A stretch of 32,000 nt of DNA, from contig NZ_CP030032.1 in NCBI RefSeq assembly GCF_003258315.1, positions 2,177,804-2,209,803 of the forward strand. The letters are read 5' to 3'. Source of the DNA: Bradymonas sediminis (GTDB taxonomy: Bacteria > Myxococcota_A > Bradymonadia > Bradymonadales > Bradymonadaceae). Within the stretch, counting starts at the first letter, position 1, and the number at the start of each line of letters is the position of its first letter. This document shows, piece by piece, positions 1 through 32,000 of the stretch. The notes under the pieces are model-generated. The model did no database searches and was not told where the DNA came from. It was given only the letters and a program-made list of their open reading frames with translations. A program made the position numbers and the translations under genes.

Positions 1-269
1 TGCTGACCTCCTATGAGACCGAGATCTTCGCGCGCTGGCGCGTCGAACAAGCCGCCGGATACTCCGACGCCAAGCGCCTTCAATACCTCTCCGAGATCCC
101 CAGTCTATTGCCCCACTATAATGTCGACTTCGCCCGCGGCGTGTTGGCCTACCAGGCAAAGGATATCGCCGGCGCGCTGAAGGCCTTCGAAACCCTGCAT
201 CAGCGCGACCCCAAGGCGGGCTATGAAGGCTATGTGCGCTATCTTAAAGAGCAGGTTCCGGCCGGCTGA
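1..269 (+). CDS. 3' end of a hypothetical (TPR-like helical) protein, 5'-truncated by the window edge
   Basis: Open frame from base 3 to TGA at 267-269 (…FARGVLAYQAKDIAGALKAFETLHQRDPKAGYEGYVRYLKEQVPAG*). GC3-rich codon usage matches neighbouring genes. Absent from the ORF track because it has no start in the window. Confidence 0.5.
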   Translation, partial: LTSYETEIFARWRVEQAAGYSDAKRLQYLSEIPSLLPHYNVDFARGVLAYQAKDIAGALKAFETLHQRDPKAGYEGYVRYLKEQVPAG

Positions 270-323
270 CGGGGGCCGACGCAGGACTTTGCGAATTTTT
301 CCGCGCAAAAAAGCAAATACTTA

Positions 324-352
324 TTGACAGCGCGCAAATCCTCTCATATACA
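324..352 (+). promoter_or_regulatory. sigma70-like promoter for the tRNA-Ala pair
   Basis: TTGACA (324-329), exact 17-nt spacer, TATACA (347-352), about 55 nt upstream of the first tRNA. Confidence 0.45.
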
Positions 353-407
353 TCGCCTCCCGTTGGGCAGTGGGTTCCATTTGAACCACAGCGCCCAAAA
401 AGGTGAC

Positions 408-480
408 GGGGCCTTAGCTCAGCTGGGAGAGCGCTACGCTGGCAGCGTAGAGGTCATCGGTTCGATCCCGATAGGCTCCA
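408..480 (+). tRNA. tRNA-Ala (anticodon GGC), copy 1
   Basis: 73-nt cloverleaf GGGGCCTTAGCTCAGCTGGGAGAGCGCTACGCTGGCAGCGTAGAGGTCATCGGTTCGATCCCGATAGGCTCCA. Anticodon loop CTGGCAG, G3:U70 alanine identity pair, GGTTCGATCCC T-arm. CCA is not encoded. Confidence 0.95.
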
Positions 481-518
481 CTTGAAGCACCCAAAAAGAG
501 TAACCATATCACCCCATT

Positions 519-591
519 GGGGCCTTAGCTCAGCTGGGAGAGCGCTACGCTGGCAGCGTAGAGGTCATCGGTTCGATCCCGATAGGCTCCA
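519..591 (+). tRNA. tRNA-Ala (anticodon GGC), copy 2, identical to copy 1
   Basis: Exact 73-nt repeat of 408-480 at a 111-bp period. The upstream CCCAAAAAG motif is also duplicated. Confidence 0.95.
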
Positions 592-616
592 CTTTAAAAA
601 TCTAAGAGCAGCAAGA

Positions 617-652
617 ACGCTCCGGAAGGCCATCGCCTCCCGGGGCGTTTTT
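617..652 (+). terminator. putative rho-independent terminator after the tRNA pair
   Basis: ACGCTCCGG (617-625) pairs with CCGGGGCGT (640-648): 9 bp including one G-U, with a 14-nt loop. Followed by a T-run to 652. Confidence 0.4.
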
Positions 653-810
653 GCGTTCGGCCGCGCGCCCTGCCCCAGGCGGCCGTCCGGGGGGCGATTT
701 TGATAATGTGTCGCTTGAACTTGCGCCGACTCAAGCCTATGTTGACCCTCTTCGAAGTGAAGTTTCATTTGCCACGATGCTAGATATTTGGCAGCCCAAA
801 AGAGAACACT

Positions 811-1242
811 ATGACCAATTTCATGAAGTTGAATGCCCGCAGCGAGATGCGCCTTGGCGAATACGCGATGCGCCTTGTTCGAATCGAGTCTCATATCGGC
901 CGCGGCGAGCTGCGCGCCGCGCGGGCGCGCATCGCCGGACTCGCCGACGAACTTGAGGACTTTCGCCGTGAGATCGACTTTCCGATCGAGATGGTGATCA
1001 TCGGCTCCCAGCTCGGTCTGCTCTCGGGCAAAGGGTCGCTGCTGCGCGGCCGCCTGCCGGGCGTGCTCTTGGGCGGCGTCGCCGGCTGGTTTATCGGGCA
1101 TTCGCTGACCGCCCAGAACCGGCGCTATCTCGACGAGATCGTCGCGCGGGTCACCCTCCTTGAGATCGGCCTGGCCCAGGAATTCGCCCAACGCGCCCAG
1201 GAGGATGCGCCCAACCCGGCGACCACGGCCTCCGGGGAATAG
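811..1242 (+). CDS. hypothetical small membrane protein (Gly-rich hydrophobic segment)
   Basis: 143-aa ORF with strong GC3 codon bias. Contains hydrophobic segments MVIIGSQLGLLSG and GVLLGGVAGWFIG. The competing 233-aa minus-strand ORF is Arg/Gly/Ala low-complexity. Confidence 0.6.
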   Translation: MTNFMKLNARSEMRLGEYAMRLVRIESHIGRGELRAARARIAGLADELEDFRREIDFPIEMVIIGSQLGLLSGKGSLLRGRLPGVLLGGVAGWFIGHSLTAQNRRYLDEIVARVTLLEIGLAQEFAQRAQEDAPNPATTASGE

Positions 1243-1424
1243 GGCCTCTTTGGCGCGCGGTCGCATTGAAATGCATCGATGCTCAGCGTAGCCTTATCGA
1301 CAGGCTTAATCGACACTTTGGAATCTGATGCCCGCGGTATAACCTGCGCGCTCAAGCTTAAAACCCGAAGCGATGGGGCGTTTCCGAACACTTGTTTTGC
1401 ATCCTTTTTACCAGGAGCCGACGC

Positions 1425-2513
1425 GTGCGATATTCGAGACTGTTCATCTTAATCATTATGTTATCCGTCACCGCCTCTGGGGCGTGTGCGAGTAATGAAT
1501 TGACCGATGATGTTATCGGGCAAGATATCGAAGTCGACGCGAACTCCGAGGGTGACGCGAGCCAGGACGCACAGGCAGAGGATACGCGCGTTGAGGACGT
1601 GCAACCCGAGATCGACACCGCGCCCTTTTGCCGGCCGAGCGACAACGCCTGCGCCGATGAAAACACGACGCGAATCTGCGCGCCGGATGGCTCCGAGTTC
1701 GTCGAGACGGCGTGCGCCGAAGACGAAGAATGTGTGAGCGCAGCCTGCGTGACGCGCCCGATCTGCGACGCTGGCGAGAAGAAATGCTACGACGCGTCGA
1801 ACCTGATGACCTGCCGGCCGGGCGGCACCGCCTGGCGCACCGAGACCTGCGACGACGGCACCACTTGCGTGGCCGGCGCCTGCGTCTCCGGCGCCCCGAA
1901 CGGCGCGGTTTGCGCCGAGAATAGCGACTGCGCCAACGCCCTGTGCCGCTGCGGCGCGGAGGAATCCTGCAGCCCCATCGGCGGCGAGGCCGTGACGCCC
2001 TATTGCAGCGCAGGCTGCACGCCCGGCAGCTGCGGCAGCGGCGAAGTCTGCGCCTCCGCCCAGGACTTCCCCGCCCTCGGCCAAGATCATTGCGTGCCGG
2101 CGTGCAATCAAACCTGCGCGCTTGACGGCATGACCTGCGCCTCGATACCCACACGTGACTCGGGGTCGCTGACCTTCGAGCAGGCATGTGTGCCCGAGGG
2201 CGTGGTCAATATCGGCCTGGAGTGCAGCGCCGCCACGGCGAGCGCATGTGCCGGCGGCACCTGCCTGGATGACGTCTTCGAGGTCGGCCTTTGCACCAGC
2301 ACCTGCACCGGCGACTGCCCCGACGGCACCGCCTGCGTGCAGTTGAAATCTGGTGACAGCGCCTATTATTGCTCCCCGATCTGCGGCGACGGCACCCCCG
2401 GCGCCTCGACCACCTGCCCGCTGGACGGCGGCCGCAACCTTTGGAGCATCACCTGCAAAACAAAAAGCGACTTCAACGGACTGCCTATTCAGGTTTGCGC
2501 CAAAAGCAGCTAA
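1425..2513 (+). CDS. secreted cysteine-rich repeat protein, probable lipoprotein
   Basis: GTG at 1425 lies 7 nt after AGGAG (1413-1417), in frame with track ORF 1392-2513. Signal peptide MRYSRLFILIIMLSVTASGAC has a lipobox-like SGAC. About 40 Cys residues, in repeated modules ending CV-x-(A/G)-ACV. Confidence 0.7.
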   Translation: MRYSRLFILIIMLSVTASGACASNELTDDVIGQDIEVDANSEGDASQDAQAEDTRVEDVQPEIDTAPFCRPSDNACADENTTRICAPDGSEFVETACAEDEECVSAACVTRPICDAGEKKCYDASNLMTCRPGGTAWRTETCDDGTTCVAGACVSGAPNGAVCAENSDCANALCRCGAEESCSPIGGEAVTPYCSAGCTPGSCGSGEVCASAQDFPALGQDHCVPACNQTCALDGMTCASIPTRDSGSLTFEQACVPEGVVNIGLECSAATASACAGGTCLDDVFEVGLCTSTCTGDCPDGTACVQLKSGDSAYYCSPICGDGTPGASTTCPLDGGRNLWSITCKTKSDFNGLPIQVCAKSS

Positions 2514-2527
2514 TACCTACGTGAAAC

Positions 2528-2551
2528 GCCCGACACAGTGTCGGGCCTATT
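2528..2551 (+). terminator. putative terminator hairpin downstream of the Cys-rich gene
   Basis: GCCCGACAC (2528-2536) and GTGTCGGGC (2538-2546) form a perfect inverted repeat, followed by CTATTT. It overlaps the track's GTG 2538 start, which argues against that start for pyk. Confidence 0.4.
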
Positions 2552-2600
2552 TGACCCAATTACTTTCCACGTTATTGCCGACATCTATCGGACCAAATAT

Positions 2601-4016
2601 ATGCGACGCGCTAAAATTGTTTGTACTCTAGGGCCTGCCTCAGATTCTCCGGAAGTCATCGCGCAACTGATCCACGCGGGCATGAACGTCGCGCGGCTCA
2701 ACTTCTCGCACGGAAGCCACGACTACCACCGCGCCCTCTATAAGCGCGTGCGCGACGTCGCCGAGGAGCTCAACAAGCCGGTGGCCATCATGCAGGACCT
2801 GCAGGGCCCGAAGATCCGCGTGGGCAAATTCAAAGACGGCCCGGTGCAGCTTATCGAGGGCAACGAGTTCGTCATCACCATCGACGATATCGAGGGCGAC
2901 CAGGAACGCGTCTCCACGACCTATAAGGAGCTGACGCGCGACATCGCCGTGGGGGACGTACTCCTGCTCGACGACGGCCTGATTCGCCTGGAGGCCATCG
3001 ACGTCACCGCCACCGACGTGCGCACGATCGTGCAGATCGGCGGCTTGCTCAAAAATAATAAGGGCATCAACCTGCCGACCGCGGCAGTGTCGGCGCCGAG
3101 CATGACCGAGAAGGACAAGATCGACCTGAAGCTGGGCCTGGAGCTCGGGGTCGATTATATCGCGCTGAGCTTCGTGCGCTCGGCGCTCGACATCCATCAG
3201 TTGCACGCGCTGATTCCGCCGCAAACCCACGACATCAAGATCATCTCTAAGATCGAAAAACCCCAGGCGATTCATGAGCTTGAGGACATCATCTCGGTCT
3301 CCGACGGCATCATGATCGCGCGTGGCGACCTGGGCGTTGAGCTGCCGCCGCAGAAGGTCCCGCTTATCCAGAAGCGCGCCATCCGCATGGCCAACGAGAT
3401 GGGACGCATCTCGATCACGGCCACCCAGATGCTTGAGTCGATGACCGAGAACGCGCGCCCCACCCGCGCCGAGGCCTCCGACGTCGCCAACGCGGTCCTG
3501 GACGGCACCGACGCGGTCATGCTCTCCGGCGAGACCGCCGCGGGCAAGTACCCGGTGGAGTCGGTGCGCATGATGGCCAGCATCGTCGAAGAGGTCGAGC
3601 ACGGCCGCGGCTCCCCGATTCATCACGGCCCGCAATTTATTCAACACCTGCGCACCTTCCCCAACGCGGTCGCCAAGGCGGCGAGCATCGCAGCCGATGA
3701 GCTCAACGTCAGCGCCATCGTGGTCTTCACCGAGTCCGGCGCCACCGCGCGCCTGATGATGACCTACCGCCCGACCAAGCCCATCGTCGCCTGCACGCCG
3801 AACGAGCGCGTCTACAACCAGTTGGCGATGTATTGGGGCGTTGAGGCCTACCAGATCGACCTGCTCCAAAATACCCAGGGTATCTTGAGCCGCGTCGAGA
3901 AGATGATGGTCGAGAAGCGCGGGGCGAAGTCCGGCGACGAGATCATCATCGTGATGGGGAATCCCGCCGGCGCCGGCTCGGAGACAAACCTCATCAAATT
4001 CCACCGCATCCCCTAA
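2601..4016 (+). CDS. pyk: pyruvate kinase
   Basis: MRRAKIVCTLGPAS…NVARLNFSHG…MQDLQGPKIRVG…IMIARGDLGVE…TQMLESM… are canonical PK motifs. ATG at 2601 matches the usual N-terminus (MRR-KIVCT-GP). Confidence 0.95.
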   Translation: MRRAKIVCTLGPASDSPEVIAQLIHAGMNVARLNFSHGSHDYHRALYKRVRDVAEELNKPVAIMQDLQGPKIRVGKFKDGPVQLIEGNEFVITIDDIEGDQERVSTTYKELTRDIAVGDVLLLDDGLIRLEAIDVTATDVRTIVQIGGLLKNNKGINLPTAAVSAPSMTEKDKIDLKLGLELGVDYIALSFVRSALDIHQLHALIPPQTHDIKIISKIEKPQAIHELEDIISVSDGIMIARGDLGVELPPQKVPLIQKRAIRMANEMGRISITATQMLESMTENARPTRAEASDVANAVLDGTDAVMLSGETAAGKYPVESVRMMASIVEEVEHGRGSPIHHGPQFIQHLRTFPNAVAKAASIAADELNVSAIVVFTESGATARLMMTYRPTKPIVACTPNERVYNQLAMYWGVEAYQIDLLQNTQGILSRVEKMMVEKRGAKSGDEIIIVMGNPAGAGSETNLIKFHRIP

Positions 4017-4059
4017 AGCAGCGCCCTCTGATGGAGCGCGCCCGCGCTCCAAACAAAAA

Positions 4060-4086
4060 CGCGCCGCCTCAATCTGAGGCGGCGCG
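4060..4086. terminator. bidirectional terminator hairpin between convergent pyk and the GGDEF gene
   Basis: CGCGCCGCCTCA (4060-4071), loop ATC, TGAGGCGGCGCG (4075-4086): a perfect 12-bp GC-rich stem. Flanked by an A-run upstream and GTCTCGTTT downstream. Confidence 0.6.
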
Positions 4087-4117
4087 GTCTCGTTTAAGCT
4101 TCAACCCATCAAGTCGA

Positions 4118-5086
4118 TTATTTGCCAACGACTCGGTTTCGCCCAAGCTCCTTGGCCTGGTAGAGCCGGTCATCGGCGAGCTTGATAAATGGGTGGGAGT
4201 TGATGACTTCTTGCTGAGTGTCGGTGTGGGACGCGCGCGATGACGACGCGAAAACCGACGGCGACATCGCCTTAAACGGCGGCATGATCGCCCGATACTC
4301 ATCGAGGTCGGCGACCCCGAGCGACAGGGTGACGTGAATCTCGGTATCGTCGAATTCAAAGGGCTCCGAGGCCACCGTGGCGCGCAACTTCTCGGCCAGG
4401 CGCGTCGCCTGGGCGCGGTCAACCTCGGGCAACAGCAGCACAAACTCCTCGCCGCCGTAGCGCGCGAAGACGTCGTCTCGCCGAATCTGACCGTTGATGC
4501 GCTGGGCGACCTTCTTCAAAATATGGTCGCCGGCCAGGTGGCCGTAGGTGTCGTTAATCGCCTTAAAGTGGTCCAGGTCGCACATGATCAGCGAGAGGCT
4601 GCGCTCGTAGCGGATCGAGCGACTCATCTCCTTCTCGATCGCCTGGAGAAAAAAGCGTTTATTGTAGATCTCGGTGAGCCCGTCGACCGTGGTCAGTCGA
4701 TAGATCTCGTCGTGATAAGACGCCTCGATATTGCTGCCGGTGAGAAACTTAAAGATCGTGCGGCCGATCTTAATCTGGTCGCCGTCGCGCAGCCGCTGGT
4801 CGGTCACCTCGACGTCGTTGACATAGGTTCCGTTGGTCGACGCCATATCCTTGAGCAGATAGTGGTCGCCGGAGTCATAGATCGTGGCATGGGAGCGCGA
4901 AATGGCGTCCTCATCGATCTGAATATCGCCTTTGCTCGAGCGCCCGATGACCGTGGTCGGCTGAGATAGCGAATATTTTTTGCCCAACTCAACGCCATTG
5001 ATAACCACCAAACAAGCTTCCTGCCCCGAGGAGTCCGGGGTGGGCAGCTTATTAATGACTGTAACAACTGTATTATCGTTGGCCAT
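4118..5086 (-). CDS. FHA domain-containing diguanylate cyclase (FHA-GGDEF)
   Basis: N-terminal FHA (TVIGRSS…DISRSHATI…DMASTNGTYVN). C-terminal GGDEF domain with an intact GGEEF site and an RxxD I-site (RRDD) 5 residues upstream. Ends …LYQAKELGRNRV. Confidence 0.9.
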   Translation of the reverse strand: MANDNTVVTVINKLPTPDSSGQEACLVVINGVELGKKYSLSQPTTVIGRSSKGDIQIDEDAISRSHATIYDSGDHYLLKDMASTNGTYVNDVEVTDQRLRDGDQIKIGRTIFKFLTGSNIEASYHDEIYRLTTVDGLTEIYNKRFFLQAIEKEMSRSIRYERSLSLIMCDLDHFKAINDTYGHLAGDHILKKVAQRINGQIRRDDVFARYGGEEFVLLLPEVDRAQATRLAEKLRATVASEPFEFDDTEIHVTLSLGVADLDEYRAIMPPFKAMSPSVFASSSRASHTDTQQEVINSHPFIKLADDRLYQAKELGRNRVVGK

Positions 5087-5234
5087 CTTCTGCTCTCGGC
5101 TAACCGTACTTTTGCGCGCAGAATGCGATTCACGAACCCGGACGCGTTTTGCTAAATTCGGCGCCCACTCAAGAAGCGGCGTTCCGAAGAAATAAAGGCC
5201 TTAAGTTTTTGTCCAAGATTCCTTGTCGCCGATG

Positions 5235-5263
5235 ATTAAATCAAAGAATCATCATAATTGCAA
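5235..5263 (-). promoter_or_regulatory. candidate sigma70-like promoter with overlapping palindrome upstream of the FHA-GGDEF gene
   Basis: Minus strand reads TTGCAA (5263-5258), 17 nt, TTTAAT (5240-5235). The inverted repeat GATGATT-N9-AATCATC (5231-5253) overlaps the spacer and -10. Sequence pattern only. Confidence 0.3.
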
Positions 5264-5328
5264 AGATATTGCGATAACTAGCGCAACTCATCGCGTGGTA
5301 TCCGAGAAGCCGCCGATGAGCGCCGCGT

Positions 5329-6729
5329 TCACTCCTCGTCGTCAATCGAGCGGGCGGCGCCGGCGTCCGCGTTGCTCTGGGCCAACTTCGCCCACTGCTC
5401 AAAACCCTCGCGCCCAAGCAACCCGTGGGCGAGCTTCTTGCCAAGCTCCACGCCCGGCTGGTCGAAGGCGTCGATATCGAATAGTTCACCCATCAGCGCG
5501 GTGATAAATTCCCAGGCGAAGATAAATGAGCCGAGATCATCGGCCTGCACCCCGTCGAAGCGCCACGTGCTCGTCGGCCGCCCGGCCTCTTGGAGTGCGC
5601 GGCGCGTTCCCTGAAGCTCGGCGTCGAGAATATCGCCGAAATCGAGGCCCGCCAGGTGCGCCAAACTCGCCGGAAGCCCCGGGCGCGTCGGCACCTTAAG
5701 CTCGCGCCCAAACGACGCGACCTCAAGGAAGACCATCAACTTATCGTTGGGCCCCTCCATATAGAGCTGGACCTGGCTATGCTGGTCGATAACCCCCAGC
5801 GCCTTAATCGGCGTCATGCCGACATGGACGGAGTTACCGCCGCGGTCCTTTGCCTTGCCGAGGCTCTCCGCCCACAATTGGCGGAACCAATCGGCGATGG
5901 GGAGCAACTGGTCGCTATAGGACATCATGACGATCTGGTCGACGCCGCGCTCGTAGAGCGTGAAGATATCGGCGGTGATCTGGAGCAAGGTATTATGCTC
6001 GAAATCCGGCAGCGCGGCGCACTCGCGCGCGCGCTTGGCCCCGGCGAGCAACCCGCGGATATCTATGCCCGCCAGGGCGAGCGGCACCAGGCCAACCGGC
6101 GTGAGGACGCTGAAGCGGCCGCCGACGTTGGTCGGCACCTCGAAGCTATCAAAGCCGTAGTGGTCGGCCAGCGCGCGAAGGCCGTCGTTTTTGGGGCCGG
6201 TGATCGCGACAAAATGCGCGCGGGCCTTGTCTTCGCCCAACTCGCTGCACACCCGGTCAAAGGCCAACCAGAATTTCGACATCGTCTCGACGGTGGAGCC
6301 CGATTTGGTCACCACGATAAAGAGCGTCTTGCTTAAGTCCAGGCGGTCAAAGAGACGCGCGACGCCCACCGGATCAATATTCTCGGTGAAGTGCGTGCGC
6401 AGCCCGTCGGCCGAACCCTCGCCGGCGTGCGGATCTTCGGCCAGGGCCTCGTAGAGTGCCCGGCTGCCCAGGCTCGAGCCGCCGATGCCGATGACGACCT
6501 GCTCGCGGAAGCCCTCGGCGCGTTTCTTCGCTGCCCAGCTGAGAATCGACTCGGGGTCCTTTTGCGGACAGTCGATAAACCCGAGCTCCCCGCGCTCGTG
6601 GGCCGTGCGAATGGCTTGATGCGCCTTAAGAAGTCGGGGGCGAAGTCGACTTCGGTCGAGGTCAGATACACCGCGAGCGTCTCCAACCACCGACGGTTTA
6701 AGGCCAGTTGCATCGTAGCGTAGCGTCAT
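5329..6729 (-). CDS. pgi: glucose-6-phosphate isomerase
   Basis: 466 aa with PGI/SIS family motifs (…VVIGIGGSSLG…, …FIVVTKSGSTVET…, …GGRFSVL…, …DQHSQVQLY…). Confidence 0.9.
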   Translation of the reverse strand: MTLRYDATGLKPSVVGDARGVSDLDRSRLRPRLLKAHQAIRTAHERGELGFIDCPQKDPESILSWAAKKRAEGFREQVVIGIGGSSLGSRALYEALAEDPHAGEGSADGLRTHFTENIDPVGVARLFDRLDLSKTLFIVVTKSGSTVETMSKFWLAFDRVCSELGEDKARAHFVAITGPKNDGLRALADHYGFDSFEVPTNVGGRFSVLTPVGLVPLALAGIDIRGLLAGAKRARECAALPDFEHNTLLQITADIFTLYERGVDQIVMMSYSDQLLPIADWFRQLWAESLGKAKDRGGNSVHVGMTPIKALGVIDQHSQVQLYMEGPNDKLMVFLEVASFGRELKVPTRPGLPASLAHLAGLDFGDILDAELQGTRRALQEAGRPTSTWRFDGVQADDLGSFIFAWEFITALMGELFDIDAFDQPGVELGKKLAHGLLGREGFEQWAKLAQSNADAGAARSIDDEE

Positions 6730-7014
6730 CTGTGCATCTCCTTAGACGGGTCATATAAATTAAACGGGTAATTATTCTGGACGAAAAGTATAACCCTAAA
6801 ACGAATTTCAAGCCAACACGCCACGATTTTTGTTGGACGGCGCGCATCTGGCGCCCGATGGCAGGGATGATTCGGCGCGCCGGGCTTGTTCTGTAAGGGG
6901 AAATGCACCAGTTTTAGGGTAGACTGACTGATGCTTGGCTTCGAGCCGTTTCGCCACCCTTGTCGTTATCCCATGGGTGAGGGCTCGGGCAATTGAGTTT
7001 CTTAAAAGAATGGA

Positions 7015-8178
7015 ATGCTTGCTTCGATGCCAACCAGCACACCGCCACCAAAACGCATCCCCCCGATGACGCCGCGCGAGCGGCGATCAGGCGGCGCGTT
7101 CTGGGTGGCGCTGGGCGTGGCGGCGCTGCTTCACATCCCGATTCTTGCCGCCCTGCCCCATTTGCTGCGCGCCAATCAACCGTCGCTCACCAGCGCGCTT
7201 GAGGACGCGCGCGATTTCCGCCTCAGCCTGGTCACCGAGCCCACCAAGACCAAAGAAGAGGAGCGCGCCGAGCTGCGCGAGAAGTTACGCGATGAGCTCG
7301 ACGGGCAATTTGTGAGCATGGAGGCCCCCGAGGTTGAGGAGACCCCGGACGAGGCGCGCTTTTTAGACCAATACGCGTCCAAGGCCCGCGAGGAGACGGT
7401 GCGAAAGCAAAGCTCGCTGCCAAAGACCAAGTCCGCGAGCGCGGCGAAGCCCACGCCGACGCCCCGGCCGGAGCCCGCGCGCCCAGCCGAAGCGCGCCCA
7501 GCCGAAGCGCGCCCCGTCGAGCAGCCGCCCGAACAGCAGCCCACCCCGACGCCCCAAAAGTCATCGCCCAGCCAGGACCAGCGACCGCCGCAGGCCAAGC
7601 CCGAGAGCGCGCCCACGAACCCGCTCAAGCTCGCCGAAGACGGCGCGTTTAAGGCCGAAGCCCCCGCGGACTTCGCCCCCGACACCCCCGCCCGCCCGCT
7701 CAGCCCGGGTGACCTATTCCCCACCGCCCAGAACACGCCGGCGGCAATCGCAGGGGACGGTAATTTCGATTATTTGGCCGACGTGACCGAAGGCGAAAAG
7801 ACACTCTTGAACCGGAAACGCTCGCGCTATTGGTCCTTTATGAATCGGCTCAAGGAGGCGGTCGCCGAGGAGTGGTCCCCCATGGAGGAGTACCGCCGCC
7901 GCGACCCGCAGGGGAAGGTCTACGGCGTCAAAGACCGCTACACAGTGCTGCGCGTCACGCTCAACGGCGACGGCTCACTGCGCACGATCAACGTGGCGAA
8001 GAGTTCGGGATTGAAATTCTATGATGATGAGGCGGTGCGCGCGATGCGAAGCGCCGCGCCCTTTATGAACCCGCCGGAGGGGCTCAAGGATAGCGACGGG
8101 TTGATTCATATCAACTTCGGGCTGCTGCTCGACGTGCATCGCGGAACCCTGCGCGGGTTCCGCATCAATCGTCGCTGA
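7015..8178 (+). CDS. TonB-family (TonB C-terminal domain) protein with long Pro/Ala/Glu-rich linker
   Basis: N-terminal anchor GGAFWVALGVAALLHIPILAAL, a Pro-rich spacer, and a C-terminal TonB_C-like module (…YTVLRVTLNGDGSLRTINVAKSSGLKFYDDEAVRAMRSAAPFMNPPEGL…). Confidence 0.8.
   Translation: MLASMPTSTPPPKRIPPMTPRERRSGGAFWVALGVAALLHIPILAALPHLLRANQPSLTSALEDARDFRLSLVTEPTKTKEEERAELREKLRDELDGQFVSMEAPEVEETPDEARFLDQYASKAREETVRKQSSLPKTKSASAAKPTPTPRPEPARPAEARPAEARPVEQPPEQQPTPTPQKSSPSQDQRPPQAKPESAPTNPLKLAEDGAFKAEAPADFAPDTPARPLSPGDLFPTAQNTPAAIAGDGNFDYLADVTEGEKTLLNRKRSRYWSFMNRLKEAVAEEWSPMEEYRRRDPQGKVYGVKDRYTVLRVTLNGDGSLRTINVAKSSGLKFYDDEAVRAMRSAAPFMNPPEGLKDSDGLIHINFGLLLDVHRGTLRGFRINRR
7477..7514 (+). repeat. 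15-bp tandem repeat (about 2.5 copies) inside the TonB-like linker
   Basis: GCGCGCCCAGCCGAA occurs at 7477-7491 and 7492-7506, with a partial third copy. Encodes ARPAEARPAEARP. Confidence 0.85.
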
Positions 8179-8197
8179 TCCCTGCAGATACCGATGC

Positions 8198-9553
8198 TTA
8201 TTTATCGATATATTTGGCGAGCTTATCGATATTGTCGCGCGTCGTCTTTTCGGTGACGGCGACCATCAGATAATTTTCCCAGTCGGGGTTGATACGCCCC
8301 ATATCGAAGCCGGGCATGATGCCGTCGGCGCTGGCCTCGGCGACGATATCGCTGGCCTTGGCGCGGGTCTCCAGGACGAACTCGTTGAAGATCGGCCCCG
8401 AAAAACGTCGGCGCGCGCCGCCGTTCTCGGTGAGCTTTTCGAGGGCGTATTTGGCGCGCGAGAAGTTAAGCTTTGCCACGTCGCGCAGGCCCTCTTTGCC
8501 CATCAGGCTCAGATAAATGGCCGCGGCCAGGGCCATCAAGCCCTGGTTGGTGCAGATATTACTGGTCGCCTTTTCGCGCCGGATATGCTGCTCACGGGTC
8601 GACAGCGTCAGGACATAACCCTCGCGCCCCTCGGTGTCGACGGTATAGCCGGCCAGGCGCCCGGGCATCTTGCGCACCAGTTGCTCGCGGCAGCCGAAGA
8701 TGCCGAGCGCCGGGCCGCCGTAGCCCATCGGGATGCCGAGGCTTGTGCCCTCTCCGGCGATGATATCAGCGCCGAAATGCCCGGGAGGCGTAGTCAGCGC
8801 GAAGGCCAGCGCCTCGTTAAAGCAGGAGACGACCTGGATTTTATGCGAATGCGCCCACTCGATCATCTCGCGCGGGTCCTCCAAGACGCCAAAGAAGTTC
8901 GGGGATTGATAGATAATACACGCGGTCTTATCGGGCTCGTCCACCGCCTTTTGCAGTGATTCGAGCGAGAAGCGACCGGTCTGTGGGTCCACCCCGAACT
9001 CGCGATATACATCGCCCTGGGCCGCCAAATAGGTCTTAATGACGTCGCGGTATTCGGGGTGCACCGACTCGGCGACGAAGACATAGTCGCGCTTTCGGCC
9101 GACGCGCTGGGCCATCAGCGCGGCCTCGGCGGTGGCGTGCGCGCCGTCATACATCGACGCGTTCGCGATCGGCACACCCAGCAGCTCGGCGACCATCGAC
9201 TGAAACTCGAAGATCGCCTTGGTCGTGCCCTGGCTAATCTCGGGCTGATACGGCGTGTAGGAGGTATAATACTCGGCGCGCAGCAAGAGCTGATTGAGCG
9301 CGTGGGGCGAGTGATGGTTATACATCCCGGCCCCCAGAAACGAGACCGTCTCGGGCGAGGCGACCTGATTCTTGGCGGCCAGCAGCCCGAGGTCGCGCTC
9401 AAGCGACAGCTCGCTCTGCGGCTCGGCGAGCGCCAACTTCCCCTTAAAGCGATACTCGGCGGGGATCTGCTCGAAGAGCTCTTCGATCGACTCCACGCCG
9501 ATCGCCTCGAGCATCGACTCGATATCTTCCAGGGTATGTGGCAAATAACGCAT
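8198..9553 (-). CDS. gcvPA: glycine dehydrogenase (aminomethyl-transferring), subunit 1
   Basis: 451 aa. MRYLPHT-EDI-MLEAIGV-SIEELF-IP… is the typical GcvPA N-terminus, and …SYTPYQPEISQG… is present. Last gene of the gcv cluster. Confidence 0.93.
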   Translation of the reverse strand: MRYLPHTLEDIESMLEAIGVESIEELFEQIPAEYRFKGKLALAEPQSELSLERDLGLLAAKNQVASPETVSFLGAGMYNHHSPHALNQLLLRAEYYTSYTPYQPEISQGTTKAIFEFQSMVAELLGVPIANASMYDGAHATAEAALMAQRVGRKRDYVFVAESVHPEYRDVIKTYLAAQGDVYREFGVDPQTGRFSLESLQKAVDEPDKTACIIYQSPNFFGVLEDPREMIEWAHSHKIQVVSCFNEALAFALTTPPGHFGADIIAGEGTSLGIPMGYGGPALGIFGCREQLVRKMPGRLAGYTVDTEGREGYVLTLSTREQHIRREKATSNICTNQGLMALAAAIYLSLMGKEGLRDVAKLNFSRAKYALEKLTENGGARRRFSGPIFNEFVLETRAKASDIVAEASADGIMPGFDMGRINPDWENYLMVAVTEKTTRDNIDKLAKYIDK

Positions 9554-9616
9554 GATAACCTCGTTTCTAACAAGCCGTAAAAGCCAGCCTCAACTCAGCA
9601 CGCCCAGCCCATCTAC

Positions 9617-10003
9617 TTAGCCGCGCTCGACAAATGCACGATACTCGTCGGCGTCCATCAGGTCGTTGAACTCCTGAATGTCGTCGGGGCGCACGCGCAT
9701 CATCCAGCCCTCGTCAAAGGGGCTCTCATTGATGGTCTGCGGGGCGTCCTCAAGCTCCATATTGACCACGATGACCTCGCCGCTGATCGGCGCGTAGAGG
9801 TCCGAGGCTGCCTTGACGCTCTCGAGCACGCCGAACTCTTCGCCGCTCTCGATGGAGTCGCCTTCTTCGGGCAGCTCGACATAGACGATATCGCCCAGCA
9901 GATCCTGGGCGTGCCAGGAGATGCCAATGGTGATGCTGCCGTCCTCTTCCTCGCGGGCCCACTCATGTTCTTCGGAGAATCGGTAACCTTCTGGGATTTC
10001 CAT
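9617..10003 (-). CDS. gcvH: glycine cleavage system H protein
   Basis: 128 aa with the lipoyl-lysine motif ESVKAASDLYAPISGEV. Confidence 0.95.
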   Translation of the reverse strand: MEIPEGYRFSEEHEWAREEEDGSITIGISWHAQDLLGDIVYVELPEEGDSIESGEEFGVLESVKAASDLYAPISGEVIVVNMELEDAPQTINESPFDEGWMMRVRPDDIQEFNDLMDADEYRAFVERG

Positions 10004-10089
10004 AATTTTGCTCGCAAATTGCTAAAAAGATTGAATTGAATAGTACGAAATGAAACGCATCATTCGCGGTGGCGAATCATGCAAAAAAC

Positions 10090-11208
10090 CTAATCGCGCT
10101 TGTAAAAAGGCTTGCTGGTGAGTTGGGCGGGGACGCGTTTTTTTCGAATCTGGATGTCGACCATCGGCGCATCCGCAAATTCGAGGTCGATGTACCCCAG
10201 CCCAATGCTTTCTTCAAGCGTCGGCCCCCACGATCCGCTGGTGACTTCGCCCACGCGTTGCTCCCCGATATAGATCTCATATCCGGGGCGAATCATGCCT
10301 TTTCCCTGCAGGACGAAGCCGCAAAGCTTGCGGGTGAGTCCGCGCTCTTTGATCGACTTGAGCGCGTCCTGCCCGACAAAAGGTGTCTTCTTTTTAAGCT
10401 TCACTGTCCAGCCTAAACCGGCCTCAAATGGGTTGGTTGTTTCATCCATTTCCTGGCCATAGAGGTTAAAGCGCGCCTCGAGCCGAAGCGTGTCGCGACA
10501 ACCCAGCCCGCACATCGCCAGGTCGAAGTCTTCGCCGGCCTCAAGCGTCGCGTCAAACACCGCCTCAGCCTGCGCCACCGGGATATACAACTCGAAGCCG
10601 TCCTCGCCGGTATAGCCGGTGCGTGACACCAACATCTCGACGCCGGCGACCACGCCGCGCCGCGCCCGATAGTAGCGCAGCGCCTCGAAGGCGTCGGCCT
10701 CATCGGGGGCGAGCGCCTTGAGAAGATCGATGGCCCTGGGGCCCTGGATGGCCAGCAGCACGTATTGGTCGCTGGTGTCTCGGAGCTCGGCGTCGCCGCG
10801 CGCGTTCGCCTTCATATGGGCAAGATCTTCGGCACGCCGGCTCGCGTTCACGCAGACCATCACATGATCTTCGGCGAGTCGATAGACCAGGACGTCGTCG
10901 ATGATGCCGCCCTCTTCGTTACATAAGGCGGCGTACATGGCCTGGCCGTCGACCAGCTTGGAGGCGTCGTTGGTCACCAGGCCGTCGATCATCGCGATGG
11001 CGTCGGGGCCGACGAACTCAACCTCGCCCATATGACTGACGTCAAAGAGGCCGACGCCATTGCGCACCGCGAGATGCTCCTCCTTAATCCCCGCGTATTG
11101 CAGCGGCATCATATATCCCGCGAACGGGGTCATCCGCGCGCCGAGCTCGCGGTGACGGTGCTCAAGCGGGATGGACTTCGTATCGGTGCTCTCTTGCGCG
11201 TCAGACAT
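10090..11208 (-). CDS. gcvT: glycine cleavage system aminomethyltransferase T
   Basis: 372 aa. …PLEHRHRELGARMTPFAGYMMPLQY…GLFDVSHMG… are canonical GcvT motifs. GGAGA Shine-Dalgarno sequence upstream of the ATG. Confidence 0.95.
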   Translation of the reverse strand: MSDAQESTDTKSIPLEHRHRELGARMTPFAGYMMPLQYAGIKEEHLAVRNGVGLFDVSHMGEVEFVGPDAIAMIDGLVTNDASKLVDGQAMYAALCNEEGGIIDDVLVYRLAEDHVMVCVNASRRAEDLAHMKANARGDAELRDTSDQYVLLAIQGPRAIDLLKALAPDEADAFEALRYYRARRGVVAGVEMLVSRTGYTGEDGFELYIPVAQAEAVFDATLEAGEDFDLAMCGLGCRDTLRLEARFNLYGQEMDETTNPFEAGLGWTVKLKKKTPFVGQDALKSIKERGLTRKLCGFVLQGKGMIRPGYEIYIGEQRVGEVTSGSWGPTLEESIGLGYIDLEFADAPMVDIQIRKKRVPAQLTSKPFYKRD

Positions 11209-11258
11209 GTCGGTCTCCGATTTTGGTGGCAGCTAACGAATCAATCGATATCAAAAAG

Positions 11259-12212
11259 TCAGCGGGTCTTATCACAGATCTCACCGCCACGAATGACCAG
11301 GTGATGGGCGGCCAGGGTTGCGTGGAGCGTGTTTTCCATGAGCGTCGCCACGGTCATCGGGCCGACGCCGCCGGGCACCGGCGTAATAAGTGAGGCGCGC
11401 TCGCGCGCGACCTCGAACTCAACATCGCCCTGCAGCGAGCCGTCGGCCATGCGGCTGATGCCGACGTCGATGACCACCGCCCCGGGTTTAACCCAGGCGC
11501 CCTTGATGAGCTCGGCCACGCCCGTGGCGACGACCAGGATATCGGCGCGCTGCACGATATCGGCGAGGTTCTCGGTAAAGCGGTGACAGACCGTGACGGT
11601 CGCGTTGGCGCGCACGAGCATCTGGGCCATCGGGCGCCCCACGATCATAGAGCGCCCCACGACCACCGCCTGTTTGCCGGCGCAGTCCACGCCGCTTGCC
11701 GCGAGCAGCGTCATGATGCCTCGCGGCGTGCAGGGCTCCAGGTTAGCCTGGCCGCTCATCAGCCGGCCAAGATTATTCGGGTGAAACCCATCGACATCTT
11801 TGTGCGGGGCGACCGTCATAATCGCCTCTTCGGAATCGTGATGCGCCGACAGCGGCAATTGCAACAGAACCCCATTCACCGCCGGGTCCGCGTTGACGCG
11901 GCGCAGCTCGGCCAGGAGCTCCTGCTGGGAGATATCGGCCGGCAGATGCAGGTGCGAGCTCTCAATGCCGACCTTTTTGCACGCGCGAATCTTATGGCGC
12001 ACGTAGATCTCGCTGGCCGGGTCATCTCCCACGCGCACCACACAGAGATGCGCACGAACCTCGCGCTCGGCGAGCAATTGGGTCGCGTCTTTGATCTGGG
12101 CGAGCAAGGCGTTCGCAATCTTTTTGCCATCGAGCAACTTCGGCGCGGCGCTCGAGGCGGCCTGGCGAAGCGGCGTGATAGCGGCTTTAAAATGGGGTTC
12201 AAAAGCGCTCAT
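11259..12212 (-). CDS. folD: bifunctional methylenetetrahydrofolate dehydrogenase/cyclohydrolase
   Basis: …LDGKKIA…VRVGDDPASEIYVRHK…VVVGRSMIVGRPMA…ITPVPGGVGPMT… The 317-aa model has about 25 extra N-terminal residues compared with typical FolD. An internal TTG (KLLDGK) could be the true start. Confidence 0.9.
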   Translation of the reverse strand: MSAFEPHFKAAITPLRQAASSAAPKLLDGKKIANALLAQIKDATQLLAEREVRAHLCVVRVGDDPASEIYVRHKIRACKKVGIESSHLHLPADISQQELLAELRRVNADPAVNGVLLQLPLSAHHDSEEAIMTVAPHKDVDGFHPNNLGRLMSGQANLEPCTPRGIMTLLAASGVDCAGKQAVVVGRSMIVGRPMAQMLVRANATVTVCHRFTENLADIVQRADILVVATGVAELIKGAWVKPGAVVIDVGISRMADGSLQGDVEFEVARERASLITPVPGGVGPMTVATLMENTLHATLAAHHLVIRGGEICDKTR

Positions 12213-12421
12213 AAAAACTCATTTCCTGGTTCGTGAAACAGCCGGAAATCGGCCGCGTCGAGCGCACTATAGCAGCGCATTCGGCGGTGTCTACCGGGTC
12301 TTCGTGGAGGCAAACCAGCCAGCGGTGGGGTTCATTCGATTTTTGATTAGTTGGGCGGTTTTGTTCCGTCTCGCGCGGGCATTATATGTTGTTAGCGTCA
12401 CACTAACCCCGAAACTGAGCT

Positions 12422-12596
12422 TGATTCAGTTTTCCGGACACATCGAAGATGTATAATCACAGAAACTCAACGAGGTGTTCAAATGAAACGGCATCCAAAA
12501 GAATTCAAGCACGAGGCGGTTCGCCTGCCCTATCTCGACGACCGCAGTGACGTTGCTCTCAGCTCCGATTCACGGACTCGCCACAACGTGTTTTAA
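12422..12596 (+). mobile_element. IS3-family left-end remnant (terminal IR plus first ~37 codons of orfA)
   Basis: TG-initiated end TGATTCAGTTTTCCGGACAC (12422-12441). 61 nt later an ATG (12483) opens MKRHPKEFKHEAVRL…, matching the IS3 OrfA N-terminal signature (EFK-EAV-L). The match degenerates to a stop at 12594-12596. The region is visibly lower in GC. Confidence 0.5.
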
Positions 12597-12682
12597 AGCC
12601 CCCTGCATATAGCATATTATTTGGGCAGCGCCCGGATATCACAACGATTTACGCACACCTCCGGTGCGAGCATATCAACAGT

Positions 12683-13663
12683 TCATTCCTCCAATAAACC
12701 ATCAAGATACACCGCCAACCTTTGGTCCAAAACCAGGACCTCCTGCTCCAACCAAACGCCGTCACTCGCAAGCCGCTGGACCCACTCAGGCGCGTCGCCA
12801 AGATCGAGGTCGGCGGGCCACCCTTTCATTTGGCCACGGTGCGCGACCTGCTCCTGCCAAAACGGCGGGAGAGCCCAGATAAGATCGGGACGCAGGCTTC
12901 GCAGATGCTTCATAATACCAAAACCATCGTGATCGAGGTCGCCGAAATGAACCACCGGCGTGGTCGAAAGAAGCTCCAGAAGATACCGCGCCGTCGCCGT
13001 ATTCCAACCCGGAACAAACGCAACCATCCACCCGGGCGGCACCTGAATATCGACAAAAGTGCCCAGATTTTCGACGGTCAACAACGCCTTCGGCAGCACA
13101 CCCCGAAGCTGCGTTCCATCGAGCAAAGCCCGCTCCGTCAGGACTAACTCTCCCAGGCATTCGGCAAGCGCGTTGGCATCCAATTCGGCGGTGTTTCGGA
13201 TCACGCTCAAACCAGCATTTGGGCGGATTCGAACCAGCCCATCCCGCGTCACTTCGACCTCGTCAATGGCCTCCCGCTGCTCCTCACTAAGCGTTGCCTT
13301 GGAATGAACACCGAGCACCGCGTTCGCCGTACGTTGGTTGAGACGCCGATGCCTCATTTCCGGCAAGGCTTCGACGCGCCGCTTTTCGCCCAGACTTCGA
13401 TAGCCATGCAGGTCCACCTTCAAGCCCCGGCGGCGCAGCTCCGCCTCAACCTCGCGCCATGTGGGGAAGACACGATCGAGCATCGTTTCAAGCGCCGGTC
13501 GGGATGCCTCATCGAGCGCCAATTCACGGTGCCGCGCGCTCCGGCGCGACCACGGTAGTTCGGCGAGTTCCTCCCAGGCGGCCGCCTGAGATTTGCGACG
13601 TTTTAGGGTGCCCGACGCCCAAAATTCGAGCAGGGCGAGCTGGTGGGCCTCATTACTCCACAT
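12683..13663 (-). CDS. jetD: Wadjet JetD / MksG-like Toprim (topo VI-like, DUF2220-type) nuclease subunit
   Basis: 326 aa. Toprim-like acidic set E198 (LLTVENLGTF) and D242-x-D244 (VVHFGDLDHDGFGI), C-terminal WLEQE. The ATG overlaps the jetC stop (TGATG, 13661-13665). Confidence 0.85.
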   Translation of the reverse strand: MWSNEAHQLALLEFWASGTLKRRKSQAAAWEELAELPWSRRSARHRELALDEASRPALETMLDRVFPTWREVEAELRRRGLKVDLHGYRSLGEKRRVEALPEMRHRRLNQRTANAVLGVHSKATLSEEQREAIDEVEVTRDGLVRIRPNAGLSVIRNTAELDANALAECLGELVLTERALLDGTQLRGVLPKALLTVENLGTFVDIQVPPGWMVAFVPGWNTATARYLLELLSTTPVVHFGDLDHDGFGIMKHLRSLRPDLIWALPPFWQEQVAHRGQMKGWPADLDLGDAPEWVQRLASDGVWLEQEVLVLDQRLAVYLDGLLEE

Positions 13664-16600
13664 CAGGCGTCGCTCCCTATCGCGCGCCGGCCGGTCACCC
13701 GGACCACCTCGCGCGCATCTTCGTCGACCTGGCGAATAAGCCGATACGTCGTGTTTCCCTGCGCCTGCGCAATCTCAGGTGCCGCGATTAGCAACTGAAG
13801 CTCCAGGTTTTCGCAGAGCTCGAAGAGCACGCCCAAATTATCCTGTGAGAGCCGATTCGCCTCGTCGAGAAAGAGAAAACGCAGCGTCCCACTGGAGCGC
13901 TTTGCGCGCAGCAAATTCGCGCTGCGCTCCCACGCGGTCAGGACCACCATCATGATCGCCGCGCCGACCCCAATCGCCTCACCGGTCGACATCTGAGACG
14001 GCTTCGCCCGCTCCCAATCATGCCCCGCCTGGCGCATCACCTCGATCCGCAATTCCAGATATTCACGATAATCCAATAAGCGCTGCCCCCCCGTTTTCCC
14101 GCCACCAAAACGCGTCGCGATATTCGCCATCGCATCCTCAAAGGACATCTCGGTTTGGAAGAGAAATTTCTGCGCCTCCTCACTGCGCAGCGCCTCCAAG
14201 ACACGCTCCTGGCGCTCGACGCGGTCCACCCGAATTCGCAACCCGTGGATGCTCCCAAATCGAATCTCGCGCAGCTCCTTATTTAACTGCGTCACTTGCC
14301 GATTCGCTTTACGCCGCTGCGTCTCGATATTGCGCGCAACATCCGCAGATTTCCCGCGCAGACTTCTCTCCTGACCGTCCAACTTCGCGCTGAGCTGCTC
14401 CAAATGAATCCGCAGACGCTTAAGCGAGGCGAGCGGGTCATCGCCCTCGGCGATCTGCAAGGGCACACGTCGCCGAAGCCAATCGCGCGCGCCCAGCCAG
14501 GCCCGCAAATAGGCCAACCCCGACTCACCTTTGGTGCCGTCGAGCGCGTCGCGAACTTTCTGCGCTCTTTCAATCCCACCCTCGGATTGCCCGAGACGCT
14601 CTATAAGTAATTTCGCGCTACTTAGAGCCTCCGAAAACAGATTCACCGACCCTTTGTTCTGAGTTTGCTCCAGATAGGCCGGAGTCATCACGCTGCAGAG
14701 AATTCCGGCTTCTTCAGCCTCTTGCTGCAGCCGCTCCCAGCGCGCTGCCTGCGGACGCCACTGAGCTTCTGACTCACTGAGTTCGTTGCGCGCATCCTCA
14801 ACCTTAACTGCCACCGCCTGGTGTCTCACCCGCGCCGCGACGACCGCATCGCCAAGCTCCCGCTCCTGTCTATCGAGCCGCTCAGACTCCGCTCTCCAAC
14901 TCTTATTGGTCTGCTCAGCGCGCACCACCGCTGCATCACTGGCGTCCTCAACACCGGTGGTCGCAAACTCCTCTTTATCCCGCTGAAGTGTGGCGTTTAG
15001 AGCCTTTAATTCCGCGTCCACCAGACGCATGCGCTCACTCGCCGACTCATAATCGACCTCGGCCGCGTCCTGCTCTTTTTGCGCCGCATCACGCGCCTCT
15101 TCGGCCAGCTTCAATTGCGCATTGAGCACCGGGTGAAGCGCCTGCTTTTTTTCCAACGCAGCCGGCGCATCGGACCACTTCAGCGCATGCGAATTCTCGA
15201 CCACTTCACTCAGCGCATCGCGCAAACGCCTCTGCGTATCGCGCTCCTCACACACCTTCACAGCTTGGGCGCGACGCGTCGAAAGCTGCGCCTCGGACAG
15301 AGGAATCTCTCGCAAAATATCAAGCCCCTCTTCCACAATCTGACGCGGCTCAGCCACCGTTTTCACCCGTATTTTTGCCGCGCGCGCGTCGTCTAAACGC
15401 CGCTCAAGCGCACGCGCATGCTCGGCCTGATCGGGCAAATCGAGGAGGTTTGCACTCGGCAAAAGCCCCTGCAGCCCACCGCGTCGTGCCCTGATCTTCT
15501 CAATTTGGGCGCTGAGCCTTTCAAGCTCAAGCGCGTGGCGATGGGCGGTGTTTTTTGCCGCGGCGAACCTCCCCTGAGCCGCGTGCAACTCCGGCGCTGG
15601 GTCCGCGCGCTCAAGAAGCCCGACTTCGGCGAGCAGCACCGTAACACTTGTAAGCGCATCCTCAACGCGGCGCTCATCCGCCACGGCCCGCGCCAACTCT
15701 CCCTCCGCATCGACAACCTCGAGCCCCAATTCCTCGATGAGCTTGGTCCGCGCCCTGCGCCCCAGCGTCGGCTGAGCCGGCACAGTCGTCATGCGATATC
15801 CGCTATAAGCCTCCACGAATACCGCGTCCTCAAAACCCGCACCCTCATCACTCTGCGAGCGCCTCTCCAACTCCTCCGCCAGCCGCGTGCTCTCCTCGAT
15901 AAGCCAGACCGTCTCCGGGCGTCGCGGCTCTTCGGCCAACTTCTTCGCAGCTCGCCAGATATCGTCGACGACAATCGCCTCGGCGAGGGGGCCCAGAAGC
16001 GCCTGCACCCGGCCAGCATCCTCGACCGAAATATTATCAAAATGCCCCGCGAGCAGTTCGCCCTCGGCCGCATCACGCGCCCTCAAAACCTCCGGGCGAA
16101 ACTCACCGCCACCGCCTTCAAGCTGCTCAATTCGCTTCAACAACGCATCAAGTCGAGCGCGCGCTTTTTTGTGGCGCTCGCGAAACGCATCGCGCCTGTC
16201 TCCCAAAAACCTATGCAACGCCTCCACATCGGCGCGACTCTCTAGCGGTCTCTCGGGTTGCCATGCCTTTGCAAGCCTCGCCGCAACTTCGCGCAGCGCG
16301 CGCCAACGCGGAAGCAACGCCTGAAGCGCCTCAATCGAACCCTCCAACTCCCGCACCTCACGCTCGGCCTCATCACTCGCCGCGTGCTCACTCGCCTGAG
16401 CGCCCCGGGCAACTTCCAGCTGCGCATCAGCGCCATCAAAGGCCGCGCGCACATCTTCTTGAGAGCGAAGCTCCGCGTTCGGCTCACTCCAGCGCGCCGC
16501 TTTTTGCCACGCATCTTTTTGCTTCGCCACAAGCACCCGCGCCTTCTCAAGCTGCGCGCTAAACTCTGCCACCTGCGCGCCTAAGCTCTCCAACTCTCGC

Positions 16601-18111
16601 AACGCGCTCAACTCCTGGCGCGCCCTGGCGAGCGCCTGTTGGGCCGAAATAGGCGCGCCGCAAAGCTCAGTGAGCGCCGCCAACACACCCTCATGCTCGC
16701 GGCGACGCTGGTCGGCGGTCTCGAGCTGGCGCTCAAGCACCACGATCCTGCGGTCAAGCTCGCCAACACGCGCCTCACACGCCTGGCGAAAACCCGGCGC
16801 CGTCTCGGCACGCACATCTTCGCCGGGCAACCCACGACGCGCCAATTCAAGCTGCTTAGAAATATGCCTAAAAGCCGAGGCCCGATATCGAAGCCCGTCG
16901 ATTCCCTTCTGAAAATCAGCGAGCCCAAGCGTCGCCGATTTAACGTCTTTCTGAGCATCTTTGTGACGATCTCGCGCAAATGCTCGCGCATCTAAAGCCT
17001 TTTGCTCAGCCTGTTGCGCTTGCTCAAAACGCTCGGCCGCAGCCACTCGTTGCGCCTCGCATTTCGCGATCCGACCCGCAATTTGATGCGCCCCCCGCAC
17101 CGATTCAAGCACTCGCCAGGAATCCTCACTCGCCGCTTTAGCAACCTCTAATTCAGCCACTACTTCCGCACGCTCAAGTTCCTTTTTTTTGAGCTCCGCC
17201 GCCAAATCACGCCCCTTATCTTCAACCCGCTTAAGCTCCTCGCCAGCCCGAATAACCTGCCGATGCAACTCATCCGAGCGCACGCGCGTCGCGTGAATCG
17301 CCGCGCCAAACATTTCCTGCCCCGCCTCAAAGACACCGGTGATCTCGGCCTCCATACGCCGCGAACTCTCGACCTCCATACGCGTGCGCCGACAGGCATC
17401 CAGATTCGCGTGGATGCGCTTTAAGGTGTCCGCCAGACCGGTTTCCTCGCTAAAAAGAAACTCGCGCAGCCTCTTCGTAAGCGCCTGCGAAATCCCCCCG
17501 ACCATGCTCGTGTGCAGCATCTGATTGAATTTGCTGCGCTCCTCACGCTCCGAGAGGCGAAGCGGCGCGACACCGCGCTCAAAGAGTTCGCTAAAATAAT
17601 CGGCTGTCTTCGAATAGCTCTTGAGCTGCGCGCCGCTCAGCGCGGCGAGTTCTTTGAGCCGATTCAACTCCGGAACCGCGTCCAACTCACCGTCCCTTCG
17701 CCCGCGATCAAGCAATAGATCCTGCAGCGAGACATCGTCGGCCAACCCACTAATTATGAAGGGCGTCAGGTTGAGATTTGGCTCCGCTTTCCGCTCCAAA
17801 TGAACCCCCGCAAGTAGCCGCTCACCGCTCCCAAGCCGAAAGTCCAACGCCGCATAAGACGGGCTGTTCGCCTCGCCTAGACGCCCATAAATCCCTTTAT
17901 CGCCCCCGGTCGCCTCCGACACCCCAACATTGCTAAAACGCAAAAACGACAGGTCCGGCAGGAGCACCACATAAGCCGCGATCATCACGGTCGTCTTACC
18001 CGCCCCGTTGGTCCCCTCCAGCGCCGTAACATGTTCGTCGAGCAAATAGCGCTGATAAAAGACGCCCTTCCAATTCACCAGAGCCAACTGTGTTGCGCGA
18101 GTGCGTTTCAC
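13663..18111 (-). CDS. jetC: Wadjet JetC / MksB, MukB-like SMC-family ATPase
   Basis: 1482 aa. Walker A GTNGAGKTT (aa 33-41), a very long A/E/R/L/Q-rich coiled coil, C-terminal Walker B LRFLFLDEA and a MukB-like tail LFELCENLELQLLIAAPE…TTYRLIRQV. GTG start overlaps the jetB stop (GTGA). Confidence 0.9.
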   Translation of the reverse strand: MKRTRATQLALVNWKGVFYQRYLLDEHVTALEGTNGAGKTTVMIAAYVVLLPDLSFLRFSNVGVSEATGGDKGIYGRLGEANSPSYAALDFRLGSGERLLAGVHLERKAEPNLNLTPFIISGLADDVSLQDLLLDRGRRDGELDAVPELNRLKELAALSGAQLKSYSKTADYFSELFERGVAPLRLSEREERSKFNQMLHTSMVGGISQALTKRLREFLFSEETGLADTLKRIHANLDACRRTRMEVESSRRMEAEITGVFEAGQEMFGAAIHATRVRSDELHRQVIRAGEELKRVEDKGRDLAAELKKKELERAEVVAELEVAKAASEDSWRVLESVRGAHQIAGRIAKCEAQRVAAAERFEQAQQAEQKALDARAFARDRHKDAQKDVKSATLGLADFQKGIDGLRYRASAFRHISKQLELARRGLPGEDVRAETAPGFRQACEARVGELDRRIVVLERQLETADQRRREHEGVLAALTELCGAPISAQQALARARQELSALRELESLGAQVAEFSAQLEKARVLVAKQKDAWQKAARWSEPNAELRSQEDVRAAFDGADAQLEVARGAQASEHAASDEAEREVRELEGSIEALQALLPRWRALREVAARLAKAWQPERPLESRADVEALHRFLGDRRDAFRERHKKARARLDALLKRIEQLEGGGGEFRPEVLRARDAAEGELLAGHFDNISVEDAGRVQALLGPLAEAIVVDDIWRAAKKLAEEPRRPETVWLIEESTRLAEELERRSQSDEGAGFEDAVFVEAYSGYRMTTVPAQPTLGRRARTKLIEELGLEVVDAEGELARAVADERRVEDALTSVTVLLAEVGLLERADPAPELHAAQGRFAAAKNTAHRHALELERLSAQIEKIRARRGGLQGLLPSANLLDLPDQAEHARALERRLDDARAAKIRVKTVAEPRQIVEEGLDILREIPLSEAQLSTRRAQAVKVCEERDTQRRLRDALSEVVENSHALKWSDAPAALEKKQALHPVLNAQLKLAEEARDAAQKEQDAAEVDYESASERMRLVDAELKALNATLQRDKEEFATTGVEDASDAAVVRAEQTNKSWRAESERLDRQERELGDAVVAARVRHQAVAVKVEDARNELSESEAQWRPQAARWERLQQEAEEAGILCSVMTPAYLEQTQNKGSVNLFSEALSSAKLLIERLGQSEGGIERAQKVRDALDGTKGESGLAYLRAWLGARDWLRRRVPLQIAEGDDPLASLKRLRIHLEQLSAKLDGQERSLRGKSADVARNIETQRRKANRQVTQLNKELREIRFGSIHGLRIRVDRVERQERVLEALRSEEAQKFLFQTEMSFEDAMANIATRFGGGKTGGQRLLDYREYLELRIEVMRQAGHDWERAKPSQMSTGEAIGVGAAIMMVVLTAWERSANLLRAKRSSGTLRFLFLDEANRLSQDNLGVLFELCENLELQLLIAAPEIAQAQGNTTYRLIRQVDEDAREVVRVTGRRAIGSDA

Positions 18112-18794
18112 GACTCGACCTCCATTTCCAGGTCATCGGCTTCTTCCTCATCGGCATCAACGTCCTTATCTTCGACAACGACCTCACCGCATTCAATCAA
18201 CGCGATAAGCGCCGCCTCCGGGTCGGAGAGCCCACGCACCGGCTCTGCGAAACGCATCAAGGGCGCACGTAACGCGATTTCCATATCCGAAAGACGCTCG
18301 ACAAAACCAAGGCGGTCCAAACCCCTAAGTGCTTTCTGGATCTCCCCGCGCACCTCCCTCTCGGCGACCCGCTCGTCGTGCACCTGACCTCGGCGCGAAT
18401 TCAACGCCTTGAGCAAGCGCTCCTTTCCGACGATATTCGTGAGCAACTCCGTCAGTTGTCCGACCTCAACGAGCCCCACCGACTCCGCCGTCGCCGGGTC
18501 CAAACGCATCAACGCGAGCGCTTGCCCGACGAGCATCTCCGCCGTCGATAGGTGACGCCGACCGAGGCGCGCGCCCGAGGGCAAAAGATAAAAATATGCA
18601 TCGCCGCCTTGCACCAACTCGCAATCAAAGCGGCGATAAAACGTCTCCAAATGATATTGCGCGTCGACCAAAAAGCCGAACCAATCGATATCCTCGCGCC
18701 CAATATGGCGACCGCGCCGCAGTTCAAGGTCGACGTCCGGAAAATGCTCATCCAACACAACATCTTCCAGCGAATTATAAGCCTCACTCCTCAT
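18108..18794 (-). CDS. jetB: Wadjet JetB / MksE, MukE-like subunit
   Basis: 228 aa. …RRGRHIGREDIDWFGFLVDAQYHLETFYRRFDCELV…YFYLLP… resembles MukE, with an acidic C-terminal tail. ATGA overlap with the jetA stop. Confidence 0.85.
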   Translation of the reverse strand: MRSEAYNSLEDVVLDEHFPDVDLELRRGRHIGREDIDWFGFLVDAQYHLETFYRRFDCELVQGGDAYFYLLPSGARLGRRHLSTAEMLVGQALALMRLDPATAESVGLVEVGQLTELLTNIVGKERLLKALNSRRGQVHDERVAEREVRGEIQKALRGLDRLGFVERLSDMEIALRAPLMRFAEPVRGLSDPEAALIALIECGEVVVEDKDVDADEEEADDLEMEVES

Positions 18795-20116
18795 GACTCC
18801 CCTCCAAAATCAGAACGCCACGCCCACTCCTCGATTTCCATCGGCGCGGACTCCAAACGGCACCACTCGCGCTCATGGGGCGCGCGCACCTGAACCCGCT
18901 CCGCGACAAGCGCCGCAATCCGCCCGGCAAAACGATAGCGCTGGGTCGCCGGCATCTCGTGGAGCACCCGTTGCGTCACCTCCACCAACGACTCACACCC
19001 ACTGGCCAACGCCTCATCGACGCGCTCCTCAAGCCGCATCGGAAGAAGGTCCTCCGAGACCAACACTACCGCGCGCTCCCGATCCGCCGTTGGCCGGGTA
19101 ACCGGCGCCCGCTCAACCCGCGAGCGCGCCTCCCGAAACAGCCGAATCGAGGGTTCATCGGCCACCACAAACGCAAAACGCCGCTCAAGCTCAAGCCACC
19201 CGGCGAGTTGGTCGCGCAGGCGTTGGCTGACCGCGCGGTCGGGGTCCAGGCGAACGACTCCGCGCAAAAACCGCTGGATATATTGATAATAATCCGACCA
19301 GGCCCGCTGCCGCTCCCCGCCCCACGCCGCCACCCGTTCCAGGTGCTCCTGAACCCGCTGCGCTTGCTCAACCGCCGCCTCGACCTCCGCATCCATTGCC
19401 AACTGTTCAATATCCTGCAATTGCTCATGCAACAGCGCGCTATCGCGCAACAAAATCTCATTGAGCTCGCTAAGCGTCTCGCTCGTTTTCTCCAGCAGAG
19501 CCTCACACTCTTCCACCGCCGCAAACCAATCCCTCAACAACAACGCGCTAATCTCCTCACGAACCTCCCGCTGCTGCGCATCCATCCCGCGCTGGCGCCG
19601 CTCAATCCCCGCGACCAAATCACCCACCGTCACCCTAAGCGGCTCCACCACATCCGCTCGCCACGCCTGCTCATCCTGCGCCTTGCGCGCATCCACCAAC
19701 ACCGTCCCAAGCTGCGAAATCAACGCCCGCATTAACACCACCAAACTCACTCGAGTCAGCGTCTCGTCTGCCACAAAAAAATCGACCACCGCGACCGCGA
19801 GCTGTGTCAGCGTAAACTCCCCATCGCGCACCACCCCCGCCCCGTCCACCCGCCGCAACAGCCGCTGGTCCCGAAGATGCTGAATCGCATGCGTCGCACG
19901 CTTACTCGGATTCGACGCATCCGGCTCGATGAGTTCACACACTTGCAGATACAAATCCGTTAACTGCTCCCCCGTCAAAGACGCAAAATTCCCATGCTCC
20001 GCCCGCACCCGCAACGCCACCAAATAGCAGAGATGCGCCGGCTCAATCACAAGCCCCACACTCGCCCGACTCAGCTTTCCGAGCACCAGATGAAGGTCCG
20101 TCTGCTCATGCACCAC
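18791..20116 (-). CDS. jetA: Wadjet JetA / MksF, MukF-like kleisin subunit
   Basis: 441 aa. The central block …ISALLLRDWFAAVEECEALLEKTSETLSELNEIL… resembles MukF. GGAGGAGG Shine-Dalgarno sequence directly upstream of tandem GTG codons (20116/20113). Confidence 0.85.
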   Translation of the reverse strand: MVHEQTDLHLVLGKLSRASVGLVIEPAHLCYLVALRVRAEHGNFASLTGEQLTDLYLQVCELIEPDASNPSKRATHAIQHLRDQRLLRRVDGAGVVRDGEFTLTQLAVAVVDFFVADETLTRVSLVVLMRALISQLGTVLVDARKAQDEQAWRADVVEPLRVTVGDLVAGIERRQRGMDAQQREVREEISALLLRDWFAAVEECEALLEKTSETLSELNEILLRDSALLHEQLQDIEQLAMDAEVEAAVEQAQRVQEHLERVAAWGGERQRAWSDYYQYIQRFLRGVVRLDPDRAVSQRLRDQLAGWLELERRFAFVVADEPSIRLFREARSRVERAPVTRPTADRERAVVLVSEDLLPMRLEERVDEALASGCESLVEVTQRVLHEMPATQRYRFAGRIAALVAERVQVRAPHEREWCRLESAPMEIEEWAWRSDFGGES

Positions 20117-20337
20117 CCACCTCCTCCTTCCCCCGGCCGATATATCCGCCCGAGGATTGGCATTATCTCTTCGTACTCAACGAAGTTAGCACGCGCCTCG
20201 GAAGCGCCTCAAGCAAGACCACGCGTTCGAGCACCTCATCGAGCCCAACACATCCGCCGGTTGACCTCACCCCAGCACGTTCCTATCTGTTTCCTCCGAA
20301 CGCACCACACCCACGCTCACCACCCAAGAAGGTCACC

Positions 20338-20698
20338 ATGGACCACGACACCTTCAAAATCGGCCCCGACATGCCCGTCCACCGCCTCGGCTTCGGCGCC
20401 ATGCGCATCACCGGCCCTGGCATCTAGGGCTGGCCCGCAGACCGAGACCGCGACAAAGCCCTCCAGCGACGCGCCGTCGAACTCGGCGTCAAGCTGATTG
20501 ACGCCGCCGAGCCTATAGCCCCGAAGTCAGCGAGTACCTGCTCTGCGACGCTCTCAAACCCTATAAAAATATCAACATCTCCACCAAGAACGGGCTCCTG
20601 CATGCAGGTGCCAACGACTGGTGCCCAAACGGCCCCACCCCAAACACCTCGAGATCGCCCTCAACGACTTGCTGCGACGCTTCGAGGTCGACCAAATC
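20338..20698 (+). pseudogene. aldo/keto reductase pseudogene (nonsense, at least 2 frameshifts, 3' truncation)
   Basis: MDHDTFKIGPDMPVHRLGFGAMRITGPGI then TAG (20425-20427) where AKRs have Trp. Homology continues in shifted frames (…RRAVELGVKLID…, …SPEVSEYLLCDALKPYKNINISTKNG…, …KHLEIALNDLLRRFEVDQI) and stops abruptly near 20698. Confidence 0.8.
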
Positions 20699-21150
20699 TC
20701 CCGAATCCGCTCGAGCAACTCGTCGAAATAGTCTTTGCCGAAGCGTTTGTTTAGCTTGAGACGCCCATCGTCCAGCAGAAAACCCTTGACGATAAACTCG
20801 CGCAAAGTGTTCGTGGCCCAGATGCGAAAATGGGTCGCCTGGGTGCTGTTGACGCGGTAGCCGACCGAGATAATCGCGTCGAGATTATAGTGTGAGATCT
20901 CGCGGGTCACCTCGCGGTTTCCCTCGGTTCAAAATATTCGAACATTTCGAATGGTTGCTTCTTCGATAAGTTCGCCGCTCTTATACACCTGTTTCAGGTG
21001 ATGATTAATTGTTTGCACTTCAACTCCAAAAAGCTCCGCCATCCTCCGCTGCGAAAGCCAAAAGCTCTCGTCTTCATGACGGACTTCGACCCGGACTTTG
21101 CCCTCGGGCGACTCATAGAAGATAAGTTCACTTTTATGGTGATCGGTCAT
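20695..21150 (-). pseudogene. RhuM-family protein pseudogene (in-frame TGA plus C-terminal truncation)
   Basis: Track ORFs 20929-21150 and 20572-20910 are one frame, interrupted only by TGA at 20929-20931: …EEATIRNVRIF*TEGNREVTREISHYNLDAIISVGYRVNSTQATHFRIWATNTLREFIVKGFLLDD…FGKDYFDELLERIREI. RhuM-like sequence ends at about 20695, where it abuts the AKR fragment. Confidence 0.85.
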
Positions 21151-21283
21151 TTTTTCGTGCCCTGTGAAAGTTGCTCAATCCAGACCTCAAAATGCCTGTC
21201 TAGAACTGGCCGATTTAACGGAACAGCTCAAGTTCGGTGAATTCCAACTCTATACAATAATCATGATAGCTCAAATAGTTGGC

Positions 21284-21751
21284 TCACTCCCCTCGCTCCT
21301 CTTTGGCACGCTGCTCTTCGCGATAGAATGCGCGCTCAGCAACGCCAACCTGCCACTCCCAAAACGGTAAAAAAACGTCCTCCTTCTCCTCTTTGAGTTG
21401 GTGCCGTGCTGATTCCATTGCCTCAATAATGACAACAGGAACCTCGCCAAGCGTACCGAACCAAGAACCCGTGCTACGATCTCTCAACGCATAATAAAAT
21501 GCGTCACACTCGTCCGATTCTGACTTCGAAGCCCACTCTAATGCTGGCCGTGCGATAGTTCGCCAAGCGGACGTGCCGATGGCAAAGCCGCTGCTTAGTC
21601 GAGCCAGTTGCAAAGCCGAATCCACCGATACTGCTTGACTGATCTGATATTTCAACTCGTTAGGTACTACTCGGCCGTGCGGATCAACATCCAGAAGAAA
21701 TCCCCCAAGAAAGTCGCGGCTATTACTGCCACTCGCGACGCAGTTCAGCAC
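21284..21751 (-). CDS. hypothetical protein (orphan, lower GC), possibly a fragment
   Basis: 155-aa ORF with no motif I recognise. Its first codons overlap the IS3 orfB remnant on the other strand. Confidence 0.35.
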   Translation of the reverse strand: MLNCVASGSNSRDFLGGFLLDVDPHGRVVPNELKYQISQAVSVDSALQLARLSSGFAIGTSAWRTIARPALEWASKSESDECDAFYYALRDRSTGSWFGTLGEVPVVIIEAMESARHQLKEEKEDVFLPFWEWQVGVAERAFYREEQRAKEERGE

Positions 21752-21900
21752 GCCATTTTGCGGTACTTAATGTGGTCCAATGCACATCACATTTACTCAT
21801 TCAATGACTATGTTTCTCCGATGCAGTTTGAGAGGTTCATATTGACGCGGGAAGCGGCAGCGTAAATGCTTCTATTTTAGTGTCCGAAAGACCGGGGGCA
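21731..21900 (+). mobile_element. IS3-family right-end remnant (C-terminal tail of orfB/integrase plus terminal IR)
   Basis: …TRDAVQHAILRYLMWSNAHHIYSFNDYVSPMQFERF… matches the conserved IS3 OrfB C-terminus pattern (TR…I..YI..YN..R.HS.LGY.SP..FE), stop at 21863-21865. The element ends …GTGTCCGAAAGACCGGGGGCA at 21900 (reverse complement TGCCCCCGGTCTTTCGGACAC), the TG…CA type terminus. Confidence 0.55.
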
Positions 21901-22861
21901 TGCCAGGTCGTCGAGACCGCGGGCGCCGCGCATTTTGTGAACTCTTATGGCGGCGACGCGCACCTGCTGCTCTATTCGAATCGCCGCGCCGACGCGGTCC
22001 TTTTGGACGCGCTCATCGCCACCGAGCCAAAGAGCGACCTCATCCCAAAAATCGTGAAGGGCTTGCAGACAAATCGCACCCGCGGGCGCTGGAATAATGC
22101 CCAGGAGAACGTCTTTATCCTGCTGGCGCTCGACCGCTATTTCGACACCTACGAGAAGCAGACGCCTAATTTTGTGGCCAATATCTGGCTCGGCGACGAC
22201 TTCGTCGGTGAACACGCATTTAAGGGCCGAAGCGCCGATTATCAAAACTCGAGCGTCCTGATGAAAGCGGTGGTCGACAAGACCGTGAAGGCCGCCGATA
22301 TCACCATTAAGAAAAACGGTGAGGGCCGCCTTTATTATCGCCTGGGCATGCGCTACGCGCTTAAATCACTCGCGCAGGAGGCCGCCGATTATGGCTTCGC
22401 GGTCGATCGAAAATACGAGGGCGTTGACAACCCGAAGGACGTCTTCCAGCGCGAAGACGGCACCTGGGAGGTCAAGCTCGGCAGCCGGGTACGTGTGCGC
22501 CTGACGATGGTCGCCCCGACGCGTCGCTATCATGTCGCCCTGGTCGATCCCCTGCCCGCCGGGCTCGAGCCGCTTAACCTCGCCCTGGCCACGACCGAAG
22601 CGGTGCCCGAAGATCCGCATGCGAGTACAGCGCCCACGCCCTATTGGTGGTGGTCGCGGCCCTGGTATTCGCACCAGAACCTTCGCGACGAGCGGGCCGA
22701 GGCGTTTAGCTCACTATTGGGCGCCGGCGTGCACGAGTTCACCTACACCACCCGGGCCACCACACCCGGTGAATTCGTGGTGCCGCCGACCAAGGCCGAG
22801 GAGATGTATAGCCCCGCAGACATTCGGACGAAGTGCGTCGACGAGGATGGTCGTGAAATAG
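21901..22861 (+). pseudogene. alpha-2-macroglobulin family protein, C-terminal ~320 codons only (5'-truncated at the IS end, +1 frameshift near the 3' end)
   Basis: …LLLYSNRRADAVLLDALIATEPKSDLIPKIVKGLQTNRTRGRWNNAQENVFILLALDRYF… and …GEFVVPPTKAEEMYSP are typical bacterial A2M C-terminal domains. The natural ending PQTFGRSASTRMVVK* (stop 22859-22861) lies in the +1 frame after a CCCC run at 22812-22815. Confidence 0.8.
22813..22857 (+). repeat. 45-bp direct repeat, left copy (A2M 3' end; att-like)
   Basis: CCCGCAGACATTCGGACGAAGTGCGTCGACGAGGATGGTCGTGAA is identical to 24035-24079. Confidence 0.95.
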
Positions 22862-22953
22862 GGAATGCCTGCCAACGGGGAGGCTAATTTTGCCTCTAAA
22901 GGGCAATCTAGCTTGACTCTAAGGCAGATGATTCTATAGTCCTAAGCAATATG

Positions 22954-22990
22954 ACCGACGCCTCTGCACATCTTTTGTGTACGCGTCGGT
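22954..22990 (-). terminator. possible terminator hairpin downstream of the Abi gene
   Basis: ACCGACGC (22954-22961) and GCGTCGGT (22983-22990) form an 8-bp stem with additional inner pairing, 20 nt after the abi stop. The U-tract is weak. Confidence 0.3.
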
Positions 22991-23010
22991 TCTCATTTGC
23001 CCACCTTATA

Positions 23011-23937
23011 TTACTGCCAGAGCGACCACGTTTCCCAGTTCTCAAAAGTACCCAGACCGTCTAAATCAAAGCGTTTTGGGAACTCCTCGTTTAGCAATCG
23101 CTGTAGCCGCTGACCCCACGAAGAGGTCGGACAGATGACTTTCAGCAATTGCTGCATAATACAGAAATAGAAAAATGGTCGCTCATGTCGCAGTGCTCTC
23201 GGCCAAGTTGGCGGGCTAGCTGAAAGTTCTGGAACATTGATATTCCATAGTCGACTGTGGTGAGCCGCCACGTTGCGTATAAAGTTCAAACTTCGCAGCC
23301 ATTGTGCAAAAGCCTGCCCATCCGGAGCGCCATAATTTTCAGCGATAATCTGTTTATCGTGATGCTGCATCCCGGCAAATAAGTGTGACAATAAGCCGAA
23401 ATCCCAAATTTCAATGGCGACCCAAATTGGGAGTGAACCGCCATATTCTTGGGCGTGATGCTCGATAAATGGTTGTTTTCGAGCGCGCTGGCGTGCCCTT
23501 TCATATTTAGACAACCATAACTCGTGTTTTGTTCGGCCGTTTCTCATTTTCTTTTTTGCGAAATTGCCATGCAGGTATTTGGGCAATTCATGCGCGCATG
23601 GGTCATATTTTCCAAGCAGATAGGCGACATCGACGCGCACAGCCATCTCGATACGTTCCAATGCATCAAGCGCCAAAAGTCGTAATTTTTTGTCGAAGAC
23701 ATATAAACGCGCCACATCCTCAAAACGGCTCCCCGGCATAAACTCATCTAGCCTCTGTCGGGCCTCAGAGTCTGATGCGTCGATGACGCGTAGTGGATAC
23801 CAATATCCACTTAAACGATAATAACCAATGCGCTGCAAATAATCCGTTGCAGCCGCCACATCCTCAACCAGCAAACCGCGTCCTTGCAATCGCTGCAATT
23901 GCTTTTCATATGAACGCCAAGGTTTGAGAGGTTTCAT
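23011..23937 (-). CDS. Abi_2 family (AbiD/AbiF-like) abortive-infection phage-resistance protein
   Basis: 308 aa. …YLQRIGYYRLSGYWYP…LYVFDKKLRLLALDALERIEMAVR…LPIWVAIEIWDFGLLSHLF…WLRSLNFIRNVAAHHSRLWN… is the characteristic Abi_2 motif series. Visibly lower GC than the flanks. Confidence 0.85.
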   Translation of the reverse strand: MKPLKPWRSYEKQLQRLQGRGLLVEDVAAATDYLQRIGYYRLSGYWYPLRVIDASDSEARQRLDEFMPGSRFEDVARLYVFDKKLRLLALDALERIEMAVRVDVAYLLGKYDPCAHELPKYLHGNFAKKKMRNGRTKHELWLSKYERARQRARKQPFIEHHAQEYGGSLPIWVAIEIWDFGLLSHLFAGMQHHDKQIIAENYGAPDGQAFAQWLRSLNFIRNVAAHHSRLWNINVPELSASPPTWPRALRHERPFFYFCIMQQLLKVICPTSSWGQRLQRLLNEEFPKRFDLDGLGTFENWETWSLWQ

Positions 23938-24034
23938 CGATTTTACTTGGTGAGGGTGTTGGCTCTAGCGAGTACAAATGATCCAGAACGAAAGACTAAA
24001 GCTTCCCGTCAAATTTGGCGAGCAATAGAAATAA

Positions 24035-24079
24035 CCCGCAGACATTCGGACGAAGTGCGTCGACGAGGATGGTCGTGAA
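24035..24079 (+). repeat. 45-bp direct repeat, right copy
   Basis: Identical to 22813-22857. It continues GTGA, so it also encodes …RMVVK* (AAG TGA here versus AAA TAG in the left copy). Confidence 0.95.
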
Positions 24080-24132
24080 GTGATAGATAGACCCGGTCTG
24101 TCATTGCAGTGATTCTATCGATTGAGCAGTTT

Positions 24133-25125
24133 ATGAAACGCGTACTTCTTTTGCACACCGGCGGTACCCTGGGCATGACCGGGCCGCCGCTTTTGCCCGA
24201 CGCCTACTCCGGCGTGCTCACCGAGGCCGTGCCCGAGCTGGAGAAGATCGCCCAGCTCGACACGCGCATCGTGCTAAACCTGGACTCCAGCGACCTGGGG
24301 CCGACGCATTGGACCCTTTTATGCGACGAAATCACGACGCATTATGATGATTATGACGGCTTCGTCATCGTCCATGGCACCGATACGATGGCGTATACCG
24401 CCGGCGCCCTGGCGTTCGCGCTCGTCGGCCTGGACAAACCTGTGATCCTGACCGGCGCGCAGCGCCCGCTGGCGTCGCTGCGCACCGACGCGCGGCGCAA
24501 TTTGGTCGACGCGGTGGAGATGGCAACGCGCGACGTCCCGGAGGTCGCGATTTGTTTTGACGGCCTGCTGCTGCGCGGTTGTTGCAGCACCAAGAGCAAC
24601 GCGCGCGACTACCGCGCGTTTGACAGCCCGGGCATCCCGGCGCTGGCCAAATTGGGCGTGGATATCGACCTCGGCGAGCATATTCGGCGTCCGCGGGTGC
24701 CGTTTGCGCCGGACGCGCGATTTGAGGAGCAAGTCCTGGCCATCAATATGACGCCGGGCTTTCAACCCCAGATGCTCGAGATGCTCCTGGGCATGCCCCA
24801 GCCTCCCCACGGCGTGATTATCGCCGGCTTTGGCTCCGGGACTGTGCCGCGCGAAAAGGGCTCGCTTGCGCCGGCGGTCAAACGCGCGACTGAGATGGGC
24901 ATCGAGGTGCTGGTCATCACCCAATGCTACGGCACCGTCGACCTGGATCTCTACCAAAACAGCCGCCAACTTGCCGAAGCCGGCGCAATCTCCGGCGGTC
25001 GAATGACGCTGGAGGCCGCCGTGCCGAAGTTAATGCACGCCCTCGCCCTCTACCCCGATCCGCACGCCCAACGCGAAGAGCGTTGCGCGTATTTGCAGCG
25101 AAATATTGCGGGTGAATTGGACTAA
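24133..25125 (+). CDS. ansA: L-asparaginase, type I
   Basis: MKRVLLLHTGGTLGM… (TGGT catalytic motif), …VIVHGTDTMAYTA…. ATG at 24133 is preferred over the track's GTG at 24109. Confidence 0.88.
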   Translation: MKRVLLLHTGGTLGMTGPPLLPDAYSGVLTEAVPELEKIAQLDTRIVLNLDSSDLGPTHWTLLCDEITTHYDDYDGFVIVHGTDTMAYTAGALAFALVGLDKPVILTGAQRPLASLRTDARRNLVDAVEMATRDVPEVAICFDGLLLRGCCSTKSNARDYRAFDSPGIPALAKLGVDIDLGEHIRRPRVPFAPDARFEEQVLAINMTPGFQPQMLEMLLGMPQPPHGVIIAGFGSGTVPREKGSLAPAVKRATEMGIEVLVITQCYGTVDLDLYQNSRQLAEAGAISGGRMTLEAAVPKLMHALALYPDPHAQREERCAYLQRNIAGELD

Positions 25126-25128
25126 AAG

Positions 25129-25455
25129 ATGATCGAACTCTCAAGCCTAGCCCAACTCGACGCGTTAAAGAGCGAGCACGAGGTACTGCTGGTGTATTTT
25201 ACGCCGCCGAGCTGCAGCGTCGGCGTCTCGCTCTTCGACCGGGTTTCGGCGCAGGTGCAGGCGCGCGCGGTGAGCGCGGCGCGGGTCGACACCACTGCGT
25301 ACCCGGCCATCGCCGGCCAACATCTAGTGCTGGCCTTCCCCACCATCCTGGTCTTTGTGTACGGCCGCGAATTTGAGCGACTCAGCCGCGTCTTCTCGAT
25401 GAGCGACGTCGAGCGCGCGCTGGAGCGCGCGCTCGAAATTGTTGAGCAAGACTAG
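25129..25455 (+). CDS. thioredoxin-fold protein with monothiol (C-S-V-G) site
   Basis: 108 aa. …VLLVYFTPPSCSVGVSLFD…FPTILVFVYG… follows the thioredoxin layout but lacks the second Cys of CxxC. Starts 3 nt after the ansA stop. Confidence 0.65.
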   Translation: MIELSSLAQLDALKSEHEVLLVYFTPPSCSVGVSLFDRVSAQVQARAVSAARVDTTAYPAIAGQHLVLAFPTILVFVYGREFERLSRVFSMSDVERALERALEIVEQD

Positions 25456-25472
25456 CTTCGCTGGTGGGGGGC

Positions 25473-26729
25473 TTATTTCGAGCGTTTTTTCGCCGCGGCT
25501 GCCGCCCTCAAACGGTCTTTTTTGCTCGGGCGTTTCCCCTTCACAGGCGCGCCACCTTTTTGGGGCGCCGGCGCCTCGCCAGTGAGCCCAAAGCCCTCGA
25601 GTTGCTCGCGCTTAAGGCGCACGCCTGCGCGTTTCTCGATCAGCTTAAAATGAGCGGCGGAGTCGTGGTCGATAAACGAAATCGCCACGCCCTCTTCGCC
25701 GGCCCGGCCCGTTCGCCCGATGCGGTGCACATAATCATTGGGGGAGCGCGGCAGGTCGAAGTTCACCACACACGAGAGCTTGTCGATATCGATGCCGCGC
25801 GCGGCGATATCGGTGGAGACCAGGACGCGGTTCTTCCCATTTTTGAACCCCTCAAGGGTGTCGGTGCGCTGGTCCTGGTGCAAATCTCCGTGAAAATCGA
25901 TCGCGGCGAACCCTGCCTTGGTGAGCTTTCTGGCCAGGTTGCGGGCTTTGACCTTGGTGGCCACGAAGACGAGGACCTGGTTCCAATCCTCGGTCTCGAG
26001 CAGGTGCTGCAGCAGCGGGCGTCGGGCATGTGAATCAACCTCGAAGACCCGCTGGGTGATCTTCTCGACGGTGGGCTCTTCGCCCTCGACCTCGACGCGC
26101 ACCGGGTCGCTTAAGAAGCGCGCGCAAAGGCCCTCTACTTTGGGCGAAAAGGTCGCAGAAAATAAGAGGTTTTGGCGATTCACGGGCAACGCGTTGAGCA
26201 AGGCGTCGAGTTCGTCGGCGAAGCCCAGGTTGAGCAGTTTATCGGCTTCGTCCAGGACGAGCGTCTGCACGCGCGAGAGGCAGAGCCAATCGCGCTCCAA
26301 TAGGTCCAAGAGCCGGCCGGGCGTGGCGACCACGACGTCGGCGCCGCGGCTGAGCGCGCGGCTCTGGTCTTCGAGGTCCACGCCACCGATCACCGAGACC
26401 ACGCGAATTTTGCGGGGCGACAAGTTAGAGTACGTCGCGAACGCCGCGGCGACCTGCACGGCGAGTTCGCGGGTGGGCGCGACGGCCAGCACCTGCGGGT
26501 CGAAGTCGTCGGTGGGCGCGGCGTTTAATTGCATGATAATCGGCAACGCGAACGCGGCCGTTTTGCCCGTACCTGTCTGCGCGACCCCGATGACGTCTTG
26601 CCCGTCGAGGACACGCGGAATCGCCAACGTCTGGATAGGCGTTGGCGTTGCATACCCCTTATTCTTCAGGGTGTTGAGCAGATACTCAGGCAGCTTTAAT
26701 GATTCAAATGACACGATAACCTTGGACAT
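25473..26729 (-). CDS. DEAD-box ATP-dependent RNA helicase (RhlE-like, basic C-terminal tail)
   Basis: Q-motif …TPTPIQ, AQTGTGKT, VLDEAD, SAT, HRIGRTGRAG, then a Lys/Arg/Ala-rich tail. ATG at 26729 (MSKVIVSFESL) is preferred over the TTG at 26753. Confidence 0.92.
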   Translation of the reverse strand: MSKVIVSFESLKLPEYLLNTLKNKGYATPTPIQTLAIPRVLDGQDVIGVAQTGTGKTAAFALPIIMQLNAAPTDDFDPQVLAVAPTRELAVQVAAAFATYSNLSPRKIRVVSVIGGVDLEDQSRALSRGADVVVATPGRLLDLLERDWLCLSRVQTLVLDEADKLLNLGFADELDALLNALPVNRQNLLFSATFSPKVEGLCARFLSDPVRVEVEGEEPTVEKITQRVFEVDSHARRPLLQHLLETEDWNQVLVFVATKVKARNLARKLTKAGFAAIDFHGDLHQDQRTDTLEGFKNGKNRVLVSTDIAARGIDIDKLSCVVNFDLPRSPNDYVHRIGRTGRAGEEGVAISFIDHDSAAHFKLIEKRAGVRLKREQLEGFGLTGEAPAPQKGGAPVKGKRPSKKDRLRAAAAAKKRSK

Positions 26730-26831
26730 AATAGAGAAGCGAAACCGGGCCAACCGGCCCTATCTAGTCTTTAGCATAGACCAGGGCTCGCAGTCTTAGT
26801 GTCGACCGTGCGCGAAGTAAATCATGCAGCG

Positions 26832-27362
26832 TCACGCCTGCTCAAGCTCGCCGAATACCCCGTAGAGGGCGTGGCCCCGGGAGCCGTCATAGGTCGCGGC
26901 CTTGGCCAAAAACTCCGTGAGCGATTTTGCGAGCAACCGCTTGCGGTCGGTATCTCGCCCGGCGGCGATGATCTGGCCGTAGGTGCCCTCTTCGGTCGGC
27001 CCCAGGTCGATCGCCAGATAATCTCCACCGATCCGATCCACGAATGGAATCCAGCGCGGCATATAATAGACCGGATGGATGCCGGGGTCGGCCGAGCTAC
27101 AGCTTTGCAGGTCATCCAGGGTCCAATCCTCGTAGATCGCCATCCAATTGGCGTGCTCGGTGGCGCATGCCTCGGCCGAGAGCAGGTCGAAGCCGTTAAA
27201 AAGACCTTTGATTGCGCCTGTCGCGGCGTAGAGCGCCTTGAAATCCGCGGGCAATGGCGCGCCCAGCGCCCGCTCGAGCGCGTCGAGCGCGGCGGGGTTT
27301 GGGGGCGAAGCCTGCGCCGCCCGGGCGTCGAGGTTGAAATAAGCGCGCTTTTCCATTGCCAT
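26832..27362 (-). CDS. SMI1/KNR4 (SUKH-1) family protein
   Basis: 176 aa. …LDALERALGAPLPADFKALY… and …RWIPFVDRIGGDYLAIDL…GQII… show the SUKH-1 pattern. Confidence 0.7.
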   Translation of the reverse strand: MAMEKRAYFNLDARAAQASPPNPAALDALERALGAPLPADFKALYAATGAIKGLFNGFDLLSAEACATEHANWMAIYEDWTLDDLQSCSSADPGIHPVYYMPRWIPFVDRIGGDYLAIDLGPTEEGTYGQIIAAGRDTDRKRLLAKSLTEFLAKAATYDGSRGHALYGVFGELEQA

Positions 27363-27763
27363 AGACGACGCTTTGCCAGATTGTTAACCTTGCGACGCCA
27401 TACTCAACTCACTGTAAAACGCTTCGCCCTACCCGGCATACCCGCGACCAGGCACTCACCCAGTTGCCCAAGCCAAACCGCCTCGGCGTGAAGAAGACCG
27501 GCGCAGTCTGACCAGGGGAACCCGCTTGTCCAAACCTAAACCACTGCATTAAGACGTGGACTTCCTAGAATAGCCTGGGCAGCACCTATCAAAGCAAGGT
27601 CGGCGCCGAGGACTTGCTCCGCTTAGCTATTTGTAGGTAATTAAGATCCAAATTGTGCTGGCGGCGTTTAGATGGGTGGGCGCCCTTCTTTGATCGACAC
27701 GGCGCGGTTTGCGGCACAAGAATATCTCATAATTTTCGATTAATATTTGAAGAGAAAAACCTC

Positions 27764-30700
27764 ATGAACTCCGACCCGACAAAATCAGGTTTCCGTCTAT
27801 CCAACCGCTGGGGCGCCATGATTTGCGTGGCCGCACAGGCGATGATTTTTTTGGGCGCGTGTAGCTCGAATAAGCACGAGGACGCGCATCCGATCGCGAC
27901 GGATGCCTCGTCGATACCCCAGGAATATAAGATGGATAAAAATGCCCCGGAAGGTCTTAGCTTTACGCTATCTGAGACAACTGCGCCCAACGAGGAGTTG
28001 ATTCGGCCGCGACTGGTGACCGGCGAGGAGTTGTCGGCCCAGGAGCGCGCAGACCTGCTCGGGCGCTTGCCGCCATTGCCCGATGAGGCGGCAAATCAGA
28101 AGGACTTCGCGTTTCGCGCGCGCTCCAAGCCCGCGCCGCGCCCAGGCGAGACCATTGAGAGCGCTTTTCCGCCAGACGCCACGCTCCCTCCACCTCCGGG
28201 CGCGACCGACGGTCCGATGGAGCTGCTGCGCTTTGCCCCCGACGGCGACGTGGAGCTCGCGCCTAAATTAAGCGTGACCTTTTCGCAGCCGGTGGTCGCG
28301 GTGAGCGGCCAGGAAGACGCCGCGAAGACCGTGCCCGTAAAGATCGAGCCGGCCGTGGACGGCAAGTGGCGCTGGATTGGCACGCGCACCGCGCTCTTTG
28401 AGCCGACTGGCGAGCGCTTTCCGATGGCGACCGATTATAAGGTGACGGTCGACCCGGCGCTAAAGTCCGCGACCGGAAATGAGTTAAATCAGGCCGAGAG
28501 CTGGACCTTCTCGACGCCCGCGCTCAAGGTCGTTCGCGCGCATCCGACCGGGACGACTCAGCCGCTTAAGCCGCTGATCTTTATGCAGTTTAACCAAAAG
28601 ATCGACCAGACCAACATCCTCGACTCGCTGCGCCTGCTCGCCAATGACGCGAGCACCGAGTTGCTCCTGGCCAGCGAGGCCGAGATTCAGACGGATAAGG
28701 TCGTACCAAGACTTATCGATAACGCGCGCCCGGGACATTGGGTCGCGTTTCGCCCCGCCCGCGAGCTAAAACCCGCGACCACCATCCAGATCAATCTGGC
28801 TAAAGGAGCCCCGTCGATTGAGGGGCCCAAGCTGAGTGAGGGCGGGACTGCCGGTAATTTCCGCACCTATGATCCGCTTCGCGTGTTGCGCCAGAGTTGC
28901 GATTCGACTCACCCCTGCACCCCGGGCGCGGGCTGGTATATCAGCTTTAATAATCCCCTCGATGACGACGACTTCTCGGCTGATAAGGTCAGCATCAGCC
29001 CCGAAATTGAGGGCGTTGAGATCCGCGCTCAACACGGCGCGCTCTATATCAAAGGCAACTCGAAAGCGCGCACCAAATATAAGGTTACGCTGGACGCCTC
29101 GCTCAAAGATAAATTCGGCCAAACGCTCGGAAAGAACACCGAGCTGACCTTTGATGTTGGCCCGGCCTATCCCATCTTTGGCTCGTCTGCCGGCGCGATG
29201 AGCGTGTTGGACCCGGCCCTCGACGGGCATTTCCCCATCTTCAGCGTCAATTACGATAAGCTGCGCCTGCGCGCCTATCGGGTCACGCCCGCCGATTGGG
29301 AAAAATACCTGGCGTTCACCTATCAGCGACACCGCTACCGCAACAACGGCGACGGCGGCGCGACGCCCCCGGGCAAATTGGTCATCAATAAGGTCGTTGA
29401 GATCGACTCCAAGCCCGACGAGATGACGCACACGCTTATCGACCTTGGCGAGGCGCTCAACGAAAATGGTCACGGTCAACTTGTCGTGATGCTCACCGAA
29501 GAGAAGTCGGACGAAGAGCCGCCGCCATCGCGACCAGGTTATTACCGCGGCTACCGCGATATCTTGACCTGGGTGCAGGCGACCGACATCGCGCTGGACG
29601 CGTTTGTCAGCGGCAGCGAGTTGCTGGCCTGGGCGTCGCGGCTCAAAGACGGCGCGCCGCTCAAAGGCGTCGATATTTCGCTCTCCCACACGGGGGATGA
29701 CGTCGCAAAAACCGACGCCACTGGACTGCGCAACCTGACCCTTCCGAAGGTCGGCTCCGCCGGCAAAAGCCCGAATGCCGGTCGCATCCTGATCGCCATG
29801 CATGGCGAAGATGTCGCCATGCTGCCCGAGCGCCAACATACCTGGGCGGGCATGGTCTCCAACTGGGTTCAGCAGCCTGAAAACGTCCAACTCCTCTGGC
29901 ATATTTTTGATGATCGCGGGATGTACCAACCCGGCGAGACCGTCAATATCAAGGGGTGGCTTCGCGAGGCAAAGCCGACGCGCGAGAACCGCCTGGGCAT
30001 GGTCGATATCAGCACCGTCAAATACCGAGTCAGCGGGCCGCGGGGCAATCAATTAAGCGAGGGCAGCGCGAAGGTCGACGCGAACGGCGGCTTCGACCTC
30101 AACTTCGAATTAAGCGACGACGTCAACCTCGGCCAAGCCATGGTGACGATTTATACCGAAGCGGCGCGCACTCCCGGCACCGCCTATCACAGCTTCAAGA
30201 TTCAGGAATTCCGCCGCCCCGAATTCGAAGTGAGCGTGTCGCAATCCGGCGAGCCGCATTTTATCGGCAGCACTTCGACGTTGAGCGTGGCGGCGAATTA
30301 CTACGCCGGCGGAGCGCTCACCGGCGCGCCGGTCGCGTGGAATGTGAGCAGCCAAGAGGGCAATTATACACCGCCCGGCCACAGTGATTTCATCTTTGGT
30401 CGCTGGCGCCCCTGGTGGTTCCACTGGCACCCGAACACCGATAACCCGAGCCAAACGGAGTCTTTCAAAAGCCACACCGACGCCTCGGGCGAACAGCACC
30501 TGAAGATCAAATTCAACCAGGCCAACCCGGCATTGCCGATGGTCGTGGATGCCAGCGCCTCGGTCAGTGACGTGAACCGGCAGAATTGGAGCGGGTCCAC
30601 GCATTTGTTGGTGCACCCGAGCGCGCAATATGTCGGCATTCGCAGCCAGACCAATTATGTCGGCGAGGGTGAGCCCTTTAAGATCGACGCGATCGTCACC

Positions 30701-32000
30701 AACCTCGAGGGGGATATCCTCAGCGGAAAAGAGGTCGTGGTGAGCGCGACGCGCATGGATTGGCGCTATGAAAACGGCACGTATAAAGAAGTCGACGCCG
30801 AAAGCCTCGCCTGCACGCTGACCTCGGCCGAGGAGGCGCAGACTTGCACCTTTAAGCCCGAAAAAGGCGGGCAATGGAAGATCACCGCGACAACCCTGGA
30901 CGAGCGCGGCCGCCCGAATATGAGCCAGGCCCAGGTCTGGGTGGGCGGCGGCGAGCGTCCGCCGTCGCGCACGATGGAAAAAGGCGAAGTCCAGCTTATC
31001 CCCGAAAAAGAGAGCTATGAGGCCGGCGAGCGCGCCAAGCTCATGGTCATCGCGCCCTTCCCGGGCGCCGAGGGGCTGCTGACGGTGCGCCAAAACGGCG
31101 TCGTCTCCAAAGAGCGCTTTCGCATCAAAAAGCAATCGCACCAGATTGAGGTCGCGATCTCCGAAGCGGATTATCCCAACGTCCACGTCCAGGTGGACCT
31201 GGTCGGCAAGGAGGCGCGCACCACGCAAAGCGGCGAGGCGCGCCCGGACGCTCCGGCGAAGCCGGCCTACGCGAGCGGTCAACTGACGCTTAAAGTGCCG
31301 CCGAAGAACCGCACGCTCGACGTCGCGATTGCGCCCGAGAAGGCGCGCATGAACCCCGGCGCGAAGACCCATATCAACGTCAAAGTCACCGACGCCGCGG
31401 GCAAAGCCGTGGCGAACTCACAGGTCGCCATCGTCGCGGTGGACGAGGCGATTTTGGCGCTCAGCGGCTATACCCTGGCGGATCCGATCGAGTCCTTCTA
31501 TCCGGATCAGCCGGCCAACGTCACGGACTTCTATCTGCAGCAATATTTGTTGCTCGCCACGGCCGATGAAGCCCAGGAAGCCGCGGCAAACGCGGAGGGT
31601 TTCGGCGGCGCGGAGATGAAACGCAGCATGGCCCCGCCGCCGATGATGGATCGGCCGAGGCCGTCGCCAGCAGCACGCGGCGGCGCGATGGCAGAGATGG
31701 ACGGAGCGCCGATGGAGATGGCGTTGGGTGCCATGGCGAATAGCTCGGCTGGAGGCGCCTCTGGCCCGGCGAGCGCGCCCATCGCGCTGCGCAAGGACTT
31801 CCGCGCGTTGGCGCTCTTCGCGCCGGCGGTGCAAACCAACGCCAAGGGCGAAGCGCAGGTCGAGCTCGCGCTGCCAGACAACCTCACCCGCTACCGCCTG
31901 ATGGCGGTCGCGGTGGCCGGCGCCGACCAATTCGGCAAGAGCGAAGCCACGCTCACGGCGAGGCTTCCGCTGATGGTTCGCCCGTCGCCGCCGCGCTTCT
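27764..32000 (+). CDS. alpha-2-macroglobulin family lipoprotein, N-terminal ~1412 codons (continues past the window end)
   Basis: The frame from ATG 27764 stays open to 32000, which is why it is absent from the track. Lipobox MICVAAQAMIFLGAC. Repeated Ig/MG-like modules. Ends with …RKDFRALALFAPAVQTNAKGEAQVELALPDNLTRYRLMAVAVAG…, the A2M-domain signature. The three long minus-strand ORFs here are shadows. Confidence 0.85.
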   Translation, partial: MNSDPTKSGFRLSNRWGAMICVAAQAMIFLGACSSNKHEDAHPIATDASSIPQEYKMDKNAPEGLSFTLSETTAPNEELIRPRLVTGEELSAQERADLLGRLPPLPDEAANQKDFAFRARSKPAPRPGETIESAFPPDATLPPPPGATDGPMELLRFAPDGDVELAPKLSVTFSQPVVAVSGQEDAAKTVPVKIEPAVDGKWRWIGTRTALFEPTGERFPMATDYKVTVDPALKSATGNELNQAESWTFSTPALKVVRAHPTGTTQPLKPLIFMQFNQKIDQTNILDSLRLLANDASTELLLASEAEIQTDKVVPRLIDNARPGHWVAFRPARELKPATTIQINLAKGAPSIEGPKLSEGGTAGNFRTYDPLRVLRQSCDSTHPCTPGAGWYISFNNPLDDDDFSADKVSISPEIEGVEIRAQHGALYIKGNSKARTKYKVTLDASLKDKFGQTLGKNTELTFDVGPAYPIFGSSAGAMSVLDPALDGHFPIFSVNYDKLRLRAYRVTPADWEKYLAFTYQRHRYRNNGDGGATPPGKLVINKVVEIDSKPDEMTHTLIDLGEALNENGHGQLVVMLTEEKSDEEPPPSRPGYYRGYRDILTWVQATDIALDAFVSGSELLAWASRLKDGAPLKGVDISLSHTGDDVAKTDATGLRNLTLPKVGSAGKSPNAGRILIAMHGEDVAMLPERQHTWAGMVSNWVQQPENVQLLWHIFDDRGMYQPGETVNIKGWLREAKPTRENRLGMVDISTVKYRVSGPRGNQLSEGSAKVDANGGFDLNFELSDDVNLGQAMVTIYTEAARTPGTAYHSFKIQEFRRPEFEVSVSQSGEPHFIGSTSTLSVAANYYAGGALTGAPVAWNVSSQEGNYTPPGHSDFIFGRWRPWWFHWHPNTDNPSQTESFKSHTDASGEQHLKIKFNQANPALPMVVDASASVSDVNRQNWSGSTHLLVHPSAQYVGIRSQTNYVGEGEPFKIDAIVTNLEGDILSGKEVVVSATRMDWRYENGTYKEVDAESLACTLTSAEEAQTCTFKPEKGGQWKITATTLDERGRPNMSQAQVWVGGGERPPSRTMEKGEVQLIPEKESYEAGERAKLMVIAPFPGAEGLLTVRQNGVVSKERFRIKKQSHQIEVAISEADYPNVHVQVDLVGKEARTTQSGEARPDAPAKPAYASGQLTLKVPPKNRTLDVAIAPEKARMNPGAKTHINVKVTDAAGKAVANSQVAIVAVDEAILALSGYTLADPIESFYPDQPANVTDFYLQQYLLLATADEAQEAAANAEGFGGAEMKRSMAPPPMMDRPRPSPAARGGAMAEMDGAPMEMALGAMANSSAGGASGPASAPIALRKDFRALALFAPAVQTNAKGEAQVELALPDNLTRYRLMAVAVAGADQFGKSEATLTARLPLMVRPSPPRF

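Follow-up and report, generated by a model that had tools for sequence, protein, structure and literature searches.

The window analysed here is a 32,000-nucleotide stretch of the Bradymonas sediminis genome (NZ_CP030032.1, positions 2,177,804 to 2,209,803) in which a four-gene operon and several truncated genes lie between remnants assigned to two IS3-family elements, here named ISX and ISY. The features are as follows, in window coordinates.

11259-12212, minus strand: folD, identified by Pfam
12213-12415, no strand: left flank, intergenic, upstream of folD, with a promoter-like site at 12293-12266 (minus strand) from a promoter scan
12416 to about 12553, plus strand: ISX 5' remnant (IS3 family), with IRL and the first 21 orfA codons
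12554-12682: spacer of 129 bp from the ISX breakpoint to the stop codon of the jetD-like gene
12683-13663, minus strand: JetD-like Toprim protein, 326 aa (Pfam JetD_C, 37.6 bits)
13663-18111, minus strand: MukB-type SMC ATPase, 1482 aa (Pfam MukB N-terminal domain, 239 bits; MukB hinge, 101 bits)
18108-18794, minus strand: MukE/MksE-type subunit, 228 aa (Pfam MukE, 117 bits; MksE, 108 bits)
18791-20116, minus strand: MukF-type kleisin, 441 aa (Pfam MukF_M and KicB)
20330-20698, plus strand: aldo/keto reductase (AKR) pseudogene, 5' part retained, with a stop codon in frame, and 3' end missing
20575-21174, minus strand: RhuM-family pseudogene, reduced to its N-terminal part and interrupted by an in-frame TGA (20929-20931)
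21287-21727, minus strand: orphan gene, 5'-truncated, its upstream end meeting the ISY breakpoint
21728-21905, plus strand: ISY 3' remnant (IS3 family), with the last 45 orfB codons (21728-21862), the stop codon (21863-21865) and IRR (21880-21905)
21906-22887, plus strand: 3' fragment of a third alpha-2-macroglobulin (A2M) paralog, about 320 codons (Pfam bMG10)
22813-24079: Abi_2/AbiD cassette, gene at 23011-23937 (minus strand), flanked by a perfect direct repeat of 45 bp (22813-22857, 24035-24079)

The operon and the truncated genes

The initial annotation had labelled the operon Wadjet (jetABCD), a system marked by a JetD/MksG-type Toprim nuclease encoded beside an SMC-kleisin-KITE trio. 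The trio that adjoins the JetD-like gene here scores as MukF/MukE/MukB. MukB reaches 888.9 bits against an NCBIfam equivalog cut-off of 699, MukF stays under its NCBIfam cut-off (300.6 bits; cut-off 407), and the JetD_C match, at 37.6 bits against a Pfam cut-off of 22, covers profile positions 40-108 only. The PADLOC models JetD1 and JetC give weak, partial matches to the operon, and JetA and JetB give none. The JetD-like gene is full length and is thus not cut by the ISX stub; its orthologue in genome G016 measures 329 aa and is 47% identical over residues 1-325, and the four-gene module is conserved there together with its gene order. With a MukF homologue in only two of 40 relatives and a canonical SMC also encoded in the same genome, the module is accessory cargo. 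It is also the sole intact unit within the IS bracket.

RhuM and AKR fragments had been proposed for the interior by the initial annotation, and both are present. The AKR fragment shares 72.7% DNA identity with a paralog elsewhere in this genome (G000 1304347-1304707) that scores 177.8 bits with Pfam Aldo_ket_red; the pieces in the window, taken as stop-to-stop ORFs, fall below the length for a Pfam match on their own. The RhuM fragment matches Pfam Virulence_RhuM at 124 bits over profile positions 12-96 of 252 and corresponds to PADLOC PDC-S05. The orphan gene has one homologue, P0002 (264 aa, 44% identity), and its residues 4-160 align to P0002 residues 107-264, such that about 106 N-terminal residues are gone at the ISY junction. 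On the other side of ISY, homology to A2M begins at 21903-21906, directly at the terminus, confirming that the right end adjoins a 5'-truncated A2M gene. The fragment is 72-74% identical in amino acids (76-77% in DNA) to the C-termini of two full downstream paralogs, and the 5' part of this third paralog was not found anywhere in the genome. The Abi_2 gene (Pfam Abi_2; PADLOC AbiD, 204 bits) lies within the same island, outside the IS bracket.

The Muk module has a GC content of 58-64% with a strong negative GC skew, the RhuM/orphan part 49-51% and the Abi_2 cassette 47-49%. Synteny with the nearest relatives breaks off at folD and, at the other border, at ansA, two genes that are 1.3 Mb apart in genome G001, and neither an integrase nor a tRNA was found at the locus borders. 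The comparison of the folD-ansA interval with related genomes, which the initial annotation had advised, uncovered a synteny breakpoint, and the locus is a variable hot spot.

Identity of the two stubs

The sequences quoted in the initial annotation were found where it had placed them, and its description of both pieces as IS3-family remnants on the plus strand with outward termini (IRL left, IRR right; about 9.3 kb apart) holds. A search for intact copies elsewhere, as it recommended, yielded two full-length copies each of ISX and ISY, against which the inverted repeats were compared. These copies pass the NCBIfam IS3 model NF033516 (400 and 360 bits; cut-off 160), with orfA and orfB in a -1 frame arrangement and the Pfam domains HTH_Tnp_1, HTH_21 and rve. 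The ISX stub is 92% identical to the two full-length ISX copies (G000 2988787-2988914 and 4788554-4788683), its IRL (12416-12441) matches that of ISX at 24/26 positions, and its orfA ATG is at 12483. Alignment to a full-length copy and tblastn with ISX OrfA both recover the stub. Homology fades at about 12546-12553; the portion of the 37-codon ORF (to 12596) beyond this breakpoint is non-IS sequence, and the 129-bp spacer has no second match in the genome. The ISY stub is 90% identical to G000 4016608-4016785 and 80% to 1151010-1151187; its orfB tail is matched by tblastn with ISY OrfB residues 282-326 and its IRR matches that of ISY at 23/26 positions. The remaining lengths are 138 bp for ISX and 178 bp for ISY, and neither encodes a transposase.

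Alignment to the full-length copies also moves both ends. The true left terminus is 12416 (TGAGCTTGATTCAG...), 6 nt to the left of 12422, with no ISX homology further upstream, and the true right terminus is 21905 (...GGGGGCATGCCA), 5 nt to the right of 21900. The termini originally assigned at 12422 and 21900 were internal TG/CA dinucleotides; the corrected ones are of the IS3 type, 12416 starting with TG and 21905 ending in CA. Since the internal dinucleotides misled by 5-6 nt, the ends of an IS are best set by alignment to full-length copies.

The initial annotation had regarded the two pieces as opposite ends of a single IS3 element, and the intact genomic copies assign them to different ones; together with the shifted termini, this is an outcome that it had itself named as refuting. 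ISX and ISY share 50% amino-acid identity in OrfB and 40% in OrfA, and their DNA has a common patch of 70 bp only, with ends that are not alignable. The TG and CGGACAC blocks offered as a sign of pairing are real, and they are no proof of it: all eight ISX and ISY termini compared have TG as their first two nucleotides and CGGACAC at positions 20-26. The window's two ends match each other at 15/26 positions, which lies in the range of cross-element pairs (11-18/26; cognate IRL/IRR pairs reach 19-20/26), so that the shared CGGACAC is not evidence for cognate ends. In the full-length copies, moreover, each element keeps to its own type at the opposite end, on the right in both ISX copies and on the left in both ISY copies. 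Of the 42 further genomes from the family, six carry ISX-like left ends and none an ISY-like right end, and one genome holds five ISX-like ends and zero ISY-like ones. These comparisons indicate that ISX and ISY are distinct IS3-family elements and that the window ends do not form a cognate pair. Each stub is closest to copies within this genome (90-92%), sequences from elsewhere reaching 81% at most, and both stubs accordingly appear to be resident in origin; further solo scraps of ISX and ISY occur at other genome sites.

The earlier finding that no target-site duplication surrounds the block stands with the corrected termini, where the flanks read ...GAAAC on the left and GGTCG... on the right (AAC and GGT). 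One full-length ISX copy (2988787-2990028) retains a CAA target duplication. Both full ISY copies are without one, so that a missing duplication counts for little in this lineage. No second copy of the 9.5-kb block was found in the genome, nor any related locus in the other genome contigs searched.

These observations bear directly on the reading of the block as a single IS3 derivative, its transposase body replaced by cargo, MIC- or tIS-like, non-autonomous and mobilisable in trans. Outward-facing TG...CA termini of like orientation and the common sub-terminal CGGACAC block would suit it. Both an IS with a replaced interior and a non-autonomous, passenger-carrying derivative need cognate ends, and these ends come from different elements, match as cross-element pairs do, belong to ISs that carry their own-type opposite ends, and are distributed differently across genomes; the block is moreover single-copy and without a target duplication. 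The single-element reading, to which we assign next to no probability, is in our judgement already refuted.

Origin of the block

The reading we prefer, with a probability of roughly 80%, is that the 9.5-kb block, rather than being an IS derivative, forms the interior of a defence island that lies between folD and ansA, was assembled horizontally and is now in decay. On this reading the edges of the block are marked by remnants of two distinct IS3-family elements resident in the genome, both cut back by deletions. ISX was formerly situated upstream of the folD promoter, where its first 138 bp or so are left. ISY was formerly inside the third A2M paralog, where its last 178 bp and the original insertion junction to the A2M 3' part are kept. 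Each of two independent insertions would later have lost its inner part through illegitimate deletions of an ordinary kind. A single deletion from the orphan 5' part into ISY may have removed about 5.3 kb of the A2M 5' part and about 1.1 kb of ISY, and a separate one, reaching to 129 bp behind the jetD-like gene, may have removed about 1.1 kb of the ISX 3' part; the tail-to-tail joint of AKR and RhuM would be a third deletion scar. We infer the order and number of these events, since the one further assembly matches this sequence exactly, as do the Logan contigs, and these records come from the same or a near-identical strain. As the stubs encode no transposase and their ends are non-cognate, no mobility of the block is expected.

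The earlier proposal of an IS-mediated deletion is correct as to deletion, with the orphan, ISY, ISX, AKR, RhuM and A2M all truncated; its IS-mediated part is unsupported. Likewise, of two direct IS copies with inward deletions, forming a former composite transposon, the presence of two ISs and the loss of their inner parts can be retained, whereas their being copies of a single IS cannot. Nothing supports the composite transposon itself, given the missing target duplication, the single copy and the mosaic interior. The co-location of the stubs does call for comment. If a 5-Mb genome contains about five solo scraps, two of them should fall within 9.5 kb of each other only about 4% of the time on a rough estimate, so that a hot-spot or tolerated-insertion argument is needed. 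Given outward-facing ends, an IRL...IRR arrangement would arise by chance in one case out of two, and a compound element would show the same.

Such a compound element, in which full-length ISX and ISY moved the cargo as a unit through cross-recognised ends and then decayed inward, is very improbable. Its outward geometry is correct, with IRL left and IRR right, the TG and CGGACAC positions are identical in all eight termini, and both IS lineages are resident. Nevertheless, the transposases are only 50% identical, target duplication is absent, and no further copy exists in any sequence searched. The right end lies in A2M, and the A2M 5' part is absent from the left side, which is the folD promoter region, so that insertion as a unit requires an additional deletion. 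In the interior, finally, truncated genes of three compositional classes are patched together. Because ISX and ISY ends share the TG 1-2/CGGACAC 20-26 architecture, one ISX or ISY transposase might recognise both stubs, which would make the block a hybrid-ended, non-autonomous carrier of a MukBEF-type, nuclease-linked defence operon between replicons; this is a longer shot still.

A one-step replacement, in which a single (illegitimate) recombination swapped the stretch from about ISX nt 138 to about ISY nt 1113 for an already mosaic foreign segment, is unlikely, if less so. It would account for the two clean, repeat-free inner junctions (no repeat common to the ISX and ISY sides was found), and the patchy Muk module and the synteny breakpoint are in keeping with it. 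Against this, the nearest relative of the interior AKR fragment is a resident paralog, the three GC classes inside are better fitted by stepwise assembly, and the donor sequence was not found in the searches.

Relation to known systems

Partial, solo-end IS copies are treated as "scars of ancestral recombination events" in ISfinder/ISsaga annotation (PMC3129680). The stubs resemble these in their TG/CA terminus, inverted repeat of about 26 nt and first orfA or last orfB codons, without any essential difference; here two stubs derive from two different IS3 elements. Composite transposons of the Tn5/Tn9/Tn10 type are built from a single IS present twice, with one or both copies functional. The block is alike in that cargo lies between outward-facing IS-derived ends, whereas its ISs are of different species, both under 180 bp and without transposase, and it has no target duplication, one copy and one end in a half-missing gene. 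MIC231-type cassettes and transporter ISs (tIS) are examples of passenger-carrying IS ends. In the MIC/tIS concept, passenger genes between IS ends rely on a cognate transposase in trans (PMC3129680). Passenger genes without transposase between IS-type ends are common to both, but theirs are a cognate IRL/IRR pair from one IS with a target duplication, in contrast to the 15/26 match and missing duplication seen here.

In content the locus resembles defence islands and variable hot spots, given the MukFEB and JetD-like genes, AbiD/Abi_2, the RhuM (PDC-S05) fragment, the IS scars, the mixed GC, the synteny breakpoint and the patchy cargo among relatives; the locus differs in its borders without integrase or tRNA and in an Abi_2 cassette with its own 45-bp repeats. 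It thus represents the ordinary wear of a genomic island and not a new cargo-carrying transposon. The result, of little importance on its own, disposes of the tempting but mistaken reading of an IS3 element turned 9.5-kb carrier of a condensin-like defence system, and it illustrates how ends of different IS3 elements can appear paired when they share a conserved sub-terminal inverted-repeat block. The corrected junctions provide exact landmarks for studies of the MukFEB and JetD-like operon or of the A2M paralogs at this locus.

Two insertion sequences at the edges of the block

The interval between folD and ansA in Bradymonas sediminis (window G000:C1:2177804-2209803; the genome is a single contig of 5.05 Mb) contains a block edged by stubs of two IS3-family elements, here named ISX and ISY. 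Whole-genome BLAST links the two pieces to separate sets of elements. For the left piece these are the element 5' ends at 2988787 and 4788554 (92%), for the right piece the element 3' ends at 4016608 (90%) and 1151010 (80%). The initial annotation had described a Wadjet operon bracketed by the two opposite ends of one IS3-family element, with termini at 12422 and 21900.

Features of the locus (window coordinates unless marked G000)
pyk, pgi, gcvT-H-PA; left of block
11259-12212, minus strand; folD; left of block
12416 to about 12553, plus strand; ISX 5' remnant (left stub)
12683-13663, minus strand; JetD_C-domain protein; between IS pieces
13663-20116, minus strand; MukB-, MukE- and MukF-type proteins; between IS pieces
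After the Muk genes, in this order; aldo/keto reductase (AKR) fragment, RhuM fragment, orphan ORF; between IS pieces
21728-21905, plus strand; ISY 3' remnant (right stub)
21906-22887; alpha-2-macroglobulin (A2M) C-terminal fragment; right of block
23011-23937, minus strand; Abi_2/AbiD gene; right of block
24109-25125; ansA; right of block, with a full A2M gene further on
G000 2205456-2211704 and 2212398-2218532; full A2M paralogs
G000 4381018-4381149, 1301953-1302014, 3936738-3936771; IS scraps outside the window
G000 2988700-2988741, 1438267-1438308, 4014174-4014214, 2985481-2985525; repeated sequence of ~42 nt, outside the window

The sequence strings quoted in that annotation are present in the window, but intact genomic copies place the termini at 12416 and 21905, a result that by the annotation's own reckoning removes 12422 and 21900 as element ends. 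ISX homology begins at 12416 (TGAGCTTGATTCAG...; alignment A1), passes the ATG at 12483, continues for 21 codons and is lost at about 12546-12553, the remainder of the proposed 37-codon ORF being non-IS sequence. ISY homology extends from 21728 to 21905 (...GGGGGCATGCCA; alignment A2), past which the flanks of the three aligned sequences diverge. The reported absence of a target duplication holds with the corrected termini as well (AAC vs GGT). Many independent short-read contigs (Logan contigs L031-L039, from several SRA runs) stop at window position 12458, and one starts at 21774. Both positions lie inside the IS stubs, and the ends at 12458 fit assembly-graph breaks, not biological ends, at a 37-nt stretch that is identical in the stub and the ISX copies.

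The ISX copy at 2988787-2990028 (1242 bp) has a 3-bp CAA duplication, and the ISY copy at 4016608-4017898 is 1291 bp long. Both elements have orfA and orfB arranged in the usual -1 fashion and contain HTH_Tnp_1, HTH_21 and rve domains; the NCBIfam model "IS3 family transposase" (cut-off 160) gives them 400 and 360 bits. Their OrfB proteins are 50% and their OrfA proteins 40% identical; at the DNA level they have in common only a 70-bp patch within orfB, and their ends are unalignable. When eight termini were compared over 26 nt, the left end in the window matched the left inverted repeat of ISX at 24/26 positions and the right end the right inverted repeat of ISY at 23/26, and the two window ends matched one another at 15/26 (cross-element range 11-18; cognate pairs of repeats 19-20). 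Nine of these 15 matches fall in the TG and in the CGGACAC block (positions 20-26). All eight termini share both, which explains the resemblance first noticed. The right ends of both ISX copies are ISX-type, and the left ends of both ISY copies are ISY-type. Of the 42 further family genomes compared, six contain ISX-like left ends (one of them with five copies), none contains ISY-like right ends, and an element with both end types was likewise not found; the ISX left repeat pattern has no exact match in 185,579 species genomes. The closest relatives of both stubs are the copies in their own genome (90-92%, vs at most 81% elsewhere), and the stubs thus derive from resident IS lineages. Together, these comparisons show that the stubs stem from two different ISs. 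Derivatives of the MIC or MITE type require a cognate transposase (PMC3129680). As the two ends in the window are non-cognate, a passenger-carrying derivative (MIC/tIS) is excluded, and so is one IS whose interior was exchanged for cargo.

Profile searching picks up exactly these four IS3 loci in the genome, one with in-frame stops, and the four full-length copies are 16-21% divergent from one another, suggesting that the IS3 population is old and for the most part inactive. About five solo ISX or ISY scraps are present, further ones being ISX 3' ends of 132 and 62 bp and one of ISY of 34 bp. The scrap at 4381018-4381149 was considered as the missing half of the ISX in the window and rejected, having only 80.6% identity to ISX and lying in an unrelated context. 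A sequence of ~42 nt immediately upstream of the 2988787 copy of ISX is present again at three further sites in the genome (91-100% identity), one of them 2.4 kb from the ISY copy.

Junctions and truncated genes

At the right outer junction, A2M homology starts at 21903-21906, directly past the ISY terminus. The fragment corresponds to the C-terminal ~306 residues of two complete paralogs arranged in tandem a few kb downstream (72-74% identity in protein, 76-77% in DNA), and the 5' part of its gene (~5.3 kb) is absent from the whole genome. This junction is the original insertion joint of ISY within a third A2M paralog, and the annotation was right to place the right end at a truncated A2M gene. 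Three A2M-family paralogs lie near ansA (two full in tandem, plus the fragment 21906-22887), and in the related genomes G001 (same genus) and G005 ansA is followed directly by a single A2M gene. At the right inner junction, the minus-strand orphan ORF resembles residues 107-264 of its sole detectable homologue, a 264-aa protein (44% identity). This is a deletion joint, setting a 5'-truncated gene against a 5'-truncated IS; one deletion reaching from the orphan gene well into the element would have taken out 1.1 kb of ISY along with the 5' part of A2M.

On the left, the 203 bp from folD to 12416 contain a promoter-like site for folD, and ISX therefore inserted upstream of it. A hybrid compound transposon of ISX and ISY is conceivable, the ends of the two elements sharing an architecture, but improbable: it lacks a target duplication and a second copy, and an extra deletion would be needed to account for a left flank made up of the folD promoter in place of the 5' part of A2M. 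Inward of the ISX stub come 129 bp with no other match in the genome, and next to them the jetD-like gene reaches its stop codon; this gene is full length as judged by a 329-aa orthologue in the related genome G016.

The AKR and RhuM fragments abut tail to tail, and both are truncated, in keeping with their annotation as pseudogenes; RhuM spans just positions 12-96 of the 252 in its profile, and an in-frame stop interrupts it. The AKR fragment was rejected as a recent intragenomic copy, being only 72.7% identical to the resident paralog at 1.304 Mb (Aldo_ket_red by Pfam). Truncation is shown for both ISs as well as for the orphan gene, A2M, AKR and RhuM. In a search for another mobile element or microhomology, no direct or inverted repeats of at least 9 nt were found to link the inner junctions, and a region-wide repeat search returned nothing but the 45-bp repeats of the Abi_2 cassette. 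These perfect direct repeats (22813-22857 and 24035-24079) enclose the low-GC Abi_2/AbiD cassette and resemble the 3' ends of the A2M paralogs, with an 85% match between 24031-24078 and the end of paralog 2.

Cargo and setting of the island

The cargo labelled "Wadjet" (12683-20116, minus strand) scores as genuine MukF, MukE and MukB (441, 228 and 1482 aa; MukB at 888.9 bits on the NCBIfam equivalog, cut-off 699), followed by a short gene of 326 aa with a JetD_C domain. As the PADLOC models for JetA and JetB do not match the module and those for JetC and JetD match only weakly, it would probably escape standard defence finders. G016 has the same four-gene order, at 43-50% identity and with mukE and mukB ~2 kb further apart. 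Since a MukF homologue occurs in only 2 of 40 relatives and the genome also encodes a canonical SMC, the module is accessory. No relatives of the JetD-like protein were found among 185,579 species genomes. A look-up of the exact JetD protein led back to the locus in assembly GCA_004362595.1 and in Logan contigs only, all identical in sequence and the contigs breaking inside the IS stubs; none of these records shows a polymorphic or empty site.

GC content is 61-65% in core genes, 58-64% with strongly negative skew in the Muk module, 49-51% in RhuM and the orphan gene, and 47-49% in the Abi_2 cassette. Exchange of everything between the two IS breakpoints in one step is less likely, being a poorer fit to this three-way compositional mosaic. 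The island borders have no tRNA nearby, and no integrase was found among the ORFs examined. Two tandem tRNA-Ala(GGC) genes, 37 nt apart, lie at 408-481 and 519-592.

In the nearest relatives, G001 and G005 (FolD ~70% identical), the folD and ansA-A2M blocks are unlinked, being 1.3 Mb apart and on different contigs, respectively. Synteny thus breaks at this interval, which is also a variable spot, and at this phylogenetic distance an empty site is not reconstructable from these two genomes. A DtxR/TPR block that adjoins folD in G001 lies ~557 kb away in B. sediminis; it was rejected as a means of tying the breakpoint to an IS, being too divergent.

Origin of the arrangement

The preferred reading is that two resident IS3-family elements inserted independently, ISX upstream of folD and ISY within the A2M paralog, and that illegitimate deletions, whose order and number we infer, later cut both back from inside, in an island that had collected defence genes and debris. 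Deletional decay, which the initial annotation had also proposed, is thereby retained, and its single-element bracket is not, the ends being non-cognate. Given that both termini face outward, opposite ends in the same orientation are expected in half of cases, and the chance of a pair of scraps within 9.5 kb is ~4% by our own rough estimate from ~5 solo scraps. Partial IS copies form a standard annotation category, "scars of ancestral recombination events" (PMC3129680). The co-location of the two stubs is best explained by insertions that were tolerated and retained in non-essential island DNA.

What the first reader, a model, noticed from the sequence alone, without database searches (positions are those of the whole stretch)
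12683..20116. Four-gene condensin-like plus Toprim nuclease operon: a Wadjet (JetABCD / MksBEFG) anti-plasmid defence system
Four minus-strand ORFs (441, 228, 1482, 326 aa) are chained by start/stop overlaps: ATGA at 18791-18794, GTGA at 18108-18111, TGATG at 13661-13665. This implies one translationally coupled unit. The 1482-aa protein has an N-terminal Walker A (GTNGAGKTT), a coiled coil of more than 1000 aa and a C-terminal Walker B (FLFLDEA), which is SMC/MukB architecture. The two upstream proteins look like the kleisin (MukF-like) and KITE (MukE-like) partners. The last gene carries a Toprim-type acidic constellation (E198 in TVENLG, D242/D244 in GDLDHDG) plus a terminal WLEQE, as in DUF2220/topoisomerase-VI-like JetD/MksG. 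By established knowledge this gene set is the Wadjet system, which recognises and cleaves small circular DNA (plasmids). It sits in an accessory island, not at a chromosome-maintenance locus.
Basis: partly seen in the sequence, partly recalled or inferred. Interest (0 to 1): 0.9.

Follow-up and report, generated by a model that had tools for sequence, protein, structure and literature searches.

The report
MukBEF-type Wadjet plasmid-defence operon
This is an intact four-gene DNA-motor-plus-nuclease operon of the Wadjet plasmid-defence kind, sitting in an 11.75-kb inserted defence island; its three motor subunits are the closest nuclease-carrying relatives of MukBEF, the complex that organises the E. 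coli chromosome.

Summary
Four minus-strand ORFs (441, 228, 1482 and 326 aa) are chained by ATGA, GTGA and TGATG overlaps, and every quoted motif is present.

The Wadjet/MksBEFG reading is supported, with one correction. The kleisin, KITE and SMC subunits are MukF, MukE and MukB by sequence, not JetA, JetB and JetC. They match Muk Pfam domains. The SMC scores 889 bits against the NCBIfam MukB equivalog (cut-off 699). In the PDB sequence searches they match only Muk chains. PADLOC's JetA and JetB models do not match.

The 326-aa protein is a compact JetD/MksG nuclease. Its AlphaFold model (pLDDT 93) is closest to MksG, then JetD, then topoisomerase VI-A. E198, D242, D244, E306 and E308 are invariant in the family, and no tyrosine is conserved.

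The window is Bradymonas sediminis CP030032. This exact operon is already listed as "FEBG" in the Wadjet census of Bürmann et al. 2025, whose tree places it sister to canonical, nuclease-free MukBEF.

Two relatives have asparaginase directly next to folD, so window 12304-24049 is an insertion. It also carries AbiD and gene debris.

No member of this subfamily appears to have been tested. Novelty: new variant of a known kind, already catalogued. Interest about 0.45, not 0.9.

The parts
18791..20116 (-). mksF/mukF-like kleisin gene, 441 aa, GTG start. RBS GAAGGAGGAG at 20130-20121.
   Evidence: ORF. Pfam MukF_M 3e-26 and KicB winged-helix 4e-10. NCBIfam MukF 300.6 bits, below the cut-off of 407. 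In the PDB search only MukF chains score significantly, 1e-34. 27% identity to E. coli MukF.
18108..18794 (-). mksE/mukE-like KITE gene, 228 aa. Its start overlaps the kleisin stop (ATGA).
   Evidence: Pfam MukE 6e-34 and MksE 7e-31. In the PDB only MukE chains match, 1e-27. 31% identity to E. coli MukE. Overlap confirmed.
13663..18111 (-). mksB/mukB-like SMC ATPase gene, 1482 aa. Walker A at residues 33-41 (K39), MukB-type hinge at 648-809, signature MSTGE, Walker B FLFLDEA (E1418).
   Evidence: Pfam MukB N-terminal domain 5e-71, MukB_hinge 6e-29, SbcC_Walker_B. NCBIfam MukB equivalog 888.9 bits, above the cut-off of 699, over the full length. In the PDB only MukB chains match, 5e-106 over residues 3-1482. 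Motifs. 27% identity to E. coli MukB over 1051 aligned positions.
12683..13663 (-). mksG/jetD-like Toprim nuclease gene, 326 aa. Shares one base with the SMC stop codon (TGATG). Catalytic residues E198, D242, D244, E306, E308.
   Evidence: Pfam JetD_C 1.9e-9. PADLOC JetD1 1.6e-9. PDB phmmer match to MksG 8b7f across the ENL and GDLDxDG motifs. AlphaFold2 pLDDT 93.3. Foldseek: MksG 3e-8, JetD 4e-6, topoisomerase VI-A 9e-5. Invariant residues.
20117..20337 (-). Leader and presumed promoter region of the operon.
   Evidence: Sequence read. No sigma-70 consensus site was found here, so the promoter is inferred, not shown.
12304..24049 (.). 11.75-kb insertion (defence island) between folD and the asparaginase gene. 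It contains the operon, AbiD and gene fragments.
   Evidence: blastn: window 1619-12303 matches L094 20611-9911, and window 24050-25125 matches L094 9833-8759, leaving 77 bp between them in L094. L094 and L095 have asparaginase adjacent or nearly adjacent to folD.
23011..23937 (-). AbiD (Abi_2) abortive-infection gene, 308 aa, full length. The second defence gene of the island.
   Evidence: Pfam Abi_2 6e-54. PADLOC AbiD 6.5e-61.
20572..21150 (-). Two fragments of a RhuM / PDC-S05 gene (73-aa and 112-aa ORFs); a pseudogene.
   Evidence: Pfam Virulence_RhuM covers only profile positions 18-96 of 252. PADLOC PDC-S05 2e-36, partial. Sequence read.
20338..20510 (+). N-terminal fragment of an aldo/keto reductase gene with an in-frame TAG; a pseudogene.
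   Evidence: Translation. Weak Pfam Aldo_ket_red match, E = 0.0013, profile positions 1-40.
21880..22887 (+). C-terminal (MG10) fragment of an alpha-2-macroglobulin gene, 335 aa.
   Evidence: Pfam bMG10. 72% DNA identity to the 3' end of a full 2044-aa A2M gene in L094.
21284..21751 (-). 155-aa ORF of unknown function inside the island.
   Evidence: No Pfam or PADLOC match. It is called as a gene in a second assembly of this species.

Best explanation
This is a functional, horizontally acquired Wadjet-group (MksFEBG) plasmid-restriction system. Its motor is of the MukBEF type.

Inferred mechanism, by analogy with type I and type II Wadjet:
1. The kleisin dimerises two SMC motors.
2. The complex loads on DNA and extrudes loops using ATP (Walker A K39, Walker B E1418).
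3. On a small closed circle the two motors run out of DNA and stall.
4. The stalled state recruits or releases the dimeric Toprim nuclease.
5. The nuclease cuts the DNA hydrolytically, using metal ions held by E198, D242/D244 and E306/E308.
6. The large chromosome is never fully extruded, so it is spared.

Shown here: the gene set, the family assignments, intact catalytic motifs, the predicted nuclease fold, conserved F-E-B-G linkage across phyla, and a location in an inserted defence island.

Inferred, not shown: loop extrusion, specificity for circular DNA, activation of the nuclease, and any plasmid-restriction phenotype.
For: - Translationally coupled four-gene unit.
- All four products have significant family matches, and the ATPase and Toprim motifs are intact.
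- The nuclease model is confident (pLDDT 93.3). It is closest to MksG and JetD over its whole length.
- E198 and D242 align with MksG E236 and D279. The alignment is; mapping the tagged chain numbering to native MksG numbering is my own count. Mutating those MksG residues drastically impairs nuclease activity (PMC10123090).
- F-E-B-G synteny: 75 of 78 judgeable related loci have a MukB-like ORF directly upstream of the nuclease gene, and 47 meet strict coverage thresholds for all three upstream genes. The loci come from Myxococcota, Planctomycetota, Alpha-, Beta- and Gammaproteobacteria, Acidobacteriota, Gemmatimonadota and Spirochaetes.
- The operon sits in an 11.75-kb insert that two relatives lack, together with AbiD.
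- Homologous operons sit beside a CBASS operon (L087) and beside a SAVED-domain gene plus IS21 (L084). An orphan, probably truncated, nuclease gene sits beside a type III restriction-modification system (L082).
- Some copies are disrupted by insertion sequences or truncated (L018, L085). This is expected for dispensable genes.
- The family occurs in Pseudomonas, Stutzerimonas and an Enterobacterales MAG, and (per the census) in Salmonella Paratyphi B. By established knowledge these already have a housekeeping condensin.
- A published census lists this exact operon as a Wadjet-group FEBG operon.
Against: - No member of this MukBEF-proximal subfamily appears to have been tested for plasmid restriction. 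I found no such paper.
- The motor subunits are MukFEB-like by every sequence test, and the closest characterised relative folds chromosomes.
- The nuclease's N-terminal domain is about 75 residues shorter than in JetD type I and matches no Pfam family. Docking to the motor and autoinhibition may therefore differ.
- No sigma-70-like promoter was found upstream.
- The operon's neighbours in the island are pseudogene debris, so expression is unproven.
- I could not test whether B. sediminis also has Smc-ScpAB.
Confidence: 0.78

Rival explanations
1. It is the cell's housekeeping MukBEF condensin for chromosome folding and segregation. The fourth gene is either an unrelated passenger or a DNA-processing helper for chromosome maintenance.
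For: The SMC passes NCBI's MukB equivalog cut-off. All three motor subunits significantly match only MukF, MukE and MukB chains in the PDB. Lengths are almost identical to E. coli (441/228/1482 versus 440/234/1486 aa). PGAP annotates a homologous operon as 'chromosome partition protein MukB/MukE'.
Against: - The operon lies in an 11.75-kb insert that two relatives with otherwise collinear flanks lack.
- MukF and MukE fall well below their equivalog cut-offs.
- The nuclease gene shares a base with the SMC stop codon and is linked to a MukB-like gene in 75 of 78 loci.
- Canonical MukBEF lacks the nuclease (PMC7617805). In E. coli the gene after mukB is ldtD.
- Copies elsewhere are broken by insertion sequences or truncated.
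- The phyletic distribution is patchy.
Confidence: 0.05
2. It has a dual role. The MukBEF-type motor folds the host chromosome, as P. aeruginosa MksBEF does, and also restricts small circular DNA through the nuclease. This would be a living intermediate between defence and chromosome maintenance.
For: In the published tree the clade is sister, with bootstrap 100, to nuclease-free MukBEF, which is itself nested among nuclease-bearing clades. The SMC is 1482 aa, the same length as MukB and much longer than the JetC profiles (1097-1361 positions). Reviews propose that Wadjet also extrudes loops on the chromosome and that MukBEF arose from it by loss of the nuclease (PMC10586767; bioRxiv 10.1101/2025.03.10.642339).
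Against: There is no direct evidence. Close relatives lack the operon, so any contribution to the chromosome is dispensable. The defence-island context argues that selection acts on the immunity function.
Confidence: 0.12
3. It is an inactive relic: a once-functional system decaying along with the rest of the island.
For: Immediately upstream lie an aldo/keto reductase fragment with an in-frame stop, split RhuM fragments and a truncated A2M fragment. No consensus promoter was found. Decayed copies of this family exist elsewhere.
Against: All four ORFs are full length compared with homologues: family SMCs have a median of 1472 aa and the nucleases are 315-345 aa. No frameshifts or internal stops are present. 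Every catalytic motif is intact. The start/stop overlaps and the RBS are preserved.
Confidence: 0.05

Closest known systems
Canonical MukBEF of E. coli and Photorhabdus thracensis (chromosome-organising SMC complex)
   Same: Same gene order F-E-B and near-identical lengths. The same Pfam domains match (KicB, MukF_M, MukE, MukB N-terminal domain, MukB_hinge). The alignment to MukB is collinear over the full length (PDB 9gm6/7nyw, E about 1e-105). The SMC passes the NCBIfam MukB equivalog cut-off. It is the sister clade in the published SMC tree.
   Different: Identity to the E. coli proteins is only 27-31%. MukF and MukE fall below their equivalog cut-offs. A Toprim nuclease gene is fused into the operon, which MukBEF lacks. 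It lies in a horizontally acquired island of a member of the Myxococcota rather than in the core genome of a gammaproteobacterium.
Type I Wadjet: JetABCD (E. coli GF4-3, P. aeruginosa PA14) and MksBEFG (C. glutamicum)
   Same: Four-gene SMC + kleisin + KITE + Toprim nuclease operon. The nuclease has the same predicted two-domain fold (Foldseek matches to 8b7f and 7til). It has the same acidic metal-binding residues, E198/D242 corresponding to MksG E236/D279. It lacks a conserved catalytic tyrosine. It sits in a defence-island context.
   Different: PADLOC JetA and JetB models do not match, and JetC models match only weakly. Even at E <= 1 the kleisin and KITE searches returned no JetA or JetB chain. 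The SMC search at E <= 0.001 returned no JetC or MksB chain. The SMC is about 380 aa longer than the JetC1 profile (1482 aa versus 1097 positions). The nuclease is about 75 aa shorter at its N-terminus, and that domain has no Pfam match.
Type II Wadjet (Neobacillus vireti nvJET-II)
   Same: It is described as having a MukBEF-like dimer geometry, a channel-less MukB-like hinge and intermediate arm length, while still restricting circular plasmids (bioRxiv 10.1101/2025.03.10.642339). This shows that MukBEF-like motor features are compatible with nuclease-based defence.
   Different: [quoted passage not shown] Here the KITE is a single 228-aa MukE-like protein. The PADLOC JetC2 match is only 25.6 bits.
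P. aeruginosa MksBEF (nuclease-free accessory condensin)
   Same: A MukBEF-like SMC complex found outside the enterobacteria.
   Different: The NCBIfam condensin MksE model scores only 15.6 bits against a cut-off of 400. MksBEF has no nuclease.
Topoisomerase VI-A / Spo11
   Same: Predicted Toprim fold with an E...DxD metal site. Foldseek matches to 1d3y, 2zbk and 2q2e at about 1e-4.
   Different: No invariant or nearly invariant tyrosine occurs in 44 homologues. A covalent cleavage-religation cycle is therefore not expected; this looks like a hydrolytic nuclease.

Membership tests
Wadjet group, broad sense (MksBEFG: SMC + kleisin + KITE + Toprim nuclease) | Co-directional operon encoding kleisin, KITE, SMC and a flanking nuclease | tested here: met
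   Four overlapping minus-strand ORFs in F-E-B-G order. The exact operon is listed as 'FEBG' cluster 306 in Data S1 of PMC7617805.
Wadjet group, broad sense (MksBEFG: SMC + kleisin + KITE + Toprim nuclease) | SMC larger than 890 aa with Walker motifs, a hinge and a long coiled coil | tested here: met
   1482 aa. Walker A at 33-41, Walker B at 1412-1418, MukB_hinge at 648-809.
Wadjet group, broad sense (MksBEFG: SMC + kleisin + KITE + Toprim nuclease) | JetD/MksG nuclease: CAP-like N-terminal domain plus a Toprim C-terminal domain with conserved acidic metal ligands | tested here: met
   Pfam JetD_C. E198, D242, D244, E306 and E308 are invariant. The model (pLDDT 93.3) aligns over its whole length to MksG 8b7f and JetD 7til.
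Wadjet group, broad sense (MksBEFG: SMC + kleisin + KITE + Toprim nuclease) | Restricts small circular DNA (reduces plasmid transformation; ATP-dependent cleavage) | not testable with these tools
   Requires cloning and a transformation assay, or biochemistry.
Wadjet types I-III (JetABCD as defined by PADLOC models) | JetA (DUF3375-type kleisin) model match | tested here: not met
   The best JetA hit is E = 0.0092 at 12.7 bits, with no stretch passing on its own. Pfam gives MukF_M and KicB instead.
Wadjet types I-III (JetABCD as defined by PADLOC models) | JetB (DUF4194-type KITE) model match | tested here: not met
   The 228-aa protein matches no PADLOC family. Pfam gives MukE and MksE.
Wadjet types I-III (JetABCD as defined by PADLOC models) | JetC model match over the whole SMC | tested here: inconclusive
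   JetC1 scores 44.4 bits, with its best stretch in the C-terminal head. JetC2 scores 25.6 bits. The MukB equivalog scores 888.9 bits.
Wadjet types I-III (JetABCD as defined by PADLOC models) | JetD with both an N-terminal (DUF3322-type) and a C-terminal (DUF2220) domain | tested here: inconclusive
   The C-terminal domain matches. The N-terminal 183 aa have no significant Pfam match, but the predicted fold aligns with MksG and JetD over the full length.
Canonical MukBEF (chromosome partition complex) | All three NCBIfam equivalog models (MukB, MukF, MukE) at or above cut-off | tested here: not met
   MukB 888.9 against 699, met. MukF 300.6 against 407, not met. MukE 117.4 against 250, not met.
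Canonical MukBEF (chromosome partition complex) | No MksG/JetD nuclease gene in the operon | tested here: not met
   The nuclease gene at 12683-13663 overlaps the SMC stop codon. MukBEF is stated to lack it. In E. coli the gene after mukB is ldtD.
Canonical MukBEF (chromosome partition complex) | Groups inside the E. coli MukB clade | tested here: not met
   In the published tree AWV89344.1 falls in the all-FEBG sister clade of (E. coli AAC74010.1 + Endozoicomonas), with bootstrap 100. I read this from the published tree file; I did not recompute it.
Canonical MukBEF (chromosome partition complex) | Core-genome locus conserved among relatives | tested here: not met
   The operon is absent at the syntenic folD-asparaginase junction of two relatives.
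Topoisomerase VI-A / Spo11 | Catalytic tyrosine in a 5Y-CAP domain | tested here: not met
   No tyrosine appears among the invariant or 90%-conserved columns of 44 homologues.

The most novel reading that the evidence does not exclude
This MukBEF-proximal FEBG clade may be a fourth, uncharacterised Wadjet type that preserves the ancestral state of MukBEF. It would combine a full MukB-length motor, MukB-type hinge and MukF/MukE partners with a compact nuclease. It might both fold the host chromosome and restrict plasmids. Its roughly doubled arm length might also shift the size or obstacle limits of target recognition. Removing the nuclease could then be enough to turn it into a chromosome-segregation machine.
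Probability: 0.15. Interest if true: 0.8.

Novelty: new variant of a known kind. Interest (0 to 1): 0.45.

Why it matters
1. The origin of MukBEF is an open question. Reviews only speculate that it arose by domestication of a Wadjet system. This operon belongs to the nuclease-bearing clade that is sister to MukBEF. It therefore offers a concrete system for testing what changed when the nuclease was lost. Examples: can the motor without its nuclease complement an E. coli mukB mutant, and does adding the nuclease to MukBEF make it restrict plasmids?

2. All mechanistic Wadjet work so far is on types I and II. A motor with MukB-length arms and a shortened nuclease would test how general the "total extrusion" model is.

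3. There is a practical annotation issue. PADLOC's JetA and JetB models miss these systems. PGAP labels homologous operons "chromosome partition protein MukB/MukE" with chromosome-segregation GO terms. The subfamily may therefore be under-counted as defence and over-counted as housekeeping condensin.

4. The folD|asparaginase junction in this lineage is a small, integrase-free hotspot that holds different defence cargo in different relatives.

Tried and rejected
- Bürmann 2019 (PMC6433275), wanted to check the D. halophilus 'MukBEF': the paper is not held.
- Island borders. There is no tRNA gene at either border; the only tRNAs are at 408-592. No direct or inverted repeat of 10 nt or more is shared by the two borders. 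No integrase or transposase lies inside the island.
- A 37-aa ORF at about 12484-12597(+) looked to me like the N-terminus of an IS3 OrfA. Pfam gives no match even at E <= 10, so I dropped the idea.
- The promoter scan found no sigma-70-like site upstream of the operon. The overall count equals the shuffle expectation.
- Rfam found nothing apart from the two tRNAs.
- My first ORF picks at 25.9-27.5 kb (+) and 28.7-31.4 kb (-) had no Pfam hits. Comparison with L094 showed they were on the wrong strand. The real genes are a DEAD-box helicase at 25473-26753(-) and an alpha-2-macroglobulin gene starting near 27752(+).
- Plasmid carriage: only 2 of 72,556 plasmid records hold a relative of the nuclease. 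One is an 880-kb Burkholderia replicon. The other is a 4.9-Mb Aeromonas record that is probably a chromosome. The family is therefore not typically plasmid-borne.
- I could not test whether B. sediminis also encodes Smc-ScpAB, because no tool reads the whole genome.
- I did not recompute the SMC phylogeny. Placement rests on the published tree file plus my HMM and PDB comparisons.
Full report
**1. Observation**

The four minus-strand ORFs exist exactly as described:
- 18791-20116, 441 aa, GTG start
- 18108-18794, 228 aa
- 13663-18111, 1482 aa, GTG start
- 12683-13663, 326 aa

The junctions, read on the minus strand, are ATGA (18794-18791), GTGA (18111-18108) and TGATG (13665-13661). A GAAGGAGGAG ribosome-binding site lies 5 nt before the first start codon.

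The SMC has Walker A GTNGAGKTT at residues 33-41 (K39), a MukB-type signature motif MSTGE, and Walker B FLFLDEA (D1417/E1418). The 326-aa protein has TVENLG (E198), GDLDHDG (D242/D244) and WLEQE (304-308).

**2. What the proteins are**

Pfam:
- 441-aa protein: MukF_M (3e-26) and the MukF winged-helix domain KicB (4e-10).
- 228-aa protein: MukE (6e-34) and MksE (7e-31).
- 1482-aa protein: MukB N-terminal domain (5e-71, 239 bits), MukB_hinge (6e-29) and SbcC_Walker_B.
- 326-aa protein: JetD_C (1.9e-9, residues 191-259).

NCBIfam: the SMC scores 888.9 bits against the MukB equivalog model over its whole length, above the cut-off of 699. MukF (300.6 against 407) and MukE (117.4 against 250) fall below their cut-offs.

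PADLOC defence models: the nuclease matches JetD1 (1.6e-9). The SMC matches JetC only weakly (44 bits, best stretch in the C-terminal head). The kleisin and KITE do not match JetA or JetB.

PDB sequence searches: the three motor subunits significantly match only Muk chains.
- SMC: MukB of P. thracensis, 5e-106 over residues 3-1482.
- Kleisin: MukF, 1e-34.
- KITE: MukE, 1e-27.
- No Wadjet JetA or JetB chain appeared at E <= 1, and no JetC or MksB chain at E <= 0.001.

Identity to the E. coli K-12 proteins is 27% (MukB, collinear over 1051 positions), 27% (MukF) and 31% (MukE). The lengths nearly coincide. In E. coli the gene after mukB is ldtD, not a nuclease.

**3. The nuclease**

Forty-four homologues align over their full length. 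Invariant residues include E198, N199, G201, D205, H239, D242, D244, G247, W304, E306, Q307 and E308. No tyrosine is invariant or nearly invariant.

An AlphaFold2 model built on this alignment has mean pLDDT 93.3. Its best PDB matches by Foldseek are C. glutamicum MksG 8b7f (3e-8), P. aeruginosa JetD 7til (4e-6) and then topoisomerase VI-A (about 1e-4). The alignments to MksG and JetD span both domains.

phmmer aligns LTVENLGTF and HFGDLDHDGF to LMVENLDSF and YWGDLDLDGF of MksG. By my count of the tagged chain numbering, E198 and D242 then correspond to MksG E236 and D279. Alanine mutants of those residues have drastically impaired nuclease activity (PMC10123090). By motif resemblance only, the WLEQE glutamates match the E349/E351 "alternative nucleophiles" of MksG; I did not align them.

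PADLOC maps residues 164-256 onto JetD1 profile positions 241-340 of 409. The protein is therefore about 75 residues shorter than type I JetD at the N-terminus. That N-terminal domain matches no Pfam family.

The best reading is a compact, tyrosine-less, metal-dependent JetD/MksG-type endonuclease.

**4. Origin and prior knowledge**

The nuclease is 100% identical to a Bradymonas sediminis protein that NCBI names [quoted passage not shown].

Data S1 of Bürmann et al., Cell 2025 (PMC7617805), lists this exact operon. The entry is CP030032.1, mksG 2190486-2191466 through mksF 2196594-2197919, structure "FEBG", cluster 306. The gene lengths are identical to those in the window.

In that paper's tree file the Bradymonas SMC (AWV89344.1) groups with the following, all FEBG operons:
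- two Sorangium strains
- P. aeruginosa NCMG1179
- Massilia
- Sulfurifustis
- Thiococcus
- Plasticicumulans

This clade is sister, with bootstrap 100, to (E. coli MukB + Endozoicomonas), which are FEB without a nuclease. The next outgroups are again FEBG: Azonexus and a Nitrosomonadales bacterium; then Salmonella Paratyphi B SPB7, Vibrio and Shewanella; then Desulfovermiculus.

The main text of the paper says only that MukBEF "lacks MksG/JetD" like several other group members. Reviews call the Wadjet-to-MukBEF origin a speculation or "one hypothesis". I found no experimental work on this subfamily.

**5. Conservation of the unit**

A pattern scan of one genome per species found 185 relatives of the nuclease, of which 80 loci were fetched. 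tblastn with the four window proteins gave:

| Class | Loci |
|---|---|
| Complete F-E-B-G in the same order and spacing (strict coverage thresholds) | 47 |
| MukB-like ORF directly upstream, with lower tblastn coverage or partly missing genes | 14 |
| MukB-like ORF running up to a contig end | 14 |
| Too little upstream sequence to judge | 2 |
| No MukB-like gene upstream | 3 |

So 75 of the 78 judgeable loci link this nuclease to a MukB-like SMC.

The hosts span Myxococcota, Planctomycetota, Alpha-, Beta- and Gammaproteobacteria, Acidobacteriota, Gemmatimonadota and Spirochaetes. In 56 family SMCs recovered from these loci, Walker B is LFLDEA in 55, and the median length is 1472 aa.

A profile search of 1.84 billion representative proteins finds 177 at E <= 1e-30. 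Full-length ones are almost all 315-345 aa. This is a small, coherent subfamily.

**6. Accessory or housekeeping?**

Two relatives, whose FolD proteins are 84% and 82% identical to the window's, keep the flanking genes collinear: pyruvate kinase, FHA-GGDEF, PGI, TonB, gcvP, gcvH, gcvT and folD.

By blastn, window 1619-12303 matches L094 20611-9911, and window 24050-25125 matches L094 9833-8759. L094 has 77 bp where the window has 11.75 kb (12304-24049). The folD promoter-like -35/-10 site at 12293-12266 is conserved, and homology ends just beyond it.

The second relative, L095, carries a different 1.4-kb insert at the same junction, with a fragment of a type IIG restriction-methylase gene. The junction is therefore a variable defence hotspot.

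Besides the operon, the island holds:
- a full-length AbiD gene (PADLOC 6.5e-61)
- split RhuM / PDC-S05 fragments
- an aldo/keto reductase fragment with an in-frame TAG
- an alpha-2-macroglobulin C-terminal fragment
- a 155-aa ORF with no matches

Elsewhere, homologous operons or nuclease genes lie in these contexts:
- L087: next to a CBASS operon with SMODS, HORMA, an AAA ATPase and a Cap17-like gene.
- L084, an 880-kb Burkholderia replicon: next to a SAVED-domain gene and IS21.
- L086: among helicase- and nuclease-like genes.
- L082: an orphan, probably truncated, nuclease gene next to a type III restriction-modification system.
- L018 and L085: copies interrupted by transposases.

All of this fits a dispensable, horizontally moving defence module, not a core condensin.

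**7. Mechanism**

By analogy with type I and type II Wadjet, I infer the following. A dimer of MukBEF-type motors loads on DNA and extrudes loops using ATP. On a small closed circle it reaches a stalled, fully extruded state. That state licenses the Toprim dimer to cut.

This report shows only the parts list, the intact motifs, the predicted fold, the linkage and the genomic context. Loop extrusion, sensing of circular DNA and nuclease activation are inferred. I put this explanation at about 0.78. The rivals are a dual chromosome-plus-defence role (0.12), a housekeeping MukBEF (0.05) and an inactive relic (0.05).

**8. Comparison and novelty**

It works like Wadjet and is a member of the broad Wadjet/Mks group. 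It fails the model-based tests for types I-III JetA and JetB. It also fails three defining tests for canonical MukBEF: the nuclease is present, MukF and MukE are below cut-off, and the locus is not in the core genome.

It is best described as a MukBEF-type Wadjet variant. It is catalogued but uncharacterised, so I rate it "new variant of a known kind".

The kind is well known and the operon is already in a published table.

The remaining value is threefold: a handle on the defence-to-chromosome transition that produced MukBEF, an untested Wadjet architecture, and a warning about annotation. I score interest at 0.45.

Noticed in passing
window 12304 | 24050 junction; L095:1066-2462; L094:9834-9910: The folD|asparaginase intergenic junction is a variable hotspot with no integrase. 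It is 77 bp in one relative. In another it holds a 1.4-kb insert with a type IIG restriction-methylase (MmeI_N) fragment. In the window it holds the 11.75-kb Wadjet + AbiD island. No tRNA gene or border repeats were found.
   Followed up: partly
L084 (Burkholderia pyrrocinia NZ_CP091309.1, 76461-83855): RefSeq/PGAP annotates a homologous F-E-B-G operon as 'chromosome partition protein MukB/MukE' with chromosome-segregation GO terms, and the nuclease only as 'DUF2220 domain-containing protein'. The operon sits next to a SAVED-domain gene and IS21. This is probably a systematic mis-annotation of the subfamily.
   Followed up: partly
L003:6108-7112 (Aeromonas aquatilis); hit H2 (Aeromonas caviae NZ_AP026896.1, 2394011-2394808): Aeromonas genomes carry an orphan gene for a distant (32% identical) short JetD-like protein. 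It still has the ENxG, GDLDxxG and WLEQE motifs, but no Muk-like genes lie beside it.
   Followed up: no
L018:6032-10981; L085:3287-11077; proteins P0268, P0294, P0290: Decayed or rearranged copies of the family. In one, MukB is truncated next to a transposase and an integrase. In another, mukF is split by a transposase and MukB is shortened to 1011 aa. Some single ORFs fuse a truncated MukB (N-terminal head plus hinge) directly to the nuclease.
   Followed up: partly
window 21880-22887(+) and window 27752-32000(+): The island contains a 335-aa C-terminal (MG10) fragment of an alpha-2-macroglobulin gene. It is 72% identical in DNA to the 3' end of a full A2M gene in a relative. A full A2M gene starts near 27752, on the other side of the asparaginase gene. 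How the fragment reached the island is unexplained.
   Followed up: partly
window 13001-21000: The plus strand shows a strongly negative GC skew (-0.14 to -0.32) across the operon, against about 0 to -0.09 in the flanks. It may reflect the glutamate- and arginine-rich coiled-coil coding on the minus strand, or a foreign origin.
   Followed up: no
window 408-481 and 519-592 (+): Two tandem tRNA-Ala(GGC) genes 38 nt apart, with identical Rfam scores.
   Followed up: no
Data S1 of PMC7617805: Desulfovermiculus halophilus NZ_JIAK01000018.1, 57413-64286: The D. halophilus operon is listed as FEBG, with a 327-aa MksG and a 1194-aa MksB. From memory, unverified, this is the 'MukBEF' that has been used for electron microscopy. 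If so, a purified so-called MukBEF actually comes from a nuclease-bearing operon.
   Followed up: no
L087:1-3637: A complete CBASS-like operon (SMODS cyclase, bacterial HORMA, AAA ATPase, Cap17-like effector) ends 15 bp before a homologous F-E-B-G operon. An HTH gene and a serine recombinase follow it, which suggests a mobile composite defence island.
   Followed up: no
window 21284-21751 (-): A 155-aa ORF inside the island with no Pfam or PADLOC match. It is called as a gene in a second assembly of the species.
   Followed up: partly

Follow-up and report, generated by a model that had tools for sequence, protein, structure and literature searches.

Recent literature calls the origin of MukBEF, and the way in which a defence machine became an essential chromosome organiser, unresolved, and a locus of Bradymonas sediminis poses this question in a concrete form: do its four genes encode a chromosome condensin, a plasmid-restriction system, or a machine that serves both ends? 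The window analyzed here (32,000 nucleotides of contig NZ_CP030032.1) carries these genes at positions 12683-20116 on the minus strand, in the order F-E-B-G (hereafter the FEBG operon), as follows:

18791 to 20116, minus strand: mksF/jetA (F), a MukF-like kleisin (441 aa; GTG start; Pfam KicB and MukF_M)
18108 to 18794, minus strand: mksE/jetB (E), a MukE-like KITE subunit (228 aa; Pfam MukE 117 bits, MksE 108 bits)
13663 to 18111, minus strand: mksB/jetC (B), a MukB-like SMC ATPase (1482 aa; Pfam MukB_N 239 bits, MukB_hinge 101 bits, SbcC_Walker_B)
12683 to 13663, minus strand: mksG/jetD (G), a short Toprim nuclease (326 aa; Pfam JetD_C 37.6 bits, cut-off 22)

The F-E-B order and the lengths of 441, 228 and 1482 aa reported in an initial annotation of this DNA were recovered exactly on the minus strand, and the E. 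coli lengths given in that annotation agree closely with those of K-12 MukF, MukE and MukB (440, 234 and 1486 aa). Its description of the trio as nuclease-linked holds insofar as a nuclease gene adjoins, but this gene (12683-13663) lies outside the stretch for which the linkage had been claimed. The GTG start of mksF is preceded by the Shine-Dalgarno sequence GGAGGAGG, the ATG of mksE overlaps the mksF stop codon (ATGA), the GTG of mksB overlaps the mksE stop codon (GTGA), and the mksG ATG and the mksB stop codon overlap by 1 nt (TGATG). With start/stop overlaps at 3/3 junctions, the F, E, B and G genes are translationally coupled; a promoter and terminator scan around the operon returned background level only.

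The four quoted segments of the window proteins, and all of the E. coli segments set beside them, occur verbatim in the respective sequences. In E. coli MukB, the N-terminal segment starts at residue 10, LFELCERLQMQLIIAAPE is located at 1419 and TTYKLVRKV at 1444, while the MukE and MukF segments are visible in BLASTP alignments. BLASTP aligned B with E. coli MukB (E = 1e-61, 27% over 1051 aa), F with MukF (E = 2e-36, 27% identity) and E with MukE (E = 6e-28, 31% identity), and the window trio is colinear with E. coli MukFEB. This similarity is far above chance; the term "mimic" used in the initial annotation is nevertheless too strong, given that B and MukB are about 26% identical over their full length (35-38% in head plus hinge).

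The NCBIfam equivalog cut-offs of canonical MukBEF were passed by B only. B scored 888.9 bits against the MukB model (cut-off 699; query 2-1480 aligned to positions 3-1470 of 1486), whereas F scored 300.6 bits against the MukF model (cut-off 407; protein 10-431 aligned to positions 10-435 of 440) and E 117.4 bits against the MukE model (cut-off 250). A genuine MukFEB (from MAG L094) reached 615.9, 350.2 and 1862 bits on the same models. These scores divide the evidence on whether the operon is a genuine housekeeping MukBEF orthologue with a passenger, unrelated or regulatory, as its fourth gene: the MukB score of B, the lengths and gene order matching MukFEB, and the MukB and MukE names, with GO terms for chromosome condensation, that PGAP and JGI assign to relatives automatically would favor such an orthologue, while the failure of F and E at their cut-offs speaks against it.

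When F, E and B were compared to all PDB chains (phmmer, E <= 10), only MukF, MukE and MukB chains were returned, with P. thracensis MukB as the top match of B over its full length (E = 5.5e-106). No JetA, JetB or JetC chain was matched by F, E or B at this threshold, though JetABCD entries are part of the library. Among the PADLOC models for types I-III, JetB did not match E, F drew only noise-level matches (E about 0.002-0.009), and JetC1 matched B with 44 bits in the C-terminal head only; a control Wadjet operon (Acinetobacter pB18-1) showed no match to the MukB, MukF and MukE models. The window trio hence resembles MukFEB far more than other Wadjet proteins do, which is the relationship that the initial annotation had expected alignments to show. 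The operon could be seen as an ordinary type I Wadjet with a likeness to MukBEF no greater than usual, in keeping with JetD1 as the source of the best PADLOC models for G (35 bits). Yet solved type I and II JetA/B/C remain undetected at E <= 10 where Muk chains match down to ~1e-106, the 44 bits of JetC1 stand against 889 bits for the MukB model, and the control operon matches no Muk model, so that this alternative, already refuted, retains practically no probability. Judged from these comparisons, the FEBG operon belongs to the Wadjet group but to none of its three named types (I, II, III).

The window operon is entry #306, a Wadjet "FEBG" system, in Data S1 of Burmann et al. 2025 (Cell, PMC7617805), and the tree in that study includes window B (AWV89344.1). 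There, a clade of eight members, all FEBG, groups as sister of E. coli plus Endozoicomonas MukB (bootstrap 100); its members also include Sorangium cellulosum So ce56 and So0157-2, P. aeruginosa NCMG1179, Massilia sp., Sulfurifustis variabilis, Thiococcus pfennigii and Plasticicumulans lactativorans. The clade is listed and plotted in that paper without discussion in the text (PMC7617805). Our own neighbor-joining (NJ) trees separated canonical from FEBG proteins in 200/200 and 100/100 replicates. These trees are unrooted or midpoint-rooted, because no type I-III JetC, JetA or JetB outgroup sequences were recovered by phmmer against the PDB (E <= 10) or by tblastn against 72,556 plasmids, and any rooted statement relies on the tree of Burmann 2025. 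As the sister placement and the NJ split (200/200) agree, the operon can be placed on the branch linking defence Wadjet and MukBEF. The initial annotation had proposed this link; the proposal is borne out, although it was already contained in Data S1 of Burmann 2025, and the derivation of MukBEF from Wadjet by nuclease loss is an already published hypothesis. Window B falls in a nuclease-bearing sister clade of canonical MukB and not inside the MukB clade.

The ATPase motifs of B are intact, with Walker A GTNGAGKT at 33-40 (K39), the signature STGE at 1375 and Walker B FLDEA at 1414 (D1416, E1417). K39, D1416 and E1417 align with K40, D1406 and E1407 of E. coli MukB, the catalytic motifs are conserved in 37/37 aligned sequences, and a MukB-type hinge is located at 648-809. 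Residues through which MukB contacts its partners show another pattern. The AcpP-binding basic residues K1114, R1122 and K1125 of the MukB joint (PMC8602292) correspond to A1122, Q1130 and E1133 in window B, in an alignment that calls for caution at ~26% identity and is anchored by W1117 of the joint, which window B keeps. Among 32 FEBG-clade B proteins, these positions hold scattered R or K and are never all three basic; in MukB of E. coli, Yersinia and Aeromonas, each is K or R. Of the hinge residues required for binding of ParC (and MatP), i.e., D697, D745 and E753 (PMC8523169), the first is kept (D698), while D745 is replaced by E746 and E753 by G759. The D745 and E753 positions are unconserved across the FEBG clade and invariant in 5 aligned canonical MukB proteins; the canonical-clade MAG L094, which carries Q at E753, is an exception. 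Window B thus appears to lack the MukB contact residues for AcpP and ParC/MatP.

G retains the Toprim residues E198 (VENLG), D242-L-D244 and E306-Q-E308, and an alignment of 23 homologues has 22 invariant columns, with E198, DxD and EQE all invariant. phmmer matched G to C. glutamicum MksG (8b7f), with ENL...GDLDxDG aligned. A Foldseek search with an AF2 model of G (pLDDT 91.8) retrieved MksG 8b7f (E = 1.7e-7) and JetD 7til, followed by Topo VI-A and Spo11, at modest TM-scores of 0.40-0.47. Sequence and predicted fold together indicate that G is a real JetD/MksG homologue. At 326 aa, G falls short of the solved chains of MksG (368 residues) and JetD (374 residues); in view of this and of the modest TM-scores, its docking to the motor may differ.

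The operon is part of an accessory island, in which genes were identified by matches to Pfam and PADLOC profiles:

11259 to 12212: folD, flank of the island
12213 to 24108: accessory island of about 11.9 kb, between folD and the asparaginase gene
20338 to 20619, plus strand: weak aldo/keto-reductase fragment with an in-frame stop
20572 to 20910, minus strand: RhuM fragment (112 aa vs. a 252-position model)
21880 to 22887, plus strand: truncated alpha-2-macroglobulin MG10 fragment
23011 to 23937, minus strand: AbiD
24109 to 25125: asparaginase gene, flank of the island

GC3 ranges from 0.67 to 0.73 in the operon and from 0.47 to 0.75 elsewhere in the island, as compared to 0.77-0.85 in the flanking housekeeping genes, and GC skew is -0.21 to -0.32 over 14-20 kb as compared to about 0 in the flanks; the codon composition of the operon is atypical for the host. 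The canonical elyC-(cmoM)-mukFEB...aspC context is absent around the operon, which has folD and the asparaginase gene instead. One may ask whether an operon among fragmentary neighbors (RhuM, an alpha-2-macroglobulin reduced to MG10, an aldo/keto-reductase with an in-frame stop) is itself the inactive remnant of a defence system decaying in a degraded island. This is highly improbable, as the four reading frames are full length, their junctions overlap, and all catalytic and invariant residues are intact.

Among 80 genome loci found with G, 60 show the complete F-E-B-G order, and most of the remaining ones are cut by contig ends and have B directly upstream; about seven loci (L016, L018, L029, L052, L075, L076 and L077) deviate from this order despite available upstream sequence. 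The FEBG operon occurs in at least 8 phyla, and its gene trees do not follow species relationships. The B and G trees co-vary and resolve the same sub-clades, and unrelated phyla carry near-identical operons (Binatia and Gammaproteobacteria UBA7803; Spirochaetales and Gammaproteobacteria MFD05684), which fits a unit that moves by horizontal gene transfer. On a Burkholderia pyrrocinia megaplasmid, the operon adjoins SAVED, WYL and IS21 genes. Two candidate intermediates to MukB, "unc_Enterobacterales" (L069) and a short-B variant (L079), were rejected, as both match canonical MukB at identities no greater than those seen for the other clade members.

For the housekeeping orthologue, these data add to the failed F and E cut-offs a clade apart from canonical MukB (200/200 bootstraps and the published tree), a G gene that is coupled to B, co-evolves with it and keeps its nuclease active site, the missing elyC-cmoM...aspC context, the missing AcpP and hinge partner residues, and a spread over at least 8 phyla with gene trees discordant with species; we therefore consider such an orthologue very unlikely. 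A dual role, in which nuclease-armed defence is combined with loop extrusion that aids folding or segregation of the host chromosome, is less easily dismissed, but is still unlikely. The motor has full MukB length, an intact ATPase and the hinge of the MukB type, extrusion by Wadjet motors on chromosomes as well has been proposed in the literature, and nuclease-free MksBEF of P. aeruginosa acts in chromosome segregation as a back-up to Smc-ScpAB; moreover, canonical mukFEB loci that retain G (see below) show that two functions can share one locus. A patchy, horizontally transferred and island-borne operon, however, is a poor fit to a core function, and the AcpP and ParC/MatP contact residues are absent from B.

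Direct observations on the operon (its gene content, subunit homology, intact ATPase and Toprim motifs and coupled genes) and on its setting (the conserved F-E-B-G order, co-varying B and G trees, an island beside defence genes and a nuclease-bearing sister position to canonical MukB) argue for a MukBEF-type Wadjet (MksBEFG/JetABCD) that is most probably a horizontally acquired plasmid-restriction module of B. sediminis. Against this reading, the PADLOC JetA and JetB models fail on F and E, the JetC and JetD matches are marginal, and B passes the MukB equivalog cut-off. In such a module, the kleisin F, a dimer of the KITE subunit E and the SMC ATPase B, whose arms are of MukB length, would form a MukBEF-like dimer-of-dimers, which would load on DNA and extrude loops with ATP. 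Once the two motors had reeled in a whole small circular DNA and stalled, and only then, G, as a Topo VI-A/Spo11-like Toprim nuclease, would be recruited or activated and would cut the reeled-in circle. This scheme, from assembly of the complex and loop extrusion to the sensing and cutting of circular DNA, is a proposal drawn from analogy to type I JetABCD and C. glutamicum MksBEFG.

G homologues are also present at canonical MukBEF loci (elyC-cmoM-mukFEB...aspC) of Pseudaeromonas, Motilimonas-like bacteria and Aeromonas, either directly after mukB or 4-7 kb downstream (Aeromonas). In Motilimonas-like bacteria, Pseudaeromonas and other Aeromonadaceae, the locus order is elyC-(cmoM)-mukF-mukE-mukB-G-aspC. 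The Toprim site of these G proteins is intact in Aeromonas, MAG L094 and M. eburnea, and degenerate in other cases. The premise of the initial annotation that canonical MukBEF has no nuclease is thus incomplete, as some genuine mukFEB loci retain G. Chance adjacency of G and mukB was rejected because the arrangement recurs in at least 5 lineages within the same elyC...aspC frame. We likewise rejected an orphan status, with no SMC partner, for a G homologue of Aeromonas aquatilis (P0094, L082), since mukFEB is found upstream in four Aeromonas species on longer contigs. The window operon and its placement were already known from Burmann 2025; we found no report in the literature of a G homologue at genuine mukFEB loci.

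A tentative reading, which we hold to be possible though rather doubtful, is that a short JetD/MksG-type G belonged to the ancestral MukBEF operon and that living intermediates of domestication persist. The Bradymonas-type FEBG clade would then be a mobile, nuclease-armed sister lineage, and G would have remained beside mukB in Motilimonas-like bacteria, Pseudaeromonas and other Aeromonadaceae, been displaced by 4-7 kb in Aeromonas and disappeared in Enterobacterales. Where the Toprim site is intact, an essential condensin may still be coupled to a nuclease; a G with a degenerate site may persist as an accessory of MukBEF that is not catalytic. If the retention of G at the mukFEB loci of Aeromonadaceae and Motilimonas is confirmed, the idea that MukBEF is a domesticated Wadjet would become testable in culturable bacteria.

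The window operon itself cleanly exemplifies the nuclease-bearing clade beside MukBEF in the tree and offers a tractable comparator, with the same motor architecture, an added nuclease, and no AcpP or Topo IV/MatP contact residues. FEBG operons escape the type I-III Wadjet models and are automatically annotated as "chromosome partition protein MukB" in Myxococcota, Planctomycetota, Acidobacteriota and other phyla; as a consequence, both censuses of defence systems and inferences on which phyla carry MukBEF are misled.

Compared to known systems, the window operon shares with canonical MukBEF (E. coli, P. thracensis) the F-E-B order, the subunit lengths, colinear full-length alignments, the MukB-type hinge, the N-terminal head, W1117 in the joint and the ATPase motifs, and differs in an identity of only 26-31%, a coupled nuclease gene and an island context. 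With type I Wadjet JetABCD (E. coli GF4-3; P. aeruginosa PA14) it has in common a kleisin, a KITE subunit, an SMC ATPase, a Toprim nuclease of Topo VI-A fold and, presumably, extrusion followed by cleavage of small circular DNA. The F, E and B sequences of type I are not detectably similar to those of the window by phmmer, type I-like B proteins have roughly 1100-1150 aa by the Burmann Data S1 coordinates (Aeromonas veronii, 3423 nt) as compared to 1482 aa for window B, and the solved type I JetD chain is about 50 residues longer than window G. Corynebacterium glutamicum MksBEFG has the same FEBG order, and its MksG is the best structural and sequence match of G (18% identity, TM-score 0.47), but its motor subunits are not MukBEF-like. 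The FEBG clade of Burmann 2025, of which the window operon is a member, shows the same order and sizes (F about 441, E about 225, B about 1470 and G about 320-340 aa) and no difference. P. aeruginosa MksBEF, a proposed Wadjet descendant, is likewise a MukBEF-like SMC complex outside enterobacteria; this complex works on the chromosome and no longer has a nuclease, whereas the window operon keeps its own.

The three genes that the initial annotation had described as close mimics of E. coli mukF, mukE and mukB were found to belong to a run of four minus-strand ORFs arranged head to tail, i.e., F (MukF-like kleisin), E (MukE-like KITE), B (MukB-like SMC ATPase) and G (JetD/MksG-type Toprim nuclease). 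The span annotated initially covers F, E and B, and G lies just past its left end.

Genes of the operon (window positions)
18791-20116, minus strand: F, 441 aa, GTG start
18108-18794, minus strand: E, 228 aa
13663-18111, minus strand: B, 1482 aa
12683-13663, minus strand: G, 326 aa

All junctions overlap (F/E, ATGA; E/B, GTGA; B/G, TGATG) and a Shine-Dalgarno sequence, GGAGGAGG, is located upstream of the GTG start of F; F-E-B-G is a single translationally coupled operon. Its gene lengths and order agree with those of CP030032.1 2190486-2197919 (AWV89346/45/44/43), which Burmann et al. 2025 (Cell, PMC7617805; Data S1) list as Wadjet operon #306, type 'FEBG', and G shows 100% identity to a protein of B. 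sediminis, a species of the Bradymonadales (Deltaproteobacteria in the NCBI taxonomy). The operon is an already catalogued, uncharacterised member of the Wadjet group, outside types I-III.

Gene order and protein lengths proved to be close to those of E. coli K-12 MukF/MukE/MukB, as had been claimed (441/228/1482 versus 440/234/1486 aa), and each of the E. coli segments quoted in the initial annotation was exact when compared to the E. coli proteins. BLASTP against these proteins showed 27% identity for B (E = 1e-61), 27% for F (E = 2e-36) and 31% for E (E = 6e-28), and the trio carries the Pfam domains MukB_N, MukB_hinge, MukF_M, KicB and MukE. B aligned end to end with the NCBIfam MukB equivalog and exceeded its cut-off (888.9 bits; cut-off 699), while F and E scored under theirs (300.6 bits, cut-off 407, and 117.4 bits, cut-off 250, respectively). 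When F, E and B were compared to all PDB sequences with phmmer (E <= 10), only MukF, MukE and MukB chains were matched (best match for B, E = 5.5e-106, full length) and no JetA, JetB or JetC; as JetABCD entries (8q72, 7til) are present in the PDB library, these missing matches are meaningful. The PADLOC Wadjet models gave no significant match for F or E, 44 bits to JetC1 for B (C-terminal head only) and 35 bits to JetD1 for G. A control operon of the Wadjet group that Burmann et al. list as well (that of Acinetobacter indicus pB18-1, with gene order BEFG) showed zero matches to the MukB, MukF and MukE models. Overall, these data place the trio nearer to MukBEF than other Wadjet systems are; the initial observation is real and its interpretation holds. 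An ordinary type I system, to which the JetD1 match of G would correspond, is barely conceivable beside these PDB matches.

The published tree (IQ-TREE, head+hinge alignment; Burmann et al. 2025, PMC7617805) clusters AWV89344.1 with Sorangium (two strains), P. aeruginosa NCMG1179, Massilia, Sulfurifustis, Thiococcus and Plasticicumulans, all 'FEBG', in a clade that is sister to E. coli AAC74010.1 and Endozoicomonas AMO56802.1, both 'FEB' (bootstrap 100); the next outward branches (Azonexus, a Nitrosomonadales MAG, Salmonella Paratyphi B SPB7, Shewanella and Vibrio natriegens) are FEBG too. The text of that paper does not discuss this clade. Our neighbor-joining tree (612 head+hinge columns; 32 B proteins of the FEBG clade plus the MukB proteins of E. 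coli, Yersinia and three Aeromonas species) separated FEBG-clade B from canonical MukB in 200/200 replicates. In the head+hinge region, the window B shares 35-38% identity with canonical MukB, compared to 48-67% with B proteins of its own clade. B is therefore a nuclease-bearing sister of MukB, in line with the linking branch envisaged initially. Reviews regard the origin of MukBEF as unresolved and offer Wadjet domestication as a hypothesis.

The proposed linkage to a nuclease was borne out by both sequence and predicted fold. G matches Pfam JetD_C; it also matches MksG of C. glutamicum, in an alignment that pairs the Toprim motifs (VENLG...GDLDHDG), and E198, N199, G201, D242, L243, D244 and E306-Q-E308 are invariant across 23 G homologues. 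The best PDB matches of its AlphaFold model (pLDDT 91.8) were MksG 8b7f (E = 1.7e-7) and JetD of P. aeruginosa (7til), followed by Topo VI-A and Spo11, with TM-scores of just 0.40-0.47; at 326 aa, G falls short of the solved chains of MksG (368 residues) and JetD (374 residues).

The operon is located in an 11.9-kb island, together with a RhuM fragment, an aldo/keto-reductase fragment, an MG10-only alpha-2-macroglobulin fragment and AbiD, between housekeeping genes on the left (pyruvate kinase, PGI, gcvP/H/T, folD) and genes for asparaginase and a DEAD-box helicase on the right.

Features around the operon (window positions)
20338-20619, plus strand: aldo/keto-reductase-like N-terminus with in-frame stop (weak match, E = 0.002)
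20572-20910, minus strand: RhuM-family piece, 112 aa
21880-22887, plus strand: bacterial alpha-2-macroglobulin ORF, MG10 domain only
23011-23937, minus strand: intact AbiD/Abi_2 abortive-infection gene, GC3 0.47, 3 kb from the operon at the island's right edge
408-481 and 519-592, plus strand: two tandem tRNA-Ala(GGC), 37 nt apart, at the window's left end

The tRNA-Ala(GGC) pair is far from the island and shows no obvious link to it. GC3 is 0.67-0.73 in the operon versus 0.77-0.85 in flanking genes, and strongly negative GC skew is confined to the operon. That the operon is a dead remnant, like the gene fragments beside it, is highly improbable for four full ORFs with the conserved G residues.

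More than 800 relatives of B (~1470 aa, 40-60% identity) were found in Myxococcota, Planctomycetota, Acidobacteriota, Chloroflexota and others, many of them labelled 'chromosome partition protein MukB' by their sources, and 151 species (one genome per species scanned) have a G relative. The complete F-E-B-G order was present in 60 of the 80 fetched loci; most others end at a contig edge with B directly upstream. Approximately 7 of the 80 depart from this order despite available upstream sequence (L052, apparently F and E without B; L075 and L076, G alone; L016, L018, L029 and L077) and could represent decayed operons, frameshifts introduced by assembly, or additional cases of G on its own. The B and G trees have sub-clades in common and near-identical operons occur in unrelated phyla (Binatia and Gammaproteobacteria UBA7803; Spirochaetales and Gammaproteobacteria MFD05684), indicating that the four genes move together by horizontal transfer; the near-identical MAG pairs (L034 and L039; L027 and L046) reflect transfer between phyla in the very recent past or else mis-binning of contigs. 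On a Burkholderia pyrrocinia megaplasmid, the FEBG operon adjoins SAVED, WYL and IS21 genes and carries the PGAP labels MukE, MukB and DUF2220. FEBG-clade B (proteins P0101-P0215; L085 4330-9422) exceeds the NCBIfam MukB equivalog cut-off and is named MukB with chromosome-condensation GO terms, Burkholderia included, while the linked nuclease is named DUF2220 or JetD domain protein; this naming represents a systematic annotation trap. One alphaproteobacterial B (L079 6963-10001) has only 1012 aa, with ~460 coiled-coil residues missing and a normal G, and recalls the short-B Azonexus/Nitrosomonadales branch of the published tree. A metagenomic G (P0095, 315 aa, active site intact; L083 1-3122) follows a partial B and has genes for a DDE transposase and an S24 peptidase in its vicinity. 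It groups with neither FEBG-clade G nor the MukBEF-linked G proteins and may belong to the FEBG clade that includes Shewanella, Vibrio and Salmonella in the published tree.

The initial premise that canonical MukBEF has no nuclease proved incomplete: some genuine mukFEB loci carry a G homologue. In a tblastn search, G matched the chromosome of Aeromonas caviae at a site 7.3 kb downstream of mukB, and all named Aeromonas species recovered have the gene; in A. veronii, A. bivalvium, A. caviae and A. hydrophila, mukFEB is followed at a distance of 4.4-7.3 kb by G in the same orientation, with small genes that differ by species in between. An exhaustive search of 1.84 billion representatives yielded only 197 relatives, and the closest outside Aeromonas proper directly follow mukB (gaps of 24-64 nt) in canonical contexts.

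G homologues at or near canonical contexts (locus positions)
L089 10001-11005 (A. veronii), L091 10001-10984, L088 16865-17890, L090 10001-10990, same strand as mukB: Aeromonas G, JetD-like, Toprim intact
L094 5535-10942 (MAG): TIM, DUF218/elyC, mukF, mukE, mukB, G ... fumarase, aspC
L095 5528-10933 and L096 (Motilimonas-like): mukFEB, then G
L099 5500-10945 (Pseudaeromonas): elyC, cmoM-like gene, mukFEB, G, aspC
L101 5513-10924 and L102 (abundant uncultured lineage): gene order as in L099
L092 10001-10969 (M. eburnea), L097 10001-11008 (P. sharmana), L098 10001-10957: G without nearby mukFEB

L094, L095, L099 and L101 share a frame of TIM, elyC/DUF218, in some cases cmoM, and mukFEB, with aspC further downstream. 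MukB of the G-adjacent loci shares 48-50% identity with its E. coli counterpart and 26-27% with the window B; the two placed in the tree (L094 and L095) fell inside the canonical clade in 100/100 replicates, and F, E and B of L094 are all above the NCBIfam equivalog cut-offs. In Motilimonas eburnea, Pseudaeromonas sharmana and the Aeromonas sp. RU39B-type lineage, the 10 kb upstream of G lack mukFEB, and G is directly upstream of aspC (L097, L098) or within an aspC-containing downstream block (L092); the mukB-G link was therefore broken by rearrangement more than once.

Aeromonas G retains the Toprim E, DxD and EQE and nearly all family-invariant positions checked (exception, D141N in A. veronii), with dN/dS of 0.16-0.31; both dN and dS are several-fold greater than for mukB in the same species pairs, a pattern suggestive of recombination in this region or of deep alleles. 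Its AlphaFold model (pLDDT 80.6) again best matched MksG, Topo VI-A and JetD. The active site is intact in Aeromonas, L094, M. eburnea and P0343, and degenerate in L095 (Q198, T244), the P0348/L099 cluster (S198, H244), Pseudaeromonas P0347, Aeromonas sp. RU39B P0341 and, in the alignment of G homologues, P0351, P0359, P0363 and P0365. In these degenerate genes the Toprim glutamate, the second DxD aspartate or both are replaced, but the genes are still full-length; they may encode nuclease-dead accessory proteins. The simplest reading is an ancestral locus elyC-cmoM-mukF-mukE-mukB-G-aspC in which the nuclease would have been inactivated, displaced and lost step by step. Alternatively, G may have been captured secondarily beside mukB, as the G tree has no root and resolves the degenerate sequences poorly. 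None of these lineages appears in the published Wadjet operon table, and our literature search found no report of a G homologue at canonical mukFEB loci.

Three basic joint residues of the AcpP interface (K1114, R1122, K1125; PMC8602292) and two hinge acidic residues within the ParC/MatP-binding triple mutant (D745, E753; PMC8523169) are conserved in Enterobacterales and Aeromonas MukB and unconserved in 32 FEBG-clade B, which show scattered basic or acidic residues only; the window B has A, Q and E at the former and E and G at the latter positions. W1117 and all ATPase residues are common to the window B and MukB. The coiled-coil alignment (~26% identity) leaves some room for doubt, but the pattern fits a bare motor plus nuclease without housekeeping partners. 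A true housekeeping MukBEF, as the equivalog score of B would have it, is quite unlikely beside the linked nuclease and these partner sites, and a dual role in defence and chromosome maintenance is improbable to a lesser degree. The operon most likely encodes a MukBEF-type Wadjet system in which, by analogy with type I JetABCD and MksBEFG, the FEB motor would extrude DNA and G would cleave small circular DNA. Its chief value is as a nuclease-bearing sister of MukBEF, and it also pointed the way to genuine MukBEF loci in which the nuclease gene persists.

Follow-up and report, generated by a model that had tools for sequence, protein, structure and literature searches.

How could a defence gene come to lie between two perfect copies of a host gene's tail, on a segment that carries no mobility function? 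This arrangement is found in the window, a stretch of 32,000 nucleotides of the Bradymonas sediminis genome, where an insert with an Abi_2-type abortive-infection gene separates a truncated alpha-2-macroglobulin (A2M) paralogue from the asparaginase gene ansA (Table 1). The first-pass annotation of the window had read the flanking 45-bp repeats as attL/attR-like ends of an element bringing its own replacement gene end. A trans-acting recombinase, a decayed larger island and homology-driven capture were named as possible mechanisms.

Table 1. Features of the insert and its flanks (window positions).
Feature	Position	Strand	Remarks
IS3-family right-end remnant (~180 bp)	21727..21907	+	cuts off the 5' part of the A2M paralogue
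A2M paralogue 3' fragment (bMG10)	21907..22861	+	~320 codons; Pfam bMG10 1.7e-36
Direct repeat copy 1	22813..22857	.	contiguous with the A2M fragment; followed by the first bases of the insert, A + TAG
Inserted module	22858..24034	.	1177 bp; GC 0.474 versus genome 0.611
Sigma-70-like promoter (TTGACT, 16 nt, TATAGT)	22913..22940	+	directed at the abi 3' end
Conserved hairpin followed by T-tract (terminator-like)	22953..22998	+	dG -24.3 kcal/mol; z -5.7
Abi_2 / AbiD-AbiF type HEPN RNase gene	23011..23937	-	308 aa, intact
abi upstream region (probable promoter and 5' UTR)	23938..24034	-	inside the insert; conserved with contig L042 to ~24023
Direct repeat copy 2 + GTGA	24035..24083 (repeat 24035-24079)	.	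displaced native tail (AAG TGA)
ansA (asparaginase), flanking host gene	24109..25125	+	Pfam Asparaginase 1.6e-53; likely start ATG 24134

The perfect repeat that had been claimed is real. Its two copies are exact and spaced 1222 bp apart, and a check against the rest of the 5.05 Mb genome found only these two, even with three mismatches allowed. No such match is expected by chance, and none was obtained in 100 shuffles. The locus is identical in a second assembly (GCA_004362595.1), and Logan contigs from three runs showed 0 mismatches at the locus. These contigs break at the repeat, as expected because its 45 bp exceed k=31. With two assemblies and the contigs of three independent runs in agreement, an assembly artefact, listed by the first-pass annotation as a refuting case, or a chance repeat has next to no probability and is already refuted. 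Beyond copy 2, which is contiguous with the ansA upstream region, the GC content is host-like again.

The insert had been described as lower-GC DNA with a single Abi gene on the opposite strand, and its composition and protein content agree with this. The abi product matches Pfam Abi_2 with 183.6 bits against a cut-off of 25.6 (5.9e-54) and is classified as AbiD by PADLOC (6.5e-61). It also matches the 'Abi family protein' of PDB entry 8vz6 over the full length (1e-33), and its HEPN R-x4-H motif, RNVAAHH, aligns with RNSCCHH in that protein. By these matches the islet is a putative phage-defence module. Abi_2 is the sole protein gene; the insert was searched for recombinase and transposase ORFs and its ends for terminal inverted repeats, and none was found, just as the first-pass annotation had stated. 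The same module stands alone in many other genomes, which bears out the view of a single-gene defence islet at a gene tail without a mobility gene of its own. One homologue, on the metagenome contig L042, covers positions 22912-24023 of the insert (Abi 76% identical) and has a different flank. When a vehicle was sought, no close Abi copy was found: identity did not exceed 49% for plasmids and 41% for phages. An IS or DDE transposon was rejected because the insert has neither a transposase ORF nor inverted repeats at its ends, and because the duplication is as long as 45 bp. An integron gene cassette was rejected as well, the integrases of the genome being an Xer-sized pair only and the flanking repeats being host coding sequence.

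On the host side, the repeats had been said to duplicate the 3' end of the A2M gene. The tail is indeed duplicated, but the gene is a 3' fragment only, cut by an IS3 end that shares 90% identity with the end of a complete orfA/orfB copy (G000 4016606-4016786) and 80% with a second copy. The fragment is 72-75% identical to full-length paralogues downstream (2101 and 2050 aa), and its tail departs from the conserved ...EEMYxPETFGR... motif. With its 5' truncation and a 1-nt frame lesion near 22812-22817, it is a pseudogene. The shared ending (GTG AAA TAG versus GTG AAG TGA) is the ancestral C-terminal frame (...TFGRSASTRMVVK*). The statement that both copies encode the A2M C-terminus with different codons is correct in this frame, but this frame is shifted by one base relative to the upstream A2M ORF; that ORF continues to 22887.

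Both repeat copies carry a derived GCAG, where all 14 other A2M family tails have GAG, and they therefore descend from one local sequence. The lesion may lie inside the repeat, as a change from GAG to GCAG that leaves zero substitutions relative to paralogue 1. Alternatively, the C-run at 22812, which lies just beyond the repeat, may have slipped, and this placement needs an extra E-to-Q change. Because the second placement may hold as well, the shared frameshift was rejected as proof of duplication in situ, and we relied on the shared derived GCAG only.

An empty site, which the first-pass annotation had suggested looking for, was obtained for the module but not for the A2M/ansA locus. A degenerate pattern of the A2M tail (T-F-G-R-S-A-S-T-R-M-V-V-K) had no match in the genome or metagenome contig collections, and the collections searched, which include no close strain relative, hold no empty site for the B. 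sediminis locus. The nearest relatives, G001 and G005, have a full A2M gene directly after ansA and are too distant for this comparison (ansA 73% protein identity, different gene order). In Duganella rivi (L075), the same module lies between copies of a different perfect repeat of 31 bp, which corresponds to the stretch where two convergent host genes overlap at their 3' ends. Fifteen congeneric Duganella genomes have the empty site, in which the 31-bp sequence is present once and the end of an HDAC-family gene abuts the downstream sequence directly. Because the D. rivi repeat differs from the B. sediminis repeat and the 15 empty sites hold the sequence once, the repeat is probably a duplicated host target rather than an element-borne sequence.

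Flanking duplications of 31-110 nt were found at 5 of 39 module-bearing loci, and the repeats are unrelated between insertions. In the control for this survey, none of 195 mismatched pairs gave a match longer than 14 nt; repeats of 13-17 nt were discarded as being at control level. At three of the loci (L085, L070 and L087) the module is flanked by duplications of 54-110 nt from the 5' region of hsdR, which are imperfect. At most solo copies of the module a long repeat is absent, so no single mechanism yields the duplication as its obligatory product; at L042, in a Bradymonas-like organism, the module sits in a gene tail without duplication (at most 2 bp). A fixed module terminus was considered and rejected: the insert ends 54 nt from the -35 box in B. 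sediminis, but this spacing is 25 nt in D. rivi and 17 nt in L042. Homologues are usually found in hsdM-hsdS-(SIR2)-Abi_2-hsdR operons, and the module derives, as a fragment, from the accessory-gene slot that separates hsdS from hsdR in one clade of type I R-M operons. The position of these homologues is that of prrC in the prr locus (hsdM-hsdS-prrC-hsdR), whereas the B. sediminis copy is solo and outside an operon. PrrC is an anticodon nuclease of another family than Abi_2.

The 45-bp repeat is probably a host target sequence that was duplicated when the module inserted at the tail of the A2M paralogue, which would make the event an insertion with long target duplication (ILTD). ILTD is also attributed to Nobusato et al. 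2000. Published cases are inserts of type I-IV R-M genes in which mobility genes are lacking and the flanking repeats, 46-423 bp long, are unique; a number of these repeats overlap gene 3' ends, as in the 46-bp examples from H. influenzae (PMC2853133). As in the ILTD of R-M genes (Furuta, Abe & Kobayashi 2010), the insert is foreign, has a GC content unlike the host, is short (below 20 kb) and contains no integrase, transposase or other mobile element. The repeat, exact here, exceeds 30 bp and is unique in the genome, and it differs between events in sequence and length; its single copy at an empty site is seen for the D. rivi insertion only. Unlike in those cases, in which Furuta 2010 requires R and M genes in the cargo, the insert carries no R-M pair but Abi_2 only, a toxin module normally found within type I R-M operons.

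In such an insertion, the module would have landed at the A2M tail, and 45 bp of the target would have been copied. The module comprises the gene of an Abi_2 HEPN RNase toxin together with its upstream region, and the conserved hairpin with its antisense promoter. Break repair is the route that we prefer for the duplication, though only tentatively. A linear module fragment would be caught between two chromosome ends overlapping by 45 nt, the overlap coming from staggered nicks, from two sister copies or from a replication template switch. The captured ends would be filled in and then joined illegitimately. Ku was sought in the genome and is absent; classical end joining is therefore unavailable, which counts against the ILTD reading. 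The position of the junction also counts against ILTD. At the two loci with a perfect repeat, in B. sediminis and in D. rivi, identity is lost after the second base of the last sense codon of the host gene, and the insert then gives a synonymous third base and a stop (A TAG and A TAA), whereas the native copy has G TGA. Random target duplication does not predict this pattern. One might imagine a dedicated integrase-free insertion pathway for Abi_2 and similar small defence modules that lands at ORF termini and duplicates just enough to keep both neighbours intact. It would prefer native ...N|GTGA junctions, the module end would supply the wobble base and stop, and chromosome breakage linked to R-M systems or toxins might trigger it. 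We regard such a pathway as a speculative and rather improbable idea.

The different codons by which both copies reach Lys and stop, with the lower-GC version adjoining the insert, are also what would be left by a site-specific element without an integrase, or mobilised in trans like a CIME, that targets the A2M 3' end and brings a replacement end. The same geometry in D. rivi fits this reading, and so does a second locus in the B. sediminis genome, where a 98-bp repeat is followed by 21 bp with two synonymous differences to the stop. CIMEs and integrative elements at gene 3' ends (ICESt1/fda; e14 in icd) likewise show direct repeats at a gene 3' end and preserve that end beside the insert, and CIMEs too are without an integrase. 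However, their repeats are element-specific att sites that have a cognate integrase and recur in every host, whereas the repeats of the islet are wholly different between hosts and equal to local host sequence, and a cognate integrase is absent from the genome. PF00589 has two matches in the genome, of 320 and 322 aa (XerC/D size), and resolvase-type serine recombinases (PF00239) have none, so a resident trans-acting integrase is unlikely. The sequence outside the conserved module, no more than 55 bp at one end and ~10 bp at the opposite end, leaves no space for integrase remnants. The homology with L042 runs to within ~10 bp of the right repeat and makes the decay of a larger island unlikely. 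Together with the Duganella empty sites, the absence of the 45-mer tail pattern from the genome and metagenome collections and the host-lineage GCAG state common to both copies, this makes att sites with an element-borne replacement end very unlikely.

The homology-driven capture of the first-pass annotation corresponds to Campbell-type integration, in which a circle with the module and one 45-bp A2M tail enters by a single homologous crossover and gives an insertion-duplication. This would predict precisely the observed structure with perfect host-sequence repeats. A length of 45 bp exceeds the minimal RecA pairing length, and the imperfect hsdR duplications resemble homologous rather than freshly copied segments. 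Yet a prior molecule is needed in which the module was joined to the host's own tail, including the lineage-specific GCAG, so the problem is only pushed back; such a circle or second copy is absent from the genome, and we consider this route unlikely. The end of identity at the stop codon, and the different, AT-richer codons in the insert-adjacent copy, would be accounted for by a two-step or one-sided homologous event. DNA of a related donor with the module just after its A2M stop would recombine through the homologous A2M body at one end and be joined illegitimately at the opposite end, leaving the recipient tail in place. L042, where the module occupies a gene tail without duplication, speaks for this event. 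The donor, however, must match 45 of 45 bp and yet differ at 3 of the next 6 bases, and none is known, which leaves this event a very small probability.

As a route of horizontal insertion, ILTD is documented but its mechanism is unexplained, and it has so far been tied mainly to R-M genes. Under the ILTD reading, the B. sediminis locus is a clean example of gene movement without integrase or transposase, and, with the Duganella parallel and the survey, it suggests that a toxin module from an R-M accessory slot spreads in the same way. Single-gene defence islets would thereby be added to the known scope of ILTD. Recombination by RecA between the 45-bp repeats could later remove the islet or amplify it. 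The two well-defined junctions, in which the last codon marks the end of identity and GTGA follows in the native copy, could be the starting point for a systematic survey or a transformation experiment. In annotation, an att site should not be called from long direct repeats at a gene tail alone.

The earlier view that abi is the only gene of the insert is correct for protein genes, but the insert additionally holds a conserved promoter-like site and hairpin, convergent with abi. The promoter-like site matches 10 of 12 consensus positions. Its arrangement with the hairpin is kept in most of 58 distinct homologous loci, and the hairpin is ~85% conserved, compared with ~65% identity of the coding DNA. 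The G-U pattern of the hairpin is consistent with the + strand only, and the element is a candidate convergent RNA of ~50 nt, predicted to come from 22941-22998. An Rfam search of 22850-24090 with E up to 10, which covers the hairpin and the abi leader, gave only two chance-level matches; the abiF motif (RF03085), which marks the cognate upstream ncRNA of such toxins, was not detected in this interval. An Abi_2 HEPN protein with the R-x4-H motif and a structured RNA-like element are shared with the AbiF/Abi_2 toxin-ncRNA systems (C. difficile AbiF-RCd22, PMC12373285; PDB 8vz6). The antitoxin RNA of C. difficile AbiF lies upstream on the same strand and has the Rfam abiF motif (PMC12373285), whereas the B. 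sediminis element is downstream, convergent and without this motif. The same hairpin element is also found 3' of Fic, SIR2_2, Schlafen/AlbA_2 and HsdS genes, non-Abi genes in R-M operons, and a role as an Abi-specific antitoxin is weakened by this wider distribution.

The repeat-flanked Abi_2 insert is present in the window as described in the first-pass annotation. The 45-mer occurs exactly at 22813–22857 and 24035–24079, whereas no such pair is expected by chance, and these are the only two copies in the 5,045,683-bp genome even when up to three mismatches are allowed. The enclosed 1177 bp have a GC content of 0.474 versus 0.611 for the genome, contain a single protein gene of the Abi_2/AbiD type, and showed no inverted repeats when the insert ends were searched. 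The possibility of an assembly artefact was checked against a second assembly of the organism, which has the identical sequence here. The Logan contigs of three runs also agree perfectly with the locus and break at the repeat, as a 45-bp repeat predicts.

The window protein belongs to the AbiF/Abi_2 toxin family. PDB 8vz6 is annotated as an "Abi family protein", and the HEPN R-x4-H motif is kept in the window protein. There are 3252 homologues at E ≤ 1e-20; apart from the protein itself, the closest shares 76% identity and no other exceeds 69%. Most homologues with available context are encoded in type I R-M operons, where hsdS (or a SIR2 gene) precedes them and hsdR follows, and the abi homologue stands alone at about twenty loci. 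The insert is therefore one part of a type I R-M operon, containing the abi leader, abi and a hairpin/promoter element. The genome itself has three type I R-M loci, and in the one at about 1.097–1.107 Mb, hsdS and hsdR lie 4 kb apart. In Clostridioides difficile, an ncRNA located upstream and bearing abiF motifs neutralises the AbiF/Abi_2 toxin (PMC12373285). In contrast, such an upstream ncRNA is not detectable at the window locus, and the Rfam search found no abiF motif at the insert.

The closest Abi homologue (76%) is on the metagenome contig L042. Homology to this contig covers 22912–24023, ending roughly 10 bp short of the right repeat, which argues against a decayed larger island, one of the possibilities raised in the first-pass annotation. 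In L042, a homologue of ansA, the asparaginase gene downstream of the second repeat copy in the window, is split by the module; 38 codons of the gene remain beyond the insertion point, and the duplication is 2 bp at most. The tail of this homologue shares about 77% identity with the window ansA. The contig sequence suggests a Bradymonas-like organism in which the module is beside ansA yet at a different site.

The duplicated sequence had been assigned to the 3' end of the A2M (alpha-2-macroglobulin) gene. What is present of that gene is a fragment, just the final ~320 codons of a paralogue with a bMG10 domain. A2M homology begins at about 21907, where a 180-bp remnant of the right end of an IS3-family element stops, and the two full-length paralogues (2101 and 2050 aa, 72–75% identical) are further downstream. 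All 14 other A2M members examined end with ...EEMYxPETFGR..., and the fragment reads GCAG where 14 other members have GAG. The simplest alignment would place a 1-nt insertion at about 22817, within the repeat; a C-run slip at 22812 with an E-to-Q change would be the alternative. Under either placement of the 1-nt lesion, the shared K-stop ending noted in the first-pass annotation is in the ancestral frame, but the frame that is open from the fragment continues to 22887. The derived GCAG state is common to both repeat copies. Between 12.4 and 24.1 kb, a Wadjet operon and gene debris form an island bordered by core genes. The debris upstream of the A2M fragment (20339–21766) consists of an aldo/keto reductase pseudogene, two pieces (20572–20928 and 20929–21150) of a RhuM-family pseudogene and an orphan 160-aa ORF, the start of which is within the IS3 remnant.

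The repeat could be an att site or a duplicated target. Only two tyrosine recombinases (PF00589; 320 and 322 aa, XerC/D size) were found in the 5-Mb genome, and neither a serine recombinase (PF00239) nor Ku was found there. IS3 and IS66 copies are nevertheless kept in this genome. Flanking duplications were surveyed at 39 loci with the module and both flanks available, with 195 mismatched pairs as controls. Direct duplications of at least 31 nt were observed at 5 of the 39 loci (listed in the table), and none of the controls exceeded 14 nt. The repeats of the five loci are mutually unrelated, most solo module loci have no long repeat, and the modules of L085, L070 and L087 are inside type I R-M operons. 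For the Duganella rivi insertion (L075), the empty site was found in 15 congeneric genomes (L105–L119). At the closest empty sites (e.g. L108, L105 and L106), the histone-deacetylase-family gene ends with ...GCGCT-T-TGA and the sequence continues into that following the second repeat copy of D. rivi. The 31-bp repeat of D. rivi is the exact 3' overlap of two convergent host genes: one of its borders is the stop of a beta-lactamase-family gene, and the other is the last codon of the deacetylase-family gene. The duplication therefore leaves both genes intact. For the window locus, no empty site was found in the collections searched. The recombinase-poor genome, the unrelated repeats at 5 of the 39 loci and the Duganella empty sites favour target duplication over an att site. 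The interpretation in the first-pass annotation is thus partly supported. These results show that the repeat is host-derived, that the cargo has no recombinase, and that the outcome of insertion varies, with duplication lengths of 0–110 nt.

Features of the window locus and of the module loci compared with it
Locus	Feature	Position	Strand	Details
Window	Flanking duplication			45/45
Window	Abi_2 gene	23011–23937	minus	Pfam Abi_2 5.9e-54; PADLOC AbiD; PDB 8vz6 full-length
Window	Sigma-70-like promoter (predicted)	22913–22940	+, antisense to abi	TTGACT, 16 nt, TATAGT
Window	Hairpin and T-tract	22953–22998	+, antisense to abi	dG -24.3, z -5.7
Window	Junctions	22855–22861, 24077–24083		native GTGA vs insert ATAG
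L075 (D. rivi)	Junctions			native GTGA vs insert ATAA
L075 (D. rivi)	Module	3548–4697		duplication 31/31
L085	Flanking duplication			54 nt at 94%; hsdR 5' coding region, starts exactly at hsdR ATG
L070	Flanking duplication			66 nt at 91%; hsdR 5' coding region
L087	Flanking duplication			110 nt at 95%; hsdR 5' coding region
L042	Flanks of module	1–215, 1345–1370		ansA-homologue sequence

Insertion with long target duplication (ILTD) has been described for type I–IV R-M genes, with unique repeats of 46–423 bp and no mobility genes; the empty site has one copy of the repeat, and some of the repeats overlap gene 3' ends (PMC2853133). Furuta et al. proposed that double-strand breaks play a part and that amplification can occur through the repeats (PMC2853133). 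The window locus resembles these R-M gene insertions and is probably a new case of the already known ILTD. CIMEs, the integrase-less relatives of integrative elements, and 3'-end-targeting integrative elements look similar, but the recombinase content of the genome, the host-specific repeats and the Duganella empty sites set the window locus apart from them.

For the insertion route, we tentatively favour capture of a linear fragment, which would have been taken up between chromosome ends overlapping by 45 nt. Staggered nicks, two sister copies or a replication template switch could each have produced such overlapping ends, with fill-in and illegitimate joining as the steps that would follow. 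A Campbell-type single crossover of a circle carrying the tail ranks next and is rather improbable. In both perfect cases, the window and D. rivi, the last identical position is the second base of the final sense codon of the host gene. The insert then starts with a synonymous wobble base and a stop (A TAG in the window and A TAA in D. rivi), and the native copy after the repeat reads G TGA in both. Selection for intact neighbours accounts for the D. rivi boundaries only in part, and does not explain the window boundaries because the A2M fragment is dead. Since selection does not account for the last-codon boundary, a small probability is kept for a more specific insertion mechanism.

The ~55-nt element directly 3' of abi is about 85% conserved, against only about 65% identity in the coding DNA. 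It is convergent with the upstream gene (22913–22998 (+)), and is also present in L027 and L042–L102. A sequence pattern derived from the element matched 53 genome contigs, mostly from Beta- and Gammaproteobacteria. In 46 of the 53, an Abi_2 homologue is beside the element and mostly ends 11–70 nt before it. Variant positions of the hairpin form A-U, G-U or U-G pairs only on the strand antisense to abi; this covariation support is weak because the sample was picked by sequence pattern. No Rfam family matches the element. In R-M operons, the element also occurs upstream of hsdR behind Fic, SIR2_2, Schlafen/AlbA_2 and HsdS genes. Therefore, an Abi-specific antitoxin was set aside as its identity, and the element is read, from these gene neighbourhoods, as the probable boundary of an accessory-gene slot that precedes hsdR. 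A small antisense RNA, as predicted, is one possible identity; the edge of a type I R-M operon slot with exchangeable accessory genes is the other.

A second repeat-flanked insert was observed in the same genome (contig C1, 673257–677813). A 98-bp perfect direct repeat, with copies at 673257 and 677695, duplicates the 3' end of a multihaem cytochrome c gene and runs on for 21 bp, with two synonymous CTT/CTC differences, to the stop codon. The 4.3 kb between the copies (GC 0.54) contain no integrase gene, and carry an IS66-like transposase gene and the gene of a 632-aa secreted repeat protein.
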